Shown here: one piece after another, positions 1-64,000 of the stretch
Position numbering within the stretch: the stretch's first letter is position 1
Layout: every line of letters begins with the position of its first letter
DNA from: a virus
Direction: 5' to 3' (one strand)
DNA: 64,000 nucleotides
IMG/VR virus record: IMGVR_UViG_3300045988_180190
Made by a program: the position numbers and the translations under genes
Notes under the pieces: generated by a model
Told to the model about the DNA's origin: nothing
Databases searched by the model: none
Seen by the model: only the letters and a program-made list of their open reading frames with translations

Positions 1-422
1 AGGCGATTCTCGGGAGAATCCATATCATGAACAACAGGGTCTACAATAATATCATAGGCTATACCATTGACATCGAATTTAACTTTCATTGGATTTGTAG
101 CCATATATAATTGATGATCCACTATGGCATCCCAAAGCTCGTCCGTCGCGGGAACAGTGATTTCCAAGGTGCTATTGTCATTTGTACGTACCACAATGGG
201 AATACCAATGCGCCTAATCACTTGAGGTATAAAGGTAGAACCTCCAAAAATGGATCCGCTTTTATTCTCAAGCATACGTGTAACCCCAACTGGATGCCCT
301 AGCCTTACGATTTTTACTTCCTTGCTCTTAAAATTAGTATAGCAAGGAATCGTTTCTGTTGGGTGAAGCCTTTTATCTATTTGTGTATTATAAGTATCTG
401 ATACCTGAACTTTTTGATTCAT
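1..422 (-). CDS. hypothetical protein, N-terminal part (ORF runs off the left edge of the window)
   Basis: ATG at 422-420 opens the minus-strand frame MNQKVQVSDTYNTQIDKRLH..., which I translated with no stop down to position 1. It is absent from the ORF track because it has no stop in the window. Confidence 0.5.
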   Translation of the reverse strand, partial: MNQKVQVSDTYNTQIDKRLHPTETIPCYTNFKSKEVKIVRLGHPVGVTRMLENKSGSIFGGSTFIPQVIRRIGIPIVVRTNDNSTLEITVPATDELWDAIVDHQLYMATNPMKVKFDVNGIAYDIIVDPVVHDMDSPENR

Positions 423-598
423 TGATTTGTCCTTTAGTTAACTTGTTGTTTAATGTTAAGTTTTTTATAAGCTATGTTAATTTTAAATGCCTTGTAGCAT
501 AAAAACATTTGGTTCAAATTTAGTGGAAGTAACACTATCGTCCACCAAAAACTTTATTTTACTATTATCCACAGTACTATTATTTAAAACTACCATAT

Positions 599-1120
599 CT
601 AGCTAAGTTTTTCTCCTTTAGCTATACGGTCCTTTAATTTTTGGTCATATAATATCTCCTCTATAAGAGGGAGTGCTATAACTTCTCCCTGTTTTTTATT
701 AGCTAAATCGAAATTTTCAGGATGGCAAGAAGGGCATTGAAGCAAATGATAACATTTACCAGGCTCAAAGGTAAACCCATTTTTAGGATTTATCCCCGGT
801 TCCATGGCTTGTTTGAACTCCTTACATCCTACACAAACTAACTTCCATAGTTTATTAGATACTACTGTATGCCAACAGTCTTTACATAAGTAAGCTACAA
901 CTCCCTTTACCACAGGGGTATCAAATATAATTAACTCAGAAGCTGGAACTAATTTGCCACAGGACTTACATTTGTATTTCCCGTCATGCACATTTTCCAC
1001 TCCGAATAAATTAATGGCATCATTCTTATCCTTAATATTATCTGCCAAAGCCTCCAATCCCTTGGAAGCTTTGGACAGTTCTCCCAGTAAATCTTTATTT
1101 ATATTTTCTACGTTTGGCAT
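599..1120 (-). CDS. Cys-rich zinc-ribbon protein, function unknown
   Basis: The track ORF 599..1138 begins at a TTG. The first ATG (MPNVENI) is at 1120, 1 nt after the stop of the upstream helicase. Four CxxC pairs are present: CKSCG, CKDCW, CVGCK, CPSCH. Confidence 0.6.
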   Translation of the reverse strand: MPNVENINKDLLGELSKASKGLEALADNIKDKNDAINLFGVENVHDGKYKCKSCGKLVPASELIIFDTPVVKGVVAYLCKDCWHTVVSNKLWKLVCVGCKEFKQAMEPGINPKNGFTFEPGKCYHLLQCPSCHPENFDLANKKQGEVIALPLIEEILYDQKLKDRIAKGEKLS

Positions 1121-1121
1121 T

Positions 1122-2918
1122 TTAACTATGCGTTTCAAAATATTCGTCTAGATATTGTGATTTCTCAGAATCAGGTATATCCACGAAATTTTTTACTTCG
1201 TCAAGCTTTAATTTCTTTTTTTCTCTTTCTTCTGCGATTTTATCCTTATTAAAAAGTGACATATCGCCTATTATTTTAATAGGGGCACTTCTGGGTGGAG
1301 GTTGATAGTCTATTAATCCCAGTGACTTAAAATTTTTTAAATTAGTCGCTACAGAGCTAGTGCTAGACAACCCAAGTTCCTCTGCTAAATACTCTAAATC
1401 CACATCGTAGCATGATAACTCCGGATTTTCTATACCTACCAAATCAATCTTTTCTTTATAGGTAAGAAATTTTTTACCAATACCCTGAGTATCATCATCT
1501 GGATAATTTAGAAATTTAATCCTCGTTTCTGTGGGCTTGTCTGCACGATCAATAATTTTAAATCCTTTTAAAGCCTCACTAATACTACCAATACACAATG
1601 GATGTACTCCTATAGCGTCTGCAAGTTCTTTTAGAGTAGCCTCTACGGTATGTGTAGAGGGATTCTCTCTCTGCTTTAAAGCTTTAAAGAACTTGTAATA
1701 ATACTGTATATCTGGAAACGCATTACTGATAAAATTTAGCTGAACATTGAGAGTTTTATAATCCGCAATTAAAATACAATCGCAGTCACACCCATTACGA
1801 CCTCCTCTACCAAACTCTTGAATTAACTCTTCTAGACTACCAGGAAAAGATCTTATTATAATTTTTCCTATATCTGCCTTATTTATCCCCATACCAAAGG
1901 CATTGGTGGCAAAGGCTACACGAATATTCCCATTAATAAAGTTAGTTTGATTAGACTTTCGGTGGGAAGAAGACATTTTTCCTGTATACATCATTGCACC
2001 ACCCACTACCGAAGGTCCATACACATGATATAAGTCTTCAACCATATTTATAGTTGAACAATATACAATAGACGGAACTAGGGGTGCTTTATTGATTTCT
2101 CTAAAAATCCAGTCATCCACTAGATTTGAGTCAAGAGTTACAGACCTAAAATGTAAATTAGGTCTTGGGTAAGATTTAACTAACTTAGGCGTATCTTTCA
2201 AATTATAGATTTCTCTAATAGACCTCTCAACGTCATCGGACATCGTAGCGGTCTGCCCTAAAAATAATTTAGGACAAACGCGTTCTACAAAAGGTGCTAT
2301 TTTCTTATACGAAGACCTAAATGAAGTCGCTTGCTCGTAAGCGCAATGGATCTCGTCCACCACGATAAAATCAGGTGGAACTCTATCCATTAACTCTAAA
2401 AACTTTTTATTTTGCAATCTTTCTGGCGCCACAAATAAAAAGTCTAAAGCTCCATGCTCCCACTCAGCTAAAGCTCTATTAGACTCTGCTAAAGAAACAC
2501 CAGAAGATATTACTCCAACTTTAACCCCTCTTTGCATTAATTCTTTCCATTGATCCTGAATTAGCGCAACGAGAGGAAAAAACACAACTGTTTTATACCC
2601 CATGGCTAATGCTGGGGCTATATAGCAAAAAGATTTACCAGAAGATGTACTAGACACCAATAATAAATCTTGTCCTTTCAGCAAATGAACAATAGGTTCT
2701 ACTTGGTTGGGTCGCAGAGAGGGATACTCAAAAACATCTAAAACCTTTTGCAAATTACGCATATAGGTTGATAAGTCATGATGAGTTCTATCTAGTGAAG
2801 ATAGTATTCTCCGCTTCTCAAAAATAGAAATTTTTGTATTTGCGTTTTGGGTAGATGGGTTAGCAATATTTGCTACGCCATCTTTGGATAAGGGTTCAAG
2901 TGAATTAGTCTGATCCAT
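1122..2918 (-). CDS. RecQ-family SF2 DNA helicase
   Basis: Walker A SSTSSGKSFCY, DEIH box VVDEIHCAYE, helicase C motifs ATNAFGMGINKADI and EFGRGGRNG. 598 aa. Confidence 0.85.
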   Translation of the reverse strand: MDQTNSLEPLSKDGVANIANPSTQNANTKISIFEKRRILSSLDRTHHDLSTYMRNLQKVLDVFEYPSLRPNQVEPIVHLLKGQDLLLVSSTSSGKSFCYIAPALAMGYKTVVFFPLVALIQDQWKELMQRGVKVGVISSGVSLAESNRALAEWEHGALDFLFVAPERLQNKKFLELMDRVPPDFIVVDEIHCAYEQATSFRSSYKKIAPFVERVCPKLFLGQTATMSDDVERSIREIYNLKDTPKLVKSYPRPNLHFRSVTLDSNLVDDWIFREINKAPLVPSIVYCSTINMVEDLYHVYGPSVVGGAMMYTGKMSSSHRKSNQTNFINGNIRVAFATNAFGMGINKADIGKIIIRSFPGSLEELIQEFGRGGRNGCDCDCILIADYKTLNVQLNFISNAFPDIQYYYKFFKALKQRENPSTHTVEATLKELADAIGVHPLCIGSISEALKGFKIIDRADKPTETRIKFLNYPDDDTQGIGKKFLTYKEKIDLVGIENPELSCYDVDLEYLAEELGLSSTSSVATNLKNFKSLGLIDYQPPPRSAPIKIIGDMSLFNKDKIAEEREKKKLKLDEVKNFVDIPDSEKSQYLDEYFETHS

Positions 2919-3364
2919 TTATTTGTGTGTAAATAAACCTTTCGTTTTTGTAGTACTTCTTAATAAAATAAAACAGGAACCTGAAGAGATTCGAGATAAG
3001 ATAATACTACTATAATTTTGCTTTGAGGAATGGCTATCATCGTAAAACTAATTTGATGCCCAAAAAAACCTAAAGAGGTAATTGGGATATATTATGCCGC
3101 TAATAATGCTTCATAAAAGGATTTACATTCTACATCCTATTTTCTGATATACTATTTCCAGTGGATAAATTGTCCGGTCGCTTAGAGTCATTCCAATGTT
3201 TTAATAAGCAAAATGGAATTAGTATTACCCCTTCCTTATAAAATTTATAGCATGACCTATAGCGTTTATCAGTAAATATTTGCTGTAGAGTAATCTTATT
3301 TTGGTTTACTAATTCTTCCATATTCTTGTCCAATTTAAAGCTAGGTAAATACGGAATAGATAGC

Positions 3365-3560
3365 ATTATTGAGTAATATGCCCGCAGCAAGCGGGCAAAA
3401 TTAAACAAGGGACACAAGCCCTTACACCCATGAAATAGTATCATGGCTGACATTCTCCAACCACTAAAGTAGTTGGGTTCTCCTAACCTCACGGTTTAGG
3501 TTTTCTGTTTCATCGGCGACTGCATTGGATGCTTCTGCATCCTTTAGTCTTACACCACCT
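3365..3560 (-). ncRNA. candidate omega RNA (reRNA) of TnpB element 1
   Basis: It overlaps the 3' end of tnpB and the sequence downstream, as omega RNAs do. Visible stems on the minus strand: ccaactactttagtggttgg, gggcttgtgtccc, gcccgcttgctgcgggc. The extent is approximate. Confidence 0.45.
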
Positions 3561-4663
3561 CCACAGACAAACACGACTTGCCCAGCCGCTAAAATATTTT
3601 TAGCTGCGTTTATATCTCTATCTAATACACTTCCGCAGACTGGACATGTCCAGGACCTTTCGGAAAGCTTTAAGTTTTGTTTGATATAACCGCAGTGATT
3701 GCAAGTTTTAGAGGAAGGAAAAAATCGATCAATGATTTTTAGCTCTCTTCCATACCACTTACATTTGTATTCCAATATATTGCGCAACATACTCCAAGAA
3801 GAATTGGAGATAGCGTGTGCTAACTTATGATTTTTAAGCATATTTTTTACTGCAAGATCTTCCATAACTATCGTTTGGTTTTCACGAATTAGTTTGGTTG
3901 TAATCTTATGTAAATTATCTATACGCTTATTTAAAATTGTTTGATAGCATTTAGCTACCTTGACGTTTGCTTTGGTTCTATTCTTAGAACCTAACTTTTT
4001 GCAAGAAGCCTTACGTTGCAATCTTCGTAATTTATTAAAATCTTTTTTAGTATCCGGATTTTTGAATACTTCCGCATTTGAAGTTGTTATTAAATTGTGC
4101 AGCCCCAAATCCAGACCTACGGATTTATTTGAAACGGGAAGTTTGCAATCTTCATTACGATCTACAGTAATTGAAAAATACCATTCTTGAGAAGGTGTTA
4201 ATCTAACCGTTAAGGAGATTAATTTATCTGTAGGTTTAATTCTCCAATTATCTTTAGATAATTTTAAAGGTTGCTTGGACTTAGCAATATAAACTTGGTT
4301 ATTTTTGATTCTAAACCCCGAAGTAGTAAATCTTGCTGAACTTCCTGAAGATTTCTTTTTAAACTTAGGGTATTTGGCGCGTTTTGCAAAAAAGTTATCA
4401 AACGCTGCGCCTAAATTTTTTATAGCTTGTTGTAAACAAACATTAGATACTTCATTTAACCATGAGTATTCAGGCTGACGTTTCCATTTTGTAAGCTCTT
4501 TCATTAAATCAAACGAACTTAATGATTTGCCTGTTTGCGTAAATGTTGAAGACTTAAGATCAAGACTTTTATTATAGATAAACCTAGCGCATCCCAAGGT
4601 TCTACGTAGAAGAATCTCTTGATCTTTTGTAGGATAAAATCTATGCTTTATAGTCTTTATCAT
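3464..4663 (-). CDS. tnpB: TnpB (OrfB) RNA-guided endonuclease, IS200/IS605 family
   Basis: N-terminus HRFYPTKDQEILLRRTLGCARFIYN. RuvC residues in VGLDLGL, IVMEDL and DRDINAAKNI. Zinc ribbon CNHCG...CPVCG. Confidence 0.9.
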   Translation of the reverse strand: MIKTIKHRFYPTKDQEILLRRTLGCARFIYNKSLDLKSSTFTQTGKSLSSFDLMKELTKWKRQPEYSWLNEVSNVCLQQAIKNLGAAFDNFFAKRAKYPKFKKKSSGSSARFTTSGFRIKNNQVYIAKSKQPLKLSKDNWRIKPTDKLISLTVRLTPSQEWYFSITVDRNEDCKLPVSNKSVGLDLGLHNLITTSNAEVFKNPDTKKDFNKLRRLQRKASCKKLGSKNRTKANVKVAKCYQTILNKRIDNLHKITTKLIRENQTIVMEDLAVKNMLKNHKLAHAISNSSWSMLRNILEYKCKWYGRELKIIDRFFPSSKTCNHCGYIKQNLKLSERSWTCPVCGSVLDRDINAAKNILAAGQVVFVCGGGVRLKDAEASNAVADETENLNREVRRTQLL

Positions 4664-4761
4664 TTTTAATTGAACTTATTTAACTAAATAGATTCAAATA
4701 ATGCAAGAAAAATTTTTCAAATTTACCCACGCTTTAAAGCGTGGGCTTGTTTTAAATGTTG

Positions 4762-5277
4762 TCATATACTTACTAAAAATGACTTTAAGGATATGAGTTG
4801 CCTGCATTCAGGAAATTCAAAAGTATCACCTCCTGCACGTAATTTATTCATAGTAGTAGATGAGGTAACCATAGAAATCACAGTGGCATCATTATCCTGC
4901 ACAACGTATTTTTTTAAAATAGTACTTGGAGTATACATAAACAAATTATTTGGAGGGCTATAATTTGTCTCTACCAGTAGCATCATAACATCGGGATTGG
5001 TTGATTTAGAGTCCAAAACATTAAATAATGCTGCGTCTGGATTTCCTCTCACAGAAGCATTTATAAATGATATTAATGGATTTAGGCTCTCATACACTAC
5101 AATTAAATTTTCATCCTCTAGGGGTAAGTTCAAAACCCCTAGAGAATTTGATAAATAAAACAAAGCCTCACTTGCATTTTTTACTTCTGAGGGAAACTTT
5201 ACTCGAGTAAGTTTACGCAAAGACTGTAAAAAATTATAATCTGTGTAGACTGGAAACTTAGAGATCGTGCTCGACAT
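4762..5277 (-). CDS. hypothetical protein
   Basis: The track ORF starts at a GTG at 5310. The first ATG (MSSTISKF) is at 5277, a short overlap with the upstream gene end. Confidence 0.5.
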   Translation of the reverse strand: MSSTISKFPVYTDYNFLQSLRKLTRVKFPSEVKNASEALFYLSNSLGVLNLPLEDENLIVVYESLNPLISFINASVRGNPDAALFNVLDSKSTNPDVMMLLVETNYSPPNNLFMYTPSTILKKYVVQDNDATVISMVTSSTTMNKLRAGGDTFEFPECRQLISLKSFLVSI

Positions 5278-6766
5278 TGCTTTGAGTTTTAGATTTGGGC
5301 TTACGCCCACGTTTCTTTGGCGTAATGATTGTGGCTATAGGAACTTCTTGAGAAGATTCATCCAAGGAAACTTCCCCAGAAGTTGCATTGTCTATGTCCT
5401 CCAACGTCTCCTCCACAACAACTGTACCCTCTGGATCTTCGGAACTAGAGGAGTCCCCCTCTAAAACCTGGTCTTCTTCTATGGATATATCTCCAATAGA
5501 TTGTGGTACTTCAAGCCCCCTTATATTTAAGTCAGATAAAATGTCCGCAATAATATCTTCGCGTTTTAATACCTTGATAAACTCTTGTCTTGGAACTTTT
5601 TCTAAACCAAGTGGCTTAGACGTAAAAGTATCTTTTTGTACAGAATCCACTTTTACCCCATATAAATGTTCTTTTATAAACATCTCTGGAAGTCCATAGT
5701 CAAATTTCAGTGGATCATCCCAGGCGTCATCTGTGTCTTCGCTATGGTCTATATTTAGCAAATAAATGCAATCCCTAAAGGGTATAGACTGCGAATTTTT
5801 TACCACCTTTAATTTGACCACCTGCCCTACTGCCTGCTTACTCGTGCTAGTTTCTTTCATGAGAATCTTTCCCTTAGTAAGCGTAAACTGTAAGGCTGCA
5901 CTCTGATTTACGGCATTACCTCCAATTTTTGTACGATTATTCTCTTTTAAATCTGCCGAAGTTAAATATCTGGCAGCGAAAGAATTCATCTCGATCTTAG
6001 TATTTTGGTGAGATACTATAATAAGGCATACACCATACTCCTGCAAAATATGAGGCATCTCTCTAGTCCATTTTTGAAGTGTCTTAGAAAACTCCAAATT
6101 TGAGGTCTCATCTAAGGAATTACTCGAAGGATTTCCTGACTTATCACCGAGCCCAACCAGAGCCGCCTCTCCTTTAGGCATAAGTTTTGATAGGGTATCT
6201 ATAACAACGAAAATAGGAGAATCAGATTTTGCAATTCCGCGCTTATCCAAATTTTCTCGCAAAACACGACTAAAATTTGTAATTGACTCTAATGCATGTG
6301 TTAGTGAAGCTACCTCACTCCATCTGACTCTAGTATTAATCATGCTACGTGCCTCCTTCTTATTTGTACTAAAACAGGAGGCTATTCTATCTTCTCCAAA
6401 CAATTTATTCTTACCCTCGGAATTCAGATATAATGCAGTGGCATAAGGATGAGCTCTCAACCCCATTCCAATAAGAGACAAAGCCATGGTGGTTTTACCA
6501 ATACCGTCTTCCCCTACAATTTCAATTGCGGTCCCCACATTAAATCCATTTTCAGCAAATACATACTGTAACAATATATGGTTTAGTGGTAAGGCTAGTG
6601 AAGCTTCTTGATCCAAGAAATTTTTTAAACTTAATCCAGCAAGTGATGCTTTCTTACCCGTACCCATTGCTCTTAAAGATACTTCTGTATCTATTAATAG
6701 ATCGTTCAAAACATCAGAGGGGTTTTCCTCTGATGTTTCTATTTTCTTTTGATTCATTTTAGGCAT
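5258..6766 (-). CDS. RecA-like recombination ATPase (UvsX/RecA/Sak4-type) with C-terminal AT-hook
   Basis: Walker A IEIVGEDGIGKTTMALS resembles the RecA EIYGPESSGKTT. Walker B is IFVVIDTLSKL. An acidic tail is followed by KKRGRKPKSK. Confidence 0.7.
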   Translation of the reverse strand: MPKMNQKKIETSEENPSDVLNDLLIDTEVSLRAMGTGKKASLAGLSLKNFLDQEASLALPLNHILLQYVFAENGFNVGTAIEIVGEDGIGKTTMALSLIGMGLRAHPYATALYLNSEGKNKLFGEDRIASCFSTNKKEARSMINTRVRWSEVASLTHALESITNFSRVLRENLDKRGIAKSDSPIFVVIDTLSKLMPKGEAALVGLGDKSGNPSSNSLDETSNLEFSKTLQKWTREMPHILQEYGVCLIIVSHQNTKIEMNSFAARYLTSADLKENNRTKIGGNAVNQSAALQFTLTKGKILMKETSTSKQAVGQVVKLKVVKNSQSIPFRDCIYLLNIDHSEDTDDAWDDPLKFDYGLPEMFIKEHLYGVKVDSVQKDTFTSKPLGLEKVPRQEFIKVLKREDIIADILSDLNIRGLEVPQSIGDISIEEDQVLEGDSSSSEDPEGTVVVEETLEDIDNATSGEVSLDESSQEVPIATIITPKKRGRKPKSKTQSNVEHDL

Positions 6767-6776
6767 TAGCTATAAA

Positions 6777-8279
6777 CTATTGAATTTTTGTGTTGAGTTG
6801 AAAATACTCCATCATTGAACTTGGAGTCAATGATTGAGGATTAGATATCATTGTCATATGCAGTGTCTTGAACTTTTCATACTCCTCCGGAGAGAGTGAC
6901 GCTTTAGCTTTTTCTAAAATCACAGCTTCGTCCTTCCGATCCGATTCCTTGTTGTCAAGAAGTTTCACTGGTATTTCTGGAGCTGGAACATAATCCTCCA
7001 CTATAAAATCTGACTCTGGTATTTGTTCTGATTTAATTGAGTCAGCAACAACTTCCCGATTGATCGGGGGGAGATTGGAGGTAGCAGTGTCCTTAGTAAA
7101 AGTCGGAGTTGTCGGAGTATTTTGTACTATTGGCATTTCTACACGCTGAGGAGCGTTGGGAAACCTGTGCCCTGCTACACCTGGAGTAGGAGTTTTTATT
7201 CCTTCTGAAATGCTCTTTTTGAATGACTCCCTTGCAGCTAAAATCTCCTCACCTTCCTCTCTGAGGTCAAGATTTAATACACCTTCCGGGAAAGCTCCAG
7301 AATCTGCAGCTTTTTTCAGTAGCGTAACTGGAACCAGTGGGTCTTTACATAGCAAGTCTAACTGCCTTTGATATGACCAAATATCAAGAACATTGTCTGG
7401 ATCGCATAAAATATATCTTTTACGCAGAATGTCATCAGACACTGGATAAATTGTATGTCCTAAACGTGTCTCATTATTTGGATCCTTTGAAGGCGTTAGG
7501 GTAAGTATATTGGAATTCGTTAGAGAATTTCGACAGTATCTTACTTCTAGCAAACATCCTGTGTTTTGGTCAGTTACATCTCCAAAAAGCAAATCTGGAT
7601 AATTCTCGGATACTGGAGCAAGTCCGGAATTAACTGGAATTTGATGTTTTACGATTTGTATTAGTGTCTGAAACATTTGCTCGCTATATACACCGATCTT
7701 TTGCTCCATTTCCCCGGAGGTATTATTCTTATGAAGAATGTTGGACAAAACTAGTGTACGAGGCTTGGAAGGCAATGTGCAAGACTCGAGACTTGCTTGA
7801 AAATTTTGCTGAAACTCAATTAATTTTGCTTCTTCCTGAGTTATTGTAGGTGCTCCTGTGTAAGGATTGGAGGTTGCATACTTCCCGGAATTGAAGTAGA
7901 TAAATCTTCTCAAATCATTAATAGCATCTACACCTTTTCTTGGATACTTGTGGGAGGATACATCCAGGGTATCGGGAGATAGTAAATGTGTACGAAGTTT
8001 CCCGAAATACATATATCCCTTAACAAATTGTGCCCAGGAAGTATATTGACCTGAAGATGTCTTAAATGGTTCAGTTGAAGATAAAAGTGCTTCTGTATTA
8101 TCTTGATACGAAAAATCCATTCCTGGGAGTATACGAATTACCATATTTGGCTCGCCATCCCTTGGGGGAGCCAAGCGAACCCAAGGGAGATTATTTTTGA
8201 AAAACGAAGAGCCTGAAGCCTTGTGTGATTGTGACGTTATATTGTGTTGTGAATTTTGTGATAAGTTTAGATATTTCAT
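6777..8279 (-). CDS. hypothetical protein (500 aa) in the replication module
   Basis: Long uninterrupted ORF with an ATG start, tightly packed between the RecA-like gene and the polymerase gene. I recognise no motif. Confidence 0.6.
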   Translation of the reverse strand: MKYLNLSQNSQHNITSQSHKASGSSFFKNNLPWVRLAPPRDGEPNMVIRILPGMDFSYQDNTEALLSSTEPFKTSSGQYTSWAQFVKGYMYFGKLRTHLLSPDTLDVSSHKYPRKGVDAINDLRRFIYFNSGKYATSNPYTGAPTITQEEAKLIEFQQNFQASLESCTLPSKPRTLVLSNILHKNNTSGEMEQKIGVYSEQMFQTLIQIVKHQIPVNSGLAPVSENYPDLLFGDVTDQNTGCLLEVRYCRNSLTNSNILTLTPSKDPNNETRLGHTIYPVSDDILRKRYILCDPDNVLDIWSYQRQLDLLCKDPLVPVTLLKKAADSGAFPEGVLNLDLREEGEEILAARESFKKSISEGIKTPTPGVAGHRFPNAPQRVEMPIVQNTPTTPTFTKDTATSNLPPINREVVADSIKSEQIPESDFIVEDYVPAPEIPVKLLDNKESDRKDEAVILEKAKASLSPEEYEKFKTLHMTMISNPQSLTPSSMMEYFQLNTKIQ

Positions 8280-8336
8280 GTGTTCTATTTCCTTAATTTA
8301 TTCTTTGTATTTTCTATGATTTATAGCTCGCCAGAC

Positions 8337-11300
8337 TTACTTAATTTGGTATTTCTGGCAAGCGTTTTTTAGTCCAATTTGTAATTCATGTTTTTCTTCT
8401 TCCGAAGGAGCTGTGCTCCAACGCTTTGTGACTTCAACTTCAATATTATATCGTAATCTGCCTCCTTTCAAATCCCAATAATTGTTATCCGACATAAAAA
8501 ATTTAAGCATACTGCTAGCGAGATCTACTTCCTCATAGGGTGCTAAAATGTAAATAGCGTCATATAACGGTATCACCGCCCTACTTTTCATATGCAACCT
8601 CATGAAACAAGCATTTAATGCAGGTATAGCTCTTGCTAGTGAATCAGCAACCAATGACTGAAGCCCTATATTACAAGCTTCTCTACGTAACTTACTAACA
8701 ATACTTTCCCTTAGATCATCTGACATTTGAGCATCCAGAGGGGGAACTTTGAAATGGCGTTTAAAACCTGAGGGAGACAAATAATACCCCTGTCCCTCTG
8801 GGAGAGTTTTGCACCAATCTAAATATTCTTTTACCTGTGGCTTGGTATTCATATAACCGTCAATAACTTTTTGCCCGGTACCAGGTTCTGGTTTTTCTCC
8901 AGCGGCAATCTCAATTTTTCTCTCCAGCAATGAGGGGCTTGCACCATAAGGTATAGAGTTATGTGACAAAAGGGTCATATCTATATACTTATGTGTATCA
9001 CACTCAATAGCTATTACGTCATATGAAGGAATCAGTTCTTTCGAGACTACTTTAATTATAGCTACAGTTTCCCCTAAGAAGAAATGATCTAAATAAGTTA
9101 ATGACAACTTATGATCACCCTCTAAAGTTGTGCACCAGCCTATCGTAGATGCTAAGACTGCTAAATCGGATAGTAGATCATCGTTAGGAGACTCTAAGCT
9201 TTGTTCCCCTTCCTTAAACAATTTGCAAATGATTTCACTTCTTATGGTTGGGTCACACACAAATAACTCGCAAGGAAGTCTATACGACATGTTACTAGAG
9301 TTACTAATAATATCATTCACGAAATAATCTACGTCATGACTTACATTAACATCCTTTTTCCCGAATGGAATATTAAAGCTAAAAGAAAGAACGTCGGCAC
9401 CTATGCTTAAATCTTCCACCTTTTCCCATTTCTCATAATGGCTGTCTCTACCATCACGTGAAACCCTCAGTTTATGGTCGCTCTTAAATGTAGCTACCAC
9501 ACCATTACTAAAGCGCACCTTATAGCATTCTTGATCCTTTAACCTTACAACATTAAGTACTCTTGTGGCATCAAACGGAGATTTTAAATAGTCTCCTACT
9601 TGAATAGTGTTAGCCTTAACATATCCACCCTTAGATATAGAATAAATATAATTTTCTTCTCCAGAGCAGAAATTAGCGGTTTTGCCTATAGCATTACGTG
9701 TTTTACGCTTATCGAGTTTTTCCCGTGGAGTATTTAAAACATATTTATTCTCTACGGCTGTCCAATGAACATCCTGTAGCGGATGTTTCAGGGTTCCATC
9801 TTTATTACGTACCAAATCTGGGTCATTAGGATCTGTAAGCAATGCTGGGTCTTTCGCATCTTCTGTGAATTCCACTATGTCATCACAGTATGCTATACGC
9901 ACTTGCTTAATACTCCCATCCGGCATTTTCTTGAACGCAAATTGAGGATCAGGGTCATTCAGTGTAGCAATCAATTTTTTGTCATTTGCTAAATATGCGA
10001 TCGTGAATACCTCCGCTGTGGCGTAGTCGGCATCAACAAAACAATAACCTTCTGGGGCTTTGAAACACCATCTTAAAGGTACAGGAACCAAATCCTTAAT
10101 TGTTATATTCTCTTTTATATTATAAGTACTTTTCAGAGAATCAACAATACTCCTAAAATTATCTTGGTCGTAGTTTGAAGTGTCAGATATATCTTCTACA
10201 TTAAGAAACTTTAAAACTTTCTTAAATCCATGACTAATATAGTCGGAAACGTCACTTGGAACATTTAATATATTTGGTTTAAACGACCGTGGTCTACTCG
10301 ATTCGGTCATAACAAAGTTGGAATGCAGCCTTCCATCCGAAGTTAAATACTTTTGCAATCCACCGTCTTCCCCCTTCAAGAAACTTTTTGTAACTTGGTT
10401 TATAGCATTTAGTTGTAATAAATGCAAACATAAGTCATCCCCTTTATCAGAAAATATCTTTAACGTATCTTTATCCACTGCAGGAGAATATTTCTTTTGT
10501 TTAGCCGGGGGCATTTTTAAGACTCTCTCCCAGGGAATGGCATTTCCTTCTTGGGGTTTTGTAGTCTTGATCGGCGTGTACTTTTTTATGTCAAATAGCC
10601 AACGCTTTTTATGATCCGCAGAATTAGGATTAAAAGAATCTATTGTGTAATAATGCTCGAGATAAGGTAGGATAGGCAAGGCATTGCGTTTATACAAGCG
10701 TTTCAAAAGATTAAATATATCTTCCAAACTTCTACCTTCTTCAAAATATCTTTGTATTTCTGCAATATTAGCGATAGGGGTTTCTTGAGCTATCTTAGAG
10801 ACTTCAGTATAAAATAAGTCATGCGCCTCTTTTTTAATCATCATCATAAATAGCTTCTGCATTATAAGACCTGCAGCGAGATAAGCTATTCTAGCTTTAT
10901 TAGCATCCTCTGCGCAAAATGGTACCCCCGCTATAGACATAGAGGTAAATCCATCAATCACAAACGGCAATTTTATATTCATAAAATAGTCATAAGTGCC
11001 GTCCCTTATTAGCATGTCTTTTATAATTGGATATAATCTAAAGGTCACATCTGCGTCAGAACATCCGTAAGGAAACAAAATACTCAATGGAATTTGACCA
11101 TATCCTTGTTCCTCGTCAAAAGACACTCCTTTATTAGATTTTTTCCAAAGAATCAGCTCAATGTCATATCTACCTTTATCTGTATACTTTGCTGCCAGTT
11201 TCTCCAATTTTTGATCCGCATATTCGTCTACAGTTTGTATGCCAAACATTGTATCAAAAATAAACTTTCCATTATACACCTCTAAACCTAAATGTGTAAG

Positions 11301-12266
11301 CATCCACTGTGCGTCAGCTGCACCATTATGCCCTATATAATGAATATCAGGAGAATTAAAGAAACTCTGTAAAAGTTCACAGACCTGTTCCTTGGTAGCG
11401 TCAAACACCCATTCCCCTTGCTCATTATTGAGATTAATATATGCAGCCTGACCCGGAGCCCAAGCAAATTGGATTGATCTAAGATACCCATCCACAAAGC
11501 ACTGCTTGCCCCACTCACAGTCCACACTGAATAATTTATAATTATTGGATTTAAAGTACTCTATTAACTTCTTAAGGTGATCAAATGTTGACACACATTG
11601 GTAGTCGCAAGGTATTTGTTGTATCGTTGTTCCTTGGAGGAAGTGATCGTAAAAATTTGCTAAGATACGAATATCTTGATTAAGTTTATCATACAACTCA
11701 GGCTTATAATAAGCTTTATAGATACTACTAATTACAAAAACATGTGCATTATACTTCTCACTAAAAAACCAAGCTTCTTCGAGTTTAGACACACTTATTT
11801 TATAATTTAAAATAAAATCGCAAGCTTCTGCCCCAACACAGACGATTATCTTTGGATTACAATACCGCATCTCTTCCTCAAGGAGAGGTAAGCAATAATT
11901 TATATCTTTTTTAATACCCTTTAAAACAGACTGATTTAACCCATACTTCACCACAGAAGTAAAATAACAGTCGTCCAGGTCAATGCCGTTTTGAAGGCAT
12001 AAAGACCTAAACATTTCCCCTGCTCCAGATTTTAAATGCATGGGCGCAGAATATCTTGAGTCAATATCTTCCTTCAAAGGCGCCGGAACTAAAAACATTA
12101 TATCTGCCCCAAGTCTACCAACACCATTAAGAAATACTACATTATCATTTTCAGGAGAAGTATCATCTTTTATTCTTTTAAGTGATAGATCACCACAAAA
12201 GTCCGATAAGCTTGGACAAGGTAACTCCATGTTTACCTTGGGAAAATTAATTTCAGTTTCTTTCAT
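8337..12266 (-). CDS. polA: family A DNA polymerase with N-terminal UDG-like domain, 3'-5' exonuclease domain and an intein in motif B
   Basis: UDG-family-4-like GADIMFLVPAPLKED and KIIVCVGAEA. Exo motifs FSVDCEW, HNGAADAQW, YGCSDAD. Pol motif A is VDADYATAEV. Motif B, RNAIGKTANF ... SIPYG, is split by the intein. Confidence 0.9.
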   Translation of the reverse strand: MKETEINFPKVNMELPCPSLSDFCGDLSLKRIKDDTSPENDNVVFLNGVGRLGADIMFLVPAPLKEDIDSRYSAPMHLKSGAGEMFRSLCLQNGIDLDDCYFTSVVKYGLNQSVLKGIKKDINYCLPLLEEEMRYCNPKIIVCVGAEACDFILNYKISVSKLEEAWFFSEKYNAHVFVISSIYKAYYKPELYDKLNQDIRILANFYDHFLQGTTIQQIPCDYQCVSTFDHLKKLIEYFKSNNYKLFSVDCEWGKQCFVDGYLRSIQFAWAPGQAAYINLNNEQGEWVFDATKEQVCELLQSFFNSPDIHYIGHNGAADAQWMLTHLGLEVYNGKFIFDTMFGIQTVDEYADQKLEKLAAKYTDKGRYDIELILWKKSNKGVSFDEEQGYGQIPLSILFPYGCSDADVTFRLYPIIKDMLIRDGTYDYFMNIKLPFVIDGFTSMSIAGVPFCAEDANKARIAYLAAGLIMQKLFMMMIKKEAHDLFYTEVSKIAQETPIANIAEIQRYFEEGRSLEDIFNLLKRLYKRNALPILPYLEHYYTIDSFNPNSADHKKRWLFDIKKYTPIKTTKPQEGNAIPWERVLKMPPAKQKKYSPAVDKDTLKIFSDKGDDLCLHLLQLNAINQVTKSFLKGEDGGLQKYLTSDGRLHSNFVMTESSRPRSFKPNILNVPSDVSDYISHGFKKVLKFLNVEDISDTSNYDQDNFRSIVDSLKSTYNIKENITIKDLVPVPLRWCFKAPEGYCFVDADYATAEVFTIAYLANDKKLIATLNDPDPQFAFKKMPDGSIKQVRIAYCDDIVEFTEDAKDPALLTDPNDPDLVRNKDGTLKHPLQDVHWTAVENKYVLNTPREKLDKRKTRNAIGKTANFCSGEENYIYSISKGGYVKANTIQVGDYLKSPFDATRVLNVVRLKDQECYKVRFSNGVVATFKSDHKLRVSRDGRDSHYEKWEKVEDLSIGADVLSFSFNIPFGKKDVNVSHDVDYFVNDIISNSSNMSYRLPCELFVCDPTIRSEIICKLFKEGEQSLESPNDDLLSDLAVLASTIGWCTTLEGDHKLSLTYLDHFFLGETVAIIKVVSKELIPSYDVIAIECDTHKYIDMTLLSHNSIPYGASPSLLERKIEIAAGEKPEPGTGQKVIDGYMNTKPQVKEYLDWCKTLPEGQGYYLSPSGFKRHFKVPPLDAQMSDDLRESIVSKLRREACNIGLQSLVADSLARAIPALNACFMRLHMKSRAVIPLYDAIYILAPYEEVDLASSMLKFFMSDNNYWDLKGGRLRYNIEVEVTKRWSTAPSEEEKHELQIGLKNACQKYQIK
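8958..9668 (-). other. intein (237 aa) in PolA motif B
   Basis: Cys1 codon is at 9668-9666 (KTANF|CSGEENYIY). The C-terminus is DMTLLSHN|SIPYG, with the Asn codon at 8960-8958 and Ser +1. The flanks rejoin to the PolA motif B consensus NF-x-x-x-YG. Confidence 0.85.
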
Positions 12267-12277
12267 AATATCCCTTT

Positions 12278-12316
12278 CAAAAAATAAAAGGAGATAGCAT
12301 TCTGGCTATCTCCTTT
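12278..12316 (-). terminator. rho-independent terminator after the RNR gene
   Basis: Minus strand reads aaaaaGGAGATAGCcagaatGCTATCTCCttttatttttt. The hairpin is also flanked by T-runs on the plus strand, so it may act in both directions. Confidence 0.6.
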
Positions 12317-12324
12317 TTGTGAAT

Positions 12325-15300
12325 TTATCCACAAGCGGACCACCCGCAGCTATAACATTTTTTACAACCCTCTTCTCGCAGGACTTTACCCCCACAGACG
12401 GGACAGGTCTCTCCCAAGTCTAACTTACCAGCGCATTGTAACAACACCTTGTTTATAGCTTTTACAATCGATGTGAAATCTCCTTCAGTTTTAGATAGCT
12501 GATGTATAATTTCTTTTAATGATACACCAGATTGAAGATTCAAAGCTACCAGTCTTGCCAAGGCTGTAAGCGTTGCCTTATCCGAGGACTCATTTGTTTT
12601 AACTATTTTGTAATGGAATTTGCCGTCCTTAGAGGTAAACTCAAATGTAGCTTTAGCTATTTTTCTTAATGTTCCCTCCTTGACGTGTTTAGGTATAATC
12701 CTACGGCGTTCAACCCATTCTCCTTCGTCATCAAATATATTATCCTCATTTATATCTATAAACATCTCAAAGGGGCAATCTCCAAGAAAGCTTACTATAA
12801 AGTAGTAGGATACTCCTTTGACTGTTCTAAAGAATACCCTACAAGGCAAAACGTCTGGACGTTTATCAGCAGTTATTGTTGGGTGGATAATAGAAGTAGA
12901 AGTTGGATTTACGTCTTCTTTAGCATCTGTAGACTGTAAGACGGCACTCATTGAGCCTTCTCTGTAGGTAGTAACCCCTTTAATTACTCCGCTATTATAT
13001 GCGTCTAAATAAACGTTCTTAAACTGTTCATAAGGATAGTCCTTACCGACATTTATCGTTTTACTTACAGCGGAATCCAAATGCGCAGATACGAGTTTCA
13101 GAATTTCCAGATGAGATTCAACAGGCAATTGCATAGCTGTTGTGAAAACTTCCTGTGGATATTCTAAATTATGATCCTTAATCCATTGATAGGCATAATC
13201 TCTTATGAGCACCTTCTTGCAAAGACCTCTATCCTTATGTATCTGATACTCTACGCCATCTTCTCCTGTGTAAGTTAGATACGTGAAGTCAGCATATTTA
13301 GCTTCTTTAAAGTACGCATTAGGTTTAAAGTCTCCCTCCCAGAATCTAGGGCATTTATCTCTTAGAAAATCTGGAATATTAGGCATTCCTACGATGCGGT
13401 AGTACTCTAGTTGAAATACAGGTTCTACGCCTCCTGAAATATTATTTGCCAAACAACCAGTATTTCCCGTGGGCTGGACTGAGAACAAGGCTGAATTGCG
13501 AATGCCGTTAGTTTCTAACAATTCTTTTTGCAAAGCATCCAATATATACTTCGGCAGATGTCTAAACGTATATTTTATATTATCAGCATGTTTTGCAGGA
13601 TTACATCCTTTAAACGCACCTTTACATTTAGCTAAAGCAATGCTTGCCCTTATCCCTAAGAAATTATAAACATCAAAAACTTTAGTTAAAAAGTCTTTAG
13701 CTTCCGTAGAATCATATTTTAAACCCAACATCATTAAGGCAGAACCTATGCCTGTAATGCCAAGTCCGATTCTTCGATAGCTTTCAGCCATATATTTATA
13801 TTCTTTCAAAGGCAGATTCGCAATGTCTATGACATTATCCAAGAATCTTACGCAATAAGGAATAATATCGGAAAACTTCTGAAAATTAAAAACAGCAGCG
13901 TGTTTGATTTCATCATATTCTATAAATGCTGTGAGATTGATGGATCCTAAATTGCAGCATCCTCCGCTGTATAAAACCTGCTCTCCGCACTGCTGATTAT
14001 TAAGCATATAAAATTTTGGATGTCCATGTTCGTTCACAGTTTCAAACATCCCAACGCAATAATTATGCACATCATCAACTGTACCGGTATAGACATCTTG
14101 TTTGCCTATATATTCAATAGACACAATTCTATGATTAAAATCAACAGCCTGCGTCTTTAAATCCGCGTAAGAACGGAAAGCAGAAATCGGACCAAATCTA
14201 TGAGGAATCTTATTTTGTTTGCAATAAGAATCAAACTCACATTTAAATGGATCTCTTGACAGAGCAAATTTTAAATCCGTATAAGCTTTAAGTTGTCTTA
14301 TTCTATTCTCACCTTTTGTCTTAGAAGCATAGTTTGAAATTCCCTGTCGCAAATGCTGTATGTAATTTTCCTGCTTAAGTTTGTTACGATTCACACAGAG
14401 ATTTGAACAAAAAGCTACTTCCCTGCTTTGGAAAGGTGTAAAGAACTCTTTACCACAATTTTCACAAATCTTTTTTACTAAAACTCTATTATTAACAATC
14501 TTTGTTTCATAACCTTGTGATACGGCATTTAGATATGTTCTTTGCAACCTACTATCACATTTCATTAAATCATTATAAACACCTAAAGCTTTAGCAGCAT
14601 ATTTACAAATATCACGAATACCTCCGCCTCCAAAAAACTTGACACGATAATCATCATTAAATGACTGTAATACGTGAAAACCTCTAGAAGCTAACTCATC
14701 TTGTAATTCTTTTACAGAGAAGAATCTTTGATATTTTAAAATTAAATCTTTCGCAATATCTAAAAGTATCTCATTAGAAACACCTTTATAATTCTTATTC
14801 TTTTCTCCAAATGAAGCATTTTTTTGCTTCTCTTTATAGGAATCCCACTTTGCCTTAGTCCACTCTGTAGCGGCACGACACATAGGATTAGTCTTTCCAA
14901 ACATACGCTTACAATGTAAAGCATCATGCGCAGCTTTTGACATAACTTCTAAATTATCTAAAGAATTATTTAATCCGTTATAATCCTTATGATGCACAAC
15001 TTCTGCATTAGTGAGTCTTCTACCTATAACATATTCAGCATTAATGCGATGTAATGCCTTGCGAGACTTTTTTCCGGAAGTCTTTATCCAAGCATATAGT
15101 TGAGAATTACTCGATCTATTAAAGATTTCATTAAACTTCTGGTATGAAATAGAAGCAACATACAAAGATTCTCCTGGGGACATATCTTTTACCTCTTTAT
15201 ATGTACCATCGGATAATCTAAACTTATGATTAGACGTGCAATCAATATGATTACCATCATCTAAAGTCACTCGATAAATATCTTTATTATAGCCTGTAAT

Positions 15301-16467
15301 ACGAGGATTACGCATTAACTTTGTAACAATATTGCCAGCATTATCACAAGCTAACACCGGAACATCTCTGCCAGCTTCGGCCAACTCTTTAATAGTCACA
15401 TTTGTACGCCCGTCAGCAACAGCAACTTTGGTATCTCCAGTAAGACAAGGATTTGTCCCAACTAATTGCAACTCAGGTATATAGTTTGCGCAATGTGTCT
15501 CATTTGCCCTATCGAGAAATAAAACTCCAGGTTCCGAACGATTGCTAGTAGACTGCATTAAAGCTTCCCACAAATCCGTAGCCCTAACTGTGCGATAAAC
15601 TTTAACGGGGTAACCTTTTTTCTCCCATTTATCCAAGTCTCCATCCCATTCGGATTTATATTTTTCAAAAGCCGTATCAGGAAATCTCAATTGCCAAAAA
15701 TCAACAGCATCGATTTCTTCCTGCGAAGCATTGTTTTTAACAAGATCGTTAACTCTATTTAAAATATCCATAAAAGCATTGGTAACATTTACGGACATAT
15801 TCATTTTCGTTAAATGAAACGGCTTTTGCTTGGCAGTAATAAATTCGTAAATATCAGGGTGCCAGCAGCTTAAGCATAGCATCATTGCGCCCTTACGAAT
15901 TTTCTTCTTTTCGTTCTTGGGCGTTTTTTCTTTACTCTCTATATAATAATCTCCCGGACCTTCCGTAATAATCTCGGAACTTTTATCAAACAGCTCCAAA
16001 TACTTCACAGCGCCGGGTGTTCTAGCACCTATGCCTTCTATATAAGAACCTCTGGGACGAATAAAACTGCAATTTAAACCCCAACCCCCTTCAGATTTTA
16101 AAGTCAAAACCTGATTCTTTAAGACCTCCATGATTCCTTCAACGGAATCCATATCATACTTAGGTTGGGGGGATAAAAAACAGTTGACGAGGGAGACATT
16201 TGTGCAATTTCCCCCGGCATTTGCCAATATGCGGCCTCCGGGTATAAACTTAAAATCTTTTAAAATATCATAAAAAGCATTGGCATAAAATCTTTTGGAT
16301 TCGTCATCCTTTTCTACGTTAGCTACGGCATTTGCCACACGTCTCCATGTATCTGTAATACTATTTTCATTTTGCGTTTTATAAGTTACTTCCCAAATCT
16401 GACGGGAAAAATCATTCGTAAACGGATCCGGATTATCCGGAGTTTTTGCTTTTAATTGTTCGTCCAT
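12325..16467 (-). CDS. nrdJ: class II (adenosylcobalamin-type) ribonucleotide reductase interrupted by an HNH intein
   Basis: Active-site loop GTNP[intein]CGEQVLYSGGCCNLGSINL. Cys-rich C-terminal tail CPVCGGKVLREEGCKKCYSCGWSACG. No NrdB-like partner is in the window. Confidence 0.85.
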   Translation of the reverse strand: MDEQLKAKTPDNPDPFTNDFSRQIWEVTYKTQNENSITDTWRRVANAVANVEKDDESKRFYANAFYDILKDFKFIPGGRILANAGGNCTNVSLVNCFLSPQPKYDMDSVEGIMEVLKNQVLTLKSEGGWGLNCSFIRPRGSYIEGIGARTPGAVKYLELFDKSSEIITEGPGDYYIESKEKTPKNEKKKIRKGAMMLCLSCWHPDIYEFITAKQKPFHLTKMNMSVNVTNAFMDILNRVNDLVKNNASQEEIDAVDFWQLRFPDTAFEKYKSEWDGDLDKWEKKGYPVKVYRTVRATDLWEALMQSTSNRSEPGVLFLDRANETHCANYIPELQLVGTNPCLTGDTKVAVADGRTNVTIKELAEAGRDVPVLACDNAGNIVTKLMRNPRITGYNKDIYRVTLDDGNHIDCTSNHKFRLSDGTYKEVKDMSPGESLYVASISYQKFNEIFNRSSNSQLYAWIKTSGKKSRKALHRINAEYVIGRRLTNAEVVHHKDYNGLNNSLDNLEVMSKAAHDALHCKRMFGKTNPMCRAATEWTKAKWDSYKEKQKNASFGEKNKNYKGVSNEILLDIAKDLILKYQRFFSVKELQDELASRGFHVLQSFNDDYRVKFFGGGGIRDICKYAAKALGVYNDLMKCDSRLQRTYLNAVSQGYETKIVNNRVLVKKICENCGKEFFTPFQSREVAFCSNLCVNRNKLKQENYIQHLRQGISNYASKTKGENRIRQLKAYTDLKFALSRDPFKCEFDSYCKQNKIPHRFGPISAFRSYADLKTQAVDFNHRIVSIEYIGKQDVYTGTVDDVHNYCVGMFETVNEHGHPKFYMLNNQQCGEQVLYSGGCCNLGSINLTAFIEYDEIKHAAVFNFQKFSDIIPYCVRFLDNVIDIANLPLKEYKYMAESYRRIGLGITGIGSALMMLGLKYDSTEAKDFLTKVFDVYNFLGIRASIALAKCKGAFKGCNPAKHADNIKYTFRHLPKYILDALQKELLETNGIRNSALFSVQPTGNTGCLANNISGGVEPVFQLEYYRIVGMPNIPDFLRDKCPRFWEGDFKPNAYFKEAKYADFTYLTYTGEDGVEYQIHKDRGLCKKVLIRDYAYQWIKDHNLEYPQEVFTTAMQLPVESHLEILKLVSAHLDSAVSKTINVGKDYPYEQFKNVYLDAYNSGVIKGVTTYREGSMSAVLQSTDAKEDVNPTSTSIIHPTITADKRPDVLPCRVFFRTVKGVSYYFIVSFLGDCPFEMFIDINEDNIFDDEGEWVERRRIIPKHVKEGTLRKIAKATFEFTSKDGKFHYKIVKTNESSDKATLTALARLVALNLQSGVSLKEIIHQLSKTEGDFTSIVKAINKVLLQCAGKLDLGETCPVCGGKVLREEGCKKCYSCGWSACG
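13990..15447 (-). other. intein (486 aa) with HNH endonuclease domain in the RNR catalytic loop
   Basis: It starts CLTGDTKVAV (Cys codon 15447-15445). HNH motif is EVVHHKDYNGLNNSLDNLEVMSKAAHDALH. Zinc finger is CENCGKEFF...CSNLC. Block F is VYTGTVDDVHNYCVG. It ends ...KFYMLNNQQ|CGEQ (last Gln codon 13992-13990). Confidence 0.8.
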
Positions 16468-16502
16468 AGTGTTGATTTAGATTCTCTATATTTAATTATG
16501 TG

Positions 16503-17834
16503 TCAATACAATTCATATCTTCTTTTAAGGTCTAAAATAATGTTTTGATCCATTATTTCTCCTAAGTCTTTATAAGCTAATGGATAATCTAGCTCATCAA
16601 CAGAAATACCTCCTAACATAGAAATACTTCTACGAAGTTTCGAAGCCGTGGAGTTTCCAACTGTATCATGATCCACAGCCAAAATAATCCTATCAAACAT
16701 ACCGTTACTAATTAGTTTTAACTGTCCTACAGATAGAGAACCTCCCAAGTATGCGCAGAAGGGAGGTCCCATACGAGCCGCATCCATTACCCCCTCACAC
16801 AAACCTATCACTCTAGAACCGGGAGTTCTTTCAAGATTAAACTCTCTTGCTGCGTCAAATCCCATCAAGACATTCCCCGCCTTAGAACCTGGAGATAAGT
16901 AATATTTCTTCTTGGCTATAGACGGATACACTCCTTCTATAGGTATAAACTTACCTTGAGAATCCTTTTCAGCCACTTTGTAGTACCCACTAATCCTTCC
17001 GTAGGGGTCGTCTACAAAATGAGCATAGAGTAATTTATCATTTCCCACTTGTTTATCAAGTACCCTCGCCTGCCACAGCTTTGGTTTACCTAACTGCAAA
17101 GCGGTAAAAATTAAACAACCCTGGGGCGTAAAAAACTTAAAGGGGTCCACAACATAATTCGTGGTATCTTTCCCTAATTTCAGGTGTTTTAATTGAGGGT
17201 TTTCCTTGACGCAAAAAGAAGTGTTAAACTGCTTTACTAAAGAAGTCATATCTGTAAAGCCTCTGTCGTTCAGATATGCAACAGCCGGATGGTTTACTGG
17301 AAGTGCGTCTACTGGTATCAACTCCCCGGGAGATACCCAGGTGCTTTCCGAAGGTGAAGTGTCGCCAAACACCATAGCTGCAGATAATATGTCTTTGTTT
17401 TTGTAATTTTTGAGAAAAGGCCCAGGGTCCCAGCTCAAATACCACTTATATGATCTGTCACGGTGCCTCACTTCAATCGGTCTCATTTCCAATAAGTCTT
17501 TTATATTATAAAACTTATTTGTCTTTACACATCGTGCTGCATGGTTGTGTCCCTCTGCTGCAAACTTCGATAAATTTATATATAAATGTTTGGAAGATAA
17601 TTCTTTAGGTCCATCTTCCTGAAGTAATTCCGGGTCTGGTATAGATAGTTCCACATGGTTACTGTCTATTACATGAAGTTTTCCGGTGTAATGGATCATT
17701 AAAAGTCTAGTGAGCAATCTTTGTATCTGCTGGCTCAACTTGAAGTTTACTGCATTACATGTTCTTTCTAGGGAAGATAGGTCTATTTTTAACATCCTGT
17801 CGTTTAGGATAAATGTTTTTGAAGATGTTGTCAT
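16503..17834 (-). CDS. DnaG-like DNA primase (TOPRIM domain)
   Basis: TOPRIM Glu in VIGLCEGVMDAARMG and DxD in ILAVDHDTVGNS. It sits in the replication module. Confidence 0.7.
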   Translation of the reverse strand: MTTSSKTFILNDRMLKIDLSSLERTCNAVNFKLSQQIQRLLTRLLMIHYTGKLHVIDSNHVELSIPDPELLQEDGPKELSSKHLYINLSKFAAEGHNHAARCVKTNKFYNIKDLLEMRPIEVRHRDRSYKWYLSWDPGPFLKNYKNKDILSAAMVFGDTSPSESTWVSPGELIPVDALPVNHPAVAYLNDRGFTDMTSLVKQFNTSFCVKENPQLKHLKLGKDTTNYVVDPFKFFTPQGCLIFTALQLGKPKLWQARVLDKQVGNDKLLYAHFVDDPYGRISGYYKVAEKDSQGKFIPIEGVYPSIAKKKYYLSPGSKAGNVLMGFDAAREFNLERTPGSRVIGLCEGVMDAARMGPPFCAYLGGSLSVGQLKLISNGMFDRIILAVDHDTVGNSTASKLRRSISMLGGISVDELDYPLAYKDLGEIMDQNIILDLKRRYELY

Positions 17835-17951
17835 AGCTTCTATATTTTCTGGTTATAGCTATTATTGTGGTGAGTTTATTTACACGTAGTTTTCATAGGT
17901 AGTGTTCTTTCTTTTACGTTTTTAGTTGAATTGTATCTAAAAAATCTCTCG

Positions 17952-17985
17952 TTTATGCAGAAATCGTTTACGATTTCAGCATAAA
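17952..17985. promoter_or_regulatory. imperfect 15-bp inverted repeat (operator-like) upstream of the primase operon
   Basis: tttatgcagaaatcg ttta cgatttcagcataaa, with 14 of 15 positions complementary. It lies in the divergent intergenic region. Confidence 0.35.
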
Positions 17986-17992
17986 CTTATTA

Positions 17993-18026
17993 GTTTCTTT
18001 AAGATTATGTAAAGAATATTCAGTAT
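17993..18026 (+). repeat. 34-bp perfect direct repeat, copy 1
   Basis: gtttctttaagattatgtaaagaatattcagtat, identical to 18572-18605. Confidence 0.9.
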
Positions 18027-18097
18027 TTATTTATTCTCTAAATATAATTTTGAGCCTTTTTAGTACTGTTTTATTCTCAAAATTATATTTCTAAGTA

Positions 18098-18545
18098 AGC
18101 TTCAAGCTTTAGCCTTGGTAGCTTACTTAGCTTTAAGACACAAGCAGGCTTGTGTCTTAAAGCATACCATTGGGGGAGCACTTTACGGTGCTATCAGGCT
18201 AATACATAAGAGCCAGCAATGCGCTGTGTGGACTAGGATTAGGATATATCTTTACCACTTATCCTCCCCTCAGCAGTCTCTCAAGACCTTAGGTGCGTCT
18301 TTTATCCACAAGCCTCCTGTGAATCACCAAGGTTTTGCTTTGCTACCACCCAAGCCTAATAGGCTCAATACGCAGCTTAGTATGGACACAGCAAACCCAT
18401 CTTCCACCTTAACATTCTCACTCAGTTCTTTCTTTAGTTTCCGGATTTTTCCCCAGATAACTTTTATCTTCCGGTTTTTTCTATATTATAAGTAATGTAA
18501 TATAAAGAATAAGATCATAATAGTAAGCTTACCACTACCTCCATA
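18098..18545. ncRNA. GC-rich structured non-coding island (candidate large ncRNA or origin element); strand unknown
   Basis: About 450 nt, visibly GC-richer than its surroundings. It contains a perfect 16-bp palindrome arm pair at 18130-18163 (gctttaagacacaagc ag gcttgtgtcttaaagc) and stems gtaagct/agcttac and agcac/gtgct. The only ORF here (18115..18495) looks spurious. Confidence 0.3.
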
Positions 18546-18571
18546 GAAAACATTTTTTCACTTAAGCCATC

Positions 18572-18605
18572 GTTTCTTTAAGATTATGTAAAGAATATTC
18601 AGTAT
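18572..18605 (+). repeat. 34-bp perfect direct repeat, copy 2
   Basis: Identical to 17993-18026. The spacing is 579 bp. Confidence 0.9.
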
Positions 18606-18828
18606 AGACAATGCTTCGGCAAATTACATACACTTGACACCACGCTTTCTTGAATATCCCTCAAAAATTTCATAAATTTACAATTTTAGCTTATTATTTT
18701 CCTAATGAGTTTTTGCATCTTTTTATCTATTACAAATTTACGTATATTAAAATTTTTTATTAAAAATTCTTGACGCATTTAAAATTAGTAGTCATTATCG
18801 GGTTAATTAATTTAAAAACAACACCCTC

Positions 18829-20892
18829 ATGAACGATAAAACTATCCAGCAAATTGAATTCGATTCCTCCCCCTGGGATGAGGAATTGCCCTATGAATAT
18901 GTGGGAGAAGATGAACATGATAAGGTTTTAGAGGACCTTTGCAAACTTCTTAGGACACCCCTTGATCCTGATATACATAGGAAAGTAAATCCAGATTATG
19001 ATACACGTTGCACAAATCTACTGTCCCACAGACATCAGATACCTAAAGGCTTTAAATACTCCAAGCCATTTAACTACTCTGAAGAGGGCAGAAAACGAAA
19101 AGTTTATCTGATGCAACAAATCAATCTCAGAAAGGCTGAGAAGAGAAGGGCTGAAGCACTAGCTAAACAACAACTTATCAATTCAACCGAAGAAGAGCAC
19201 TCCGAAGGAAATGCAACTCAAGGGGTTAGTCAAGATGCAATCTCTAGTGACCAAGGTTGGATTACTTCAGAGGGTCGCATTCACTTGCCTAAAAAGGGCA
19301 TACCCTCCATTAAGTTTCCCCAAATCTATCTTCCTCAATATAAAACTTACAGCAAATCCTACAATCGCATAACCATTGCAGATACACACTCTTTGTATTT
19401 TAGAGAGGTAAAAGCGGATATTGCACCATGGGATAATGAAGTGCTACAATTAAAATTTATATTTGAATCCGTTGAAAGTGACGGACTTAAATTCTCTAAT
19501 ACCATCTTAATTAGACCCAAATGGTCTGTTGCTGAACGCGCTGAAGATAATTCTCTTAAATTCTTTGAGCAGTATCTTAAGAACCTGATCCCCGCTTTAG
19601 GAGGCAGGCTTCGTAAGAATACCTATCAAAAAATGATGTTTGAGTGGACAAAGATAATGCTTGATGTTCCGGATTTTATGGAATACGACAAAACTAATTT
19701 AAGACTGGTAACCCCTGAAGCTTCAAGTCATAAGTATTCCTCCTGGAAACACAATATGGAACGTATTCAGTCATACTTTACTAAATACTACAATCGTAAG
19801 GTTGTCACTATATTACGTTATGATTTCCTTAATCCAAAATATCACACAGTATCTTTGGTACCCCACAGGTTTTTTAAGACCCGCACTAAACGTAGTGACC
19901 TACTTCCTGATATAAAACAAGCAATCGATAAAAGTATTAGTATATTTCAAGATCGCTACAATACTATATCCAAGATCGCATTGGACTCCGGGGAAGCTAT
20001 GGAGAAAGTATACCCAATGGTAGGTCCGGGATTTTGGGGAAAAATTGATAAAGCGAAGTATGAAATAGATTTACCCAAAGCGATTCAAGATCTAGAAACG
20101 CTAAAGAAAAAGTTGAAATCTATGGGCATTAAGCAAGTATTTCGTCCTGGACTGGACTATATAATGAAGTCTGGGGCTAAAGTATATGGAGTTATAGATA
20201 ATCCTAAAACTTTAGAGGAAGAATTTTGTAACGACATGCGCAGAATATGGTATGCTGAAGATTTAAACACAAAGGAAGACCTTACTCCACAAGTCCCACA
20301 ATGGCACATACAGCGCTTGTTGTCTCAGCTATGTCGACACAAAAAATATAAGGATTTACCCATGGAAAGAAAGATTTATCTTACAGGATTGCTTAGACAT
20401 GAAAATGATAAAATTTTTCATAATGACGTTGTTAAGGATATGGAAGAGCTGCAGATTTATGAAAACAGAGAAAAGCTTTCCGAAACTTTAGCGGACTTTG
20501 TATTTCAGCAAAGATTTTATTTTATGCCAAAAGGACCTGTAGGCAGGAACTCCAAAAAGTTCGGAAATAGAGACAGATGTGCAATATACGATTTAGCAAT
20601 AAAACCTTTATTATATAAACTCGCAAAAGGCGTGATTGAAGGTTCTTGCAAAATTAATACATTTGTAGTTAATATCTTGGCTAAGGCAAAAAAATCTATT
20701 CAGTCCTTATTTGGATATGGTAAGTTTTTTAAGCAGTACCTTAATTACAAAAGAGGGGGTCTTACGTTTGACCAGTATGATAAATTAGCCGATAAATGGC
20801 AGCAAGATAACGCTTACGTTTCAAACAACTTATGGATTCCCATCGTGGAGGAAGCTTATTTATCCTTGCACGATGGGAAATCCCAGAAATAA
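18829..20892 (+). CDS. hypothetical protein (687 aa); the only large plus-strand gene in the first 55 kb
   Basis: ATG at 18829 follows an AT-rich leader with a TTGACG ... CATTAT promoter-like pair. The ORF is long and uninterrupted, with no recognised motifs. Confidence 0.7.
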   Translation: MNDKTIQQIEFDSSPWDEELPYEYVGEDEHDKVLEDLCKLLRTPLDPDIHRKVNPDYDTRCTNLLSHRHQIPKGFKYSKPFNYSEEGRKRKVYLMQQINLRKAEKRRAEALAKQQLINSTEEEHSEGNATQGVSQDAISSDQGWITSEGRIHLPKKGIPSIKFPQIYLPQYKTYSKSYNRITIADTHSLYFREVKADIAPWDNEVLQLKFIFESVESDGLKFSNTILIRPKWSVAERAEDNSLKFFEQYLKNLIPALGGRLRKNTYQKMMFEWTKIMLDVPDFMEYDKTNLRLVTPEASSHKYSSWKHNMERIQSYFTKYYNRKVVTILRYDFLNPKYHTVSLVPHRFFKTRTKRSDLLPDIKQAIDKSISIFQDRYNTISKIALDSGEAMEKVYPMVGPGFWGKIDKAKYEIDLPKAIQDLETLKKKLKSMGIKQVFRPGLDYIMKSGAKVYGVIDNPKTLEEEFCNDMRRIWYAEDLNTKEDLTPQVPQWHIQRLLSQLCRHKKYKDLPMERKIYLTGLLRHENDKIFHNDVVKDMEELQIYENREKLSETLADFVFQQRFYFMPKGPVGRNSKKFGNRDRCAIYDLAIKPLLYKLAKGVIEGSCKINTFVVNILAKAKKSIQSLFGYGKFFKQYLNYKRGGLTFDQYDKLADKWQQDNAYVSNNLWIPIVEEAYLSLHDGKSQK

Positions 20893-20906
20893 TTTACAAA
20901 CCTATG

Positions 20907-22490
20907 TTACGTACGTTTAATGTTTAGGCTATCTACTGAAGCTAGTTCCACCTTTGTCATTACATTGGACATGGGACTCGCTTGCTCTTTCTCCACAAAT
21001 CTCTGATACGCAAAATCCCTTATTACAGGATAGTGGTATGGAGGGGATAGTCTATTTTTCCAAAAGTTAAACGTTTGTTGAGACTTGTATGACGCCTGAA
21101 TCTGATTAGACACTCTTGTTTTTGGATTTTCCAATCTGGAAATTCCCAATGCCCAAGAAGCGTCCTGGTCTAGCGTTTTACAGTCTGCTAGTTCCGTGAT
21201 AGTAATCATTGCTATATTTTCAGCTTGTTTAGGATTTACTTGAGCCATAACTACACCAGCAAGATGTTTTTGCTTCATAACCTTGCAAATATACTTCATA
21301 GTATAGTCGTAATACTCGTTTTTCTTTGCTTTTTCTTCTGGTGGCTTTTCAATGCCTCCACCAATCCAGTCAATAATTACAACATCAAGCCCACCATTTA
21401 ACTCTACAAAGCTATCTATAGCGTGTTCCAAACTACTAGTTATTTTGTTTCCCTTTAAACCCCAGTTTTCAAAATATAAATATGGCTTAACCAGCTGAGT
21501 GAATTCTTTTATTTCAGATATTTGTTGTTTAGACAACTTGTTATTATTAATGGCGTGACGTATTCCGTCATTAATTAAATCAAATGGAATATTTGTACTT
21601 AGACTCACACATCTGGGAACAAGATTCACCGCATGCTGTTCTGTAGATATAAATAATACCTTAAAGGCATTTAATGCGAGTCCAACAGCCAGCTGACACG
21701 CAAACACAGTTTTACCCCCAGAAGGTAGCGACGCTACAATACCGGTTTCTCCCTTTTTCAATCCGCCAGCCAATACCCTTGTAAATATAGGCAGTGTAGC
21801 CACCGGCATGCGATACCCCCCATTATCGGTATCCTCAAAGTCTACAGCATCCTCAAAGGACATGCAAGTGGAGTCTTCCACGGACAAGCCATCAGTTGCA
21901 GATTTAATCTTTGTAATTAACTCTTCTGCGGTTATCTTAGAATTATAGGTATTTGTTGTTATTTGAGCTACACGCCTTAATTCTAACCAAAAAGCTAATC
22001 CAGATTTGGCAAAGCTAAAAATAACTTCCTTATTATCTAAGGAATCTGAAATAAGTTTTCTTATATCAGACAAACTTTCTTCCGCAAATTTTACGTCTTC
22101 TATACTAAGCTTGCCCAAGTACATTTGGTCTCTCAAAAGACCCATTACAAAATTAAGATCTACACCTGTGTCAGTTCTACATTCATTTTCTGCTACTTCG
22201 GAACTTTTATCTCCTAGGGCGTTATAGAAAACAACAATACCATCGTAAATGTTATTATGAATACTCTTACTAAAATCTTCATATGCTCTATATGTCCCAA
22301 TTTTTGCATTAACTCGGTCTTTACAATACACTCTCCAAAAATCATAACTTAAAACCATCGCCGCAAGAAGGTATTGTTCAAACAACCTTGTATTGCTTCT
22401 AATCAAACTTTTAATCGCAGGATTGTCCGTGATGGCGATGTCTCTAGAAGACTCATTCGTTGGCTGTTGTGTTGGGGATTCTATATCCAT
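20907..22490 (-). CDS. DnaB-like replicative DNA helicase
   Basis: Walker A GIVASLPSGGKTVFACQLA, Walker B DVVIIDWIGG, RecA-type core with an N-terminal helical domain. Confidence 0.8.
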   Translation of the reverse strand: MDIESPTQQPTNESSRDIAITDNPAIKSLIRSNTRLFEQYLLAAMVLSYDFWRVYCKDRVNAKIGTYRAYEDFSKSIHNNIYDGIVVFYNALGDKSSEVAENECRTDTGVDLNFVMGLLRDQMYLGKLSIEDVKFAEESLSDIRKLISDSLDNKEVIFSFAKSGLAFWLELRRVAQITTNTYNSKITAEELITKIKSATDGLSVEDSTCMSFEDAVDFEDTDNGGYRMPVATLPIFTRVLAGGLKKGETGIVASLPSGGKTVFACQLAVGLALNAFKVLFISTEQHAVNLVPRCVSLSTNIPFDLINDGIRHAINNNKLSKQQISEIKEFTQLVKPYLYFENWGLKGNKITSSLEHAIDSFVELNGGLDVVIIDWIGGGIEKPPEEKAKKNEYYDYTMKYICKVMKQKHLAGVVMAQVNPKQAENIAMITITELADCKTLDQDASWALGISRLENPKTRVSNQIQASYKSQQTFNFWKNRLSPPYHYPVIRDFAYQRFVEKEQASPMSNVMTKVELASVDSLNIKRT

Positions 22491-23038
22491 GAAAAATCTA
22501 ATAGTCCTTTCTTTTCTGCAATAGCCTTTGCCAGACCTTTAATATTTGCAAGATCCTTTTTGGCGTCATCTAAATATTTAGACCTAACTATATCATCCTC
22601 TGGGGACAAGGATAGCCTAAGCCAAGCAGGAATTTGAAATCCTCCCAGTCTTAAGACCGTAATATGAGAACCCCCTGGATGTGATTTTAGAAAATTTCTA
22701 ATTATCTCCACGGCTTTTTTATATTCCCGGTCCACATATTGTTCCGCAGAAATTTGCGTCTCTTTCCCTACGGTCTCTTGATATTGCTGTATTTTACGTT
22801 CAATTTTTGAGTTTATGAGCGTTGCAGGAAAAATGGTTATGCCTCTTTTCCCCCAAGTGTCAAACACAAAATCAATATAAAATTTTTCAGTTACATCTAG
22901 CTGTTGACATTTTTCGGAAATTTTTTGCCAGATGTCTACCTTGTCATATTTGGGCATTAACTTATAAAACGGGTTACGCTCCTTTTGACACATAATAAAA
23001 TATTCTCTAATATCTTCAATTCTTACTGGCATAAGCAT
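22481..23038 (-). CDS. hypothetical protein
   Basis: The track ORF extends to 23227 but would read through strong hairpins and a terminator. An internal start MLMPVRIEDI at 23038 (or 23032) is preceded by aaaggag. Confidence 0.55.
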   Translation of the reverse strand: MLMPVRIEDIREYFIMCQKERNPFYKLMPKYDKVDIWQKISEKCQQLDVTEKFYIDFVFDTWGKRGITIFPATLINSKIERKIQQYQETVGKETQISAEQYVDREYKKAVEIIRNFLKSHPGGSHITVLRLGGFQIPAWLRLSLSPEDDIVRSKYLDDAKKDLANIKGLAKAIAEKKGLLDFSWI

Positions 23039-23079
23039 CTCCTTTGAGTTATAGCTAAAAAAAATATGAATAAAGTGAA

Positions 23080-23133
23080 GTAAAAATAAACGATTCAAGG
23101 AGTCCCATTTGCATGGGACTTTTAAACCTTGAA
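23080..23133 (-). terminator. rho-independent terminator ending the tRNA-Asn / structured RNA transcript
   Basis: Minus strand reads TTCAAGGtttaaaAGTCCCATgcaaATGGGACTCCTTGAAtcgtttattttt. Confidence 0.6.
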
Positions 23134-23588
23134 TCAGATTATTTTTTTTTCGGTAGTTGTAAATACAGGAAGCCGCCGCAGGGAGAAAGGAGGAAGCCCT
23201 GCGACGGCTCGAGTAGTTAACAATCATTTTACCAATTATCCAGTTGCCCAGATTTTAGCCTTGCGAGATTCCCCGTGTGGCTTAGCCTCTTGGTAGCGGC
23301 TGAATGGCTTAAACTTATAAAATTTAATTAATTATTAATGTACATAACTTCATGTTAATGTCCAGAAAAAAACATATTTTGTTAATAAAAGTAAAGCCAG
23401 AGATTGTCTGCACCCTAACGAACAGGTGTAATTACTACCTGTGGGGAATCGGCGTAGTATTTTCTTATTGCACCACACTCTTTCAGTGGCCTACCTTAGC
23501 GATAAGGCGTATACTCATACTTTTTGACTGACCGTGACAATCTACGGAAAGGTTGCTACCCTTTATTTGACGCCTCTGGCAAAGAACG
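23134..23588 (-). ncRNA. candidate large structured ncRNA immediately downstream of tRNA-Asn
   Basis: No credible ORF. There are GC-rich islands in an AT-rich genome. A 185-nt domain (23396-23580) is closed by gccagag/ctctggc plus attgtc/gacaat stems, with internal hairpins (aaagg/ccttt, cctta/taagg, acaggt/acctgt). A 12-bp GC hairpin gccgtcgcaggg/ccctgcggcggc lies at 23172-23208. Confidence 0.35.
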
Positions 23589-23660
23589 CTCCGAGAGAAG
23601 GGCTTGAACCTTCGACCAAGTGATTAACAGTCACCCGCTCTACCACTGAGCTATCTCGGA
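23589..23660 (-). tRNA. tRNA-Asn (GTT)
   Basis: Manual cloverleaf: acceptor tccgaga/tctcgga, D arm gctc-agtggta-gagc, anticodon loop ctGTTaa, T arm gaagg-ttcaagc-ccttc. Confidence 0.9.
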
Positions 23661-23666
23661 TTTATG

Positions 23667-24041
23667 TTAAGATTCTACAAGAAACACATCTCCTATTGGA
23701 GTACTCAAGACATGCAATCCTTCTTTGTCAAGAAAATCTGAGTTTACCCCAAAGTAAAAGCTTTCGCCTTTGTGTTTTACCTTAAAAATATCTATGTCAA
23801 TAATATCTCCAGAGTCATCCAAACCTAATGTATCTTTATAATAAGCTTTTAGTAATGGACTCTTGAACATTTCGGATTTGGTGACTACTGGAGAAACTAA
23901 ACTAGATACATTAAGCTTGTTGACTGAGGCTTGTGGACAACATTGCGTTGCCAGTGCAGCCTGAGTCTTTCTCTTTATCTGTTTTAAAATTTTTAGTTTA
24001 TTGTCCACTTTATTAAACTTTTCTGTAAATAAATTGAACAA
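23667..24041 (-). CDS. hypothetical protein (start uncertain)
   Basis: The track ORF begins at a TTG and the first internal ATG is far downstream. It ends 7 nt before tRNA-Asn. Confidence 0.4.
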   Translation of the reverse strand: MFNLFTEKFNKVDNKLKILKQIKRKTQAALATQCCPQASVNKLNVSSLVSPVVTKSEMFKSPLLKAYYKDTLGLDDSGDIIDIDIFKVKHKGESFYFGVNSDFLDKEGLHVLSTPIGDVFLVES

Positions 24042-24067
24042 ATTAAAAACTAAAAATCAATACATTT

Positions 24068-27000
24068 TTAAACATTTTTCAGTTTTAGCTGAAAAATATC
24101 TGCAGCGCATATTCTAGCTGGCATTACCAAATACCTTGAGTGTACTACCATCATATAATGTTCTCCACTGGCGGTTTTGATCATAACTATATCATACCCA
24201 CAATAGAGATCCTCAATTTTACTTGGATGTTTAGGCATAAACCTAACTACATTAGTATAATCAGGTATACACTTTGAAAGTACGGCTTTGTCTAATAGTG
24301 CAAATAAAAGGTTATCTTGCACTTTAATCCCTTCTTCAAGACTTTCCACTTTTATGATACTCCTACGGGAACTTGTCACTGTGGAATAATCTACAAAGTT
24401 TAAACCTGAGGGATTTGATATTTCTATGCGAGTCCTTTGGTAGTACTCATTTGTTACTAAGTTATTACTATTAAAATAATTATCTAGAGTGTCATTTATA
24501 AATGGTATTTTAGTACAAGCATTTATGTGGTCTAGATCCTTATCTTCATATGGTTTAACGATCCTAGATAAAGCTTTGGATATAATAAGCTTTATGGTGT
24601 CATCTAATTGATCACCGTAGGTTTCTTTAACTCCTATTTTTATCCCATAAAGGAACTCGAGTGCACTTAACAGCATATTGCTTGTGAGCACAGTACATAA
24701 AGAGGTAGACTCCACAATACGTGAAATCGAGTTTTCTTTAAGATAGATTTCCGTGTTAAATACTCCCCCGTTCGCGTATTGACCTTCGTCCAAATAATTC
24801 CTTACTTGATTCAGTTCTTTTGTATCATTCCTAAATATAATTTGGAACAATGCATTACTAAGATCTATAACAGAATACTTTCCGAGTACCGGAGTGAATG
24901 TTTTAATGGAGTCACCCCAAGTATCTTTTACATTGGCGGATTCCGCATTATTTATATACAGCCCCACGATACCCAATATATTGCTGTCATATATTGCCTG
25001 CTGTACAGCACTTTCATAGTTGCCAAGGCACACTCTATAGTTGCATCCCGCAGCACTATGCACTGAAGCTTTATATGCATATATACTTGGACGCGCTGAT
25101 TCCAGATATGTGATTGTATTCACATTTATTGGATCAAAAATCTGGTCAACAATGTCGTCTACATGATCATTGAGTGTATTAGCCTTTTTGCTGTAACCAA
25201 TTATCTTTAGAACTTCGTATCTTTTAGGGCTTTTAGAATAAAGATATATACCCGTGGAAGAGCTTACTTTACCTCTGCTAAAGTCTACTGGAATATATAA
25301 TCCAAGTACTCCAAGTTCATATTGTAAACCCGTCCTAGGATCCGTAATAGGATTTGGTTGGAAGGATACCTCAATACCGTCCTTGCACAGAATTACTTCT
25401 ATAATTTTTTTATTTTTTCTCAGATTATTAATCTGAGTAATTATATTATCGCAAGTGGAGATATCTTGTTCCTTTGTGAAGTCTAAATCCTTACATTCCA
25501 GTAACTTTTTGTTTAGCTCCTCGATTTCTTTTAGCTTTTCATTTCTCGCTTTTATTAAGCTGTTACTGTCGCTAAAGCTATCTAGAAAACGTTGCCAATA
25601 TACGTGGAAGCAATTAGTTTTAGTTATATAATTGATGAGTGCCTGCGTTGTAACACCTTTTAAGTGTACTATATCGTTGAGACACAACATTGTAGAGTTA
25701 TAATCCTCATCGTATTCTATTAGATCTCCTAAATCCATGCTAAGGTCACCTCGGATCTTAGATACCCAGTCCATATACATATGGGGATGCTTAAATGCAT
25801 TTCTTATAACTATTTTACTTATATTGTTTTGAAATATATAAGGTTCTAGCCTGTTGCTAAGATACTTAATCTGCTGTACTTTTTGATCATTAGTAGTAGT
25901 GATATCAACAAGTATTTCGGATAAAGCAATCTGGAAATTAAGATCTCTAATTTTTCCCGCGTCTCCATTACTGACTGCTACTGGTAAGGATAACTGTGCT
26001 GCTACTGGATTGAAAATTCCATAGATAGCCTCCATGTTTTGCGAAAACAGTAGTAGGTCACTATAGTAGAACATTTCGAACTTGTCCGCCATCGGTGTTA
26101 TATCTACAAAGTCAAACAAATTTGTGTATCCAATGTCTAACTTTGGGTATATACGCCTCCAATTATACGACTGCGTATAAGGTCGCATATCAACAATTTC
26201 AGACTTATCCGGAACTAATCCCATTAACATGCTTTGGTGACACTCTTTTCTGTCTCTTGTATCTGGGACGGACATTGTTGGACCGTTATAGAAACAATCT
26301 TTCAGGTATTCTATCAATTTACTTCCCTTGTATTCTTCTAGGGAATTATCCATTGCCACATTAAATACTTGTGCTAGATTCCTTGAGGAAGAATACTTAT
26401 CTCGTTGTATTGTGTAGACACCTTGGATCCCTTTCCACCTAAAAATTTTATGCCCGTTTTCTACACGGGTTTGGAAAGGTAGCGCTTTGTAGGCCACGGG
26501 TAGTGACGCAACTGTTAGTATTTGGGTAACACTTTTTACCCTGAATGCTTTCATATCCAGATATATATTATCTGGAATGTAAACTTTTAGATTTGTGTGA
26601 GGCAACACTTCTGTGGGAAAATCTGAAATAGTATTTTTCCATTCTGCTACCGTTTTATCTTTATTTATCGCATAATCATACGTTATAAAGTTGAGGGATA
26701 TAGCTTTGTATTGAGCTTCTTTATTTTTTGAATACTCATGGAACGCGTCTAACAGTTCGTTTAAATAGTCCAAGTTCTTTATCAACTGTAGATACGCTAT
26801 GATATAAAAATTACCTTCATTTAGGTCTAATACTATATCTTTTATAAGTTCGGAAAAATCCAACAATCCCTCCAAAGTCATCCTGTTAGGAAGATAGAGG
26901 TTATTGTACAATTTATCTCCAAAATCAACTCCACGCATTAGGAGCTGACAAAGATATCCATTGACATTTCTTGCTATTGCTTCACTGGTAGTCCTCTTAT

Positions 27001-27871
27001 TCTTTAAGAATTGTATATCTTGAAAGAATACCAAATGCCTACTTAAATTTTTTCTAAGGAGAGCATATTTTTTACCTGTTTTAACTTGGTCTATTAGATC
27101 ATCGAATAGCGTTTTAATGATATAACTTTTTGATTCATTAAACGTATTCAGTTTTTCAGCTATTTTATTTAGTTGTGTAGTATCGCTTGCTGATAAATAT
27201 TGTTTCAGTATTTTAAGATAATAAGAGGGATCCACAAATGGTATAAAAATTCTTTCATCTCTGGAATTAAAAAATAAAATTGTGTCAGTCTTGGACTTTG
27301 GCCATATCTTTACACATCCAAATGGGAAGCACTCGTTGCGACTTGATGGGTCAAACGTACTACTGCATCCTGTGATGTTAAACTTATCTAAATCTTCTGT
27401 ATACCCAGAAAACAGTTGCACTTCATTAAATAGTGGACGCAGTACCTTGAACCTATCTAATAATTTAGAGTCATTATCTCCAAATATATCATCTATAAAT
27501 TTGCCTATTACAGGAAAAATACAGTATGGATTATTATAATTAAAAAATAGGTCCGTCTCTTTTCTAGATAGAGATGGTTCCTTCCACACGTCTAAAAGCT
27601 TCTTTTCATCTATCTCCAATAAACCTGACTTAGTATTAAGCTCAAGTTCAGATACTTCGGTATCTTCTATTTGTGTGGAGTCTACGTTAAACATTGCGTA
27701 GATTCCCATTAGCCAATTAAATGAGTCTTTTTTCGGAATAGTTTTCAAATATTCCACAGTTGCCATCGGAACCTCCATGAGAATACGGTTCCTGTAAGGA
27801 ATGGAATAGCTGAACTGTTTCTTAAGTTTTACATTACGCTTTTTCTTATTAAAAATATCATCAATTGTCAT
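24068..27871 (-). CDS. large hypothetical protein (1267 aa)
   Basis: Uninterrupted 3.8-kb ORF with an ATG start. I could recognise no P-loop, polymerase or structural motif. Confidence 0.8.
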   Translation of the reverse strand: MTIDDIFNKKKRNVKLKKQFSYSIPYRNRILMEVPMATVEYLKTIPKKDSFNWLMGIYAMFNVDSTQIEDTEVSELELNTKSGLLEIDEKKLLDVWKEPSLSRKETDLFFNYNNPYCIFPVIGKFIDDIFGDNDSKLLDRFKVLRPLFNEVQLFSGYTEDLDKFNITGCSSTFDPSSRNECFPFGCVKIWPKSKTDTILFFNSRDERIFIPFVDPSYYLKILKQYLSASDTTQLNKIAEKLNTFNESKSYIIKTLFDDLIDQVKTGKKYALLRKNLSRHLVFFQDIQFLKNKRTTSEAIARNVNGYLCQLLMRGVDFGDKLYNNLYLPNRMTLEGLLDFSELIKDIVLDLNEGNFYIIAYLQLIKNLDYLNELLDAFHEYSKNKEAQYKAISLNFITYDYAINKDKTVAEWKNTISDFPTEVLPHTNLKVYIPDNIYLDMKAFRVKSVTQILTVASLPVAYKALPFQTRVENGHKIFRWKGIQGVYTIQRDKYSSSRNLAQVFNVAMDNSLEEYKGSKLIEYLKDCFYNGPTMSVPDTRDRKECHQSMLMGLVPDKSEIVDMRPYTQSYNWRRIYPKLDIGYTNLFDFVDITPMADKFEMFYYSDLLLFSQNMEAIYGIFNPVAAQLSLPVAVSNGDAGKIRDLNFQIALSEILVDITTTNDQKVQQIKYLSNRLEPYIFQNNISKIVIRNAFKHPHMYMDWVSKIRGDLSMDLGDLIEYDEDYNSTMLCLNDIVHLKGVTTQALINYITKTNCFHVYWQRFLDSFSDSNSLIKARNEKLKEIEELNKKLLECKDLDFTKEQDISTCDNIITQINNLRKNKKIIEVILCKDGIEVSFQPNPITDPRTGLQYELGVLGLYIPVDFSRGKVSSSTGIYLYSKSPKRYEVLKIIGYSKKANTLNDHVDDIVDQIFDPINVNTITYLESARPSIYAYKASVHSAAGCNYRVCLGNYESAVQQAIYDSNILGIVGLYINNAESANVKDTWGDSIKTFTPVLGKYSVIDLSNALFQIIFRNDTKELNQVRNYLDEGQYANGGVFNTEIYLKENSISRIVESTSLCTVLTSNMLLSALEFLYGIKIGVKETYGDQLDDTIKLIISKALSRIVKPYEDKDLDHINACTKIPFINDTLDNYFNSNNLVTNEYYQRTRIEISNPSGLNFVDYSTVTSSRRSIIKVESLEEGIKVQDNLLFALLDKAVLSKCIPDYTNVVRFMPKHPSKIEDLYCGYDIVMIKTASGEHYMMVVHSRYLVMPARICAADIFQLKLKNV

Positions 27872-27896
27872 CGTAATTTCTCTTCCTTTCTAAATT

Positions 27897-27930
27897 AAAA
27901 AAGGGAGCTATAGATTTTCTATAGCTCCCC
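27897..27930 (-). terminator. rho-independent terminator after the Ubl-like gene
   Basis: Minus strand reads GGGAGCTATAGaaaatCTATAGCTCCCtttttt. Confidence 0.7.
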
Positions 27931-27954
27931 GACACGGTTAAAATTTAATACAGA

Positions 27955-28455
27955 CTAGTTACCCTTAGATTGAGTGGCAATCTGAATGAAATCGCCGTCA
28001 TTCGGAACTATGAATGCAGCGTCGCCAGAGATATTATCTCCAGCACCATTCAGACGCACGTCCCACATTCCGCTTTCTACGTCTATACGAACATCCGGGA
28101 AATTGTCCAGGATCATCTTTACACTCCAGTTAGACGGTACAGTTACTTCCCTAAGCTGTGATTGGAACGGCACTACCGTGACCGTTTTTGTTGCAGCCGG
28201 TGTTTCCGCTTCATCTTCTGCCGTGGCACGGTTGGTTTCTTCTTCTTGAGGTTCTTCTACCTGTGTTTCTTCTTCGACTGTGTTGATATAGTTTATCACG
28301 TCTTCCTTCAAAGAGCTGAAGGAACCCCAGTACTGGTACATATCGCCTTCAGATATTATCTTATTCCTTCCACGAATAATGCGGTCCCTTATGAGTTTGG
28401 AAACGTTGTAGTTGATGGATTCTGCTATAGTTTCGATGATTTCGTTCTTTGTCAT
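27955..28455 (-). CDS. putative ubiquitin-like (ThiS/MoaD-type beta-grasp) protein with N-terminal helical domain and acidic linker
   Basis: The C-terminal ~75 aa are TVTVVPFQSQLREVTVP...VRLNGAGDNISGDAAFIVPNDGDFIQIATQSKGN. They follow the ThiS/MoaD pattern (..NG......v.dGD.i.i....G) and end Gly-Asn. The gene is adjacent to the E1-like and JAB genes. Confidence 0.5.
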   Translation of the reverse strand: MTKNEIIETIAESINYNVSKLIRDRIIRGRNKIISEGDMYQYWGSFSSLKEDVINYINTVEEETQVEEPQEEETNRATAEDEAETPAATKTVTVVPFQSQLREVTVPSNWSVKMILDNFPDVRIDVESGMWDVRLNGAGDNISGDAAFIVPNDGDFIQIATQSKGN

Positions 28456-28549
28456 ATTGTTTATTCCTTTTTTGTTATTGATTGATTGTTGACTAGTTGT
28501 TGATTGATTAATGATTGGTTATTAATTGGTTTTTAATTGCTTGTTAGTA

Positions 28550-29263
28550 CTACACCCTATACATAAAGTTAAAGTTAGGGCAAACAGAAAATAAAAGTTC
28601 AAACTCTGGGAAAATTTTTACCTTTTCTTCAGTCTGATCTTTTTGTGATACAGTCCATTTAATAAACTGCCATACAGCCATGGAAGCTACCATAGAAGAA
28701 GAGGCTCCCATCATTAGTTTAGTTCCACATTCACTAGTCTCAGCTTGGTCATCCGAGTACAGTGTCTTTTCCCAACGTGTTTGTCCGACTATGTCAGTAG
28801 GATTAAATGTATATACCCTACCTTGTGTTGCGGACAAGCGTGTCTCAACACATATTTTTGTTAACGAATATTTTAAGCAGTTTTCGTATATCTCCTTTCT
28901 TGATGCCATTGTGTCGGTTAATAGAAATACAACATCCCCTAAAGTACCTGTGGAGCTATCCACAAATTCTTTATGTGTTATAATGTCTATATCCGTTATT
29001 GATTTGATAAGTTGTTTTAGCGCTTCAACTTTTGGTTTCCCAACGTCTCCAACACCATACAACTGATTGGGAAGATTGTGGCTTTCCACCTCATCGTTAT
29101 CCCACACATGGATATTTTTTATACCCATTTTTGCTAACTGTAAAACGACATAGGAGCCAGTGGCACCAGCTCCTATAACGTCTATACGCAAATTTTTACT
29201 ATTGAATTGGTGCGGGTCAAGGAAGTGTGCTTGCCTTTCAAAATCAATTTGTTCAAAATTCAT
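28550..29263 (-). CDS. E1-like / ThiF-MoeB family adenylyltransferase (small, no E2 domain)
   Basis: Rossmann motif IDVIGAGATGSY. ThiF signature VWDNDEVESHNLPNQLY and GKPKVEAL. Candidate Cys in TSECGT. Confidence 0.85.
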   Translation of the reverse strand: MNFEQIDFERQAHFLDPHQFNSKNLRIDVIGAGATGSYVVLQLAKMGIKNIHVWDNDEVESHNLPNQLYGVGDVGKPKVEALKQLIKSITDIDIITHKEFVDSSTGTLGDVVFLLTDTMASRKEIYENCLKYSLTKICVETRLSATQGRVYTFNPTDIVGQTRWEKTLYSDDQAETSECGTKLMMGASSSMVASMAVWQFIKWTVSQKDQTEEKVKIFPEFELLFSVCPNFNFMYRV

Positions 29264-29266
29264 ATG

Positions 29267-30043
29267 TTATTTAAAAAACTCCTTATTTGTCAGTTTCCCT
29301 ATTTCTCTAGACTCTTCAGGTTGCTTTAATATAACTCCTTCGTCACAATTCGGTTTTTGATAATCTTTTGATAGTGCGTTATCGAAAGGGTGACCCCAGT
29401 GACTGCAATTACTGGATGCATCAGCCTTGTCCATATATGAAGAAGTTTTCCAACTCCCAATACTATAGTAACTTGGCTTGGGTTTTATCTCGGAAACTTT
29501 AGTCCTTATATCCTCAAGAATTTCCGTAATAGTTTCATCTGGAAGATTCCATTTTGTTTTAACCTCAAGATCTTCGTAAGCGATTCCATGTTCAAAATCA
29601 TAGAAATCTACTCTTATGTCTCCTCGTTTATTAAATATAGCCGCAATAAGATACGGTTTTGTTTTAAACGTTAGCGCATTACTTAAATCTTGTCCACTAG
29701 GGGACACTGACATATCTACGTGGGAATGACCCCAGAAGTTTAAAGAGTTTAATCGCTGCTTCTTCTGAGCATTTGTAAGCGTGTTATCTTGAATGATACT
29801 AGAGGTTAGCTCATTAAGACCTTCTGCCGACTGCTCAGTAGTTGTAGCACTACGCTCTTGCTTTGTAATAAATACATCCGTAATAACATATATCTCACTA
29901 TTGGGATTATGGGAAACACTTCCCATAAATCCAATTTCCATAGGCTCATGGTCCACAATGAACCTTATTTTTTCAAAAGCATGGGAATCAATATAAACTT
30001 TTGGTATAAAAAATTTTTCTGTATCAAGAATTTTTATATTCAT
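29267..30043 (-). CDS. JAB/MPN (JAMM) metallopeptidase
   Basis: Glu in EPMEIGFMG. HSHVDMSVSPSGQD matches HxHx7Sx2D exactly. There is a ~90-aa C-terminal extension. Confidence 0.85.
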   Translation of the reverse strand: MNIKILDTEKFFIPKVYIDSHAFEKIRFIVDHEPMEIGFMGSVSHNPNSEIYVITDVFITKQERSATTTEQSAEGLNELTSSIIQDNTLTNAQKKQRLNSLNFWGHSHVDMSVSPSGQDLSNALTFKTKPYLIAAIFNKRGDIRVDFYDFEHGIAYEDLEVKTKWNLPDETITEILEDIRTKVSEIKPKPSYYSIGSWKTSSYMDKADASSNCSHWGHPFDNALSKDYQKPNCDEGVILKQPEESREIGKLTNKEFFK

Positions 30044-30048
30044 AGTTA

Positions 30049-30612
30049 TTACTTTCCAGTTGATCCGAACCCACCCAAATTACGCTCACTTTTACTAAGT
30101 TCCCCATTACGCTGAAACTCTACGTGCACAGTGGGTTCAAACTTTACCTGTGCAATACGATCTCCCTTATGGTACGTCATTGGACGGTTACTGATTATAT
30201 ATTCGTCTACTGCACGTTTAAAAATAGATTTCCATCTCTTACACAAACCTATAGCTCCAGAGTCATTTAGATCTTGTGTTTTCGTTTTTTCGATTCCTAT
30301 TTTCAATGCATTTAGCATAGTAATCCCCGGTAATTTATAAAGCACTACACCCCATTCATTACGGTAGTCACTGTCAATAGTTCCAGCCTTTACAGTTACC
30401 CTGGAACCAACGGGCATTGAACTGCGCTCTAGCAATCTTGCCCCATACCCAGCTGGGATTTCTGTATGAAGACCCGTTTTTGCTATTACGAGTTCCCCAG
30501 GGAAGATTGTAACATCTTCCTCTAGGTATACATCAGCGCAATGGGCGCCTTTGGATTTATATTCGGGAGCTTTTGCAGCCCCAGTGTATTTTACAATAAT
30601 TTTTGTATCCAT
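30049..30612 (-). CDS. dut: trimeric dUTPase with an internal insertion
   Basis: Motifs GAHCADVYL, LLERSSM, GTIDSDYRNEWG, GDRIAQV, RNLGGFGSTGK. There is about 45 extra aa between motifs 3 and 4. Confidence 0.9.
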   Translation of the reverse strand: MDTKIIVKYTGAAKAPEYKSKGAHCADVYLEEDVTIFPGELVIAKTGLHTEIPAGYGARLLERSSMPVGSRVTVKAGTIDSDYRNEWGVVLYKLPGITMLNALKIGIEKTKTQDLNDSGAIGLCKRWKSIFKRAVDEYIISNRPMTYHKGDRIAQVKFEPTVHVEFQRNGELSKSERNLGGFGSTGK

Positions 30613-30645
30613 TTATATAGTATACGTTTAATGTTTCTATTTTTT

Positions 30646-31116
30646 TTAGAGTGAAAGCCCTAACTTTTCCTTACACACTTCATAAATTTCTTTTGTAATT
30701 TCAGTTACATCCAAAATTTTAAAGTAGTAAGAAGTTCCTTCTAAGTGAAAAAATCTATCACTATCCTCACTTATCACAATATTCAAAGTTTCTCCCCAAT
30801 CAAATTGGTCGTTTAAGATTTCCCATACACCTGTATCAGGTTCTTCGATAAACTCTTCTAAGGTAACAGTAGGAGGACTAAACACCGAAGAATCAAAGCA
30901 AATAACTTGCTTTCCTATAAAGACCAATTCGCTTGTGTCTACTTTTTCGGAGTATTCACCGGATATTTCCTTTATAGCATGTGCATTAGCCATACCCATC
31001 TCGTCTGACGTTGCTTCAGGCTCTTCTTCATAGTAAGAGTCTTCCCCATAGTCTTCAGGTTCTATCCATTGTTCTATCGCTACTAAGTAAAATTTCTTAT
31101 CATCCTCAGTATCCAT
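30646..31116 (-). CDS. acidic hypothetical protein
   Basis: ATG start, 156 aa, very Asp/Glu-rich. Confidence 0.6.
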   Translation of the reverse strand: MDTEDDKKFYLVAIEQWIEPEDYGEDSYYEEEPEATSDEMGMANAHAIKEISGEYSEKVDTSELVFIGKQVICFDSSVFSPPTVTLEEFIEEPDTGVWEILNDQFDWGETLNIVISEDSDRFFHLEGTSYYFKILDVTEITKEIYEVCKEKLGLSL

Positions 31117-31120
31117 AAGT

Positions 31121-32551
31121 TTATAGTTTAAAATTTTCTACATTCTCAAGTATATCTATAGTATATCCTAGATTTTTATATGCATTAAGTCTTAAGAAAG
31201 AATCTCTTACAACCATAGCATCACCACCCGCAGGATTACAGCTAGAAGTCGGTGTAAATAGAAAATCTATCATTATACCTTCTTTTTTATTCGGTTTGAT
31301 CTCTGCAAGTCTTCCTGGTTTTTGAGTAGCCATTATTCCGGCACCCCCGCCACAACAATTAATTTCACATCGCAATTCGTCAATAGTTACCCCAGTTGAA
31401 TATATGTTTGAGCAAATACATCTTTTTATTTCATTAGATTTCATTTTTGCAAACAAGTCATGACGCTCTTTTTTGTTCTTCATAAGTTTGTCCATAGCAA
31501 TAACACTTTGATTCACAAACGTTGATAGTGTTTCAGCTTGCTTGGAATTCTCAATAAAGACAAGCGTCTGGTAGTCTGCAGGAATTATATTGTTACAAAT
31601 ATTTCCAACTAAAGCATTAAATTCAGAATTTTGCTGTACTATATACTTATAAGCCAAGTCTCTCCTAGTATAATTCTTTGGGCTGAAAGGTACTTTTATC
31701 ATATACACGTGTATTGGACATAGTGCACCAAGTGCAACACACTCAGCATACGTGGTTTCAGATAAAATGGGACCCATGATTCCGGTAATAAGAATATCTT
31801 CCCCTCCCCAGCGACCATCAGTAGTGGCTCCAAACCCCAATATTCTGGCATTGGAAAATCTTGGGAAAAAAGGTGCTCTACTTTCGGTGACTGCAGCATG
31901 GGGCTCATCTACTAAAACTAATTTTGTATTTTCAAAATCTAGTTTATGCATTGAGTCCAAAGAGCATACCGTAATATCTTCAGAGGGGTACTTATTTTTA
32001 CATCCCGTAAACAATCCCTTTACTTCACGCCCAGGACAACATTGTCGAATGGTATCCATTGTCTGCGGGAGTAGGTCAATTCCGGGGGCTAGCACTACAG
32101 TTGAAACCCCCGGAAACGCGTTAATAGTATTTGTGATTAACCTGGTCTTTCCATAACGAGTTGGACATTTAAATAATCCGCTTCGATTTTTATCCAAACC
32201 TTTTTTAAGCACTTCTTCTTGATTGAACCTTAATCCTCCTAGTTTATCGTATTGTGGCTTTGGAAACGGAGCTCTTTTGTCTATAACAACACACTCAGGA
32301 TAGTCTTTCCGTACTATATCAACTACCGTATCAAGCATGCCTTGAAATGTTTGATAGATGATTGTCCCATTCTTAGAATCTGGCACGCAATTAAATATGT
32401 GTTTAGTTGTCTTTCGCGTGATTCTTTTTCTTTGTGCCGGATTATAGACTAAATCTTTTTTTGTGTACTTTAAGCTAGCTTCCAGTTCTCTGTTACGCTT
32501 GGGAAGTTTTACAACTAGATCATTGTTAGTCCAAATAATTTCACCACACAT
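31121..32551 (-). CDS. SF2 DEAD/DEAH-box helicase (DExH)
   Basis: Walker A FKCPTRYGKTRL, DExH box LVLVDEPHAA, helicase C-like second half. Confidence 0.8.
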   Translation of the reverse strand: MCGEIIWTNNDLVVKLPKRNRELEASLKYTKKDLVYNPAQRKRITRKTTKHIFNCVPDSKNGTIIYQTFQGMLDTVVDIVRKDYPECVVIDKRAPFPKPQYDKLGGLRFNQEEVLKKGLDKNRSGLFKCPTRYGKTRLITNTINAFPGVSTVVLAPGIDLLPQTMDTIRQCCPGREVKGLFTGCKNKYPSEDITVCSLDSMHKLDFENTKLVLVDEPHAAVTESRAPFFPRFSNARILGFGATTDGRWGGEDILITGIMGPILSETTYAECVALGALCPIHVYMIKVPFSPKNYTRRDLAYKYIVQQNSEFNALVGNICNNIIPADYQTLVFIENSKQAETLSTFVNQSVIAMDKLMKNKKERHDLFAKMKSNEIKRCICSNIYSTGVTIDELRCEINCCGGGAGIMATQKPGRLAEIKPNKKEGIMIDFLFTPTSSCNPAGGDAMVVRDSFLRLNAYKNLGYTIDILENVENFKL

Positions 32552-32760
32552 ACAATGTCCTTTGCACTATTCTTATTTGCTGCCTTCTGCTGATTACTTT
32601 GAGGATTTGAAACGTCTAAAAAAGGGTTAACCCTCGCATGTTCCACCATTTTCAGGCAGGTGTTTTTTACAGCCTTTTGAACAGCTTCTTGCATAAACTT
32701 ATCTTGTTTCATTTTATTTATATCGTTATAGTTGTGAGAATTATTTATTAGTATTATCAT
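32515..32760 (-). CDS. small hypothetical protein
   Basis: The track ORF starts at a TTG. An ATG (MIILINNSH) is at 32760. It overlaps the helicase start by 37 nt. Confidence 0.35.
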   Translation of the reverse strand: MIILINNSHNYNDINKMKQDKFMQEAVQKAVKNTCLKMVEHARVNPFLDVSNPQSNQQKAANKNSAKDIVCVVKLFGLTMI

Positions 32761-32764
32761 TTTC

Positions 32765-33187
32765 TTATAATATTGAGAATGTTCCAAATTTTAGTTTACT
32801 TCCAAATTGTGATACTCCTATTTTGGTGCATACCTGACATACGCTATCAAGGATGAATTGCGGTGTCAGTATACCTTTAGGAGTAAACTCAATGGAAAGT
32901 TTGCCGATAGTATTTTCGCTTATAGTTTCAAATTTTTGCGTGTGTCCATTTATATTAATTTCTTGTATTTTAAAGTTGCATATATTTTTTAGTTTTAATC
33001 CTGATGAAATATTTACATATTTCAAAGAAGGATGAACGCTGTAAAAGTAATCGAGAAATTGATCCAGGAATAATTTTACTTCTTTTTTTTCTATATTTTT
33101 GAATAGAATGGGTCTAACTCCCAATTCATTTACAGCGCCACTGCCTAAAAATACACTGTCCAGCTTTATACGTGGTGTTATTATCAT
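32765..33187 (-). CDS. hypothetical protein
   Basis: ATG start, 140 aa, tightly packed. Confidence 0.55.
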   Translation of the reverse strand: MIITPRIKLDSVFLGSGAVNELGVRPILFKNIEKKEVKLFLDQFLDYFYSVHPSLKYVNISSGLKLKNICNFKIQEININGHTQKFETISENTIGKLSIEFTPKGILTPQFILDSVCQVCTKIGVSQFGSKLKFGTFSIL

Positions 33188-33207
33188 TGTAATACATAAA
33201 TAAATTA

Positions 33208-35808
33208 CTAAAGTTTTATTGCCGTAGTAAAAGCTGTGTCAATGATACTATTATGATCAACAATCCACACCTGACCACCTTGACCCATGAGCATATTTCC
33301 GATATTTTCCAAAAGCTCTCCGAGTGCACGAATGGATTCTTTATCCAAGTGGGTTGTGGGTTCATCCAGTACCAGGAATCCTAAATCTGGGCATATAATT
33401 CTCTGAATGGCTAATTGAAAAGCTATAGATAATTTTATTTTTTGACCCCCAGATAATTGATACATTGGATACCAATACTTATCTCCAGGTTTATCAGTGC
33501 GCTGGAACTTAAACGATAAGTCTTCCTCAGAGGCGCGATCTTCTATTTGTATAATAAAATTAGCATTCATATAAGCCAAATATTCGGATATATATCCTGA
33601 AATTGACTTAAACAAATAGTTTATATAGTTTTTAATCACACCATCTTGAGGCTGTAGTAGTTGTTTGATTCGTGATAGTTCTTCTATATCACTATATGCT
33701 TTTGCGTTAGATGCTTCAAGTTTAGCAATCAAAGCTTTATCACTCTCGATTTGTTTTTCTAGATTCTGAATAACTTGATGTTCCGCTTGGAGTTGTCTGT
33801 ATGTTTCCATTGCCGCAGAAGCAATTTGCCCAACTTCAGAAACTGAGATGAATTGATTAAAGGTTTCTAGAACATAAGCTAGCTTAATATCACCTTCTAT
33901 ACTTGACCGAATTTGCATTAATTTATGCGTGCGAATACTATCATTTATTTGGGTAATATTCTTTTTTATATCTTCTAAAGAATGTTCCTGCGTGGATTTT
34001 GACGATTTGAGTTCTGTCAATTTTAGCAGGATGTTCTTGTAAGATTCTATTTTACCCTGTGTTTCGCGTAAGCTCAATCCAAGTGCAGCAATATCCCCGT
34101 CTAGTGACTCAATACTAAAATGCTCTACGTCTCCCACACCCATAGAGCGTAAAGACTCAATACTCTGCTGTACCGAAGTACTTAGAGGAGTAACCTGATT
34201 CTTTTCCCAAAGTGTTGAGTAATAGGGTAACTTAGATTTTATTTCCGTATAATTGGAAATAATATTATTATATTGTTGTCCAATTATATTTTCATTAATG
34301 GTCTTTGTAAGATTTTCTTGTTTACTCTTATGCTCATTTTCTTGTGTCTCAAGGTCACTTAGTTTTTGCTTATTGAATCTTATAGTACCTTCACATTGCG
34401 CTTTAATAGAAGTTAATTCGTTTAGTTGTTTAGTTATTGCAGGGAGTTCATTGGTTGTGATATGATCAATATTTTTATCAATCTCCGTTATATCCCCGTC
34501 GCAAACTTCTTGACCCAACATTAGTTTCAATCCACATATAGGACAACTTGCGGTATCTTTATTTACTTTATTTTTTAGCTTAAGCTTTGTTTGCTTTAAT
34601 GCATTTAGCTGAGACACCACTGTATTATGAACCGTCCTTTTCTGCTCTAGAGAAGTTATTGTAGGAATAATTTCTTTAATTCTAGCTTCAGAGGATTCTA
34701 TGCTATGAGCACAATTTTCTTTATCTTTACTTATTTGGTCTATCTTTTCCTTACAACGTTGAAGCTCCAAAGTAGCCGAAGTAGTGAGATCATATTTAGC
34801 GATAACATCCTTAACTTCATTAGGCGGAAATTCATAGAAAACTGTATCTCTTAATTGTTCAAATTGCTTTACGTCATTCCAAGCATTTTTTAAATTAGAC
34901 CAAGTGCTTTTAATGATTTCTTTATTCTGCAGTAAAGCATAACTTTGATTGAGATTTTTCTCCTCTTCTTCCAATTTTGAAGTTGCAATTTTGATCGCTT
35001 CTTCCTCATCTTCAGATCCTAGGTCTTTAGCTGTAAGTAAGAAGTTCTTTCTTATCTCAGCAAGCTTTTCCATTCCTGCTTGCAAGGAAGATTCCCATCG
35101 AGCATGCTCCGACTGTTTGTGTACATAGTCAGTCACCGCCTCAGAAATTTGTTTTACGAAGTCCTCATCTACATATCTCATATTAGCTTCTTGGATATTC
35201 TTTTCCCAGGTGTCAGTTTTGGCACTTAATTCGCTAAGTTTTACCTCGAGATTATTTTTGAAGCTTCCAACATCAGTAACTGAAGAACGCAGTTTGGTTA
35301 ACACCTGATCTACAGCATATGATCTCTTGGAAAGAAAATTCAAATTCAATAATTTCGAAAATAGACTTAATCTTTCAGATAAACGGGGACTGAGAATATT
35401 TGCAATTTCCCCTTGTGATATGAATATTGCACTCAAGATATTTTGCTTGTCCACCCCCAAAATCTGATCCATCATTAGGTCAAATTCTTTTGCCTTTGTT
35501 ATGGGCTTCTTTTGGTCTCCGTATACAAGGCTGCGAGTGGTACCCTTCTGTGTGATTCCTCTTTTTATAATACCCTCTTTACCATTCTTTTCAAAAATAC
35601 ATTCTATTTCAGCAGAAGCCTCACCTTTCTTAATGTAAGTTTGAATATTGTTAGTTGTATCCCCCGTAAAGGCATACTGTAGGGCTGTTACAATAGTGGA
35701 TTTTCCAGATCCATTTTTGCCAACAATACCCACAATGGGTCCATTAATCTGTAACTCCATGTTGGAATGTTGTCCAAAATTCTTTAATTTTAGAGTTTTA
35801 ATGATCAT
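33208..35808 (-). CDS. sbcC: SbcC/Rad50-like (gp46-type) recombination ATPase
   Basis: Walker A GKNGSGKST, long coiled coils with zinc hook CPICG, signature LSGGQK, Walker B LVLDEPTTHLD. Confidence 0.9.
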   Translation of the reverse strand: MIIKTLKLKNFGQHSNMELQINGPIVGIVGKNGSGKSTIVTALQYAFTGDTTNNIQTYIKKGEASAEIECIFEKNGKEGIIKRGITQKGTTRSLVYGDQKKPITKAKEFDLMMDQILGVDKQNILSAIFISQGEIANILSPRLSERLSLFSKLLNLNFLSKRSYAVDQVLTKLRSSVTDVGSFKNNLEVKLSELSAKTDTWEKNIQEANMRYVDEDFVKQISEAVTDYVHKQSEHARWESSLQAGMEKLAEIRKNFLLTAKDLGSEDEEEAIKIATSKLEEEEKNLNQSYALLQNKEIIKSTWSNLKNAWNDVKQFEQLRDTVFYEFPPNEVKDVIAKYDLTTSATLELQRCKEKIDQISKDKENCAHSIESSEARIKEIIPTITSLEQKRTVHNTVVSQLNALKQTKLKLKNKVNKDTASCPICGLKLMLGQEVCDGDITEIDKNIDHITTNELPAITKQLNELTSIKAQCEGTIRFNKQKLSDLETQENEHKSKQENLTKTINENIIGQQYNNIISNYTEIKSKLPYYSTLWEKNQVTPLSTSVQQSIESLRSMGVGDVEHFSIESLDGDIAALGLSLRETQGKIESYKNILLKLTELKSSKSTQEHSLEDIKKNITQINDSIRTHKLMQIRSSIEGDIKLAYVLETFNQFISVSEVGQIASAAMETYRQLQAEHQVIQNLEKQIESDKALIAKLEASNAKAYSDIEELSRIKQLLQPQDGVIKNYINYLFKSISGYISEYLAYMNANFIIQIEDRASEEDLSFKFQRTDKPGDKYWYPMYQLSGGQKIKLSIAFQLAIQRIICPDLGFLVLDEPTTHLDKESIRALGELLENIGNMLMGQGGQVWIVDHNSIIDTAFTTAIKL

Positions 35809-35848
35809 AATATGTTCGTGTTATATTAAAATTAGCGCGTTAGTGTTA

Positions 35849-36106
35849 CTATTTTACTAATAATACTTGGTATGTATAATTAGCTATATCAAACTCCAGT
35901 GGATTATAATGCTCAACCTCCCATAATGCGTTAGGTAAAAAGAATTCTTTTAATTCTTTTTCTTTAGGCAGAGTCATTCCTCCAAAAAAATGAATTCCTT
36001 TTGTGCTAAGATTTTTAATCTTTATTATATATCTTGGATTTTCAATTATTTCTTTAGGGAATTGGATATGCCTATATACACTTATGTCGTCAACAATTTT
36101 TGCCAT
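35849..36106 (-). CDS. small hypothetical protein
   Basis: The track start is a TTG. An ATG (MAKIVDD) is at 36106. Confidence 0.5.
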   Translation of the reverse strand: MAKIVDDISVYRHIQFPKEIIENPRYIIKIKNLSTKGIHFFGGMTLPKEKELKEFFLPNALWEVEHYNPLEFDIANYTYQVLLVK

Positions 36107-36125
36107 GCCCAATGCCCCTCAACTA

Positions 36126-36731
36126 CTATGTTTTAAATTGTGTATCTAAAAATACCCTAAATAAATCCAAAGCCTTCAAGACTTGATTCGCACTTATAAG
36201 CCCTTTAAACGATGAGTCATCGGTTTTCGTAATAAGCCTTAATGCAATGGTTGTGACAGCTTGCTTAAACCCATTTATAGTTAAAGCATAATATCCTAGA
36301 AATACCTTACGATCTTTGTTTCCAGAATACCATAATGCAAAATTGTGTGGATCAAATTTTGTAAGTGTATAATTTTCGAATTGAAATAAACTTTTACCCA
36401 CTTCCATTTTTGGAAGAATTGACGTAAGAGATTTTTGCGTCTTCTTCTTATCAGTTATAACCTCAGAAGTCTCCTGTAATTGTGTGTCTCTGAGAATTTC
36501 AACTTTTGTCCTACGTTTTCTTTTAGGTTTGTCGTTTTCTGATTTTAGATCAGATATTTTTTTAGCAATATTTTTATTGCTCGATAATTCCGTTATTTGA
36601 GATACAATTGGAATTTTACTTTTTACTGAGGGTTTTCTTCCACGCTTTTTAGGCGTGGAAGATTTAACTATTTCATTCTCAATTACTTGTTTTAATTTTG
36701 GTTTATTTTTTGAGCCTTTAGGTCGAGGCAT
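36126..36731 (-). CDS. AT-hook DNA-binding protein, function unknown
   Basis: N-terminus has PRPKGSKNKPK and KKRGRKPSVK. The N half is basic. Confidence 0.55.
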   Translation of the reverse strand: MPRPKGSKNKPKLKQVIENEIVKSSTPKKRGRKPSVKSKIPIVSQITELSSNKNIAKKISDLKSENDKPKRKRRTKVEILRDTQLQETSEVITDKKKTQKSLTSILPKMEVGKSLFQFENYTLTKFDPHNFALWYSGNKDRKVFLGYYALTINGFKQAVTTIALRLITKTDDSSFKGLISANQVLKALDLFRVFLDTQFKT

Positions 36732-36734
36732 AAA

Positions 36735-37652
36735 TTAAATCCTTTCTGATATGGCAAATATTAAGAAAGTTTCAAATACAGGATAAAGCACATGTATGCC
36801 CTTTAGAATATCATTCGATAAATCTGCCTGGTCAATACCTTCTTGATATTTCTTTTTGAACTCAACAAACTCTTCAGGAGTCACATTTTCATAGGCAATA
36901 GCATTTTCTAATTTTTTGTTTAGTGGCATAGTAGCATATTTACTTGCTTCCGCAGATAGACATAGCGTACCTTGTAAAAGACTTAATGAAAATGCAAGTT
37001 GTCGCAATGAAGTCCTTTTTCCAGAAGAGTACCTATTGCAATGCCACATTTCCGAAAGATCCACTATTTGAATATTTGCTTCTATATTTGTAGTTCTAAG
37101 CCTATTGTGGAGGTATATGGATTCCATAGTAGGAATAACTTGCTGAGTATAAACTTCTTGAACACCCAATATTGCGCTACGTTGTAGTAAATAAGGTATA
37201 TCAAAGTAAGATCCTCCCCAGGTAATTAGATACACGGGAGTTGTGGCTTGAATAACGGAAGGTGCTAATTCTGCGCATGTTTGATAGAATGACTTTAGAA
37301 GTAACGATTCTTGGGAGTCCTTTTCTTGCTCACTCATATTATCTTCCATAGTCGAATTCCATGAGCACCAACTAAAATCATTATTACCCCAAGACACAAC
37401 TCCTAGAGATATTGCTATAACTCTTCCAGTAACAGCTTCAAGAGCTCCATCATTTAATGATTTCAATTTTGCAGCTTGAATTTTTTCCAGAATCTTGTCA
37501 GGATCTTTCAAATTACCAACTGCTACAGACTTTTCATCAAACGGAAAACTTCTGGAATAATCTGTGGAAGTTTTAATTTTTAGTATTATTTCTTTGATAT
37601 TGCCTGGATGGTTTTGTACACTAAAATTAGAGGAACTGTTAAAATATATCAT
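36735..37652 (-). CDS. hypothetical protein
   Basis: 305 aa, ATG start, 4-nt overlap with the upstream sbcD-like gene. Confidence 0.55.
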   Translation of the reverse strand: MIYFNSSSNFSVQNHPGNIKEIILKIKTSTDYSRSFPFDEKSVAVGNLKDPDKILEKIQAAKLKSLNDGALEAVTGRVIAISLGVVSWGNNDFSWCSWNSTMEDNMSEQEKDSQESLLLKSFYQTCAELAPSVIQATTPVYLITWGGSYFDIPYLLQRSAILGVQEVYTQQVIPTMESIYLHNRLRTTNIEANIQIVDLSEMWHCNRYSSGKRTSLRQLAFSLSLLQGTLCLSAEASKYATMPLNKKLENAIAYENVTPEEFVEFKKKYQEGIDQADLSNDILKGIHVLYPVFETFLIFAISERI

Positions 37653-38791
37653 ATATTTAAAAATTTTGTTAATGATTCTTCTGGGTTTATATTTTTGTCA
37701 GTTAGAGATTTAAGTAATTCTGCGCCTTTGATAGTTAGACCTAGACGCATGTTTTGCATGTCATTAAGTTCTTTTTCCACAAAAGCCGGTAATGACAAGA
37801 TATTGTCAGAGGATACTTCTGGTTCATTAGCCACACTCTTTTTGTCCTCCTCTGTGAAAACTACCTTTTTAGTTTTTACAATACTTTGTACTATAACATT
37901 TTCCTTATTATTAATTATCAGTTCATTAATTCTTGAAAGAACATTTGCAACTTCTGGCTTATAATATACAATAACAAAAGCGCGTGTTCCTTTTTGATTT
38001 ACACCGTATCTTGTAAGCGTAGCAATTAGGTTATCAAGGTCTTCTTCCGAACATATTAAATCCGAACGAATACGTACGTAATCGCAGAGAATTTCGATAG
38101 GTTCACAAGTATTAGACTGAGTATCAAATACAAAAAAATATTTTTTTATATCTTCATTTGATTTCGTCATCTCAATAGAACCTGGGGATACGAATGTCAC
38201 GTTATTTAAGACCTTTTTGTCAGTTACATGTGTATCCCCTATTACTACTAACTTTACGTTTGGAAAATGATTGAAGTCAAAATCTTCTTCTATACTCCAA
38301 TATTGCGTAGTTTTATCATTATACTGCACAAACTCTTTACATCTTGTATGCATCACAATTACGGTTACATTTGACGGGAGAGACGCCAACTGCTCCTGTA
38401 TTTCTTTTCTGGTATATGCAGTTATTCCAGCTACAACTTCTTCTCCTACAAGCCTAACTTGAGGATTTGACAAATCAATAAAACCTCCGGCATCTTCAGG
38501 GCGCCGAGTTATATTAAGCCAATGTTCCGGAGTATCGTCATGATTTCCAGGAATATAAAATGCGGACAGGTTGTGATTGCATAGCTTTAGATGCAAATCT
38601 TTAACAATACCCATTGCTTTTTCCGATGGGGTGCAGCTATCCAAAACATCTCCGGCTAATAAAATATCATACCCAGCCCCAATTGCAAAATCTACAATAA
38701 AATTTGCGGCTTTATAGATATCGGATTCACGTCTAGGATCCCCATATTGTTGCAGGCTCAAGTGCCAATCAGCGGTTACAATAAATTTCAT
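37649..38791 (-). CDS. sbcD: SbcD/Mre11-like (gp47-type) nuclease
   Basis: Metallophosphoesterase motifs TADWHL, LAGDVLD, IPGNHD, VIVMHT, VIGDTHV. Confidence 0.9.
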   Translation of the reverse strand: MKFIVTADWHLSLQQYGDPRRESDIYKAANFIVDFAIGAGYDILLAGDVLDSCTPSEKAMGIVKDLHLKLCNHNLSAFYIPGNHDDTPEHWLNITRRPEDAGGFIDLSNPQVRLVGEEVVAGITAYTRKEIQEQLASLPSNVTVIVMHTRCKEFVQYNDKTTQYWSIEEDFDFNHFPNVKLVVIGDTHVTDKKVLNNVTFVSPGSIEMTKSNEDIKKYFFVFDTQSNTCEPIEILCDYVRIRSDLICSEEDLDNLIATLTRYGVNQKGTRAFVIVYYKPEVANVLSRINELIINNKENVIVQSIVKTKKVVFTEEDKKSVANEPEVSSDNILSLPAFVEKELNDMQNMRLGLTIKGAELLKSLTDKNINPEESLTKFLNI

Positions 38792-38795
38792 GTGT

Positions 38796-38828
38796 TTAAA
38801 AAAGTTAACCCTCCTTTTGGGAGGGTGG
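38796..38828 (-). terminator. terminator-like hairpin
   Basis: Minus strand reads CCCTCCcaaaaGGAGGGttaactttttt, downstream of the 38854..39504 gene. Confidence 0.5.
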
Positions 38829-38853
38829 TTAAAATTTAGTTTGGTTTAAATAT

Positions 38854-39504
38854 TTATCTTATGATAGGTTTTCTATTACTATTGTTTAGTACTGTACCAG
38901 TAGAGGTTTGTGGACTAGGAGTGGGGGGTTTAGGGGGTGGTACCTCTGATATTTGTGTTTCCACAAGTTCAGCTTTTGGATCTTCCTCTTCTCCGTCATC
39001 CAGCTGATATTCTTCGGGTACTTCTTGCCCATGTACGTCGTCTTCCACATCCTCCATCTCGACAATCAAGTTAGTTTCCTCACTTACTATAGGCTTAACA
39101 AGTATCTTTTGAGATCCTCCACTTCCTTGATCTAGCTCTAGTATAGCTTGGTCATCTTTAAGAGTATCAACTAGTGTCTTATGCTCCACAAATTTGTTTG
39201 TTGCATACATTTCGTCAGCTTTGGATAAGAAAAACTCCCTCACCATTCTTTCAAAAGTATCAACACCAAGCATCCGAACGATTCCTTCTACCGTTTTCGC
39301 TCCGTCTTTCACAAACATAGGTTCCAATATTGATGGAAGCGGAATACTTTGATCTACGGAAACTACGGGGTGCGAATTCTCATAACGCAAACCTAGATGA
39401 ATTTCCAAGACTAAGTTTCTAGATTTCATTAGTATTTCGCTGGATTTGTTTGGAGCTGTCTGCTTTAATTGTGGGGCTTCCTCTTCTGTATTTTTCTGTA
39501 TCAT
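38854..39504 (-). CDS. hypothetical protein with acidic and Pro-rich C-terminus
   Basis: ATG start, 216 aa. Confidence 0.55.
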   Translation of the reverse strand: MIQKNTEEEAPQLKQTAPNKSSEILMKSRNLVLEIHLGLRYENSHPVVSVDQSIPLPSILEPMFVKDGAKTVEGIVRMLGVDTFERMVREFFLSKADEMYATNKFVEHKTLVDTLKDDQAILELDQGSGGSQKILVKPIVSEETNLIVEMEDVEDDVHGQEVPEEYQLDDGEEEDPKAELVETQISEVPPPKPPTPSPQTSTGTVLNNSNRKPIIR

Positions 39505-39638
39505 ATTTACGATAGATATCTCTTAGTCTAGCTCTAGAGTAGACATTAGGATTACATTCTTTAGATATGGCTTTTGCCTGTTCTAAGAAATAAGTACTGG
39601 ATAAACTTTGTTTTCTCATCTCATATTTTTAAAAATCG

Positions 39639-39722
39639 TACCCAAAGAGGGACTCGAACCCTCACGCTCATACGAGCATCAGATTTTAAGTCTGATGTGG
39701 CTACCTATTACACCATTTGGGC
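39639..39722 (-). tRNA. tRNA-Leu (TAA), type II with long variable arm
   Basis: Acceptor gcccaaa/tttgggt, anticodon stem-loop tcaga-ctTAAaa-tctga, variable arm tgctcgtatgagcgt, T arm gaggg-ttcgagt-ccctc. Confidence 0.9.
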
Positions 39723-39735
39723 ATTAAAGTTAAAA

Positions 39736-39806
39736 TAGTTGCACCAGGACTTGAACCTAGACCAAAAGAACCAAAATCTTTTGTGCTGCCATTACACTAT
39801 GCAACT
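39736..39806 (-). tRNA. tRNA-Gln (TTG)
   Basis: Acceptor agttgca/tgcaact, anticodon stem-loop aaaga-ttTTGgt-tcttt, T arm ctagg-ttcaagt-cctgg. Confidence 0.9.
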
Positions 39807-39816
39807 ATGGATTGAT

Positions 39817-40092
39817 TCACTCAAAATTAAACGTAAGCTGTGTGCCTACATCTGATTTTGATTTACGTCTATTATTCGTAAAGTCTTTTGGAACTTCAAG
39901 AAAATAATTATTTATAATTATAGTCTGAATCTTTTCTGTTAGTTCTTTTTTATGAGTTATTTGACGTGACTTTGCACGGTTTTCCGAACCTCTTTTTCCT
40001 AAAATACTGCAAGCTTCTGACTCCGTAATCCCGGGATTCTCCAGCATAAATTCTCTTAATCTTTTCCTAAAGGTTGCAACAGTCCATTTCAT
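39817..40092 (-). CDS. small hypothetical protein
   Basis: ATG start, 91 aa. Confidence 0.5.
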   Translation of the reverse strand: MKWTVATFRKRLREFMLENPGITESEACSILGKRGSENRAKSRQITHKKELTEKIQTIIINNYFLEVPKDFTNNRRKSKSDVGTQLTFNFE

Positions 40093-40504
40093 AAGGTTTA
40101 AATTCTTTAAATTGGTTATAGTTTGTTGAGTATAGAATACGTTTAAAGTGAAACATATTTAATACTCGTTGGCAGTTTACACACGGTTTGGCGTTTGCCA
40201 GTAACCCATTGTTGTCTATCCTAATATTAACTAATGTTAATTTATGATAGTCGTTTCTAAATAAAATTTGTTTTATACAGGCAATCTCTGAATGTAAACC
40301 TATGGTATGTGTATACGCAATAGGTTTATATTCATTATACTTGCCAAAAATTTGGTAAGGATGCAACTGTGTATAATCGTTATACCCAATTGCTATTACC
40401 TTACTTCCTCTCAAAGCTACTGTGCAATGAAATGCCCTTCCTGTCTGTAACGCTTCCTTTGCTAGTTTAGCTTTTTTGACAAGCGTTCTTAGAATTGGTT
40501 TCAT
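40067..40504 (-). CDS. cytidine/deoxycytidylate deaminase-like zinc enzyme
   Basis: HSEIACI (H[AS]E) and PCVNCQRVL (PCxxC) at the correct spacing. Confidence 0.75.
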   Translation of the reverse strand: MKPILRTLVKKAKLAKEALQTGRAFHCTVALRGSKVIAIGYNDYTQLHPYQIFGKYNEYKPIAYTHTIGLHSEIACIKQILFRNDYHKLTLVNIRIDNNGLLANAKPCVNCQRVLNMFHFKRILYSTNYNQFKEFKPYEMDCCNL

Positions 40505-42665
40505 GCAAATATTGCTTTCTTACTTCAATAATACTATGGTTAGCGGCATAGTCTTGGCTTTTGGTTTTTAGCCAATTTACAAATAAAACTTCATCTTGGT
40601 CGATAAATGTTTGTTTTAAATTGTTTCTAGCGTAACCTTGCATTATACCTCTGAAACGTTTCCACTTTTTATAGAAATTGGTTTTAAACTTAAACCTAAA
40701 GTTGTTTGCATCCACAAACACAAAGCCTTCGTGTCTTAGTCTCTTTTCGTTTTCCAATTTCGTTAATTCCTTTTCCAAGCTACTCCAATTATCATAGGTC
40801 TTATACAATTCCTTATATGGCATACCCCAAGAATCAGCAAGCTTTACCAGCTCAGGATAAGGTACATACGTTTCAGAAAAATCATTGCTTATAATATCCA
40901 AGAGAACAATCTTTGGGACATCATATTCAATTATATGGGGATCATTCTTAGGATCAATGACTTCGAAAATTAGCGTTACATTATTTTCCTTTGCATACTG
41001 TAGTGCATTTTCACAGAATATATAGCTATAAAACAAAAGCTTAAACCAATCTGCGTGCTCTCCTTTATTTGTTGATTTTGAGGAAATAAATGGTTTTTGC
41101 TTTTCTTTATCCCAACTTACTAATCCCAAGAATCCATTTTCTTTTTTGTAAGCAGTTACAGGAAACACTAAGTTTTTGCTCAAAGCAGCTAATGAGGTCG
41201 TATTGTTCTCTTTGAGGTTAAAAAACTTCTCATAGCTTCTTGCTATGATTTCATCACCTCTGCAGAACAAGCCCCTAGCTTTTACACGCATTGTATCCCA
41301 GGCTTTTGACAGAAACACGTCTCTGCTAAACTTGTAGGATACTATGTCATCTTCAAGCTTCTGTTTTAGTATATGCTTATCATTGTTTAACGATTTAATT
41401 ATTTCATTATTAGATTCCGGGTCATTTAATTGCCTTACTGTAACTGGAGCGGGCTTATGCACAGGGTTTTCAAAACTAAGAATTCTCGTTTTGCATTCCC
41501 CACACACTTCTCTGAGTTCTAGCACTCGCAAGGGTTCTCCATATTCTACCGCTGAGTTCAAGTTAATAACTTGATCCTCTGCATTGGGAACAGTATGTTC
41601 AAGATTCCTATGCCCATGTGCCTGGCATATGAAATCTGGATATCTTGACTTCCAAGCTTCCGCTACTTGCGATACGTCCTCATACTTCCCGACTCCCTTT
41701 ATGTACTCTACAGTCGATAGCTTAAGACTCGGCAGCACAGGAATACCCCCATGGGTTACTAGCCAGGTTTTATCATGATAATTGAAAAACGCTAGTTGAC
41801 CTAGAGACCTGCAGAATTGCCTAATGTCAGATACATCTATAGATTTGATTTGTGGGAGCGTATTGTCCCTAAACTCACTAGATCTAATCTTCTCAAAATC
41901 TTTTGGATCTTTCGAAGAATAATACCTAAGCCAAGCTTCGTGATTGCCTTCCAGACACAATACGTTTTTATTTTTGGAAATCTCTATGAAAAATTCCAAG
42001 GTTTCCTTGTTTTGGATACCCCTATCTATGTAGTCTCCTACAAAGATATATTTATTGTTTTCACTGAAAGGATTTTCCTTGAAGAACGCTTTTATAGGTT
42101 CTACGCAACCATGTATATCTCCAAATATATAGATTTTTTCAGCACTGCTATAATCTATTGGACTGAACCTCGAAATCATATCCAATGCTGCTTCAGGAGA
42201 TACAATGTGATATGCAGACTTCACTTGGTTATTCTCCGAGTTAAATACCGCATACATTTTGCGGATAACATGCTCAGGAACTACTTTATATCCAGTTCTA
42301 CCCGCATTTCTTCTGATGCATTCCTCCTCGGATATGTTCGTAAAATCTACAACAAAGACTCTATACCTATATTTTTCGATTAGATGCTTGTAAGCATTAA
42401 GCAACTCCCGTTTATAATGGGTGGCACCAATGATCACCATGTCACCATTTGACATTCTAAGCTCTAGGGTTTCTTTTAGCAAAGCCCATACCTTACTGTC
42501 CATTCTCTGGCTGATTCCAAGTTCTCCCGATGTATTAAGCACGGGAGAAGACATCATTGTGCGGATATTATCAGCACAAAGCGTATATGGCTCCAGCTCA
42601 TTATTCTTTATCCAAGTTGATTTTCCAGAGCCAGGAGCTCCTCTTAGCAAAAACAATGTACGCAT
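40467..42665 (-). CDS. pnkp: Pnkp-type RNA repair protein: polynucleotide kinase - metallophosphatase - ligase-like adenylyltransferase
   Basis: P-loop LLRGAPGSGKSTW. Calcineurin-type motifs IFGDIHGC, VGDYIDRG, LEGNHE, QAHGHR. The C-terminal domain has a nucleotidyltransferase Lys motif YKKENGFLG. Confidence 0.8.
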   Translation of the reverse strand: MRTLFLLRGAPGSGKSTWIKNNELEPYTLCADNIRTMMSSPVLNTSGELGISQRMDSKVWALLKETLELRMSNGDMVIIGATHYKRELLNAYKHLIEKYRYRVFVVDFTNISEEECIRRNAGRTGYKVVPEHVIRKMYAVFNSENNQVKSAYHIVSPEAALDMISRFSPIDYSSAEKIYIFGDIHGCVEPIKAFFKENPFSENNKYIFVGDYIDRGIQNKETLEFFIEISKNKNVLCLEGNHEAWLRYYSSKDPKDFEKIRSSEFRDNTLPQIKSIDVSDIRQFCRSLGQLAFFNYHDKTWLVTHGGIPVLPSLKLSTVEYIKGVGKYEDVSQVAEAWKSRYPDFICQAHGHRNLEHTVPNAEDQVINLNSAVEYGEPLRVLELREVCGECKTRILSFENPVHKPAPVTVRQLNDPESNNEIIKSLNNDKHILKQKLEDDIVSYKFSRDVFLSKAWDTMRVKARGLFCRGDEIIARSYEKFFNLKENNTTSLAALSKNLVFPVTAYKKENGFLGLVSWDKEKQKPFISSKSTNKGEHADWFKLLFYSYIFCENALQYAKENNVTLIFEVIDPKNDPHIIEYDVPKIVLLDIISNDFSETYVPYPELVKLADSWGMPYKELYKTYDNWSSLEKELTKLENEKRLRHEGFVFVDANNFRFKFKTNFYKKWKRFRGIMQGYARNNLKQTFIDQDEVLFVNWLKTKSQDYAANHSIIEVRKQYLHETNSKNACQKS

Positions 42666-42673
42666 AGTAATAG

Positions 42674-43561
42674 TTATAGTTTTAATATGGTTAATACTAT
42701 ATGAGATTGGTCTGATTCTATTAACCCTATTTTTGTTTCTTCTTTTGGGTCATTAGTAAGCCAATCATATAGTTTTTGAGTGTTTAAGGTAAAGCTTTCT
42801 GGGTCTTCTGCAGGAGGTTTCAACAATCTGGTTGCTGCCTCTTTTTCCCAAGCTTTCATCAATTCCGTTTTAAACTCAGGTAGAGTACCTTTGTACTTGT
42901 GCATTTCCCCTACAAAAGTATTGCAAGGATCAGACAAGTCTGAAATCTGATACACAAATTGAAATAGGCGTCTGTCACTGACAGGGCATTTGTCCATTGC
43001 TTCATAGCTTGATTTACACTCCGCAATACACTCTTCTTCAGACAGAAACCCACAGCAACCATCTACGATATCTCCGGTTTCTAGGTCTTCGATTGTGTAT
43101 TCCCAGATGTCCCCTTCAACATACCTGAAATAACTCGAGACAATTCCTTTGAGTGTTTGTTCTAGGCATCTCAAGTCTATGATCCCAATTTTATCCGCAA
43201 GTGTTTGATCATTGTAATACACAAGGAAGCCTAATAGACCAGAATCAAAATAATCATTGAATGGAGTCCAGGACAATGCTATACCACTGTGCTCATACAT
43301 GTATATAGGCACAAACCTCCATTTAGATTCAGGATTTGCCTCTTCGGATTCCTTCCAATCTACAAACTCCCCAACGTCTTTAAATCTTGAAGGAAGATTC
43401 CAACTCATATCATATCTGCTGTGTGCAGCTTCTATGAAAAACATTGGAAGCTCAGATTCTGCTTCCGTGGGAGGAGTGTCCCACCAACTCCTTGGGTCTT
43501 CTGGTTCTGTATCTGGTCTTACAGAAAGTTTATATCCGTCTTTTGTTATTAAATTAAACAT
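42674..43561 (-). CDS. hypothetical protein
   Basis: 295 aa, ATG start. Confidence 0.6.
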   Translation of the reverse strand: MFNLITKDGYKLSVRPDTEPEDPRSWWDTPPTEAESELPMFFIEAAHSRYDMSWNLPSRFKDVGEFVDWKESEEANPESKWRFVPIYMYEHSGIALSWTPFNDYFDSGLLGFLVYYNDQTLADKIGIIDLRCLEQTLKGIVSSYFRYVEGDIWEYTIEDLETGDIVDGCCGFLSEEECIAECKSSYEAMDKCPVSDRRLFQFVYQISDLSDPCNTFVGEMHKYKGTLPEFKTELMKAWEKEAATRLLKPPAEDPESFTLNTQKLYDWLTNDPKEETKIGLIESDQSHIVLTILKL

Positions 43562-43564
43562 ATT

Positions 43565-43795
43565 TTAAATCTTCGTAGTTGTGCGTTTAATTAATTCTTC
43601 ACATTGTCTTGTGGGCAAATACGCCCATAAGACGACATTATCGATATAAGTATCAATCATGCTATCATAGAATTGCCCTTCATATTCGTCCCAGAGCAAG
43701 ACTTTAAACCCATTAGATGGAGAGTATGTTAGACATTCCTCCCCATCTACGGGGGCTTCAAACAATAGCTGATGAAAGTCTATTGTTGTCTGCAT
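43565..43795 (-). CDS. small hypothetical protein
   Basis: 76 aa, ATG start, tightly packed. Confidence 0.5.
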   Translation of the reverse strand: MQTTIDFHQLLFEAPVDGEECLTYSPSNGFKVLLWDEYEGQFYDSMIDTYIDNVVLWAYLPTRQCEELIKRTTTKI

Positions 43796-43796
43796 T

Positions 43797-44645
43797 TTAT
43801 TCTTTATGGTTATTGATGCGATAATTTTCTATTAGCTGCTTAGTTTCGGTTGCAGCTTTAATCAGACTGTCCAACCAATCAACATGAAATCTTGTTTTAT
43901 GATAGAAATGCCCATCGTCTTCTATCAGTAGCTCCACTATACGTGGGACCTTATGACTTCCAACTACTCTAAAAGCGAAGACATCTTGCAAAGATGTAAA
44001 CTCTTTTCTGTAATCATCTAAGTCATCCGGTTCTGCACCTTCCTTATCCTGAATCCTTAGTGCAGGATTGAAGTTGCTAATCTGGTGATATCTTTGCTCT
44101 TGGCTATATACAAATTTTTGAGCGGGCTTATCCTCAAGTAGTTTCCACATTTGAGAGCATGTCTCTTCAAAATCTTCGTATCTTTCTGCGTCAATTAGAT
44201 CTATCGCTTCTTTATAGGCATCGTAATTGTCCTCATGCGTTTTCTGTGCAGTTGTGTCTAGAGATCCCTTGATCCACAACCATTCGTTTTCAGCTGCCTC
44301 AACCAGCTCTGCTCTCAGTAGCTGATATTCTTCTTTGGAATGTGTCTTTTCCTTACTCATAATATTCTCCTTTTGCGCTTGCGTTTGCGTGGTTATTGTT
44401 TGCTCATTCTGTTCATCTTTATAGATGTCTGATTTGCAAATAGAAATTTTATTTAGTTTAAATGTATCATCACATATGTCATTGTCATACGTGAACTTAT
44501 ATTCTACGTCCGGGGAGGTTTTTCCCTTACGTATAGCTTCACTAAATTTCTTCATTGCCTCCTCTATAGAGTCGGCTTTAACTTTAGCAACGCCCCCTGA
44601 AAACATAAGCGTTGATGCATCAAATGTTATTTTATATGTATTCAT
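43797..44645 (-). CDS. hypothetical protein with N-terminal DpnD/PcfM-like small domain
   Basis: The N-terminus KITFDASTLMFSGGVAKVKADSIEEAMKKFSEAI is paralogous to 44651..44890 and 45550..45765. Confidence 0.5.
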   Translation of the reverse strand: MNTYKITFDASTLMFSGGVAKVKADSIEEAMKKFSEAIRKGKTSPDVEYKFTYDNDICDDTFKLNKISICKSDIYKDEQNEQTITTQTQAQKENIMSKEKTHSKEEYQLLRAELVEAAENEWLWIKGSLDTTAQKTHEDNYDAYKEAIDLIDAERYEDFEETCSQMWKLLEDKPAQKFVYSQEQRYHQISNFNPALRIQDKEGAEPDDLDDYRKEFTSLQDVFAFRVVGSHKVPRIVELLIEDDGHFYHKTRFHVDWLDSLIKAATETKQLIENYRINNHKE

Positions 44646-44650
44646 TGTGT

Positions 44651-44890
44651 TTACTCCTTTATTGTATTATTTTTTTCTATTCTTATTTTGTTTACCTTAT
44701 AGGTATTGGCACAATACTCGGGGTCGCTTGAAAAGTAGGCTTCAACATCTTCATCAACATTGTCGCAATAAATCACTGTCCTAAGCTTTTCCTTAGCTTC
44801 TTTTAACGATTTTGCTCTCACCTGTGCATGTCCTCCAGATAGAATCTTTTCCTCACAGAAAAATTCTAAATTATAAATTTTTGTTTTCAT
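44651..44890 (-). CDS. DpnD/PcfM-like small protein
   Basis: LEFFCEEKILSGGHAQVRAKSLKEAKEKLRTVI ... YKVNKIRIE follows the same pattern as its neighbours. Confidence 0.5.
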   Translation of the reverse strand: MKTKIYNLEFFCEEKILSGGHAQVRAKSLKEAKEKLRTVIYCDNVDEDVEAYFSSDPEYCANTYKVNKIRIEKNNTIKE

Positions 44891-44896
44891 AAATTA

Positions 44897-45253
44897 TTAA
44901 AAATCTGGTAGTTGTACAAATTTAAGGCAAATATATGTCTTTGCTATATAACCGTTTGGAAGCAAATCATATTGATTGCCAGTATATTGCTCAAGTTGCT
45001 TAATGACTTTTAATCCTATTTGTTCGTCAAAAGGAATTTTGCTTTTAGAAAGCAAACTTAATGTTGCCTCAACTGTTTTTACTTTCGTTATGTTTAAAGA
45101 AAAATTGCAAGATTCACAAAGTAGTAAATCTTGCAATTTGTTACGCTTTATGTTTAAGCGTGCTGTATGGATTTCCCATAAGTGTTTTCCGCATTTAGGA
45201 CATCTACAGGATTGCAATAACCGTTCTACAACCTGCAAATCTTTTCTGTTCAT
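44897..45253 (-). CDS. zinc-ribbon protein
   Basis: CPKCGKHLW ... CESCNF. Confidence 0.5.
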   Translation of the reverse strand: MNRKDLQVVERLLQSCRCPKCGKHLWEIHTARLNIKRNKLQDLLLCESCNFSLNITKVKTVEATLSLLSKSKIPFDEQIGLKVIKQLEQYTGNQYDLLPNGYIAKTYICLKFVQLPDF

Positions 45254-45540
45254 ACGTCTAATATATATTCCTTTAAAAAGTTTTGCTGAAATTTGCTTAG
45301 TGGTTTTAGCGCTGTATAATAAGCATACATTTTCTTGTTAGTCCCAAAAAGTTCACACGGAAAAAATACGTCGTATTCATCTTTAATTGTAATTTTTTCT
45401 GCAATATCTCCCATTTTTACAATCATTGGAAGACTTGTGAAGTGTACGTCTTTTTTGTTTTCTGTGTATGATCCATATAAAACAAACAAATCACCTTTGC
45501 GAATTGGAATTCCGTTGCTATGTCGATCTTCTAATTTCAT
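45250..45540 (-). CDS. small hypothetical protein
   Basis: 96 aa, ATG start, 4-nt overlaps. Confidence 0.5.
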   Translation of the reverse strand: MKLEDRHSNGIPIRKGDLFVLYGSYTENKKDVHFTSLPMIVKMGDIAEKITIKDEYDVFFPCELFGTNKKMYAYYTALKPLSKFQQNFLKEYILDV

Positions 45541-45549
45541 CTTTACAGC

Positions 45550-45765
45550 TTAAAGTTTTTCTACGTTGTCTATAGAAAAATCTCCCGTGAGATAATCAGG
45601 ACTGCCATAAAGGTCATCCAACTCTCCATCTTCTTCCATTTTATTCACCTTATCAATAGCCTCCTGAGCTGTGGAAGCTTGAATCTCTATTTGACCATAT
45701 TGTACACTTGATTGCTCAAGTGAGAATCTTACAATAAATGTTGTTTCTTTGTCTTTCTTTTTCAT
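45550..45765 (-). CDS. DpnD/PcfM-like small protein
   Basis: FIVRFSLEQSSVQYGQIEIQASTAQEAIDKVNKMEEDGELDD...FSIDNVEKL. Confidence 0.5.
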   Translation of the reverse strand: MKKKDKETTFIVRFSLEQSSVQYGQIEIQASTAQEAIDKVNKMEEDGELDDLYGSPDYLTGDFSIDNVEKL

Positions 45766-45778
45766 AGCCTAATGTAAG

Positions 45779-46081
45779 TTAAAAACGCAGCCTCACTTCA
45801 AATCCTATATAGTTTTTACTAAAATCAAACTTAGGGTAAACTAATACGTTTAAATTTTGCAAGTTTGATTTATCAAGTTTTTGTTCCACGGCTTCTTTTA
45901 TCTTTGAATAAATGTCAACTACATTTTTATCTTCAAGGTTTCCGTCTTTAGAAAAATAATTTTTACTCGATAAATAGTAGCTACGAGTATCGTTAGGATT
46001 TTTTACAATTGCCTCGCCGACTTGTTCAGCCTCCTTAACAAGTCGCTTAGTGGCAAACATTCGTTTTATAGTTTTTATCAT
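45779..46081 (-). CDS. small hypothetical protein
   Basis: The track start is a TTG. The ATG at 46081 (MIKTIKRMF) overlaps the upstream stop as ATGA. Confidence 0.45.
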   Translation of the reverse strand: MIKTIKRMFATKRLVKEAEQVGEAIVKNPNDTRSYYLSSKNYFSKDGNLEDKNVVDIYSKIKEAVEQKLDKSNLQNLNVLVYPKFDFSKNYIGFEVRLRF

Positions 46082-46974
46082 ATTGAAAATGTGGTGTTTA
46101 ACGATTTTTTTGCAGTTTTTATCTCGGCAAGATTTCTTGGGTTTATATAGCCTAAACAAGACTTAAATAGTTTTGTTTGTCCAATTTTATATTTCCCTAT
46201 CCCGTGAGCATGTCCGCACACCCAAGCATTAGGTTTCATGTCTTTTATCAGATCACTTAAATCTGAAGCATACGCATGATTTATTTCTTTGTAAAACGGA
46301 TTATTATATTTATCCGACAGCAAGTCCGGGCTAGGCAAGTGATGAGTTACAATAACAGTCTTTATATTTTTAGAAAGGGATTTAGTAAAGTAGCAATTTT
46401 GCAGAAAGTCCAATGCTCCATAGTGGAGCTCTATGACTCTTCCAATCGAAATACGGCTATTCTTGTCCCACCAACAATTTATGTAATCATTCATGTAAGT
46501 CATAATTTGACCATATGCCTCATAAGGTATGAATGACCACAGAGTTGTACACATTATATAGGCTATTTTATAATTTAACTTTAGATGAACATCTAACATC
46601 CATGGATCGATAACCTGTATATCTTCACCCTTGCCATAGGCTATGTATACACTTCGATTGTTCAATAGTCTTACGTTGGGTCGAAGACTAACGTCTAAAT
46701 ATTGCCTTTCACCTAGGTAAGGGGAGTCTATACCTCCGTAGTACTCATGGTTTCCTGGAACAATAATAGTATATTTCCAATTTTTAGAAAAATAATCTAA
46801 AAATTCGTCAGCATAATCTTGATAGGTACAAACATTTTCTGTGTGCCTAGTGAGATAAGCCAAATCTCCAGCGATAACTAAGATATCACCAGATGGCTTT
46901 ATTGGGTTTTCTCTAAGGAATTTTCGGTTATCACTGAATTCCAGATGTAAGTCCGATATGTATTGTATTTTCAT
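46078..46974 (-). CDS. calcineurin-like metallophosphoesterase
   Basis: ISDLHLEF, VIAGDLAY, VPGNHEYYG, VTHHLP, VCGHAHG. Confidence 0.8.
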   Translation of the reverse strand: MKIQYISDLHLEFSDNRKFLRENPIKPSGDILVIAGDLAYLTRHTENVCTYQDYADEFLDYFSKNWKYTIIVPGNHEYYGGIDSPYLGERQYLDVSLRPNVRLLNNRSVYIAYGKGEDIQVIDPWMLDVHLKLNYKIAYIMCTTLWSFIPYEAYGQIMTYMNDYINCWWDKNSRISIGRVIELHYGALDFLQNCYFTKSLSKNIKTVIVTHHLPSPDLLSDKYNNPFYKEINHAYASDLSDLIKDMKPNAWVCGHAHGIGKYKIGQTKLFKSCLGYINPRNLAEIKTAKKSLNTTFSI

Positions 46975-46977
46975 TTA

Positions 46978-47370
46978 TCAATTTCTACCTGTTAGTGCTT
47001 TGATATCGTCTTCTATGTCTTTTACAGTATCCCCCTCATTCACACGCTGTTGCAGCTCCCATATTTTTTCTTGGGCTTCTTCTGATATAGTTTGATCTTC
47101 TGGACTAAGAAAAACACGAGTCTCTTCAATTAAATTTTGGGCCTCTGCCCAATTCTTTATCCATGATTCAATCTCTGGAGATACCTCATAGTCCATGTTA
47201 CCTTTGTAACTTGCAGATTCTTCAGCTTCTAGACTTTCCAAAATATCAGAAGCCATTTGCATTCTTATTCCACTTGTTTCGGGGACCCAATCCAGAAATG
47301 AGTTTTTCTTGTAGATTTTCAATAGCGATGCGACATCATTAACGTTTAATACAATCAATTCTTCATCCAT
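46978..47370 (-). CDS. acidic hypothetical protein
   Basis: 130 aa, ATG start. Confidence 0.55.
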   Translation of the reverse strand: MDEELIVLNVNDVASLLKIYKKNSFLDWVPETSGIRMQMASDILESLEAEESASYKGNMDYEVSPEIESWIKNWAEAQNLIEETRVFLSPEDQTISEEAQEKIWELQQRVNEGDTVKDIEDDIKALTGRN

Positions 47371-47384
47371 AATTTTTTTCCCAT

Positions 47385-47422
47385 ATACACGCCAAATAGG
47401 TTACGTCTTCTATTGGTAGTTT
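47385..47422 (+). repeat. 38-bp perfect direct repeat, copy A
   Basis: atacacgccaaataggttacgtcttctattggtagttt, identical to 47796-47833. Confidence 0.9.
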
Positions 47423-47453
47423 ATTCATTGATAATCCCGAAAGGATACGTAAT

Positions 47454-47477
47454 AGCTTGTCTAGTGAGTAGTTGACT
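47454..47477 (+). mobile_element. orphan IS200/IS605 right-end fragment
   Basis: agcttgtctagtgagtagttgact is identical over 24 nt to the right end of TnpB element 3 (60817-60840). It lacks the left arm of the hairpin and has no tnpB. Confidence 0.7.
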
Positions 47478-47739
47478 TAATTTTGCAAGGACAAGATTCT
47501 GCATGAATAATGTGGACACCACCATCAGTTGTTCCTGCTCTTACAATAATATATTCATGGCCTTTGATTATGTATAGTTCTACTACCTTGATGCGACCAT
47601 TCCACAAACACATTGCATCAACGCGTTTAATGTGTTTTGTTTTATTAGTGTTATTAGTAGGAGTATTATTGCACTTGGGACAACCCCATGTAACAGTGCA
47701 CAGTGCAATAGTGCATATAAGTGTAATTATTGATTTCAT
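47461..47739 (-). CDS. small secreted or lipoprotein-like protein
   Basis: MKSIITLICTIALCTVTWGCPKC signal-like N-terminus. The last codons (KSTTH, stop) are supplied by the orphan IS right end. Confidence 0.5.
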   Translation of the reverse strand: MKSIITLICTIALCTVTWGCPKCNNTPTNNTNKTKHIKRVDAMCLWNGRIKVVELYIIKGHEYIIVRAGTTDGGVHIIHAESCPCKIKSTTH

Positions 47740-47795
47740 TTCTTTTCTTTTGATTTTGTTTAAAGTTGGTAGACCTGGTGGGACACGACCCCACA

Positions 47796-47833
47796 ATACA
47801 CGCCAAATAGGTTACGTCTTCTATTGGTAGTTT
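47796..47833 (+). repeat. 38-bp perfect direct repeat, copy B
   Basis: Identical to 47385-47422. The spacing is 411 bp. Confidence 0.9.
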
Positions 47834-47837
47834 TCCA

Positions 47838-48125
47838 TTAAAGCTCCTTAATGATTTCAATGCGGCTAAATCTAGCATTTTCGCCAAGGAGCCATCTCTT
47901 AGGAACGAAAACCTCTTCAGGCAGCCAATGTACTGCATCAGAACCTTCAGGATCCCGAATTTCAATTTTATAATAACGTTCATCCTTACTGACTTCAGCT
48001 ATTTGCAATACCTTCACTTCTAAATATATGACAATATTAATGCGTTCGCCTCTATCTTTGAAATACAGTTCACTTTCATCTACGCTTGCTAAATATGTCT
48101 TTCCTTCTTCTAGTAGTATTTCCAT
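47838..48125 (-). CDS. small hypothetical protein
   Basis: 95 aa, ATG start. Confidence 0.55.
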   Translation of the reverse strand: MEILLEEGKTYLASVDESELYFKDRGERINIVIYLEVKVLQIAEVSKDERYYKIEIRDPEGSDAVHWLPEEVFVPKRWLLGENARFSRIEIIKEL

Positions 48126-48164
48126 TTTAACGACTCCTTTTTTAGTTTAGGTTCATCAAATAAA

Positions 48165-48237
48165 AGCCAGCTGTCGGGGTTGAACCGACAACCTTCGCTT
48201 TACAGGAGCGTTGCTCTACCAATTGAGCTAAGCTGGC
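48165..48237 (-). tRNA. tRNA-Thr (TGT), unusual C at position 33
   Basis: Acceptor gccagct/agctggc, D arm gctc-aattggta-gagc, anticodon arm acgct-ccTGTaa-agcga, T arm gtcgg-ttcaacc-ccgac. Confidence 0.7.
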
Positions 48238-48621
48238 GTTAAAGGGTTAACCCGCAGAGAAAACCGAAAACTGCGGGAGCAGCTTAGGGGACTGGCTGCC
48301 ACAGTCGTAGGAAAAAATAAATTGGGGATTTATTAGCTTATTAAAACATTAAAGTTTCTATCACCCTGAACCGCTTAAAGCGATCAGATGGTGTCCCCGA
48401 AAGCTACTTGCCTAACCTAATTACAAGCCCGTGGAAGTTGAGGGTTTTTGTGTGCAATTTCAGTCTTCATCCGAATTTGCCCTTGTTTATTGCATTTAAA
48501 CTAAATATTCAAATGCAACTATTTAGACTATCTCCACTTTCTCCGACTCTCACCCTGAAGATAGGTGGTTTCATCCCTCGGAACAAGGATTAGCGAAATG
48601 CTTGAAAATGAACTAAAATAA
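48238..48621 (-). ncRNA. candidate structured ncRNA filling the spacer between tRNA-Pro and tRNA-Thr
   Basis: 384 nt on the same strand as both tRNAs, relatively GC-rich, with no credible ORF. Stems include cccgcag/ctgcggg, gcagc/gctgc and cgcttaaagcg. The decamer ttcagggtga occurs twice. Confidence 0.35.
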
Positions 48622-48696
48622 TCGAGTAGGAGGGATTTGAACCCCCAACCCCATGCTCCCAAAGCACGTGCGCTAGCCAGATTGCGCTACTACTCG
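48622..48696 (-). tRNA. tRNA-Pro (TGG)
   Basis: Acceptor cgagtag/ctactcg, anticodon arm cgtgc-ttTGGga-gcatg with G37, T arm ggggg-ttcaaat-ccctc. Confidence 0.9.
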
Positions 48697-48772
48697 TTAA
48701 AGAAACCCCGAACATTTGGGCATTACAAAGAGGCCTTCGGGGTGTGTTATGAATCAATCAACACTATTGTAT

Positions 48773-49498
48773 TTATAATGTCAAAGCATTTTTATGCTTT
48801 TTATAGATTTTTTTCATATCTTTTAGAAAAGATACTGCTTTATCGTATTTACGTCGCACTATACTGCGTTTGTTAGGGTGCTTTATTTCAAGTTCAAACA
48901 TAAAGTCTTCTAAGGTTCCGGAGAAATTTTCATGCCAAATTATGTCCAAAGTAATATCGTACGTCAGCATTTCATTATCTTCCCCTAGACGATTTATACT
49001 TACAATGGTGTCGTCTATGTATGCACAACTTAGATTAGTATTCCTAAACTTTACGCTCTCCAAATTTACTCGTTGCAGTTTTGCATAACTTAAATCTGCA
49101 TAGGATAGTTCTGTATTTTCCATTACAGCTCCTTCCAGTGTTGCCCCATTTAATTGGGCTCCAAGTAAATCTGTTTGTTTTAGATTTGCACCTTTTAAGT
49201 TAACGTGACTTAAATTTGCGTAATTTAGATCTGCACCTCCTAAATCTGCCCCGCATAATATTGCATATTCTAAATTTGCATTGTAAAGATATGCTCCGCA
49301 CAGATTTGCATTTTCTAAGTTCGCATCACGTAAATCGGCATTATCCAGTTCAGCATAACTTAAATTAGCACCACGAAGATCAAGTCCCCTTAAGTCTGCA
49401 TAGCTTAAATTTGCGCATTGTCCCTTATTGGCATTTTCAACCCATTTTTCATGACGTTTGAGTATTTTACATAATTTCGTTCGAGTCATAACTCCCAT
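48773..49498 (-). CDS. pentapeptide-repeat protein (A[D/N]LxX beta-helix) with a distinct C-terminal domain
   Basis: About 25 consecutive pentads: ANLSYADLRGLDLRGANLSYAELDNADLRDANLENANLCGAYLYNANLEYAILCGADLGGADLNYANL... Confidence 0.9.
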   Translation of the reverse strand: MGVMTRTKLCKILKRHEKWVENANKGQCANLSYADLRGLDLRGANLSYAELDNADLRDANLENANLCGAYLYNANLEYAILCGADLGGADLNYANLSHVNLKGANLKQTDLLGAQLNGATLEGAVMENTELSYADLSYAKLQRVNLESVKFRNTNLSCAYIDDTIVSINRLGEDNEMLTYDITLDIIWHENFSGTLEDFMFELEIKHPNKRSIVRRKYDKAVSFLKDMKKIYKKHKNALTL

Positions 49499-50021
49499 AT
49501 ATTTTTTCCCAGGTATAAGTTACAACTGGACCAAATTCTTCTTTGATTGGTCCACGGCATGTCTTAACTGGAGAAACAACGCTCCAAGCTTTCAACATAG
49601 TAGGGTTTGATGAATCTTCATCAAAAGGCTTTGTAATATGATACCACCTATCGTTTAATCGCAGTTTCCCCAAGTATATTGCAAGCTCAAACTTACCTGT
49701 GGTAGTATTGTTATCTACCTTGCATGGTTTATTGAATTCAAGTTTTTCGTCTGCAACAAAAAGTTCATCTGTGATTGCGTTGACAACTTTGTCCAAATAA
49801 GCATCGCGCTCGGAGTTGTTGCTAAAATCTTTTGACACAATTTGATTATCAGCAGCCCAGTAATTGCCCCTTAGGTAAATCCCCCAATCTTCAAGATAAG
49901 GTGAAGCTTTAATTCTCACAAACCCTGTTTCTTTAAGATGGGGCAAACCGGTTTGTTCTACTATTTTCATGGCTAAGGTTTTATCTGTTAGCCAAAAAGC
50001 CAATTTTAATTTTTTGCTCAT
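49467..50021 (-). CDS. tandem paralog P1 (MSKKLK...ERDxYL...TYTWE family)
   Basis: MSKKLKLAFWLTDKTLAMKIVEQTGLP ... SERDAYLDKVVNAITDELF ... VVTYTWEK. The stop is lost relative to its siblings, so the tail overlaps the pentapeptide gene start. Confidence 0.7.
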   Translation of the reverse strand: MSKKLKLAFWLTDKTLAMKIVEQTGLPHLKETGFVRIKASPYLEDWGIYLRGNYWAADNQIVSKDFSNNSERDAYLDKVVNAITDELFVADEKLEFNKPCKVDNNTTTGKFELAIYLGKLRLNDRWYHITKPFDEDSSNPTMLKAWSVVSPVKTCRGPIKEEFGPVVTYTWEKIYGSYDSNEIM

Positions 50022-50040
50022 GTTTATTTTCCTTTCTTAG

Positions 50041-50373
50041 TTAAGCCCTCCAAATGAGGGTCAACGTTTCCCCACTTCGTATTTCACGGGGTCTTTCCTT
50101 GTTAAATAGCTCCTCGGAAATGGCACGTGTATAATGAGTTAAAGCGCGATCGCGCTCTTCATTATCCTCATAAAAATAGGACGGGATTGCCCGAAATGTT
50201 CGGGTATCTTGCTCCCACCCCCAGAGACCAATTTTATACCTCTCTAAAAATTGTCCGTTTGTTATACGGACATTTCCAAAGTCCTTAAAATGAGGCAAGC
50301 CCCGTTGTTCAAGTACCTGGAATGCAAGTGCTTCATTTGCTATCCAGAATTTTACTTTTAATTTTTTACTCAT
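50041..50373 (-). CDS. tandem paralog P2 (short form)
   Basis: MSKKLKVKFWIANEALAFQVLEQRGLP ... EERDRALTHYTRAISEELF. Confidence 0.7.
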   Translation of the reverse strand: MSKKLKVKFWIANEALAFQVLEQRGLPHFKDFGNVRITNGQFLERYKIGLWGWEQDTRTFRAIPSYFYEDNEERDRALTHYTRAISEELFNKERPREIRSGETLTLIWRA

Positions 50374-50451
50374 GTTGCATTTCCTATCAATTGTTTATAA
50401 TCTTTGTGGTTATACATAGGAGTAACCTTACGGCACCCTCTATGAAGTTTC

Positions 50452-50787
50452 TTATTTCTCTTCCCAAGTATATATTGTTACGGGACCATCAACTTTTACT
50501 GTAGGTTGACTTGTGAATAATTCGCTAGAAATTTGTTCAACAATTTTCTTTAAGTCCCTATCTCTTGATTCTTTACTTGTATAAGTTATGGAGTCCACGT
50601 CGTGAGCTACCCATTTACTTTCTGGTAAAAGTAGGCGAAAGTCGTCATAGGTAAATACAGTTAGACAATCCCCACCTACACGAATATACCCATTTTCTTT
50701 GCTTTTACGGAATCCTACGCTTTCCACTAGTTTGATCACTAGTGTTATGTCATCAGCCTTCCAAAAGGCTAGTTTCAGCTTTTTCAT
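50452..50787 (-). CDS. tandem paralog P3 (short form)
   Basis: MKKLKLAFWKADDITLVIKLVESVGF ... ESRDRDLKKIVEQISSELF ... TIYTWEEK. Confidence 0.7.
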   Translation of the reverse strand: MKKLKLAFWKADDITLVIKLVESVGFRKSKENGYIRVGGDCLTVFTYDDFRLLLPESKWVAHDVDSITYTSKESRDRDLKKIVEQISSELFTSQPTVKVDGPVTIYTWEEK

Positions 50788-50986
50788 ACTTCTTCCTTTC
50801 GGTTAAAAGCCATTTTTTAAATTCTTCATTATCGTCCGCTTCTGGAATGTCATATATTCCATTATCTTCCCACTCTCCGAAAAACTGCATCTTGCCTTGT
50901 GGCTTCTCCTTTATCCAAAGTTTAAAGGGCTGTTTGATTTTAGCGATTCGGTGGTAGTGCCATGCTTCGTAGCGATTCAGTTTCAC
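50753..50986 (-). CDS. small hypothetical protein between P4 and P3
   Basis: A likely GTG start overlaps the P4 stop (GTGA) and gives KLNRYEAWHYHRIAKIK... The start is uncertain. Confidence 0.35.
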   Translation of the reverse strand: MKLNRYEAWHYHRIAKIKQPFKLWIKEKPQGKMQFFGEWEDNGIYDIPEADDNEEFKKWLLTERKKYEKAETSLLEG

Positions 50987-51486
50987 TTCTCCTCCCAAGT
51001 GTAGGTGACTACGTTCTCCCACTCATCAATAAGAGGCTTTGTTTGTTTCGCTATCGGGCGGGCGTATGTACAAGTACACCAACTCAGTGTTCCATTCTCT
51101 ATAATGAATCTCATTTCATAACGGTCGGGCAATATAGCTAAGAGTCTATATTTGCGCCAAGATACACCATCATCACTAACCTCACACATCTCGCCGATGT
51201 TAAGCTCATCTTTGCCCGTGAACAGCTCGTCCGTGATTGAGTTGACTACTTTCTGCAAATACTCGTCTCGCTCGGCGTTAGTTTCAAAGTGTATTGGGGT
51301 TAATTTAAGATTTGCATAGTGAAGATAACCTCTAAGCCAGACGACATTGTCAGAAATCAATGCCGGCGAATCATTTATCCTAACATAACCGTCCCCTTTT
51401 TCTTTCGGCAACCCCTCTTGCTCCAATATTTGCATTGCCAGTGCTCGTTCTGCTTTCCAAAACTGAATTTTCAATTTTTTACTCAT
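50983..51486 (-). CDS. tandem paralog P4 (long form)
   Basis: MSKKLKIQFWKAERALAMQILEQEGLP ... NAERDEYLQKVVNSITDELFTG ... GEMCEV ... ARPI ... VVTYTWEEK. It is preceded by aaaggaggagaaataatt. Confidence 0.75.
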   Translation of the reverse strand: MSKKLKIQFWKAERALAMQILEQEGLPKEKGDGYVRINDSPALISDNVVWLRGYLHYANLKLTPIHFETNAERDEYLQKVVNSITDELFTGKDELNIGEMCEVSDDGVSWRKYRLLAILPDRYEMRFIIENGTLSWCTCTYARPIAKQTKPLIDEWENVVTYTWEEK

Positions 51487-51488
51487 AA

Positions 51489-51653
51489 TTATTTCTCCTC
51501 CTTTTGTTTAAGTTCTTCGAGTTCCGTCTCCAAATCAGTAATCTTCTCTCTTTGACATTCGCAAGGAGATACATATATCGTATTGCCATGAACAGAAGCA
51601 TCTAATTTAGCTCCGCATTCATCGCATTGAACTTCGATTTCAATTTCAACCAT
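51489..51653 (-). CDS. small zinc-ribbon plus coiled-coil protein (54 aa, below the ORF-track cutoff)
   Basis: My translation is MVEIEIEVQCDECGAKLDASVHGNTIYVSPCECQREKITDLETELEELKQKEEK. It exactly fills the gap between P5 and P4. Confidence 0.45.
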   Translation of the reverse strand: MVEIEIEVQCDECGAKLDASVHGNTIYVSPCECQREKITDLETELEELKQKEEK

Positions 51654-51654
51654 A

Positions 51655-52164
51655 CTATTTCTCCTCCCAAGTACAGGTGACTATATTCCCAGATTCCTCG
51701 ATAGTAGGCTCTGTGTGCTTGACAATAGGGCGGGCGCAAGTCCAAGAAGAGTACTCAGCAGGGCAATCCGCCCATTCAACAATAAATCGGTTTTTATATT
51801 GCTCTGGAAGAATCTCCAGAAGTTTTCTTTTCCGCCACCGTTCGCACTCATCGTCTCTCACCTCGCACATCTCACCGATTTTAAGCTTCCCTTCGCCCGT
51901 GAAAAGCTCGTCCGTGATGGCGGAGACAACCTTCTGTAAATACTCGTCGCGCTCGGCGTTGCTATTAAAACATCTGCCTTGAGGATGATAATTATACTTA
52001 TCTGCTTCTCCGTGAAGAAATATAATGTCTCCTTCAAACGCTGGTTGTATTACAATTCTAACGCGTCCATCAATCTTTCGTTTCGGCAAACCCTCTTGCT
52101 CCAATATTTGCATGGCAAGAGCCTTTTCAGCCTTCCAAAACTGAATTTTCAATTTTTTACTCAT
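51655..52164 (-). CDS. tandem paralog P5 (long form)
   Basis: The true ATG at 52164 gives MSKKLKIQFWKAEKALAMQILEQEGLP ... NAERDEYLQKVVSAITDELFTG ... IVTCTWEEK. Confidence 0.75.
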   Translation of the reverse strand: MSKKLKIQFWKAEKALAMQILEQEGLPKRKIDGRVRIVIQPAFEGDIIFLHGEADKYNYHPQGRCFNSNAERDEYLQKVVSAITDELFTGEGKLKIGEMCEVRDDECERWRKRKLLEILPEQYKNRFIVEWADCPAEYSSWTCARPIVKHTEPTIEESGNIVTCTWEEK

Positions 52165-52166
52165 GT

Positions 52167-52658
52167 TTATTTCTCCTCCCAAGTGTATATATCTTCGTTG
52201 ATTTTCGGTTCTATCCGACGCTCAATCGGACGGGCATACATAAAACCCGTCCAATCATTGTCCTGACCGTTTTCCATGATATAACGGTTTGCAAATCTTT
52301 TAGGCAAAATTGTTATAATTTTTCTTTTTTCCCATTCATCATTCTTGTAATTTCGCACTTCACACAACTCCCCTGATTTCAGCATTCCTTCATTGTTTTT
52401 TCCAAACTGTTCTTCGCTTATCCAGTGGATAACGTTTTTAAGGTATTCGTCGCGCTCGGCGTTTGTATCAAAATGTTTTACAGGAATGCTCAAATTGCCG
52501 CGTAAATCTTCATCACAAAGATAAATACGGTCGCAACAAAGTTCGGGGAATCCCGTACCTACATGTTCAGAATCTCGAAAGCTCCCCTCTTGCCCCAATA
52601 TTTGCATTACGAGGGCTCTTTCAAATTTTACGAATCGGATTTTTAGTTTTTTAGTCAT
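52167..52658 (-). CDS. tandem paralog P6 (long form, most divergent N-terminus)
   Basis: MTKKLKIRFVKFERALVMQILGQEG ... NAERDEYLKNVIHWISEEQF ... GELCEV ... ARPI ... DIYTWEEK. Confidence 0.75.
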   Translation of the reverse strand: MTKKLKIRFVKFERALVMQILGQEGSFRDSEHVGTGFPELCCDRIYLCDEDLRGNLSIPVKHFDTNAERDEYLKNVIHWISEEQFGKNNEGMLKSGELCEVRNYKNDEWEKRKIITILPKRFANRYIMENGQDNDWTGFMYARPIERRIEPKINEDIYTWEEK

Positions 52659-52680
52659 AGTTATTTTTACCTTTTTCTTT

Positions 52681-52740
52681 TTATATTTATCTTCTTCTTT
52701 TTATATTTATCTTCTTCTTTTTATATTTATCTTCTTCTCT
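52681..52740. repeat. 20-bp tandem repeat x3
   Basis: ttatatttatcttcttcttt twice, then ttatatttatcttcttctct. It spans the 3' end of ORF 52687..52884 and lies just upstream of P6. Confidence 0.9.
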
Positions 52741-52884
52741 TTGTTCTTTTATTTTTAAAGCAGCACGATAAATAGCATCGCACCTAGGATTATTTTCTCT
52801 TAGCGACTCGTATGTCTCAATAGTTGAGTCTAAGTGCTTATCGTTTAGCGACATTAAATCTCTTACGATTTCCCAAGCTTCCAT
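52687..52884 (-). CDS. small hypothetical protein whose C-terminus is encoded by the 20-bp repeats
   Basis: 65 aa, ATG start. The tail EEDKYKKKKINIKRRR is read in three different frames of the repeat unit. Confidence 0.45.
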   Translation of the reverse strand: MEAWEIVRDLMSLNDKHLDSTIETYESLRENNPRCDAIYRAALKIKEQREEDKYKKKKINIKRRR

Positions 52885-52899
52885 TTGTGATGCTCGTTA

Positions 52900-53079
52900 C
52901 TATACATCTTTGTTCTCGGATGCTTTTGGGTAATTTAATACCTCTATGTCTCTTTTGCTGAGTGAGCGTCTATAGTCTATTATTATTGGACGCACCGCAT
53001 ACAGAGTTAATGCCATCCCAAGAAAAGCTCCTGCTATGGCTATTAAAACAGCTATTACACAATAAATTGCGATATTCAT
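52900..53079 (-). CDS. small single-pass membrane protein (59 aa, below the ORF-track cutoff)
   Basis: My translation is MNIAIYCVIAVLIAIAGAFLGMALTLYAVRPIIIDYRRSLSKRDIEVLNYPKASENKDV. Confidence 0.35.
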   Translation of the reverse strand: MNIAIYCVIAVLIAIAGAFLGMALTLYAVRPIIIDYRRSLSKRDIEVLNYPKASENKDV

Positions 53080-53080
53080 C

Positions 53081-53314
53081 TTAGTTGACTTCCTTTCTTA
53101 TTTCTTTAGTAATTCTTCTTTTTAAAATTGCTCTACGGCGATGAGAGCCTCGCTTTTGAGCATTGCGACGAGACCTATTGCACCTACCGGTCTCGTCCCA
53201 ATATCCTAATGGCTTTCCATTATCACGCACGTCTGCACAAGAAAAGGCGCCGCCATCACTTTTTAATAATTTAGCATGTTTTGCCTTAGGCGTATCTTTG
53301 CTTGTTCTACTCAT
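53081..53314 (-). CDS. small highly basic protein
   Basis: 77 aa, Arg/Lys-rich (RNAQKRGSHRRRAILKRRITK). Confidence 0.45.
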   Translation of the reverse strand: MSRTSKDTPKAKHAKLLKSDGGAFSCADVRDNGKPLGYWDETGRCNRSRRNAQKRGSHRRRAILKRRITKEIRKEVN

Positions 53315-53642
53315 GACATAGATTTTTTGCAGCCTCTTCGGTTAGCTTGATTGACATAATCTGCAGAGATTTCGCCTCATTTTTCCAAATGTAAAGCTTT
53401 CGATTTATCTCTTTTAAGAAATCTCTCAGCTCTATATTCTTTTTCCTCAACCGAATGGCTTTACCTTTATACTTATCGTTTTCAGCTTGTAGCTCTTGAA
53501 TGCGACTTTTGAGTGATTCCTCAGTTGGAGTAAAATATTCACCAACTAAGCAATCTGTTTTGGTGCATTTTGCTTCGCAATATTTCGAGTTATAAAATGC
53601 ACAGTTCTCACAATTAATATCTATACCATACTCATCTTTCAT
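53307..53642 (-). CDS. Cys-cluster plus coiled-coil protein (paralog of 54168..54620)
   Basis: MKDEYGIDINCENCAFYNSKYCEAKC ... RIQELQAENDKYK is shared with MKDKNGINIECQNCEAFEYCKDS ... RIQELQELVSTLK. Confidence 0.55.
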   Translation of the reverse strand: MKDEYGIDINCENCAFYNSKYCEAKCTKTDCLVGEYFTPTEESLKSRIQELQAENDKYKGKAIRLRKKNIELRDFLKEINRKLYIWKNEAKSLQIMSIKLTEEAAKNLCHE

Positions 53643-53857
53643 TTTATAACGTCTCCAAGTTTTTCGATAATAATAAGATTAGGTGCAACAGACGCTTTGA
53701 TAAGGGCTGGAATTACAGACATAATTAAGTGTGCCAATGCAAATGCGAGTCCAAAAATGGCTCCCCCAAGCATTACAATAAACACTGCACGTTCGTCGTT
53801 TTTATCAAACCACCACATGCGTCCACCACAACAAACATCTAGTATGGGTTTTTGCAT
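53639..53857 (-). pseudogene. N-terminal fragment of a SAM-dependent (DNA) methyltransferase fused to a hydrophobic tail
   Basis: MQKPILDVCCGGRMWWFDKNDERAVF is a typical MTase motif I region, followed by the unrelated hydrophobic sequence IVMLGGAIFGLAFALAHLIMSV. A strong gaggagga RBS precedes the ATG at 53857. Confidence 0.45.
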
Positions 53858-54168
53858 TAATCCTCCTCTTCTTTTAAATCTTTTATAATATCCATGCATT
53901 TAATAGACAGCCTTAATAACGAGCATCTATATTCATCATCTCGTTTAACAGAGTTTAGCTTAGCTTCAACGATATCTCTTAGGAGTTCCATCTCGCTAAG
54001 ACTAAATTGCTCTTGCCTTTTGTTCCAAGCTTCTTCTGCGTCATCCTCGTTAAGGAAGGGTCCTGATAACGCACCGCAATTTACACAAGCTGTGTGATAT
54101 ATACCGATAGGCAATTGTTTAGTATATATGCGGTTACTTCCACAGAATGGGCAACGCTTTGTTTTCAT
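53857..54168 (-). CDS. lar: Lar-family restriction alleviation-like protein
   Basis: KRCPFCGSNRIY ... ACVNCGALSGPF ... DAEEAWNKRQ matches the Lar pattern CPFCG ... C..CG ... A..AWN.R. Confidence 0.7.
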   Translation of the reverse strand: MKTKRCPFCGSNRIYTKQLPIGIYHTACVNCGALSGPFLNEDDAEEAWNKRQEQFSLSEMELLRDIVEAKLNSVKRDDEYRCSLLRLSIKCMDIIKDLKEEED

Positions 54169-54620
54169 TAGTTATTCTCCTCGCTTTCTGCCTGTTTAAG
54201 CCGTTCTAAAACGTCTTTATTATCGTGCATCGTGCGGTCGAGAAGCTCCATTGAAAACTCCTCCACTCTTCTTTGAAGCACCTCATTGTGTGCTTTCAGC
54301 TCTTTTACTTCTTCCCTCAGTCTGTCCGCCTCCTGCGCTTCCGCGCGTTCGGACTCTTGGACAACGTATAGCTCCTTTTGAAGCTCTGCAATTCGCTTGT
54401 GCAACAATGAGGTTTCATGCCTGCGCTCTTGTTCCTTCTTCGTTAGCTTTTGCTTTAAAGTTGATACAAGTTCTTGCAACTCTTGAATGCGGGCTTCATA
54501 TGCTTCCTTGCTCGGAGAAAATGCCCTATTTTGGCATTGTTCATATGCAGAACTATCTTTGCAATATTCAAATGCTTCACAATTTTGGCATTCAATATTG
54601 ATTCCGTTCTTGTCTTTCAT
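54168..54620 (-). CDS. Cys-cluster plus coiled-coil protein (paralog of 53307..53642)
   Basis: The track start is a GTG. The ATG at 54620 gives MKDKNGINIECQNCEAF..., followed by a long heptad-like region. Confidence 0.55.
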   Translation of the reverse strand: MKDKNGINIECQNCEAFEYCKDSSAYEQCQNRAFSPSKEAYEARIQELQELVSTLKQKLTKKEQERRHETSLLHKRIAELQKELYVVQESERAEAQEADRLREEVKELKAHNEVLQRRVEEFSMELLDRTMHDNKDVLERLKQAESEENN

Positions 54621-54813
54621 CGTTATCCTTTTTCCTTTTTTTATTTTCTGCTTCACAAGGTGGTTCTAAAAACCAAGACACGGGTATTTCAAAACCCTCC
54701 TTTACGCAGGCTTCGTTGTACTCATTCTCGTCGAAAAATCGATCACATTGAATACATTTAGAATTGTTTTTATCTGCTTTTGGACAAAATGTTTTATCTT
54801 TATAGGTGTTCAT
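54592..54813 (-). CDS. small Cys-containing hypothetical protein
   Basis: 73 aa, ATG start. The IS left end begins about 12 nt upstream of its start. Confidence 0.45.
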   Translation of the reverse strand: MNTYKDKTFCPKADKNNSKCIQCDRFFDENEYNEACVKEGFEIPVSWFLEPPCEAENKKRKKDNDERQERNQY

Positions 54814-54864
54814 TATGTTTAATCCAGAAAACTCACCAGTTTATCTGGTGAGATGAATGGCTTG

Positions 54865-55266
54865 TTATTTAGATTTTTGTTGTTCAATATAATTTTTAAT
54901 ATTTTCTTCCGAAGTGCTTCCGACCGTCCCGTAAAAAGTACCCTTACTCCACAATCCTGTACCCCAAAACTTTTTCTGTTTTAGGGAGGGGAAGGCAAAA
55001 AATAACCTCACGGCACTAATTGATTTTAAGGTTTGTGCTATGGTTACGGGAGCTACTGTATGAGGTGCCTCTATTAAAATATGTACATGATCGGGCATAA
55101 TTTCTAAAGCTCCTATTTTCCAACCATAAGCTATAGCTGTTTCATTTAAAATGAGCTTTAAAACTACAGATTCTTTTTCTTTTAAAACAGGGTGTCTAAA
55201 TTTTGTACACCACACAATATGATATGCCAGTTGACAAATAGAATTATTTTGTTGACTTTTTTCCAT
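54865..55266 (-). CDS. tnpA: IS200/IS605 Y1 (HUH) transposase TnpA
   Basis: 133 aa. HUH motif in PDHVHILIE, catalytic Tyr region GTFYGTVG, and YHIVWCTKFR at the N-terminus. Confidence 0.9.
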   Translation of the reverse strand: MEKSQQNNSICQLAYHIVWCTKFRHPVLKEKESVVLKLILNETAIAYGWKIGALEIMPDHVHILIEAPHTVAPVTIAQTLKSISAVRLFFAFPSLKQKKFWGTGLWSKGTFYGTVGSTSEENIKNYIEQQKSK

Positions 55267-55287
55267 AATTAATAATCATATAAAATA

Positions 55288-56385
55288 ATGATTAAAACAA
55301 TGTCAATTAAAGCACCCTTAAACCCTGAAGATTATTTTCTGTGGTTTAATCAGTGTGCTGATATGTTTAATCAATATGTTGATTGGGCGTTTAAAGTTAA
55401 ATCTTATAATAAAAACAAAGCTCATAAGGAACTTTATCAAAAATTTCGTTGTGATTATCCACAAATTCCTAGTGCACTTGTCCAATGTGTTAGAGACATG
55501 GCTCTAGAATCTGTAAAAAGGGATAAATTTAAATCAAAACCCAAGAAAAAGAATAATTCCAGCTTAAGGCTAAATAAGTGTCTAATAAACTTAAAAGGAA
55601 ATTCTATTTCTGTAATTCACCCTAACAAACGAATTAAATTTAATTTTGATTATGCAGATTATTTTTCTAACTATAAAAATGCCAAATTTCGTAGCGCAAC
55701 TTTACAGTATAAAAAGCTAAGTCATACAATCGTTTTAAACTTACAATTCGAGTTTCCGGACACTCCCTTGAAAGCAGAAGGGGAAATAATAGGTATAGAT
55801 AGAGGTATTTACAACCTTGTGTCTTGTTCTAATGGACTGCAAATTAAAGGTAGTCAGATAAGAGCAAGACAACGAAAAGATTTGTTTAATAAAAGAAATA
55901 TTCAATCAAAAGGAACAAAATCTTCCAAACGTAAGCTTAAAAAGCTAAGCGGAAGATATGCTCGGTTCAGTGCGAATATTAATCACTGCATAAGTAAACA
56001 AATTGTTTCGATTCCTAATCTAAAAACCATTGTATTTGAAAATTTAAAAAACATCGGTAAAAAGCGTAAAGGAAAAAAGCTTAACAAATGGATTCATTCC
56101 TGGTCTTTTTACCAACTTCAAATATTCACGGAATACAAGGCTTTAGAAAAAGGAATCGAAGTAAAATATGTTGACCCAAGGTATACTTCGCAAAAGTGTA
56201 GTGCTTGTGGTTTCACGGACAAGAATAACCGGCATAAACATAAATTTGTTTGCAGACATTGCGGACATACTTGCGATGCCGATTTAAATGCCGCTGTAAA
56301 CATTAAACAAAACTATATTCTCTCTTTAACTAATAAAGAGCAGGCTGCTGTCAACCAGCCTATTGTAGCAAGCAGCAATGCTTAG
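55288..56385 (+). CDS. tnpB: TnpB RNA-guided endonuclease
   Basis: RuvC residues in IIGIDRG, IVFENL and DADLNAAVNI. Zinc ribbon CSACG ... CRHCG. Confidence 0.9.
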   Translation: MIKTMSIKAPLNPEDYFLWFNQCADMFNQYVDWAFKVKSYNKNKAHKELYQKFRCDYPQIPSALVQCVRDMALESVKRDKFKSKPKKKNNSSLRLNKCLINLKGNSISVIHPNKRIKFNFDYADYFSNYKNAKFRSATLQYKKLSHTIVLNLQFEFPDTPLKAEGEIIGIDRGIYNLVSCSNGLQIKGSQIRARQRKDLFNKRNIQSKGTKSSKRKLKKLSGRYARFSANINHCISKQIVSIPNLKTIVFENLKNIGKKRKGKKLNKWIHSWSFYQLQIFTEYKALEKGIEVKYVDPRYTSQKCSACGFTDKNNRHKHKFVCRHCGHTCDADLNAAVNIKQNYILSLTNKEQAAVNQPIVASSNA

Positions 56386-56421
56386 TTACAAGCTAATCAG
56401 TTTATCTGGTGAGTAGTTGAC
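56230..56421 (+). ncRNA. candidate omega RNA of element 2 (extent approximate)
   Basis: It covers the 3' end of tnpB plus the right end, finishing at gagtagttgac (56421). The terminal hairpin is cagtttatctggtg. Confidence 0.4.
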
Positions 56422-56542
56422 AGATCAACTTCATAGGTTACAATTTTCTATGTTGCTATATATCATTAGGTTACACCCAGTTATTAAGGTATACTTAACA
56501 ACTGGGTATGTAAGTGTTACTAAACACACAGGGGTTCCAGCA

Positions 56543-56974
56543 TTATTTACCTAAAATAATAGGTTTAGCTGTACCCTCTACTTCGATTTTTAAACAAGCT
56601 TGCCTGATTCCCATGAAGTAACAGTTTTTAATTTCAGGAGCTGCAATATCAGGGCGTTCAAATTTGTCGATTAAATTTTTCCACCATTTTTTCAGATTTT
56701 TAATATCTTCAGCGTCCCCAAAATCCCTTAAGTCTCCCCATAGCAATACAGCATATGCCGCTAAGGAATGTTCCTCCCCAGGGACAATCTTTACCTGAAT
56801 AGAACCTTCGGATCCATAGGGAACATTACACTTATATCTTTTAGACCAACGGTCTCCATAAGACCAAGTACGAAATAATCCCTTTAAAGCTTTCTCTTGC
56901 TGTATATCTCTTTCGTCGCCATCTCTTAGGGCATCAATCCTAATTACCCCGGCTATATGTGTCCATTGTGACAT
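56543..56974 (-). CDS. hypothetical protein
   Basis: 143 aa, ATG start. Confidence 0.55.
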   Translation of the reverse strand: MSQWTHIAGVIRIDALRDGDERDIQQEKALKGLFRTWSYGDRWSKRYKCNVPYGSEGSIQVKIVPGEEHSLAAYAVLLWGDLRDFGDAEDIKNLKKWWKNLIDKFERPDIAAPEIKNCYFMGIRQACLKIEVEGTAKPIILGK

Positions 56975-57156
56975 ACGTTGTCCTTTCTTTTATTGTTTAA
57001 AATTTTTTTATATTGTTTACACTGATATAGGCATTTAATTGTAACCTTGCTGCTTCTGCATCACAATTGCCGTTTAGTGCTTTTTTTAACGTCTTGCCAT
57101 ATCAAGGAGTATTTTTCCCTACGGCGCAAAATAATTTTGTACCGTAGGGAAGTTAT

Positions 57157-57675
57157 TTAATGTTTCGAGGGATTATATGAATGTTCTTTTATCGCCTGCA
57201 TTAGATCCAAACATCTGTTTCTAGTGGCTATATTGTTACATCCGAAAACCATATACAACTTTGTATCTTCATGAATTACATGGATACAAGGCAGAGTATC
57301 ACTGAGCGTATTCTCAATCTCAGCAGAGTACTTAGGATCCCACTGATTATCTGATAGTGTAATTTTAAGAATTACTCTGTACTTAGTTTTTAACAGCTTA
57401 TTAAATTTATAAGCTGTTAAAAATTTTTTCAATTTACTGCGCATATAGCTAGTAAAAGATAACCTTTGTACATCAATAACTCCAGAGCTGCCTCGTGTAC
57501 GGGTTGTTTCTTTTGTGTCTAGAATCGAATCTTTTTGAGATTCTTTTACAAATTTCAGTACTTCCAAAATGAGCATCCAAGACATTATGACCACCACTAC
57601 TAAGACCGTAGCGTGTATAACATTGAAGTCTCCAACTAATGGTTTGTTTAAAATATTCATTATTGCGTAATTCAT
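57157..57675 (-). CDS. membrane-anchored hypothetical protein
   Basis: N-terminal TM segment VIHATVLVVVVIMSWMLILEVL. Confidence 0.5.
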   Translation of the reverse strand: MNYAIMNILNKPLVGDFNVIHATVLVVVVIMSWMLILEVLKFVKESQKDSILDTKETTRTRGSSGVIDVQRLSFTSYMRSKLKKFLTAYKFNKLLKTKYRVILKITLSDNQWDPKYSAEIENTLSDTLPCIHVIHEDTKLYMVFGCNNIATRNRCLDLMQAIKEHSYNPSKH

Positions 57676-57701
57676 AAGTGTTTTCTTTCTAATAATTTAT
57701 C

Positions 57702-57866
57702 TTATTTACCACTGTATACCCATACCAGGCATGCCATTGACATAACTAAAAATACTGGCTCAACACCGCTAAATGTATCTCCACCAGCAATAGTATTAAT
57801 CAAAATTAGCCCAATTAGAGATAATGCCGTAATTAAAATAATGATCTCAATAAGCATTTTAAGCAT
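57702..57866 (-). CDS. small two-TM protein (54 aa, below the ORF-track cutoff)
   Basis: My translation is MLKMLIEIIILITALSLIGLILINTIAGGDTFSGVEPVFLVMSMACLVWVYSGK. Confidence 0.3.
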   Translation of the reverse strand: MLKMLIEIIILITALSLIGLILINTIAGGDTFSGVEPVFLVMSMACLVWVYSGK

Positions 57867-57946
57867 AGACTTTGCCTGACTGTTTATAAATTAAAAGCGC
57901 AAGGTATTGAACCTTGCGCTGAAAGAATGTTTGCGTTTTATGGAAT

Positions 57947-58528
57947 TTACTCAATGCAAATTCCAAACTGGCTGCAGGTTTCACGCAACTCGTTTACCGC
58001 TGCAATTTCTTTTGCCTTAACTTGTACGTACGCTTCAGAAGCAACCTTGGACGTGGATGCCGCAGTACTCATTTCAGCACCTTTGATTACTCCATTTGCT
58101 AGCCCTGTCAATATAAGATTAAATCCTTGCAAGCAAGTATTATCTTCTATATCGAAAAACTTGGTGTAAATGGCGTCGTACCAACTAAGCATGGTCTGCA
58201 TAGATGTTTCTATAAGCGGCCACCAGGTATTCACGTTGTCCCCAAGTCCTTGCTTAATATATTTTTCTATTTCTTCTGTGGAATAGTCTGAGGCATTGAC
58301 GGAAATGAGAATTCCATTACCGCTTGCCTTAAATATATTTGTAAGGTCCGGGTTCTTTTTACACACAGCGTTGACCGTATACTGTGCAGCCGTTTCCAAG
58401 GACGGTGCAATCACAGAAGCTACAGTGGTAAAATCTGCGGAGTTAAACCATCCTTTAATTTGTGTGCATCCACACAAGGTAGCTATGGACGCAATCGCAA
58501 TAAGTATGCTTGTTTTTATATGTTTCAT
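57947..58528 (-). CDS. lipoprotein
   Basis: Signal peptide with lipobox: MKHIKTSILIAIASIATLCGC. Confidence 0.65.
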   Translation of the reverse strand: MKHIKTSILIAIASIATLCGCTQIKGWFNSADFTTVASVIAPSLETAAQYTVNAVCKKNPDLTNIFKASGNGILISVNASDYSTEEIEKYIKQGLGDNVNTWWPLIETSMQTMLSWYDAIYTKFFDIEDNTCLQGFNLILTGLANGVIKGAEMSTAASTSKVASEAYVQVKAKEIAAVNELRETCSQFGICIE

Positions 58529-58570
58529 TGTATTTTTTCCTTTTGTTAGTTATTTAGTTGAGTGAAAAAT

Positions 58571-59455
58571 TTATTTTTTCTGAAATACTGATTTATTGCT
58601 CTTCAGCTTTCTGTCGAAATCTGCCTTGGATATGCCGGTTATCTCTTCGAATATTTTATAGTCAAAGTTTGGCAACTCAAGTGTTAGAATCACGTCTTGA
58701 ACCGTAGCCCTTGAAAATTCGCGTTTAAACATCTCCTTTTCAGGATGCTTTACCCTCAAAATCCAAAGAGGCCAAGGAATACTACGGGCATCTACGTCTG
58801 TTTCTTTGTTAAAGAAATAACATTTAGGGGATATGGTATTGAAACAACCACAGTTACGGTCCCCAATGTTAAAGGAACCAGTATTGTAGTTACCTATGTT
58901 CTTATCCCCCGTATTTTCGTTGCCGATGTTATATGCTCCACTGTTTCTGTACCCCACGTTAGATACTCCAGTATTATGATCGCCTATATTACCGTGACCG
59001 GTGTTGTAATTTCCTTTATTGCGGGTTCCAGTGTTAAGATTTCCCACATTTGGTCCCCGACTATTTTGGTATCCAATATTGTAATTGGGTCGCGGGGGTA
59101 GGTTATCTAAAGCACGATCTTCATAATACTTTATCCTACGCATGCAGGTTTTAGTAATTTCTTTGACCAGCCTTATCGTTTGACATAATATTTCAGGCGA
59201 GGTTCCCGCCACGTGTTCAATGCAAGTTTTCCCCTTAACGTCTACTTCGAATATTCTCACCTCCTCAAGTATTTCACCATACAAGGCAAAAATCCAGTTG
59301 GTAGAAACTTTATAGTGTGAGTCTTCAATTTTTGCAGCCGGAATCTTGGGAGTCCACTTTCCAGGCTTGTTACCTTGTGGCAAATAATCCGTGTAGTCAA
59401 ACCCGGAATTAATTACTTGATTATCTTCTACTCTAAGAACTATGTAGTTTTTCAT
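58571..59455 (-). CDS. NxGxx pentad-repeat (beta-helix-like) protein
   Basis: Sixteen consecutive pentads: NIGYQ NSRGP NVGNL NTGTR NKGNY NTGHG NIGDH NTGVS NVGYR NSGAY NIGNE NTGDK NIGNY NTGSF NIGDR NCGCF. The track N-terminus (to 59521) is encoded by the IS left end, so the likely start is MKNYIVL at 59455. Confidence 0.7.
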   Translation of the reverse strand: MKNYIVLRVEDNQVINSGFDYTDYLPQGNKPGKWTPKIPAAKIEDSHYKVSTNWIFALYGEILEEVRIFEVDVKGKTCIEHVAGTSPEILCQTIRLVKEITKTCMRRIKYYEDRALDNLPPRPNYNIGYQNSRGPNVGNLNTGTRNKGNYNTGHGNIGDHNTGVSNVGYRNSGAYNIGNENTGDKNIGNYNTGSFNIGDRNCGCFNTISPKCYFFNKETDVDARSIPWPLWILRVKHPEKEMFKREFSRATVQDVILTLELPNFDYKIFEEITGISKADFDRKLKSNKSVFQKK

Positions 59456-59584
59456 ATTATATCCTTTCTTTATTAGGAGTGTCAGAAAACTCACCAGCTC
59501 GTCTGGTGAGCTGAATGGCATCTTTGGTTATTTTGTTTTTTGTTCTTGACATAAATTTAAGTTAGTTGAAAATTTACTTAAACA

Positions 59585-60793
59585 ATGCCTAAAAAGACAA
59601 TATTTAAATCTTATAAATTTCGTCTTTATCCTGAAGATAAAGACAAAGCTTTTTTATCTCAACATTTTGGGCATTGTAGGTTTGTATATAATTACTTCCT
59701 AAAAGAAAAGCAGAATTTTTATCTTAAAAACAAGAAAACTTTAAATTATAACAATTGTTCAGCCGCGTTAACTACTCTTAAAAAACAAAAAGAATACTCG
59801 TGGTTAAAAGACGTGAACTCCCAAAGCTTGCAACAATCTTTAAAGCATTTGGAAACTGCATTTGGAAAGTTCTTTAAAAAAGAAACTAAATTTCCCGTTT
59901 ATAAAAATAAACATTCTTTTAATTCTTTTTCGATACCTCAAAATATTCGCATTGTTAAAAATCGAATTTTTATTCCCAAATTTAAACAAGGCATTCGATT
60001 TGTTAAACATAGGGAATTGAAAGGTAAGATTCTTAGCGCCACAATATCCCTAAACCCGTCGGGAAGATATTTCGTATCTATTTTAACATCACAAGAAATT
60101 GACGTTAAGAAATCTGTTAAAAATCCAAAAATTATTGGGCTGGATTTGGGGATAAAAGACTTCCTTATAACTTCTGACGGATCCAGATTTTCTAATTTTA
60201 AGTTTAAAAGACAGTATCAAACTAAGCTATCTAAGCTTCAAAAATATCTAAGTCGCAAACCCCAACCCAGTAATTCCAAAATAAAACTAAAACAAAAGAT
60301 TGCCAAACTTCACGAGAAGATAGCCAATTCCCGTGAGTATCTGCAACATTGTATTAGTAAACAACTGGTTGAAGAAAACGATGTTATATGTTTGGAAACA
60401 TTATCAGTTAAAAATATGATGAAAAACCACAAGCTCGCTTATGCTATAAGCGATAGTGCATGGACATCTTTTGTTTCCAAACTGGAATATAAATCGAAAT
60501 GGAAGGGAAAAGATATAGTTAAAATAGACCATTTCTTTCCTTCGTCCAAAACTTGCAATAGTTGCGGGTATATTAACCAAAAACTAACGCTTAAAGACAG
60601 GTCTTGGATTTGTCCTAAATGCGGCAAGCTTTTAGATCGAGATATAAACGCGGCTAAAAATATTTTAACCCGAGGATTGACCATAATCCTATCGTCCGCA
60701 ACAGACGATTACAGACATGGAGCTGAAATAAGACTTGGCTTGGATAATTTATCCAAGCCAAGCATAAGCAATGAAGTGTTTAAAATTGAATAG
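59585..60793 (+). CDS. tnpB: TnpB RNA-guided endonuclease
   Basis: YKFRLYPEDKDKAFLSQHFGHCRFVYN. RuvC residues in IIGLDLG, ICLETL and DRDINAAKNI. Zinc ribbon CNSCG ... CPKCG. It is closely similar to element 1 TnpB in its C-terminal half. Confidence 0.9.
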   Translation: MPKKTIFKSYKFRLYPEDKDKAFLSQHFGHCRFVYNYFLKEKQNFYLKNKKTLNYNNCSAALTTLKKQKEYSWLKDVNSQSLQQSLKHLETAFGKFFKKETKFPVYKNKHSFNSFSIPQNIRIVKNRIFIPKFKQGIRFVKHRELKGKILSATISLNPSGRYFVSILTSQEIDVKKSVKNPKIIGLDLGIKDFLITSDGSRFSNFKFKRQYQTKLSKLQKYLSRKPQPSNSKIKLKQKIAKLHEKIANSREYLQHCISKQLVEENDVICLETLSVKNMMKNHKLAYAISDSAWTSFVSKLEYKSKWKGKDIVKIDHFFPSSKTCNSCGYINQKLTLKDRSWICPKCGKLLDRDINAAKNILTRGLTIILSSATDDYRHGAEIRLGLDNLSKPSISNEVFKIE

Positions 60794-60839
60794 CTTTAAT
60801 GCTTTTCAAGCTCACTAGCTTGTCTAGTGAGTAGTTGAC
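60650..60839 (+). ncRNA. candidate omega RNA of element 3 (extent approximate)
   Basis: It covers the 3' end of tnpB plus the right end. Stems are cttggcttggataatttatccaagccaag and ctcactag/ctagtgag. It ends at gagtagttgac (60839). Confidence 0.4.
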
Positions 60840-60847
60840 TGTATTGA

Positions 60848-61345
60848 TTATTGCTTATTGCCTGCAGAATGCATGGCAAAAAATTTTTCAATGGGCATTT
60901 CAATTATTTTTCCTGTTTTTTTATGCCTAAACTTACATACAGTATTTGCTCTGCAGCATTTGGATATTTGGCGACTCCCTCTAAATACAGTAGAACAAGT
61001 TGGACCTATATTTAAGTTATAAAATATATGTGCGAAGGGAAAGTCCTTTAAAGACAATGGCGTTCCCAACGGATACGTAGGGTAATAGTACCCCAGTAGT
61101 GGAGAAATACTAAAATGCGTTAATTTTAGATAGTCAAAAAATGCTTCTTTATAAAGCTTTAAATTCTGATCACTTGCCGAAGTTTTTAACTGCTCATGCA
61201 TTTTGATAAGTCTCTTTACTGCCTTTTCCACCTTATCAAAGAAAAAGCTATCTGTTCGTAGCAATTTCTCGATGTCAAAGAATCCTCCTGCGTAGTCATA
61301 TGTAGCAGGGGGTAGCACTGTCGAACTGTTATCAGAATTATTCAT
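60848..61345 (-). CDS. terL: terminase large subunit N-terminal fragment fused to a 36-aa split-intein N-fragment
   Basis: It ends ...FAHIFYNLNIGPTCSTVFRGSRQISK | CCRANTVCKFRHKKTGKIIEMPIEKFFAMHSAGNKQ stop. GSRQISK is the first half of a TerL Walker A (RQxGK[ST]T). The track start at 61381 is a GTG, and the first ATG is at 61345. Confidence 0.75.
   Translation of the reverse strand: MNNSDNSSTVLPPATYDYAGGFFDIEKLLRTDSFFFDKVEKAVKRLIKMHEQLKTSASDQNLKLYKEAFFDYLKLTHFSISPLLGYYYPTYPLGTPLSLKDFPFAHIFYNLNIGPTCSTVFRGSRQISKCCRANTVCKFRHKKTGKIIEMPIEKFFAMHSAGNKQ
60851..60958 (-). other. split intein N-fragment (IntN, 36 aa)
   Basis: The Cys1 codon at 60958-60956 directly follows the Walker A Lys. The block A-like sequence is C-x4-T-x-C ... 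TGKIIEMPIEKF. Confidence 0.7.
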
Positions 61346-61390
61346 ATCAATAGCAGTCCAACAAAACTTATCCAAAAACACAAGTTTTTT

Positions 61391-62182
61391 TTAAAACACC
61401 CAATTAGTCCAATCAAATTCTGAACCTTTTGGAAATGTGGTATCTAACTCAAATCTTAGTTTTTCAGGAACTTCAGTCCAACCAGACCAAAGAGATTCAC
61501 CAAATTCTTGGGTAGTGGAATGGATTTCCTTCCCCAACAAGTTATCCTCATCTTTTATATCTCTGTGGGGACTAACGAGATATATGCCTTGATTTCCATT
61601 GCCCGTATCTTCATCGGCAAATAATAGGATGAACCTGTTTGAAAAATGTTTTTGAAATTCCAATAACCATCCTATAGGCGTAACCCAAGGCGTAGTAAAT
61701 ATAATTGAACAGTCTGAAACCGCTTGCAATGACGCATTCCATTTACACCCCCAATTAACAACCGACCAGTCATACCAGTCCTTAAATTTACATAGAGTCT
61801 TACAACAAAATTCGATTAGCTCTTGTTTTTGATCTCGTGTGAGATCTTCTACTTTATGAGCAATATCTTTTTGTGTATCCTTAATATATGACTGCAGTAT
61901 ATCAAAGAATTTATCCGGGTCGGTATCTTGGGTAATACGATTGTTTTTACAGCACTGGAGAACTAATTCTTTCCATCTTGTATTTTTTGGGAATTCAGTT
62001 GTTTGACAATATACCACACTGGGATGCTCTAAAATCTTGGGCATAGGTACCAGCTTATTGAAATCCATTTGCATTTTCGGATTCTTATCTGCAGATTTCG
62101 TATTTATGTCGCACAACTTTAATGCTTCCTTTAGCTGAGATTGATTTTTAAACACTAGTTGGTTAAGTACTTCATTGGGCAT
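61391..62182 (-). CDS. hypothetical protein, possibly DUF1281 / Api92-like
   Basis: DFNKLVPMP ... DWYDWSVVNWGCKWNA resembles the NWGTKWN motif of that plasmid and phage family. Recalled from memory, not searched. Confidence 0.45.
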   Translation of the reverse strand: MPNEVLNQLVFKNQSQLKEALKLCDINTKSADKNPKMQMDFNKLVPMPKILEHPSVVYCQTTEFPKNTRWKELVLQCCKNNRITQDTDPDKFFDILQSYIKDTQKDIAHKVEDLTRDQKQELIEFCCKTLCKFKDWYDWSVVNWGCKWNASLQAVSDCSIIFTTPWVTPIGWLLEFQKHFSNRFILLFADEDTGNGNQGIYLVSPHRDIKDEDNLLGKEIHSTTQEFGESLWSGWTEVPEKLRFELDTTFPKGSEFDWTNWVF

Positions 62183-62292
62183 GATCGTTCTCCTGTAAGT
62201 TTAATATGTTCAGATTTATAGAATTGTTATTTAAGATTATTATTGACCTTTAGAGTTTTTGTAATTTACATTTTTTTAGCTTATTCATAATT

Positions 62293-62664
62293 ATGCCTGA
62301 AAAAATTGAATCCAATAATCCAAAGTTCATAGAAAGCTATTCTGTTGAGGATTGGCAAATTGAAACTCCCAATGGTTGGGAGGATATTGAAAGTGTGCAC
62401 AAAACAATACCTTTCGATGTATGGCAGATTGTTACCGCTAACAAGAAAGTGTTGCACTGTGCAGATGAGCATGCTGTCATAACAGAAAACGGGGAGAAGA
62501 CACATGCTAAAAAATCATTGGATAATAATATTATTACCTCAGATGGAATCTCTTCAGTGGTGTCAGTAGATAAATTACCATTACCACCGGAGCATATGTA
62601 TGACATCACCTTAAAAAGTGATACCTCCCATGTATATTTTACTAATGGTATTTTAAGCCATAAT
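62293..62664 (+). other. split intein C-fragment (IntC, 124 aa)
   Basis: Hint-domain blocks: ...VLHCADEHAVITENGEK, block F MYDITLKSDTSHVYF, block G TNGILSHN, followed by Thr +1 (62665). Confidence 0.75.
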
Positions 62665-64000
62665 ACTACTAACATGCTTGTTGCCGCAGATTTATATTGT
62701 AGGATAATTCCTGGTTTAAGAATTGCTACAATTGTACCTAGAGTAGACCAACTAAGTACATTGGGGTACAAGCTGAAAGAAATAGAGCAAGGTTATAGGT
62801 TTAACCCAAGCAAGGTAAACGCAAAATTTAAATCCAATTTGCATTATAAAGAATATGATCACGGCAAGGCTAGAATGTCCTTGCATAGAATGTATTACAT
62901 TCTTACAGATGCTTCAAAAATGCGTTCACCTACATTTGATTGGATTAATTTCGACGAATATCAAGATTTCGATTCAACGTTAGAAAAAGTTGTCAAATCT
63001 ACACAATCTCGTTCCGAATTTAGATCTGTAACCTACGGTGGCACCTCAAAATCAACGGATACTCCTTTGGAGCAACGTTGGCTGGAATCTGCAAGAGGAC
63101 TTTGGAGAATGACTTGTCCTGCTTGCCATTTTGACAATTATCCGGATTTAAACCACAATGTATTGGATATGATACGCCCAAAGGGTTTATGCTGTCTAAA
63201 ATGCGGGAGAGTTTTAAACGTGCGTAATGGTTGTTGGGATTTCGAAGCACCTGCCATGTTAAAATATGGCTTATGGGGATTTCATATACCGCAAATCATA
63301 GTTCCAGCTAATACAGAGAAACAATCAATTTACATCGATATTTACAAAGCTTCGCAATCTTCAGATAAAAAATCATTTTTAGAAGAGTATCTTGGTGAGG
63401 CTACAGAATCTGGTACTAAAGAAATAACAACAAAAGATCTGCAAAATATCTGCATTCTAGGGGATATACGTGACGTACAAAAGCAAGCAATCGCCGCTGT
63501 TCCTCCAAAATATATCTTTAAAGTATCTGGATGCGACTGGGGAGGTTCGGACTACAATCCTGCGACAAGGTCCAAAGCTTCATATACTGCACATTGTATA
63601 ATTGGGGTCACCCCAGATCACAAGTTCGACATACTTCATATGAAAAAATATGCAGGTATGGACTACGATGATATTACGCACTGTATTGCCAAAGATCATC
63701 ATAGATTTGGATGTTATGCTCTCGCTAATGACTACGGTAATAATGCAGTATACGTAAATGAGTTAAAGAAACTTGTTGATCCATTGAAAGTTATCTTGTT
63801 TAAATATAAGGCTACCGGAACCTTCCTTTCGATACCGAAAAATTCCGAGATGTTTAATTTATATTCCCTGCATCGCACAGATAGTATTACAACTTTGTTT
63901 ATGGATGTGAAAAACCGTCGCCTGCGCTCACCACGTTGGGACCAAGTCGTTGAATTTCTAAAAGACTTTTTGGTTTTGACTCGTGTGCCATGGGAGTCCC
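62293..64000 (+). CDS. terL: split-intein C-fragment fused to the terminase large subunit C-terminal part (ORF runs off the right edge)
   Basis: My translation is MPEKIESNNPKF...GILSHN|TTNMLVAADLYCRIIPGLRIATIV ... Walker B WINFDEYQDF ... YGGTSKS ... nuclease-domain VSGCDWGGSD. The frame is open to 64000 and absent from the ORF track because it has no stop. Confidence 0.85.
   Translation, partial: MPEKIESNNPKFIESYSVEDWQIETPNGWEDIESVHKTIPFDVWQIVTANKKVLHCADEHAVITENGEKTHAKKSLDNNIITSDGISSVVSVDKLPLPPEHMYDITLKSDTSHVYFTNGILSHNTTNMLVAADLYCRIIPGLRIATIVPRVDQLSTLGYKLKEIEQGYRFNPSKVNAKFKSNLHYKEYDHGKARMSLHRMYYILTDASKMRSPTFDWINFDEYQDFDSTLEKVVKSTQSRSEFRSVTYGGTSKSTDTPLEQRWLESARGLWRMTCPACHFDNYPDLNHNVLDMIRPKGLCCLKCGRVLNVRNGCWDFEAPAMLKYGLWGFHIPQIIVPANTEKQSIYIDIYKASQSSDKKSFLEEYLGEATESGTKEITTKDLQNICILGDIRDVQKQAIAAVPPKYIFKVSGCDWGGSDYNPATRSKASYTAHCIIGVTPDHKFDILHMKKYAGMDYDDITHCIAKDHHRFGCYALANDYGNNAVYVNELKKLVDPLKVILFKYKATGTFLSIPKNSEMFNLYSLHRTDSITTLFMDVKNRRLRSPRWDQVVEFLKDFLVLTRVPWES

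Follow-up and report, generated by a model that had tools for sequence, protein, structure and literature searches.

A putative phage-encoded Ubl, E1, E2-like and JAB protein-conjugation cassette among replication genes

Gene content and layout of the locus

The locus lies in a window of 64,000 nucleotides, the whole stretch of DNA analysed from a large uncultured phage (IMG/VR record IMGVR_UViG_3300045988_180190), and all its genes are read from the minus strand. A gene at 29267-30043, recognised by ORF calling and its motif, encodes a 258-aa JAMM/MPN+ (JAB) metallopeptidase. It is followed by a minimal E1-like gene comprising the ThiF fold only (28550-29263; 237 aa; Pfam ThiF) and by the gene of a ubiquitin-like protein (Ubl) detected with a Ubl HMM (27955-28455; 166 aa). 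These three minus-strand ORFs, listed in a first-pass annotation of the same DNA, are all present at these positions. Next to them lies a "giant" gene (24068-27871; 1267 aa), in which the HMM of a family designated X located an embedded UBC/E2-like domain at 24842-25324, corresponding to residues ~850-1010.

The Ubl and giant genes are separated by a strong terminator-like hairpin on the minus strand (27902-27930; 13-bp stem, then a T-run), at which the unit was originally taken to end. That boundary is not supported: the giant gene past the hairpin carries the putative fourth component. The hairpin itself counts against a four-gene reading. The upstream neighbour on the minus strand is a dUTPase (30049-30612; Pfam dUTPase 4.8e-18, phrog_135), which provides context only, as other phage lineages have different neighbours beside the cassette and do not keep it. 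The surroundings of the cassette always consist of early/middle replication and nucleotide-metabolism genes. At the DNA level, the locus had no match among GenBank phages, and tblastn gave nothing useful for the Ubl, for the 428-aa X protein or for an 866-aa SbcC-like protein.

The four protein families

The JAMM identity of the peptidase and its HxHx7Sx2D motif, both proposed in the first pass, were confirmed. The motif reads H106-S-H108-x7-S116-x2-D119 (HSHVDMSVSPSGQD), the catalytic Glu is E36 (MEIGF), and E36, H106, H108, S116 and D119 are all invariant in the family alignment. For a profile built from four family sequences, the best match to Rpn11/BRCC36 had E=0.002 and extended across ~190 residues, with these catalytic residues aligned to the Rpn11 active site. 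Pfam Prok-JAB scored the window protein at 12.6 bits, below its cut-off of 25, and the PADLOC JAB model matched it weakly (E=0.018); in the relative L020, the JAB was matched by Prok-JAB at 3.6e-4.

The reading of the second protein as a small ThiF/E1-like enzyme agrees with its match to Pfam ThiF (PF00899; E=1.8e-30, 106.3 bits, cut-off 28.1), which places it in this class; its motifs are GAGATGS at residues 31-37 and DNDEVESHNLPNQ at 55-67. The protein is an adenylation domain alone, devoid of an inserted CYS domain, a rhodanese or a fused E2. It was correctly described as lacking an E2 domain, the E2-like domain being located in another gene, the giant one. Conservation was computed over 66 unique E1s of 215-260 aa, in which R10, N63, N66, Q67, D171 and Cys179 are invariant and G31/G33/G36, D55/D57, K78, D117 and R122 are conserved at >=98-100%. 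Cys179, kept in 100% of the 66 sequences, is the candidate catalytic Cys, while the replacement of the canonical Arg of NLxRQ by the invariant Asn66 was counted as contrary evidence.

The E1 profile matched structures of MccB, PaaA, ThiF, MoeB, Uba1, Cap2 and BubCD, the best among solved structures being PaaA and MccB (E about 1e-16); the match to MccB begins at approximately residue 113. The best NCBIfam matches were ThiF models, with all ThiF/MoeB models far below their cut-offs, and the PRTRC-specific ThiF model TIGR03736 gave 39.3 bits against a cut-off of 144.75, so that the protein does not qualify as a PRTRC ThiF. In PADLOC, the best 25 of the 31 matched families were all Cap2-type "E1-E2" models, and these matches cover only the Rossmann part of the Cap2 models.

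The 166-aa Ubl protein comprises an N-terminal helical extension with an acidic linker (residues 1-87; 28195-28455, minus strand) and a beta-grasp Ubl domain (residues 88-166; 27955-28194 including the stop codon, minus strand). An HMM of 95 phage Ubl domains, with every window-type sequence left out, retrieved this ORF as its unique match (E=3.6e-4; next ORF E=0.58), and scored 8e-5 and 1.3e-3 on its orthologues. The deep profile of the phage Ubl family matched SAMP2 (9e-6) and PF1061 (5e-5), then RnfH, MoaD and ThiS structures, SAMP2 proteins being the closest solved relatives; the Ubl of the relative L018 lies above the Pfam gathering scores for ThiS and Ub-RnfH. The family profile and the window-excluded HMM thus agree on the C-terminal ~75-80 aa being a beta-grasp, as anticipated, and by sequence the window Ubl is a diverged member of the family. 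A small Ubl alignment yielded nothing in sequence and profile searches of PDB and Pfam, for which the deeper profile was needed. The small-profile test of the window Ubl was not significant (E=0.2), its hhalign score was equalled by one of 60 shuffles, and the AF2 model of the 166-aa protein, from a 12-sequence alignment, was uninformative (pLDDT 45).

The protein ends QSKGN, the predicted JAB cut site lying on the minus strand between Gly165 (27961-27963) and Asn166 (27958-27960). K-G-N is invariant in two Ubl alignments, the single conserved Gly after Lys (K-G) being masked in the window protein by Asn166, so that proteolysis would be needed to expose it. This Gly is conserved across 84 Ubl ORFs, nearly all of which end in Gly plus a short tail; it is followed by N, NN, NK, AR, SR, S, TE, the next Ubl repeat or a domain of ~85-93 aa. 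Many family members terminate precisely in KGN, though the Asn is often followed by 1-3 further residues or another repeat, and is replaced by Ala or Ser in some. Tandem arrays of two to four repeats, like polyubiquitin, make up 26 of the 84 Ubl genes. The conserved Gly and the variable tails lend strong comparative backing to the earlier suggestion that the JAB may trim the residue after Gly; the enzyme is predicted to mature the Ubl and probably deconjugates it too. In Bil systems, the JAB BilC pre-processes the BilA Ubl, exposing its Gly (PMC10557695).

The first-pass annotation had described a triad without an E2, which needs revision, as the adjacent 1267-aa gene has a putative UBC-like domain with a conserved Cys. 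The X (E2-like) family was collected through an exhaustive HMMER search with the domain profile and clustered at 50% identity, giving at least 1,814 clusters; neither Pfam nor PHROG has a model for it. The domain either ends coiled-coil proteins of ~450 aa or lies inside proteins of >1000 aa. An HMM from 150 X-family clusters, containing no giant proteins, was run on 455 ORFs and found the giant protein as its sole significant match (E=1.1e-6; next E~1), its orthologues giving 2e-7 and 9e-7. An HMM of the full-length 406/428-aa proteins had no significant match in the window and was superseded by this deep domain HMM. Landmarks of the giant protein are YELGVLGLYIPVDF (851-864), His938, CLGNY and ESANVKDTWG (977-986), and the candidate catalytic residue is Cys948 (codon 25028-25030), in VHSAAGCNYRVC948LGNY. 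Its significant alignment is limited to ~55 residues around this Cys, HPH is degenerate (VHS) and an insertion of ~60 aa must be assumed. The giant protein has no match in Pfam, and its remainder beyond the E2-like domain has no recognisable family.

The X family was compared by hhalign with canonical E2s whose sequences had been validated beforehand. The alignment spans 116 columns from alpha1 to alpha2 (probability 89%, E about 2e-6), with a score of 43 against 11.5+-2.2 for shuffles, and pairs alpha1, beta1-4, HPH with HPN, and the Cys, invariant in 84 X sequences, with UBE2D2 Cys85. The Cys lies ~8-10 residues past HP[N], as expected of an E2, with His in place of the Asn of HPN. The AF2 model of the 428-aa X protein (pLDDT 82) has a secondary structure compatible with UBC. 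Foldseek of the whole three-domain model against PDB gave no significant match, UbcH7 being found at rank 12 (E=1.6, TMt 0.40), and against a viral library it returned uncharacterised phage proteins only. HMM-versus-sequence searches of PDB and Pfam with X retrieved no E2, nor Pfam UQ_con or Prok-E2; interferon and coiled-coil matches of the X-domain profiles among PDB sequences were discarded as noise.

Recurrence in viral loci and comparison with known systems

Linkage was assessed in 80 E1-anchored viral loci, which hold the 84 Ubl genes. A JAB occurs in 79 of them, an X/E2-like protein in 75, and all four families in 65, in at least three shuffled gene orders. In six genome loci selected solely on the X motif, an E1 and a ThiS-like ORF were likewise found next to it in every case (6/6). 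The co-occurrence of the cassette genes is far beyond chance, and the kit recurs in many uncultured phages, so that the conservation of the triad in relatives, raised as a question in the first pass, is now documented. Two types of additional partner had also been envisaged: the E2-like one was found at the frequency given above, and the neighbours called in the sampled loci included no sulfurtransferase. The genes named "thiamine biosynthesis protein ThiF" in crAss-like, FpV4-like and Xanthomonas jumbo phages code for proteins related to this E1 and not for thiamine enzymes; beside those of FpV4 and crAss-like phages, the search for X and Ubl found none that was convincing, and JAB matches were weak only.

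The analogy to Bil and CBASS drawn at the outset is supported. Bil and the cassette have four enzyme classes in common (Ubl, E1, E2, in the cassette a putative one, and JAB deubiquitinase), and some BilA proteins carry overhangs of 2-9 aa past the Gly (PMC10557695; 10.1101/2023.09.04.556158). However, Bil is a bacterial defence, whereas the cassette is phage-encoded inside replication modules; BilD has a separate CYS domain, whereas the phage E1 is an adenylation domain of 215-260 aa; and BilA is an ISG15-like di-Ubl, whereas phage Ubls are single or in two to four repeats ending K-G. The phage E2-like domain forms a separate family without Pfam or PHROG model, and PADLOC assigns Cap2-type models to the E1 (best 25 of 31) and otherwise a weak JAB. 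The cassette resembles Bil in its working but is not a member of the Bil family. Type II CBASS uses the E1, E2 and JAB chemistry that is proposed for the cassette, and the Rossmann region of the phage E1 matches Cap2; Cap2, however, is an E1-E2 fusion, whereas the phage E1 and E2-like domain are in separate proteins, and it is the CD-NTase C-terminus that is conjugated there, in place of a dedicated Ubl. No CD-NTase linked to the cassette was seen in an unsystematic look at the sampled loci, and the combination of E1-E2 fusion, CD-NTase and effector that defines type II CBASS is not that of the cassette.

The archaeal SAMP/UbaA/HvJAMM1 system likewise combines a SAMP2-related Ubl, a minimal MoeB/ThiF-like E1 and a JAMM protease reversing the modification, but it has no E2, in contrast with the tightly linked E2-like protein of the phages, and the SAMPs, which terminate in GG, also serve as sulfur carriers, unlike the phage K-G with removable tails. 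Eukaryotic polyubiquitin shares the head-to-tail repeats, the release by DUBs and the capping of the last repeat by extra residue(s), yeast UBI4 ending with an extra Asn; a putative signature of the UBC type, made up of beta-sheet, HP[NH] loop, Cys and helix, is carried by the X family. The phage Ubl, in turn, is ThiS/SAMP2-like in sequence, with a single Gly instead of Gly-Gly, the motif is HPH instead of HPN, and no RING or HECT E3 was identified. Bacterial Bub (ubiquitination-like) operons also have a Ubl/E1/E2 set with a Ubl-maturing peptidase, and the E1 profile matches BubCD; they form oxyester intermediates with Ser, BubCD lacking a catalytic Cys, and use serine proteases (PMC11601596), whereas the phage E1 and E2-like proteins keep an invariant Cys and the peptidase is a JAMM metalloenzyme. 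In phages of the lambda/T1 type (Iyer et al. 2006, PMC1779556), a beta-grasp Ubl, TAPI, whose C-terminal Gly is conserved, is paired with TAPK (JAB+NlpC), predicted to cut after that Gly; both belong to tail modules and assembly and have no E1 or E2 beside them, while the cassette adds an E1 and an E2-like protein and lies in replication modules.

Proposed conjugation pathway and alternative readings

It is likely, judging from the protein families and their linkage, that the locus encodes a four-component Ubl-E1-E2-like-JAB protein-conjugation system of the phage. The JAB would cut after Gly165, freeing Asn166, and in relatives it would cleave poly-Ubl precursors and strip longer tails or appended domains. 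The minimal E1 would bind ATP and adenylate the exposed Gly carboxylate, and would probably then hold the Ubl as a Ubl~Cys179 thioester. From there the Ubl could be handed to Cys948 in the UBC-like domain of the 1267-aa protein, which would transfer it to lysines of target proteins, its large non-catalytic parts presumably selecting the substrates; the JAB could undo the modification. In this lineage, the ~87-aa N-terminal helical extension would travel as cargo with the Ubl. As the cassette lies among early/middle replication and nucleotide-metabolism genes, it is expected to act during genome replication, on targets that may be host or phage proteins.

Conjugation might instead be E2-independent, as in archaeal sampylation, with X and the giant protein as substrate, scaffold or unrelated partner. 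In Haloferax, SAMP2 conjugation requires no enzyme beyond the E1 UbaA, no solved structures are closer to the Ubl family than those of SAMP2 proteins, the fold search gave no UBC confirmation, the hairpin sets the giant gene apart and five of the 80 loci have no detectable X. Nevertheless, the linkage of X to E1 is as strong as that of JAB (75/80, plus the 6/6 motif-selected loci), and hhalign pairs the invariant Cys of X with the catalytic Cys of E2s at a probability of 89%; we consider this reading unlikely. We consider very unlikely a sulfur carrier, whose Ubl thiocarboxylate would donate S to a nucleotide, a tRNA base or a cofactor and whose JAB would only mature the carrier, like QbsD and Mec+. 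The minimal ThiF/MoeB type of the E1, with ThiF models as best NCBIfam matches far below cut-offs, the matches of the Ubl family to ThiS and MoaD and the nucleotide-metabolism genes nearby are consistent with it. Against it, no rhodanese domain accompanies the E1, and cysteine desulfurases, rhodaneses and thiolation ATPases were not recorded among the neighbours called around the sampled loci. A sulfur relay has no use for a conserved E2-like Cys enzyme, and protein modifiers are what typically come as poly-Ubl precursors or with cargo domains at the N- or C-terminus. Sulfur-carrier pathways are marked by a sulfurtransferase partner and no E2, a composition that differs from that of the cassette. 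The thiocarboxylate option for nucleotide or tRNA modification, raised in the first pass, is therefore disfavoured in the absence of a sulfurtransferase partner from the sampled neighbourhoods, and protein conjugation is favoured over it because of the E2-like enzyme, the poly-Ubl precursors and the SAMP2 kinship.

The terminal Asn invites a comparison with MccB, whose MccA substrates end in Asn: the E1 would act on Asn166 as the functional terminus, via a succinimide/peptidyl-nucleotide. PaaA and MccB are the top solved-structure matches of the E1 profile and many members stop exactly at KGN, yet the Asn often precedes 1-3 residues or a repeat and is sometimes Ala or Ser, the Gly being the conserved residue; moreover, the E1 has nothing that corresponds to the peptide-clamp region at the N-terminus of MccB, and the reading would account for neither the JAB nor the E2-like protein. 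This extremely improbable reading was rejected because the Asn is not conserved as terminus. Alternatively, the cassette could serve mainly in counter-defence, subverting host Ubl immunity (Bil, type II CBASS, Bub) instead of marking targets of its own, either through deconjugation of host Ubl marks by the JAB or through titration or mis-charging of host enzymes. It is phage-encoded and widespread, PADLOC models of the Cap2 type (E1-E2) score its E1, and host systems built from these enzyme classes act against phages (PMC10557695; 10.1101/2023.09.04.556158). A lone DUB would suffice for this purpose, yet four parts co-vary, including the cassette's own Ubl with a conserved processing site, and we regard counter-defence in place of conjugation as distinctly unlikely. 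As a biological role, interference with host Ubl defence, already raised in the first pass, may still apply and is compatible with the proposed conjugation chemistry.

The searchable full-text literature, whose coverage leaves out most subscription journals, contains no account of such a cassette in phages. To our knowledge, prokaryotic Ubl conjugation has until now been described either as an antiphage weapon of the host (Bil, type II CBASS and probably Bub) or as a sulfur relay, and a Ubl-E1-E2-DUB cassette carried by phages in replication modules would reverse the host-weapon picture. The analysis defines the X/E2-like domain as a large family that Pfam and PHROGs do not model, and supplies natural polyubiquitin-like precursors outside eukaryotes. 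It also raises the questions of what phages tag, whether for host reprogramming, replisome regulation or the disarming of defence, and of how an E1 of ~230 aa without a CYS domain would hand the Ubl to an E2. We see as evenly balanced the wider proposition that tailed phages widely encode ubiquitination-type machinery, centred on the hitherto unrecognised X family and on polyubiquitin-like precursors, with which they covalently tag host or phage proteins during replication. If true, this would be a viral system of post-translational takeover or regulation in prokaryotes, mirroring the use of ubiquitin by eukaryotic viruses, and a possible reservoir exchanging parts with cellular Ubl-E1-E2-DUB systems, antiphage ones included.

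Gene content and surroundings of the cassette

The first-pass annotation had described a JAB/E1/Ubl triad on the minus strand of the window, and three consecutive ORFs were indeed recovered at the coordinates it claimed, encoding a JAB metallopeptidase (258 aa; 29267-30043), a ThiF-type adenylating enzyme or E1 (237 aa; 28550-29263) and a ubiquitin-like (Ubl) protein (166 aa; 27955-28455), with all the quoted motifs present in the sequence. A terminator-like hairpin identified by terminator scan (13-bp stem plus T-run; 27930-27902, minus strand) lies between the Ubl gene and the gene of a 1267-aa giant protein (24068-27871, minus strand), and may lead to separate transcription of the two. The scan also returned a hairpin with a 13-bp stem within the E1 gene (29149-29177, minus strand), over the region coding for GxGxxG.

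Genes for dUTPase and a helicase are located upstream of the cassette, and the surrounding ~60 kb constitute a replication and nucleotide-metabolism module comprising helicases, a UvsX-like recombinase, DNA polymerase, ribonucleotide reductase, primase, DnaB, SbcC and a Pnkp/RNA ligase. The window comes from a 164-kb phage contig (IMG/VR UViG_3300045988_177658). No close relative of the window phage was found among GenBank phages. A strongly acidic 156-aa protein lacking any family match is encoded between helicase and dUTPase (30646-31116, minus strand), and its position is kept in locus L005, where the protein has 145 aa. The large subunit of ribonucleotide reductase (1380 aa; 12325-16467, minus strand) carries an HNH-endonuclease-like insert at approximately residues 452-549, which may be an intein or a homing-endonuclease insertion. 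The 732-aa polynucleotide kinase/phosphatase-RNA ligase fusion (40467-42665, minus strand; phrog_8238, E=3e-189) looks like a tRNA-repair enzyme, hinting that anticodon nucleases are in use in the host.

The ubiquitin-like family, its adenylating enzyme and its peptidase

The 237-aa protein is unambiguously a ThiF/E1 adenylation domain (Pfam, 106 bits), and the profile of its family matches MccB, PaaA, ThiF, MoeB, Uba1, Cap2 and BubCD. The 66 unique members are minimal (215-260 aa): none contains a CYS domain or a rhodanese, or is fused to an E2. Conservation reaches 100% at the ATP-site residues and at Cys179, and Asn always replaces the canonical Arg of NLxRQ. The window JAB alone scores under the Pfam cut-off; the JAMM site E...HxH...S..D is invariant in its family, and with the family profile, alignments of ~190 residues to Rpn11 and BRCC36 were obtained (best E=0.002).

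By itself, the 166-aa protein matched no family in Pfam, PHROGs, PADLOC or NCBIfam, and its AF2 model was uninformative (pLDDT 45). Phages with a ~45% identical E1 bear, directly 3' of the E1 gene, a stand-alone gene encoding 73-77 aa and ending in ...KGN; the window protein aligns with these products over its last 79 residues. A small Ubl HMM from which window-type sequences (those of the window's own lineage) were excluded placed the three orthologs at ranks 1-3 of 455 ORFs, with non-significant E-values of 0.15-0.56, and an hhalign test of the same link yielded P=3.7e-4, a score that one of 60 shuffles also reached. A deeper profile was iterated over 80 E1-anchored viral loci and, with every window-type locus left out, grew to 95 unique domains. 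It scored the window ORF at E=3.6e-4 (orthologs 8e-5 and 1.3e-3), against 0.58 for the next-ranked ORF. Against solved structures, a 33-sequence Ubl profile matched SAMP2 (9e-6), PF1061 (5e-5), RnfH, MoaD and ThiS, and one relative exceeds the Pfam gathering scores for both Ub-RnfH and ThiS. Given the deep-profile match and these family matches, the beta-grasp fold initially predicted for the C-terminus therefore holds. Judged from sequence, the window Ubl is a diverged member of this family with a ~87-aa helical N-terminal extension.

Two to four head-to-tail repeats occur in 26 of the 84 Ubl ORFs (e.g., ...QVKGN|SGMIKIG...QVKGN|SHTVTV...QVKGNK*). The invariant element is a Gly, mostly preceded by Lys, and is followed by N, NN, NK, NI, NRW, A, AR, SR, S, TE, a further repeat or a ~85-93-aa domain. 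A conserved Gly with variable tails is the signature of a putative precursor that needs a peptidase cut after Gly, the position at which DUBs cut eukaryotic polyubiquitin. Likewise, the BilA Ubl is cut after Gly by the BilC JAB (PMC10557695). MccB-like chemistry, with E1 acting on a C-terminal Asn as the functional terminus, is highly improbable: the conserved element is Gly and the residues after it, the Asn tail included, are variable, which argues against Asn as the terminus that such chemistry requires. Ubl genes are highly varied among the viral loci (L018 4236-4868, L026 4387-5049, L028 525-1220 and census loci L030-L109), some being triple or quadruple repeats and others fusing a zinc-ribbon-like or ~85-93-aa domain after the Gly; such appended domains may be released cargo or pro-domains.

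An E2-like fourth component and its co-conservation

In distant relatives, a 406-428-aa protein is always encoded before the JAB gene, and its C-terminal domain contains HPH-x3-G-x-A-C-L-G-N, similar to the HPN...C motif of E2 enzymes. A like stretch (VHSAAGCNYRVCLGNY...ESANVKDTWG) occurs in the giant protein, encoded immediately after the window Ubl gene. Initial tests of this domain as an E2, or as a family (X) shared with the giant protein, were weak or negative. When a profile of four such domains, no giant protein included, was searched exhaustively with HMMER, 1,814 clusters passed E<=1e-3, of which 712 also passed E<=1e-10; none of the clusters was recognised by Pfam or PHROGs. With an HMM built from 150 of these clusters, the giant protein was the sole significant ORF (E=1.1e-6; orthologs 2e-7 and 9e-7; next ~1).

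Profile-profile comparison of X with four canonical E2s (sequences validated against PDB, E~1e-73) gave a probability of 89%, E=2e-6 and a score of 43-47, compared with 11.5+-2.2 for shuffled controls. The alignment spans alpha1, beta1-4, HPH to HPN, the invariant Cys to UBE2D2 Cys85, and alpha2; the giant protein shares with X just the core around the Cys. The AF2 model of a 428-aa member (pLDDT 82 overall, 85-98 in this domain) displays the expected succession of strands, a loop and helices, following an N-terminal alpha/beta domain and a long coiled coil. Foldseek with the whole 428-aa chain returned nothing significant, UbcH7 being at rank 12. On this evidence the domain is called UBC/E2-like; backed by profile-profile similarity and linkage, the assignment is good but not conclusive. 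At the C-terminus of many X proteins (P0016-P0164; alignment A9) is a zinc ribbon or treble clef of the CxxC...CxxC type, with weak matches to Pfam Zn_ribbon_3 and Rhp7 treble clef, and this terminus could be a RING-like, E3-like or substrate-binding module.

Among 80 viral loci chosen by E1 alone and examined over +-7 kb, all four families were found in 65, JAB in 79 and X in 75. Ten held E1, JAB and X only, six of which belong to the window-type lineage, with a Ubl under the strict cut-off. Gene order varies (X-JAB-E1-Ubl, Ubl-X-JAB-E1, Ubl-E1-JAB-X and, in the window, JAB-E1-Ubl-X). Searched separately and with the X motif alone, 185,579 species genomes yielded six contigs, all from metagenome bins, in which E1 adjoins X (6/6), JAB lies between X and E1 (3/6) and a ThiS-like ORF follows E1 (6/6). 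Missing co-conservation in relatives would have refuted the triad; these loci and contigs instead favour a functional unit, and that of four parts.

L020 (3388-8558) comprises X (730 aa), a 152-aa ORF, JAB (457 aa), a 276-aa ORF and a SNF2 helicase; the E1 HMM detected no E1 there, and the 276-aa ORF may encode either a replacement for E1 or an E1 that has diverged very far. In a human-gut metagenome lineage (L013-L017; ~105 kb), a tyrosine integrase is encoded two genes away from the cassette, pointing to a temperate lifestyle in some carriers. The neighbourhood also includes genes for an RlaP-like nucleotidyltransferase and for HAD_SAK_2.

Proposed pathway, possible relatives and known systems

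In the proposed pathway, JAB would expose Gly165 of the Ubl, which E1 would adenylate and then probably bind as a Cys179 thioester. The Ubl would pass to Cys948 in the UBC-like domain of the giant protein and from there onto lysines of target proteins, with reversal by JAB. The large non-catalytic parts of X may choose substrates, standing in for an E3; they comprise the alpha/beta domain and coiled coil of the 428-aa form, in many members the terminal zinc ribbon, and over 1000 residues in the giant protein.

Cultured 227-kb jumbo phages (Xanthomonas phage PhiXhv-12, L002 1238-3916; also Erwinia phage Ep032, Xanthomonas phage Ep026) carry the X motif too (FYIGQYQIALSL...IHPHM...HGSLCLGSF), in an 892-aa protein encoded directly upstream of a "thiamine biosynthesis" ThiF gene, with no recognisable JAB or Ubl nearby. 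A weak JAB-like protein is encoded immediately upstream of ThiF in FpV4-like phages (Flavobacterium phage FpV4, gp51-gp50, L001) and in crAss-like ones (Kehishuvirus; Bacteroides phage PhiCrAssBcn1, gp85-gp86, L023). These ThiF genes are annotated "thiamine biosynthesis protein", and the X and Ubl HMMs detected neither family at these loci; the pairs are likely diverged, misannotated relatives of the cassette.

The phage cassette would work like Bil, yet lacks the features that define Bil membership, as it does those of type II CBASS, Bub, PRTRC and the sulfur-carrier pathways. No phage-encoded Ubl-E1-E2-JAB cassette is described in Iyer 2006, Chambers 2023, Hör 2023, Ye 2024 or Iyer 2021, the last a jumbo-phage survey in which JAB and ThiF are nowhere mentioned. 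The full-text literature, in a coverage that leaves out most subscription journals, likewise contained no description, so that an earlier one is possible. What sets the proposed system apart from known ubiquitin-like conjugation is that a virus encodes it, that its E2-like family is new and its E1 minimal, and that poly-Ubl precursors occur.

Follow-up and report, generated by a model that had tools for sequence, protein, structure and literature searches.

Two IS200/IS605-type elements with shared ends, one autonomous and one tnpB-only beside a putative terL fragment, in a lineage of large phages

Elements 2 and 3, two insertion sequences found in a lineage of phages with genomes of ~170 kb, probably represent an IS200/IS605 "peel-and-paste" family that is transposed by a TnpA of the element 2 type and in which each member carries an RNA-guided TnpB maintaining or spreading the element. 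The anatomy of the elements, their target motif, their catalytic motifs, the corresponding empty sites and recent movement are directly observed, in the window (the whole 64-kb stretch of viral DNA analysed) and in related contigs. They exemplify, clearly but in an ordinary way, a selfish-DNA mechanism that is already known, here in the less usual setting of a phage, and together with their empty siblings they offer a useful natural system for testing whether transposons home from phage to phage. The features of the two elements are the following.

54809–54813, plus strand: left flank of element 2, TTCAT in place of the usual target/TAM, TTTAT
54814–56421, plus strand: element 2, autonomous IS605-type, 1608 nt, with divergent tnpA and tnpB
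54832–54852, plus strand: left-end hairpin of element 2, CTCACCAG-TTTAT-CTGGTGAG
54865–55266, minus strand: tnpA, Y1/HUH transposase, 133 aa (Pfam PF01797, Y1_Tnp, E 2e-33, full model covered)
55288–56385, plus strand: tnpB of element 2, 365 aa, Cas12f1-like_TNB and OrfB_IS605 domains
56386–56421, plus strand: right end of element 2, with CAA, the imperfect hairpin CTAATCAG-TTTAT-CTGGTGAG and then the terminus TAGTTGAC
56422–56441, plus strand: predicted guide/target of the element 2 TnpB, AGATCAACTTCATAGGTTAC
59469–59473, plus strand: TTTAT, target of TnpA and predicted TAM, at a site that is empty in contig L001
59474–60839, plus strand: element 3, non-autonomous, tnpB-only IS605-type, 1366 nt
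59490–59510, plus strand: left-end hairpin of element 3, CTCACCAG-CTCGT-CTGGTGAG
59585–60793, plus strand: tnpB of element 3, 402 aa, ISDra2-like, Cas12f1-like_TNB and OrfB_IS605 domains
60640–60839, plus strand: predicted omega RNA scaffold of element 3, overlapping the 3' tail of tnpB and the right end
60804–60839, plus strand: right end of element 3, with CAA, the perfect hairpin CTCACTAG-CTTGT-CTAGTGAG and then the terminus TAGTTGAC
60840–60859, plus strand: predicted guide/target of the element 3 TnpB, TGTATTGATTATTGCTTATT

The original prediction of two IS200/IS605 elements with matching ends holds: both belong to this group, and their end copies align at 86% over 37–42 nt on the left (54825–54866 and 59483–59524, the hairpin region common to both) and at 81% over 36 nt on the right (56386–56421 and 60804–60839, the common hairpin and terminus). 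The left boundaries it had proposed, 54825 and 59483, fell 9–11 nt short; IS-free relatives and other copies place the true starts at 54814 and 59474, with opening bases TATGTTTAATC and TAGGAGTGT, respectively, and an alignment of left ends from other copies has TT(T/C)AT directly upstream. The TTCAT at 54809–54813 doubles as the reverse-strand start codon of the gene at 54592–54813. Across the window, CTGGTGAGNTGAATGGC is confined to the left ends of the two elements (0.3 occurrences expected), and GTGAGTAGTTGAC is present in exactly three copies, one at each right end and one at 47464–47476, the chance expectation being ~1 match when up to 2 mismatches are allowed. The third occurrence lies within a further feature.

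47425–47476, plus strand: single-hairpin mini-element, its left part matching the left end of a third TnpB type (L001), preceded by TTTATTCAT

The right part of this mini-element corresponds to an element 3-type right arm followed by TAGTTGAC. The window contains three tnpB genes, the third of which ("element 1", 3464–4663, minus strand) has ends that differ from those of elements 2 and 3; ends of the element 2/3 type are common to three TnpB lineages. A description of elements 2 and 3 as a single IS was rejected, as their TnpBs are 28% identical over 182 aa.

The terminus TAGTT(G/C)AC is conserved family-wide, also in unrelated genomes, and the right-end geometry is CAA...hairpin...TAG-TTG-AC in elements 2 and 3 versus GAA...hairpin...TAG-TTC-AC in 14 relatives; this swap of CAA/TTG for GAA/TTC fits a pairing of the IS608 type between guide triplet and cleavage site. 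It is unlikely that the matching ends reflect only such conservation across the IS605 group and carry no evidence that the element 2 TnpA mobilises element 3. In cyanobacterial and clostridial contigs and in many viral ones, hairpins with TAGTT(G/C)AC do stand beside unrelated TnpBs, and the TnpBs of elements 2 and 3 come from distant clades, but the identical stems CTCACCAG/CTGGTGAG and the 86% left end are specific to this phage lineage, the stems differing in other genomes, and element 3 has moved recently, the contig with its second copy showing no related tnpA among the matches listed.

That second copy of element 3, in phage 177658, is 99.6% identical (5 differences in 1372 nt) and occupies a different TTTAT site, the terL site of this phage being empty; the flanks shared by the window and phage 177658 are 93–96.5% identical, which is below the identity of the element copies. 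Judged by these comparisons, element 3 is a recent mover. A related tnpA from the contig of phage 177658 is not among the best 80 of 133 tblastn-confirmed candidates, and the sequences thus support movement of element 3 in trans, as had been suggested. Within the window, tblastn finds a single tnpA, located inside element 2 as originally stated, with an HUH motif at H60-V-H62 and Y126 as candidate catalytic tyrosine. Phages 180451 and 181894 carry element 2 at different sites, in copies of 95% and 90% nucleotide identity.

The tnpA and both tnpB open reading frames are intact with their catalytic residues present. The element 2 TnpB carries the RuvC residues D171/E251/D332 and zinc-finger cysteines C304, C307, C322 and C325, and its nearest solved structures are the Cas12f-like TnpBs 8HR5 and 9NZP; the element 3 TnpB carries D187/E271/D353 and C324, C327, C343 and C346, and matches ISDra2 TnpB structures (PDB 8H1J/8EXA) with an E value of 7e-73 in an alignment that spans GLDLG, LET and DRD. 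By sequence, the two TnpBs belong to distant clades, one ISDra2-like and the other closer to Cas12f-like proteins. By motif, the RuvC D-E-D triad and the zinc finger are intact in both. An alternative in which one element or both have become inert, with excision or cleavage lost and the guide/flank relation left only as a historical footprint, is unlikely. Element 2 does look partly compromised, with two mispairs in its right-end hairpin, a TTCAT flank and the loss of its original left flank next to a deletion of ~1.3 kb, and degenerate single-hairpin mini-elements show that decay occurs in the lineage. The three intact open reading frames, the 5 differences in 1372 positions between the element 3 copies and the perfect right-end hairpin of element 3 argue against such inertness. 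Far less probable still is a TnpB domesticated by the phage as a TldR-like regulator, or as a weapon against hosts or unrelated phages, and no longer serving the element. Phage-encoded TnpB-derived regulators do exist, according to the literature, and three tnpB genes are carried in 64 kb; against domestication stand the intact RuvC triad, both ends and TAM context, and a flank-derived guide that matches only the element's own insertion site. Domesticated regulators of the TldR kind are generally described as having lost nuclease activity.

Element 3 is precisely absent from the sibling contigs L001, L002 and L250. In L001, the empty site reads CTTTAT followed by TGTATTGATTATTGCTTATTGCC, and the flanks on either side match at 97.8% identity; the sequence after TTTAT is a perfect match to the element 3 guide (TGTATTGATTATTGCT...), exactly as expected if the guide comes from the right flank, and the target is not duplicated. 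The flanks of element 3 are therefore a former contiguous target. For element 2, the same comparison succeeds on the right side only, where sibling L002 has TTTAT followed by AGATCAACTTCATAGGTT (the target TTTAT+AGATCAACTTCATAGG); on the left, ~1.3 kb with three genes is gone relative to siblings, which read ATGAGT..., and the present left flank is, on this alignment, not the original target. TTTAT (or TTCAT) stands directly 5' of the left end at ~10 distinct insertion sites in sibling phages; TTTAT flanks seven insertion sites besides that of element 3. Copies of all element types are scattered over many different TTTAT sites.

These distributions bear on a simpler possibility, which we consider less likely than the main reading but the most probable of the alternatives, namely that both elements are ordinary passenger ISs whose presence and absence result from TnpA transposition and excision only, with TnpB at most restoring the element within a lineage and with neither drive nor competition among co-infecting phages. 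At the terL site, element 3 is found in one lineage only, the window and two further contigs (separate ENA and Logan records that may include the window's own source), and scattered copies at TTTAT sites are what transposition predicts. This site is vacant in the remaining near relatives, a pattern that a single transposition would explain as well as spread by homing. In the review PMC13565253, too, homing into a co-infecting phage is a theoretical case, for which the supporting evidence comes from plasmids only. On the other hand, a perfect TAM+target allele (L001, which shares one IMG/VR dataset number with L002) and the occupied allele both exist in closely related phages, and the mechanism makes no distinction between an excised donor joint and a naive IS-free allele.

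Two genes flank element 3.

58571–59456, minus strand: pentapeptide-repeat gene, true start at 59456; a longer open reading frame to 59521 enters the left end of element 3
60848–61381, minus strand: putative terL N-fragment (terL-N), 177 aa, assigned by motifs and the terL-C hit

The additional N-terminal stretch of the first (59457–59521), suspected to be artificial, is indeed an artefact, since the IS-free homologue starts with MKHYIVLRV and has 294 aa. The terL-N open reading frame, which has no Pfam or PHROG match, ends in ...GSRQISK and then a short stretch resembling an intein, CCRANTVCKF...; its protein is identical in IS-free L001, and terL is split in the same way in IS-free genomes, the split being older than the insertion of element 3. 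The right end of element 3 was said to abut the terL-N stop codon: it is adjacent, with an 8-nt spacer between 60839 and the stop (60848–60850). The predicted guide (60840–60859) takes in this spacer, the stop codon and the three final codons of terL-N. More distant relatives have a different tail, and even a close one shows variation in it, which weakens the earlier notion of targeting an essential locus; as judged from these sequences, the guide spans a poorly conserved tail and spacer and not a constrained part of terL.

For RNA, cleavage, homing and the chemistry of transposition, we infer the following, the RNA-guided cutting by analogy with ISDra2 and IS605. Element 2 would provide the Y1 TnpA, which would recognise the subterminal hairpin at each end and cut 3' of TT(T/C)AT on the left and after TAGTTGAC on the right; it would re-insert the excised single strand 3' of a further TTTAT, leaving no duplication. 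The stems of the element 3 hairpins are the same as those of element 2, so element 3 would move in trans, with a TnpA supplied either by element 2 or by a co-infecting relative. Each TnpB would bind an omega RNA stemming from its own gene's 3' end and the right end and terminating in ~16–20 nt of flank, and would cut TTTAT followed by that flank sequence (TTTAT+TGTATTGATTATTGCT, located at the 3' terminus of the terL-N open reading frame, for element 3; TTTAT+AGATCAACTTCATAGG for element 2), a combination expected only in genome copies without the element. Repair from an IS-bearing copy would then restore or spread the element, either once it has been excised or within an IS-free sibling phage that co-infects. 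Within the window, the guide match follows TTGAC and not the TAM, which predicts self-protection of the element-bearing copy. For the last 200 nt of element 3, the predicted fold has an MFE of -60.8 kcal/mol (z = -6.0), and 10 of 68 predicted omega RNA pairs are kept by double changes relative to an in-family variant (L255/L267), in a comparison of two independent sequences only; the 3' region of element 2 is only modestly more stable than its shuffled versions (z = -2.7), and the putative omega RNA matches no Rfam family.

The divergent tnpA and tnpB of element 2 recall IS605 of Helicobacter pylori. Subterminal hairpins at both ends are shared with IS605, IS606 and IS608, and the spacing of 16–18 nt between left cleavage site and hairpin, with the right terminus a few nt past the hairpin, with IS608. 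IS606 of Helicobacter pylori reportedly inserts beside TTTAT. Unlike in these elements, the ends described here are common to three TnpB lineages, and the element 2 TnpA is at most 59% identical to that of any bacterial genome found. TnpB-driven transposon homing has been reported by Meers et al. in 2023. By comparison with "non-restorative homing" (PMC13565253), the vacant site is again TAM plus flank and siblings carry an IS-free allele with a perfect target, but published evidence concerns bacterial chromosomes and plasmids, whereas the partner here would be a co-infecting phage genome, which that paper presents as a theoretical case only; a bioRxiv preprint (10.1101/2023.11.20.567912) likewise describes homing at vacant sites. 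Phage homing endonucleases, whether free-standing (T4 SegF/SegB) or encoded in an intron (Birkholz et al. 2024), as cited in PMC13565253, are also selfish nucleases beside conserved phage genes that would cut the element-free allele during co-infection; in contrast, recognition here is predicted to be RNA-guided with a 5-nt TAM and not protein-based, the element also transposes, and the target is a weakly conserved tail and spacer.

A close structural-family relative of the element 3 TnpB is that of ISDra2 from Deinococcus radiodurans (TnpA, TnpB and right-end/omega RNA; Karvelis et al. 2021, PMC8612924), in which an RNA of ~150 nt from the right end terminates in ~16 nt of flank, the TAM equals the TnpA target and a double-strand break is proposed at the donor joint. 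Both have a pentanucleotide target 5' of the left end, no duplication and a guide expected from the right-end flank; the target/TAM is TTTAT (or TTCAT) here versus TTGAT in ISDra2, and element 3 lacks tnpA, resides in a phage genome and has an omega RNA and cleavage activity that are only predicted. Element 3 and mini-elements of ~46–52 nt, which lack tnpA and keep TnpA-type ends, also resemble PATEs, MITE-like IS200/IS605 derivatives and tnpB-only ("IS1341-type") elements, except that the mini-elements have one hairpin (left-end leader, hairpin, right-end terminus) and not two; they may be either mobile or recombination scars.

By protein sequence, elements 2 and 3 (54814-56421 and 59474-60839) are different insertion sequences (ISs): their TnpBs share 28% identity over 182 residues, that of element 3 being ISDra2-like (PDB 8H1J/8EXA, E 7e-73) and that of element 2 nearer to Cas12f-like TnpBs (PDB 8HR5, 9NZP). 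Both proteins retain the RuvC D-E-D triad and four zinc-binding Cys, and both elements have subterminal hairpins at each end, in place of terminal inverted repeats.

54865-55266, minus strand: tnpA of element 2, full-length Y1 transposase (PF01797, whole model covered, E 2e-33), H60-V-H62 and Y126
55288-56385, plus strand: tnpB of element 2, 365 aa, Cas12f1-like_TNB and OrfB_IS605 (PF07282, PF01385), D171/E251/D332
59585-60793, plus strand: tnpB of element 3, 402 aa, Cas12f1-like_TNB, OrfB_IS605 and HTH_OrfB_IS605 (PF07282, PF01385, PF12323), D187/E271/D353
54832-54852, 56393-56413, 59490-59510 and 60811-60831: hairpins of elements 2 and 3, 8-bp stems with 5-nt loops

The original prediction gave the two elements common ends and a transposase to element 2 alone, and both points hold. 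A repeat finder pairs the left ends (54825-54866 and 59483-59524, 86% over 42 nt) and the right ends (56386-56421 and 60804-60839, 81% over 36 nt); the left-end core CTGGTGAGNTGAATGGC occurs twice in 64 kb, each time as one of these left ends, and the terminus GTGAGTAGTTGAC exactly three times in the window, at both right ends and at 47464-47476. Tblastn returns one tnpA and three tnpB genes for the window; element 3, lacking tnpA, is thus a non-autonomous IS200/IS605 member. The IS left end also falsely lengthens the adjacent ORF, a pitfall for annotation. The end-hairpin stems covary among relatives, and the terminus, a hairpin followed by TAGTT(G/C)AC, is widespread, lying beside relatives of both TnpB clades on unrelated viral and bacterial contigs; the lineage-specific features are the identical stem CTCACCAG/CTGGTGAG and the 37-nt left-end block. 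The triplet before the right-end hairpin changes with the terminus, CAA accompanying TTG here and GAA accompanying TTC in 14 relatives and others, a covariation consistent with the IS608 model, where the cleavage site would be read by bases at the foot of the hairpin. At the left end, where GAAAA beside the hairpin foot faces a TTTAT target, pairing is at most suggestive.

TnpB genes have been noted in phages previously, for example in cyanophage A-1(L). A third TnpB type (371 aa, 37% identical to the element 2 TnpB) occupies nearly the same spot as element 2 in L001, a sibling-phage sequence without element 3 (IMG/VR 3300045988_177643), and has a different left end with the same kind of right end as elements 2 and 3. 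Elsewhere in the window, the tnpB of "element 1" (3464-4663, minus strand; element ends near 3440 and 4760) encodes 399 aa, 42% identical to the element 3 TnpB; this element has no tnpA and unrelated ends, with a different hairpin and terminus (...CCAACTACTTTAGTGGTTGGAGAATGTCAGC). The intergenic slot matching its site holds an element 2-type IS instead in the sibling phage 181894 (L013).

The 177-aa ORF beside element 3, used as a query, retrieved five IMG/VR contigs (110-174 kb) from related phages. Element 3 is missing from two of these, L001 and L002, whose identity to the window is 93-98% around the locus. The vacant site of L001 reads ...CCTTTCTTTAT/TGTATTGATTATTGCTTATTGCC... (slashes within sites mark junctions) and the occupied site of the window ...CTTTAT/TAGGAGTGTCAGAAAA...GTAGTTGAC/TGTATTGATT..., that is, CTTTAT/TGTATTG against CTTTAT/TAGG...TTGAC/TGTATTG. 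This alignment keeps the predicted right end of element 3 at 60839 and moves its start from 59483 to 59474 (1366 nt), so that the element lies 3' of TTTAT without duplication and with a one-base T ambiguity at the junction. A second copy of its left end, in the sibling phage 177658, reads TTTAT/TAGGAGTGTCAG..., and TTTAT or TTCAT immediately precedes about 10 other insertions in sibling phages, two of them having TTCAT. TTATT was considered as the target and is excluded, since these other sites fix TTTAT.

For element 2, the right end at 56421 stands, and left-end alignment shifts the start from 54825 to 54814, after TTCAT. In L002, the vacant site for its right flank is GGAATTTTAT/AGATCAACTTCATAGG, where TTTAT is followed by 18 nt identical to that flank; in L001, the equivalent match to the right flank of element 3 extends over 23 nt after TTTAT. 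Comparison with IS-free relatives thus joins both flanks of element 3 into a formerly contiguous site; for element 2 it matches the right junction alone and not the present left flank. The siblings carry three extra genes (~1.3 kb) between the TTTAT of this vacant site and the gene starting at 54813, whose product begins MNTYKDK in the window and MSYKDK in siblings; the simplest explanation is either recombination between two copies or an IS-adjacent deletion. Megablast of 52000-64000 against GenBank phages gave zero matches, and a single metagenome search using a 26-nt probe from the flank returned one contig, bearing the L002-type vacant allele.

Mobilisation of element 3 in trans had also been proposed, and is favoured by a near-identical copy, without a transposase of its own, at another site in phage 177658, itself vacant at the terL site. 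The two copies encode identical TnpBs and differ at 5 of 1372 nt, while the flanks shared by the two phages are 3.5-6.6% different. A search with the element 2 TnpA gave no match from the phage 177658 contig among the best 80 of 133 confirmed candidates; close matches (93-97%) among those 80 come from the sibling phages 181894 and 180451 only, which hold element 2-type copies at different sites. An element 3-like variant is present at further sites. Copies at differing sites, together with the lack of a 177658 match among those 80, argue that the IS family is active in this phage group and that its tnpB-only members move without a transposase of their own. Scanning genomes with TnpA gave cyanobacterial sequences as the best bacterial relatives (56-59% identical), too distant to name a host or the bacterium from which the IS came.

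TnpB of ISDra2 binds an RNA comprising the tnpB 3' end and the right end, followed by ~16 nt of flank; its target-adjacent motif (TAM) is the TnpA target, and the protein is proposed to cleave the donor joint that remains after excision (PMC8612924). Homing at vacant sites was described later (10.1101/2023.11.20.567912). The guide proposed for element 3 from its right flank agrees with the vacant allele: the predicted guide is TGTATTGATTATTGCT(TATT), 60840-60859, and TTTAT plus the guide sequence is intact in L001, where the predicted target is TTTAT+TGTATTGATTATTGCTTATT. The layout of TTTAT, the TnpA target, 5' of the guide match is found in L001 for element 3 and in L002 for element 2, and both TnpBs would presumably require TTTAT as TAM. 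In the window, TTGAC stands directly before the same 16 nt of the element 3 guide, which should protect the occupied allele.

Folding predicts strong structure in the 3'-terminal 200 nt of element 3 (z = -6.0), and the 3' region of element 2 has z = -2.7. Comparison of element 3 with its in-family variant L255/L267, two independent sequences in all, reveals that, of 68 predicted pairs, 10 are preserved by changes to both partners, including pairs in a long stem at 60733-60761, within the non-catalytic C-terminal tail of the tnpB ORF; these compensated pairs are supportive of a predicted guide RNA (omega RNA). Rfam, at gathering and E-value thresholds, returned tRNAs and chance matches only, with zero omega RNA families, and a consensus fold computed from the 3' regions in 14 distant relatives contained the right-end hairpin alone.

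A second vacant allele, TTTAT/TATTATATTGATT, also given as TTTAT/TATTATATTG, is present in two siblings without element 3 (L002 6500-6520 and L250 1015-1035, corresponding to window 59469/60840), and differs from L001 by a 3-nt insertion and a G-to-A change in the TAM-proximal part of the predicted target. Because these mismatches fall at TAM-proximal (seed) positions, this allele should escape cutting by the element 3 TnpB; it may be resistant to cleavage or may simply be a chance variant.

The insertion site adjoins a terminase large subunit (terL) gene that itself appears to be divided.

60848-61381, minus strand: putative terL N-fragment, 177 aa, zero family matches; ends ...GSRQISK followed by ~37 residues starting CCRANTVCKF
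62293-64000, plus strand, runs off the window: terL C-half, PHROG 675, E 9e-30

The plus-strand ORF from 62293 opens with ~124 residues ending ...GILSHN, followed by TTN, and joining the terL pieces rebuilds the P-loop (GSRQISKTT). It looks as if terL is split at the P-loop by an unusually divided intein of ~37 + ~124 aa, with halves on opposite strands; the intein-like insert gives a weak match to the gp41-1 intein (E 0.17), a PDB sequence search with the spliced TerL returned no terminase match, and only the C-half has a family match. The halves lie ~0.9 kb apart, an arrangement kept in 5/5 relatives. The IS is excluded as the cause of the split, since the same 177-aa fragment is found in IS-free relatives.

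The element 3 guide spans an 8-nt spacer and then the stop codon and final three codons of the terL N-fragment, whose tail under the guide differs in more distant relatives. Targeting of an essential locus, as originally suggested, is thus borne out in position, the site lying beside terL, and not as a constraint on sequence, the guide covering spacer and a variable tail. Double-strand breaks harm phage genomes at any position.

By analogy, elements 2 and 3 would produce omega RNAs, cut vacant sites and home, and L001 supplies a perfect, predicted cleavable site without the element in a related genome. Among the relatives compared, the terL site is not occupied across diverged genomes: occupancy is limited to the window lineage, namely the window, a Logan contig and the 169,893-bp scaffold_15 of ENA ERZ28663791 (the window may itself derive from either of the latter two), and more distant relatives lack the insertion site altogether. 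It is possible, although we think it doubtful, that the IS605 elements resident in these phages form a community working as an RNA-guided gene drive, and as a weapon of interference, between co-infecting siblings. Its members would be a single TnpA lineage, the three or more distant TnpB lineages that it serves, and single-hairpin mini-elements. If so, each TnpB would cut IS-free genomes at its own insertion site; IS-free competitors, broken beside an essential packaging gene, would die or acquire element 3; and the L002-type allele, with its 3-nt insertion and substitution in the seed, would be a resistance allele. Homing into co-infecting phages is treated as theoretical in a recent review, where the evidence is from plasmids only (PMC13565253), and in the literature searched "non-restorative" TnpB homing between viral genomes figures as a theoretical possibility only. 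Should the proposed steps hold, these elements would provide a natural, sequence-defined case of it.

Mechanistically they follow the known IS200/IS605-TnpB scheme and are not a new kind of system. The phage setting, three alleles and a single transposase lineage shared by several nuclease lineages make them a good test system: occupied, perfect vacant and putatively resistant alleles are all known for element 3, and the two TnpBs, of distant clades, are compact (365 and 402 aa) and have the predicted AT-rich TAM TTTAT. The variable regions of these phages are shaped by element-adjacent DNA loss and repeated site use.

Mini-elements of ~46-52 nt, consisting of a left-end leader, one hairpin and TAGTTGAC, follow TTTAT or TTCAT in the window (47425-47476), L003 (1-140), L004/L009, L008/L011/L012 and L010. 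They may be mobile or be scars of LE-RE hairpin recombination, that is, between left and right ends. The window copy is a hybrid of an L001-type left end and an element 3-type right arm, and its reading as an element 3 remnant is excluded, as its left portion corresponds to the left end that accompanies the third TnpB type in L001. At TTTAT/GTTTTAGATTTC, a full element 3-like IS lies in L255 (phage 180451) and a mini-element in L010 (phage 181110); their left-end leaders and stems differ, which excludes that mini-elements are always in-situ deletions of a full element at the same site, and the shared position points to repeated use of one target. This may simply reflect few insertion-tolerant sites in these dense genomes. 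A hotspot slot lies between the genes at 54592-54813 and 56543-56974 (window 54805-54813 and 56422-56543; L001 9473-12081; L002 9746-11054). The window holds element 2 there and misses the three sibling genes, L002 is vacant, L001 carries a different tnpB-only element, 13 nt downstream of the same TTTAT, with ~108 nt including a hairpin missing, and L003 bears a mini-element at the very site of element 2.

At 56417-56444 (plus strand), the terminus TTGAC and a flanking A form TTGACA, with TACAAT 16 nt downstream, an outward promoter-like site matching 11/12 positions; as the 31 such sites are not clearly above the shuffle expectation of 23 ± 6.4, no promoter is claimed. The left-end hairpins at 54832-54852 and 59494-59514 (minus strand) are followed by TTTTCT and resemble terminators directly before downstream phage genes. 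Between tRNA-Thr and tRNA-Pro, 48238-48621 (minus strand) is a relatively GC-rich non-coding stretch of ~380 nt with no convincing ORF and no Rfam match inside, even at a permissive threshold. A 36-nt intergenic direct repeat, ACACGCCAAATAGGTTACGTCTTCTATTGGTAGTTT, occurs at 47386-47421 and 47797-47832, ~410 nt apart; its copies flank a small ORF, and the first directly precedes the mini-element.

Follow-up and report, generated by a model that had tools for sequence, protein, structure and literature searches.

The window, a 64,000-nucleotide stretch of viral DNA (IMG/VR record IMGVR_UViG_3300045988_180190), carries near its right end a gene for the large terminase subunit (TerL) that is broken into two halves, each bearing part of an intein (Table 1). 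The halves are divergently transcribed from opposite strands, and a 263-aa gene (mid263) and a 110-bp spacer (62183-62292) lie between them, an arrangement reported in the initial annotation and confirmed here from the window sequence. Translation also recovered the open reading frames, the Cys-initiated IntN, the IntC and the Walker B motif as described there. IntC ends in HVYFTNGILSHN and is followed by the start of the C-extein, TTNMLVAADLYC. The C-extein also bears a zinc-ribbon-like CxxC...CxxC insert and a nuclease domain. The C-half open reading frame leaves the window at its end, about 72 codons short; in a relative (P0011) whose C-half is 99% identical to that of the window, the complete length is 641 aa.

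Table 1. Features of the split terL locus in the window
Feature	Coordinates	Strand	Description
tnpB-only IS200/IS605-type insertion	59475..60839	+	TnpB ORF 59585-60793; Pfam/PHROG TnpB
N-half gene	60848-61345	-	165 aa: 129-aa N-extein and 36-aa IntN, then stop
N-half stop codon	60848..60850	-	from ORF translation
IntN	60851..60958	-	36 codons, CCRANTVCKFRHKKTGKIIEMPIEKFFAMHSAGNKQ; block A/N1, strands beta1-2, helix alpha1
TerL N-extein	60959..61345	-	129 codons; ends in first part of Walker A, GSRQISK (translation)
mid263, intervening 263-aa gene	61391..62182	-	DUF1281/Api92-like (Pfam, PHROG)
Divergent intergenic region, 110 bp	62183..62292	.	AT-rich; presumed promoter region
IntC	62293..62664	+	124 codons; block B His (CADEH), block F Asp (MYDITL), block G ending SHN
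TerL C-extein	62665..64000	+	starts at +1 Thr completing Walker A (K|TT)
Walker B INFDEYQDF	D221/E222 = 62953-62958	+	in C-half

Sequence comparison supported the two exteins being neighboring parts of one TerL, which is fractured between the P-loop Lys and the following Ser/Thr. The window C-half matched the terminase large subunit family PHROG 675 (E value of 9e-30), PHROG 675 was also matched at 4e-30, and tblastn gave matches to annotated TerL proteins of Bacillus, Vibrio, and Salmonella phages, with residues 100 to 574 of Bacillus phage Andromeda TerL covered in one piece. The N-half had no match when searched as a single sequence against Pfam and PHROG; in an alignment, the N-extein was 68% identical to residues 10 to 120 of P0015, an intein-free contiguous TerL. 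The conceptual spliced product was 74% identical to P0015 and gapless over the junction (GSRQISKTTNMLVAADLYCR in the spliced window TerL and GSRQIAKSTNMLLSSDLYCR in P0015, which reads SRQIAK|STNML at this position). Identity was 56% with P0038 and 44% with P0044, both gap-free at the Walker A K|S/T. The initial annotation had proposed that the joined exteins restore a TerL P-loop, GSRQISK-TTNM, and that profile searches should place them on adjacent parts of TerL; the ungapped alignment of both exteins with P0015 and the PHROG 675 match of the C-half agree with this and greatly exceed what chance would give. All family N-halves (139 to 179 aa) terminate in RQI[GS]K. Walker A is whole only once the exteins are joined, and Walker B D221/E222 is near-invariant. 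The features of a phage TerL were found together, namely a P-loop ATPase (Walker A/B), a C-terminal RNase H-like nuclease, and homology to annotated TerL. Apart from one 92-bp IS fragment, no similar DNA was found in annotated phages.

The insert at this site was confirmed, from its sequence and a predicted structure, as a class-1 Hint-domain intein, which would be expected to splice. The insertion is in frame at a conserved host site where P0015, P0038, and P0044 are contiguous, and about 56 of the 120 nearest protein clusters are intein-free. Single-sequence searches with the window intein were weak (Pfam, 0.03; PDB, 0.17; CatC, 0.4), so that significance had to come from a family profile and a predicted fold, two kinds of check that had been suggested at the outset. 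The family intein profile reached solved inteins in the PDB, namely VidaL (1e-19), gp41-1 (7e-15), and CatC (6dsl_B; 9e-11), and Pfam Intein_splicing was matched by 16 of 30 family inteins. No CatN chain was found in a PDB search with IntN and its flank. The AlphaFold2 (AF2) model of fused IntN and IntC adopted the horseshoe-shaped Hint fold (pLDDT, 94; pTM, 0.88), with confidence falling only at residues 31 to 40, around the natural break at 36|37. Foldseek returned 62 matches to this model at E<=0.001; the 50 matches listed comprised 46 to inteins and 4 to a bacterial-intein-like (BIL) domain, and the best match was VidaL (TM, 0.75/0.82). In the model, IntN consists of strands at residues 7 to 12 and 18 to 22 and a helix at 23 to 32, followed by a low-confidence linker. 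IntN carries a conserved Cys1/Cys8 pair.

The residues needed for splicing chemistry were largely conserved. The position 1 nucleophile directly after the N-extein is Cys in the window (GSRQISK|C), and each of the 10 N-halves compared has either Cys or Ser there. In the family alignment (A3), H96, D140, H159, and N160, which correspond to the block B His, the block F Asp, and the terminal His-Asn, were invariant. The C-terminal junction reads ...GILSHN|TTNM, and the listed family junctions have HN followed by S or T. Block B departs from the canonical TxxH motif: its His is invariant, but the window has Ala in place of the Thr (CADEH), and most relatives have A, G, or S. One relative, P0016, has an unbroken 153-aa mini-intein at the same TerL site. 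The conceptual window precursor was collinear with it (55% identity over 715 aa), the natural break sits at an indel, and the window IntN aligned to the beginning of this contiguous mini-intein, KCVIGDTLCKFRHKFTGKIVILSIKKFY. Other genes with inteins occur further along the window.

The gene between the halves, mid263, is not part of the intein and is probably cotranscribed with the N-half. It matched Pfam DUF1281_C (1e-5) and PHROG 12644, and the best fold match of its AF2 model (pLDDT, 67) was api92 (2ijr; E value of 4e-3); a PDB sequence search gave no match. The gene is missing from between the halves in L006/L013. A homing endonuclease was considered for mid263 and found no support in Pfam, PHROG, PDB sequence and profile, or fold searches, with moderate confidence in the model.

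On the other side of the N-half, the TnpB element does lie next to the gene, as the initial annotation had noted, 8 bp past the stop codon, but it is strain specific and stands apart from the split system. A 1,365-bp TnpB segment is missing from L008, which is otherwise 97.5 to 97.8% identical and has the same split layout. Because near-identical genomes with this layout lack the element, it is unrelated to the fracture and was rejected as the cause of a rearrangement. Its nearest cellular relatives were only 50% identical and taxonomically scattered, and an Rfam scan of 59300-62400 found no omega-RNA and no other RNA family. The N-half had also been said to head a leftward gene block, which proved to be an artefact of the window edge: in near-identical contigs the genes past the C-half share the strand of the N-half. 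Thus, the C-half is a single gene set against a long codirectional array, of which the leftward part in the window encodes replication genes. The same position is occupied by unbroken terL in L163 and L165/166, where it stands alone on the opposite strand and converges on the same two neighbors, genes of 207 aa and 368 aa; neither of these conserved neighbors had PHROG matches. Antisense terL was seen in both intein-free and contiguous-intein relatives.

Among relatives, contiguous, same-strand, and opposite-strand arrangements were all found. The order C-half (-), mid263 (+), N-half (+) occurred in L001-L004, L008/L014, and L009/L015, obtained from different samples with different assemblers (no fewer than six contigs, representing five or more samples). 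In a second clade, 84% identical (L010-L012 and L017-L019), the halves likewise lie on opposite strands, 5 to 10 kb apart with other genes between them, so that the opposite-strand layout is kept in two clades, of 99% and 84% identity. Elsewhere the halves share a strand, being 118 bp apart in L061, about 1.1 to 1.2 kb apart in L042, L051, L055, and L060, and 5 to 6 kb apart in L006 and L013/L020. Two further loci, L029 and L065, have full flanks but no N-half within 10 kb. Overall, the kind of split seen in the window recurs in about 44 of the 120 closest protein clusters, and split members of this TerL family, in varied layouts, number in the dozens.

The AceL-TerL, GOS-TerL, and consensus "Cat" inteins were reportedly described by Thiel in 2014, Bachmann and Mootz in 2015, and Stevens in 2018. 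By its anatomy, the window intein is supported as belonging to the short-IntN, atypically split (S2) kind represented by AceL-TerL and GOS-TerL, as judged from its predicted features. The host protein is TerL in each case. The IntN of 36 aa compares with 25 aa in AceL and 37 aa in GOS, and the IntC of 124 aa with about 104 aa; as in AceL, GOS, and Cat, the short IntN holds block A/N1 only, and an IntC of more than 100 aa holds blocks B, F, and G. The S2 split of the AceL and GOS inteins lies after the first alpha-helix (PMC13014065), and the window break at 36|37 likewise follows the helix predicted at 23 to 32. The CatC match of the family profile (9e-11) fits the same type, although sequence identity between the window intein and AceL, GOS, or Cat is low (CatC single-sequence E value of 0.4). 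AceL, GOS, and Cat are active in trans-splicing experiments, and GOS-TerL uses Cys at +1 (PMC11766414), whereas the window has Thr and its family Ser or Thr. VidaL (PDB 6vgv), the top structural and profile match, is only 20% identical; its break falls earlier, following beta2 (the S1 site), and its IntN has 16 aa (PMC13014065).

Such inteins were already known, as the initial annotation recognized; a terminase case was reported in 2009. This Lake Gatun "Terminase" fractured gene has an unusual split with a 122-residue C-part containing all motifs but N1 (Dassa et al. 2009; PMC2677866), an anatomy essentially like that of the window. With this precedent and dozens of split family members, the novelty first claimed for the locus was overrated. 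The fractured-gene arrangement of that study places three open reading frames on a single strand, the central one encoding a free-standing homing endonuclease (PMC2677866); in the window, by contrast, the C-half is on the plus strand and both mid263 and the N-half are on the minus strand, and mid263 is DUF1281-like and shows no nuclease signature. The classical arrangement is present within the family in L060, where a DUF559/Vsr-like open reading frame separates the halves. A literature search on opposite-strand split inteins returned matches limited to genome-editing work. Opposite-strand encoding is nevertheless not unprecedented: Wu, Hu, and Liu reportedly showed in 1998 that the halves of an essential enzyme, Synechocystis DnaE, come from separate genes on opposite strands and are joined by trans-splicing. 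That system is said to differ from terL in residing in a cellular genome, with halves about 745 kb apart and a canonical break (long IntN, short IntC), so that the opposite-strand halves are shared while the host protein and the type of break are not. The window therefore holds a real new instance of a described split terminase intein type, in a layout that is unusual but evolutionarily explicable.

We consider it very probable that this is a naturally split TerL, made from two genes whose products are trans-spliced, that the intein derives from a contiguous mini-intein, and that the N-half was relocated. One gene would supply TerL residues 1 to 129 plus the 36-aa IntN, and the other the 124-aa IntC plus the remaining ~517 TerL residues. 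After translation, the short IntN would dock into the near-complete IntC to form the class-1 Hint domain. Cys1 would then attack the Lys129 peptide bond, the N-extein would pass to the +1 Thr, and cyclization of IntC Asn124 would leave the exteins joined, giving an uninterrupted Walker A (GSRQISK-TT) in a TerL of ~646 aa. As the P-loop Ser/Thr itself serves as the +1 nucleophile, no scar would remain. The split intein probably derives from the contiguous mini-intein still present at the same site in relatives. The ancestral terL was presumably a single gene antisense to its neighbors, whose locus and orientation the C-half would retain, and the N-half would have moved to the neighbors' strand, about 1 kb upstream and behind the DUF1281-like gene. 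As joining takes place between the two proteins, the genes for the halves would be free to drift apart, which would account for the varied family layouts. The sequence, homology, fold, conservation, and layouts are established directly; we infer that splicing happens and that packaging requires it.

It is unlikely that the opposite-strand layout is itself adaptive, with the N-half expressed with the codirectional array and the C-half driven by a separate antisense promoter, so that two transcription units set the timing of the packaging ATPase or act as an AND gate. The conservation of the layout in both clades, the replication genes in the leftward array, and, in the window clade, the single divergent spacer flanked by the N-half-side unit and the C-half are in line with such a role. 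However, unbroken terL is already antisense to the same neighbors, and separate transcription of the C-half is therefore not a consequence of the split. The spacing and strand of the halves vary among family members, from same-strand pairs to loci with no nearby N-half, and other genes intervene in the 84% clade, so the layout looks free to drift. Sigma-70-like matches in the 110-bp spacer were weak in both directions and not above shuffled expectation. An invertible switch was also rejected, as the C-half gene has no meaningful inverted repeats on either side and every assembly shows one orientation. A link between packaging and the activity of two transcription units is speculation, and the further proposal that a trans-splicing AND gate times or licenses packaging, that Cys1/Cys8 may add redox control, and that terL split inteins are regulatory devices rather than neutral selfish relics appears more doubtful still.

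There is little likelihood that the intein fragments hold the two halves together without splicing, as a noncovalent dimerization module or with cleavage but no ligation. Split-intein fragments bind tightly, and block B has no canonical Thr. Such an assembly, however, would leave a Hint domain of ~160 aa between the P-loop Lys and Thr, which, judging from P-loop NTPase structure, would preclude a functional Walker A. Moreover, Cys1 (Ser in some), the invariant His-Asn, and the invariant +1 Ser/Thr serve chemistry only and not binding, and the homologous AceL, GOS, and Cat inteins do trans-splice.

Equally improbable is that the two open reading frames are decaying terL remnants and that another terminase in the genome performs packaging. 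Only 64 kb of a genome of ~165 to 175 kb is visible, and mobile elements are near, with the TnpB insertion beside the N-half and intein-containing genes along the window. An intact terL elsewhere had been named as grounds for abandoning the split; no second TerL-like sequence occurs within the 64-kb window, and, among the 80 of 227 that were retained, each large related contig gave a single TerL locus. Relatives as distant as 45% identity all have both open reading frames intact, sister strains showed neither frameshifts nor stops in the two halves, and the catalytic intein residues and Walker A/B motifs are all conserved. Against the 84% clade, synonymous sites were saturated, and dN was far lower (C-extein, 0.08; N-extein, 0.14; IntC, 0.23); IntN evolves fast (dN/dS of about 0.5, from few sites). 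As these substitution rates indicate, the exteins and IntC are under purifying selection. An assembly inversion or chimera, which metagenomic data and the TnpB element adjoining the N-half might suggest and which the initial annotation wished to see excluded, is practically negligible: the same order in several independent assemblies, all lacking the TnpB element, means that it is not an assembly artefact, the 84% clade has opposite-strand halves too, and no inverted repeats occur at the C-half gene flanks.

TerL is the universal and essential packaging motor. The split terL of the window leaves the current understanding of inteins and of packaging unchanged. For protein labeling, a field with few characterized split inteins of the atypical kind, the family is of practical interest as a source of dozens of natural examples that have a short IntN, Cys or Ser at position 1, and Ser or Thr at +1. 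In otherwise syntenic phages, the family includes intein-free genes, contiguous mini-inteins, and a classical fractured gene with a Vsr-like endonuclease, and continues through adjacent, distant, and opposite-strand halves. This clean evolutionary series should be useful for studying the origin of split inteins and the drift of split genes. A TerL that would be made only through trans-splicing illustrates the extent to which the history of a selfish element may reshape an essential gene.

The interruption of the terminase large subunit gene (terL) by a split intein is well supported. By translation, residues 1 to 129 of the N-half (N-extein plus IntN) finish with GSRQISK, after which come CCRANTVCKFRHKKTGKIIEMPIEKFFAMHSAGNKQ and a stop. 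The C-half (IntC plus C-extein) runs off the end of the window, and near-identical database proteins (cluster P0011) give its full length as 641 aa. The two halves are separated by a 263-aa ORF and also by a 110-bp spacer. Both ORFs had been described accurately in the initial annotation, from their coordinates and extein and intein ends to the intervening ORF and spacer.

Coordinates of the split terL region and other intein-bearing or notable genes in the window
Feature	Position	Strand	Remarks
Family-A DNA polymerase, 1309 aa	8337-12266	minus	
Ribonucleotide reductase large subunit, 1380 aa	12325-16467	minus	
RNA repair fusion protein (by domain content), 732 aa	40467-42665	minus	
TnpB element, 1365 bp	59475-60839		tnpB-only, IS200/IS605-type; TnpB ORF 59585-60793
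N-half ORF, 165 aa	60848-61345	minus	start ATG at 61345
Start of IntN	60935-60958	minus	Cys1, Cys2, and Cys8 present
Middle ORF, 263 aa	61391-62182	minus	between the halves
C-half ORF	from 62293	plus	124 aa ending ...MYDITLKSDTSHVYFTNGILSHN, then TTNMLVAADLYCR..., Walker B INFDEYQDF, long C-terminal region

The C-half matched the terminase large subunit family PHROG 675 (9e-30), with a match that begins only at profile position 144, and the N-half alone matched no curated family in Pfam or PHROG. In a large protein database, ten clusters homologous to the N-half (139 to 179 aa) were found; in all ten, the sequence closes with RQI[GS]K, then Cys or Ser, and a tail of 25 to 40 aa. When the exteins were joined conceptually, the product was 74% identical to a contiguous, intein-free 638-aa TerL (P0015; GSRQIAKSTNMLLSSDLYCR), with no gap at the junction, and 56% and 44% identical to two further intein-free proteins (P0038 and P0044, respectively). 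In a tblastn search against annotated phages, residues 100 to 574 aligned in one piece with TerL from Bacillus phage Andromeda and related phages. Judged by these alignments, the two exteins are adjacent parts of one TerL, as had been proposed. No further TerL-like sequence was found in the window.

Three TerL relatives of 780 to 787 aa (P0016, P0034, and P0037) carry an unbroken insertion of 153 to 164 aa at exactly the same site. The conceptual window precursor (N-extein, IntN, IntC, and C-extein) is collinear with all three (55% identity to P0016 over 715 aa), IntN matches the P0016 intein residue for residue (KCCRANTVCKFRHKKTGKIIEMPIEKFF versus KCVIGDTLCKFRHKFTGKIVILSIKKFY), and the natural break coincides with an indel. 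As a single sequence, the window intein gave weak matches (Pfam Intein_splicing, 0.03; gp41-1, 0.17; CatC, 0.4). When a 30-member family alignment (A3) was used as a profile against solved inteins, VidaL (1e-19), gp41-1 (7e-15), and CatC (9e-11) were matched, followed by DnaX, NrdJ-1, PolB, and others; CatC derives from the consensus atypical TerL intein Cat (PMC11766414). Individually, 16 of the 30 members matched Pfam Intein_splicing. The AlphaFold2 model of IntN and IntC, built as a fusion, has an intein-like fold (pLDDT 94, pTM 0.88). Foldseek returned 62 matches at E ≤ 0.001; the best 50 of these comprised 46 matches to inteins and 4 to a bacterial-intein-like (BIL) domain, with VidaL the best (TM 0.75/0.82). 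The sole low-confidence block of the model, residues 31 to 40, spans the 36/37 break and lies directly after helix 23-32. Both AceL-TerL and GOS-TerL are reported to be broken after helix alpha1, a position termed S2 (PMC13014065), and the window intein is broken at the same position; its 36-aa IntN is similar in length to that of GOS-TerL (37 aa) (PMC11766414). On profile and model evidence, the inserted sequence is an intein broken at the atypical S2 position.

The position 1 nucleophile is Cys in the window and Cys or Ser across the family; the block B His, block F Asp, and terminal His-Asn are invariant in A3, and the +1 residue is always Ser or Thr in the family. The block B Thr is not conserved (CADEH in the window). 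Against a clade at 84% identity (contig loci L010-L012 and L017-L019), synonymous sites were saturated and dN rose from 0.08 (C-extein) through 0.14 (N-extein) and 0.23 (IntC) to 0.48 (IntN). Therefore, all parts are under purifying selection, with the intein evolving faster than the host protein. As the most likely mechanism, which we regard as highly probable, obligatory protein trans-splicing would rebuild the TerL Walker A loop. Splicing would restore GSRQISK-TT and would leave no scar, because the +1 nucleophile would be the Walker A Ser/Thr itself. We infer that splicing occurs and is needed for packaging. Of the 10 N-halves aligned, 7 have Cys at position 8 of IntN (Cxxx[DNR]TxC or SLNxNNLC), and a Cys1-Cys8 disulfide acting as a redox trap is conceivable.

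Among the 120 nearest protein clusters, approximately 44 are split C-halves, 15 carry a contiguous insertion at the P-loop intein site, 56 are intein-free TerL, and 5 are fragments. The halves lie on one strand 118 bp apart (L061), on either side of a DUF559/Vsr-like 387-aa ORF as in a classical fractured gene (L060), on the same strand with an unannotated opposite-strand ORF between them (L042, L051, and L055), on the same strand 5 to 6 kb apart (L006 and L013/L020), or on opposite strands (window clade); at L029 and L065, no N-half was found within 10 kb of the C-half. This variety is consistent with a simple explanation in which ligation at the protein level leaves the two genes free to separate. 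Opposite-strand intein halves have a cellular precedent in dnaE of Synechocystis.

In near-identical contigs, the genes past the C-half (207 aa, 368 aa, thymidylate kinase, and others) share the strand of the N-half. The C-half is therefore a single gene set against a long co-directional array, and, contrary to what had been claimed, the N-half does not head a leftward block. The intein-free terL of L163 and the contiguous-intein terL of L165/L166 are unbroken, each is the sole gene on its strand, and both are convergent with orthologs of the same 207-aa and 368-aa genes, which had no PHROG match; synteny downstream of terL reaches distant family members. The antisense position of terL is ancestral. 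Thus, the C-half still occupies the ancestral locus in its original orientation, and it is the N-half that has relocated to the strand of the neighboring genes. Throughout this group of phages, no other gene shares the strand of terL or its C-half (L163 1407-3323; L165 10001-12364; L001 5364-9051), which is convergent with the conserved 207-aa and 368-aa genes. That the two transcription units of the halves carry regulatory significance is quite improbable, since layouts vary family-wide and the antisense position predates the split.

The same gene order (C-half, 263-aa gene, N-half), in which the C-half lies on the strand opposite to the other two, recurred in four ENA and Logan contigs (L001, L002, L003, and L004) and in two IMG/VR contigs (L008/L014 and L009/L015) derived from different samples and assemblers; in L005, from a fifth sample, the 263-aa gene and N-half are present and the contig ends before the C-half. 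In the 84% clade, the halves are likewise on opposite strands, 5 to 10 kb apart. Thus, the layout is real: its recurrence excludes an assembly inversion, and an invertible switch is excluded because the order is constant among window-type contigs and no inverted repeats were found flanking the C-half gene.

The middle ORF is DUF1281_C/Api92-like (Pfam, 1e-5; PHROG 12644, unknown function), has only six homologs in the large database, and is missing between the halves in other clades. Its AlphaFold2 model was moderate (pLDDT 67), with a marginal sole fold match to api92 (2ijr), and sequence and profile searches against PDB gave no match. Pfam, PHROG, PDB, and fold searches lent no support to a homing endonuclease. 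The TnpB element lies 8 bp past the N-half stop codon; in the 97.5 to 97.8% identical contig L008, the element is missing and a pentapeptide-repeat gene directly follows the N-half. The element is a strain-specific IS insertion unrelated to the terL fracture. Its presence makes the pentapeptide-repeat ORF appear longer at the start (59521, with the true start likely near 59455), and no Rfam omega-RNA match was found at it. With an identity of just 50%, the nearest TnpB from a cellular genome gives no clue to the host.

Some split C-halves are 844 to 1136 aa long (L060 7856-11266; P0074, P0078, and P0126) and therefore contain one or more extra insertions downstream of the P-loop intein, probably additional inteins; P0074 and P0126 have listed Pfam Intein_splicing matches. 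Contiguous TerL relatives P0104, P0106, P0113, P0125, P0061, P0102, and P0121 have 336- to 343-aa insertions at the same P-loop site (for example, L040 8663-11587) that start with Ala or Glu, not Cys/Ser (GRQIGK/ALEENE...VTHN/S; SRQIGK/EQPYSA...THN/S). Pfam LAGLIDADG_3 was found in the four Ala-initiated proteins, three of them with Hom_end as well, and alone in the three Glu-initiated proteins; these insertions may be inteins that lack an N-terminal nucleophile. In the window, ribonucleotide reductase holds a large contiguous intein (Pfam Intein_splicing, aa 349-805) with an HNH endonuclease domain (HNH_3, aa 470-515), which, from its junctions (GTNP/CLTGDT...FYMLNNQQ/CGEQ), may end in Gln, not Asn. 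In the DNA polymerase, whose N-terminal part comprises UDG and 3'-5' exonuclease domains, an insertion of ~237 aa interrupts motif B (GKTANF/CSGEEN...DMTLLSHN/SIPYGAS) and looks like a third intein. The 732-aa protein joins a P-loop kinase (AAA_33) to a metallophosphatase and an RNA ligase of the T4 Rnl1 type and is, from these domains, a Pnkp/Rnl-like RNA repair protein.

As reported by Dassa et al. in 2009, fractured genes include a terminase with a split intein broken at an unusual point, whose 122-residue C-part lacks only motif N1 (PMC2677866). Biochemical activity has been described for the atypical split TerL inteins AceL-TerL, GOS-TerL, and Cat (PMC11766414). The window intein shares the anatomy of all these and is a divergent addition to those already described, whereas the fractured-gene arrangement, with both halves on one strand and an endonuclease between them, differs from the window on both counts. 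The novelty of the layout was overstated in the initial annotation, given that split TerL inteins are known and layouts vary within the family, and two details were misread. What the finding chiefly offers is the evolutionary series, together with a pool of natural short-IntN split inteins.
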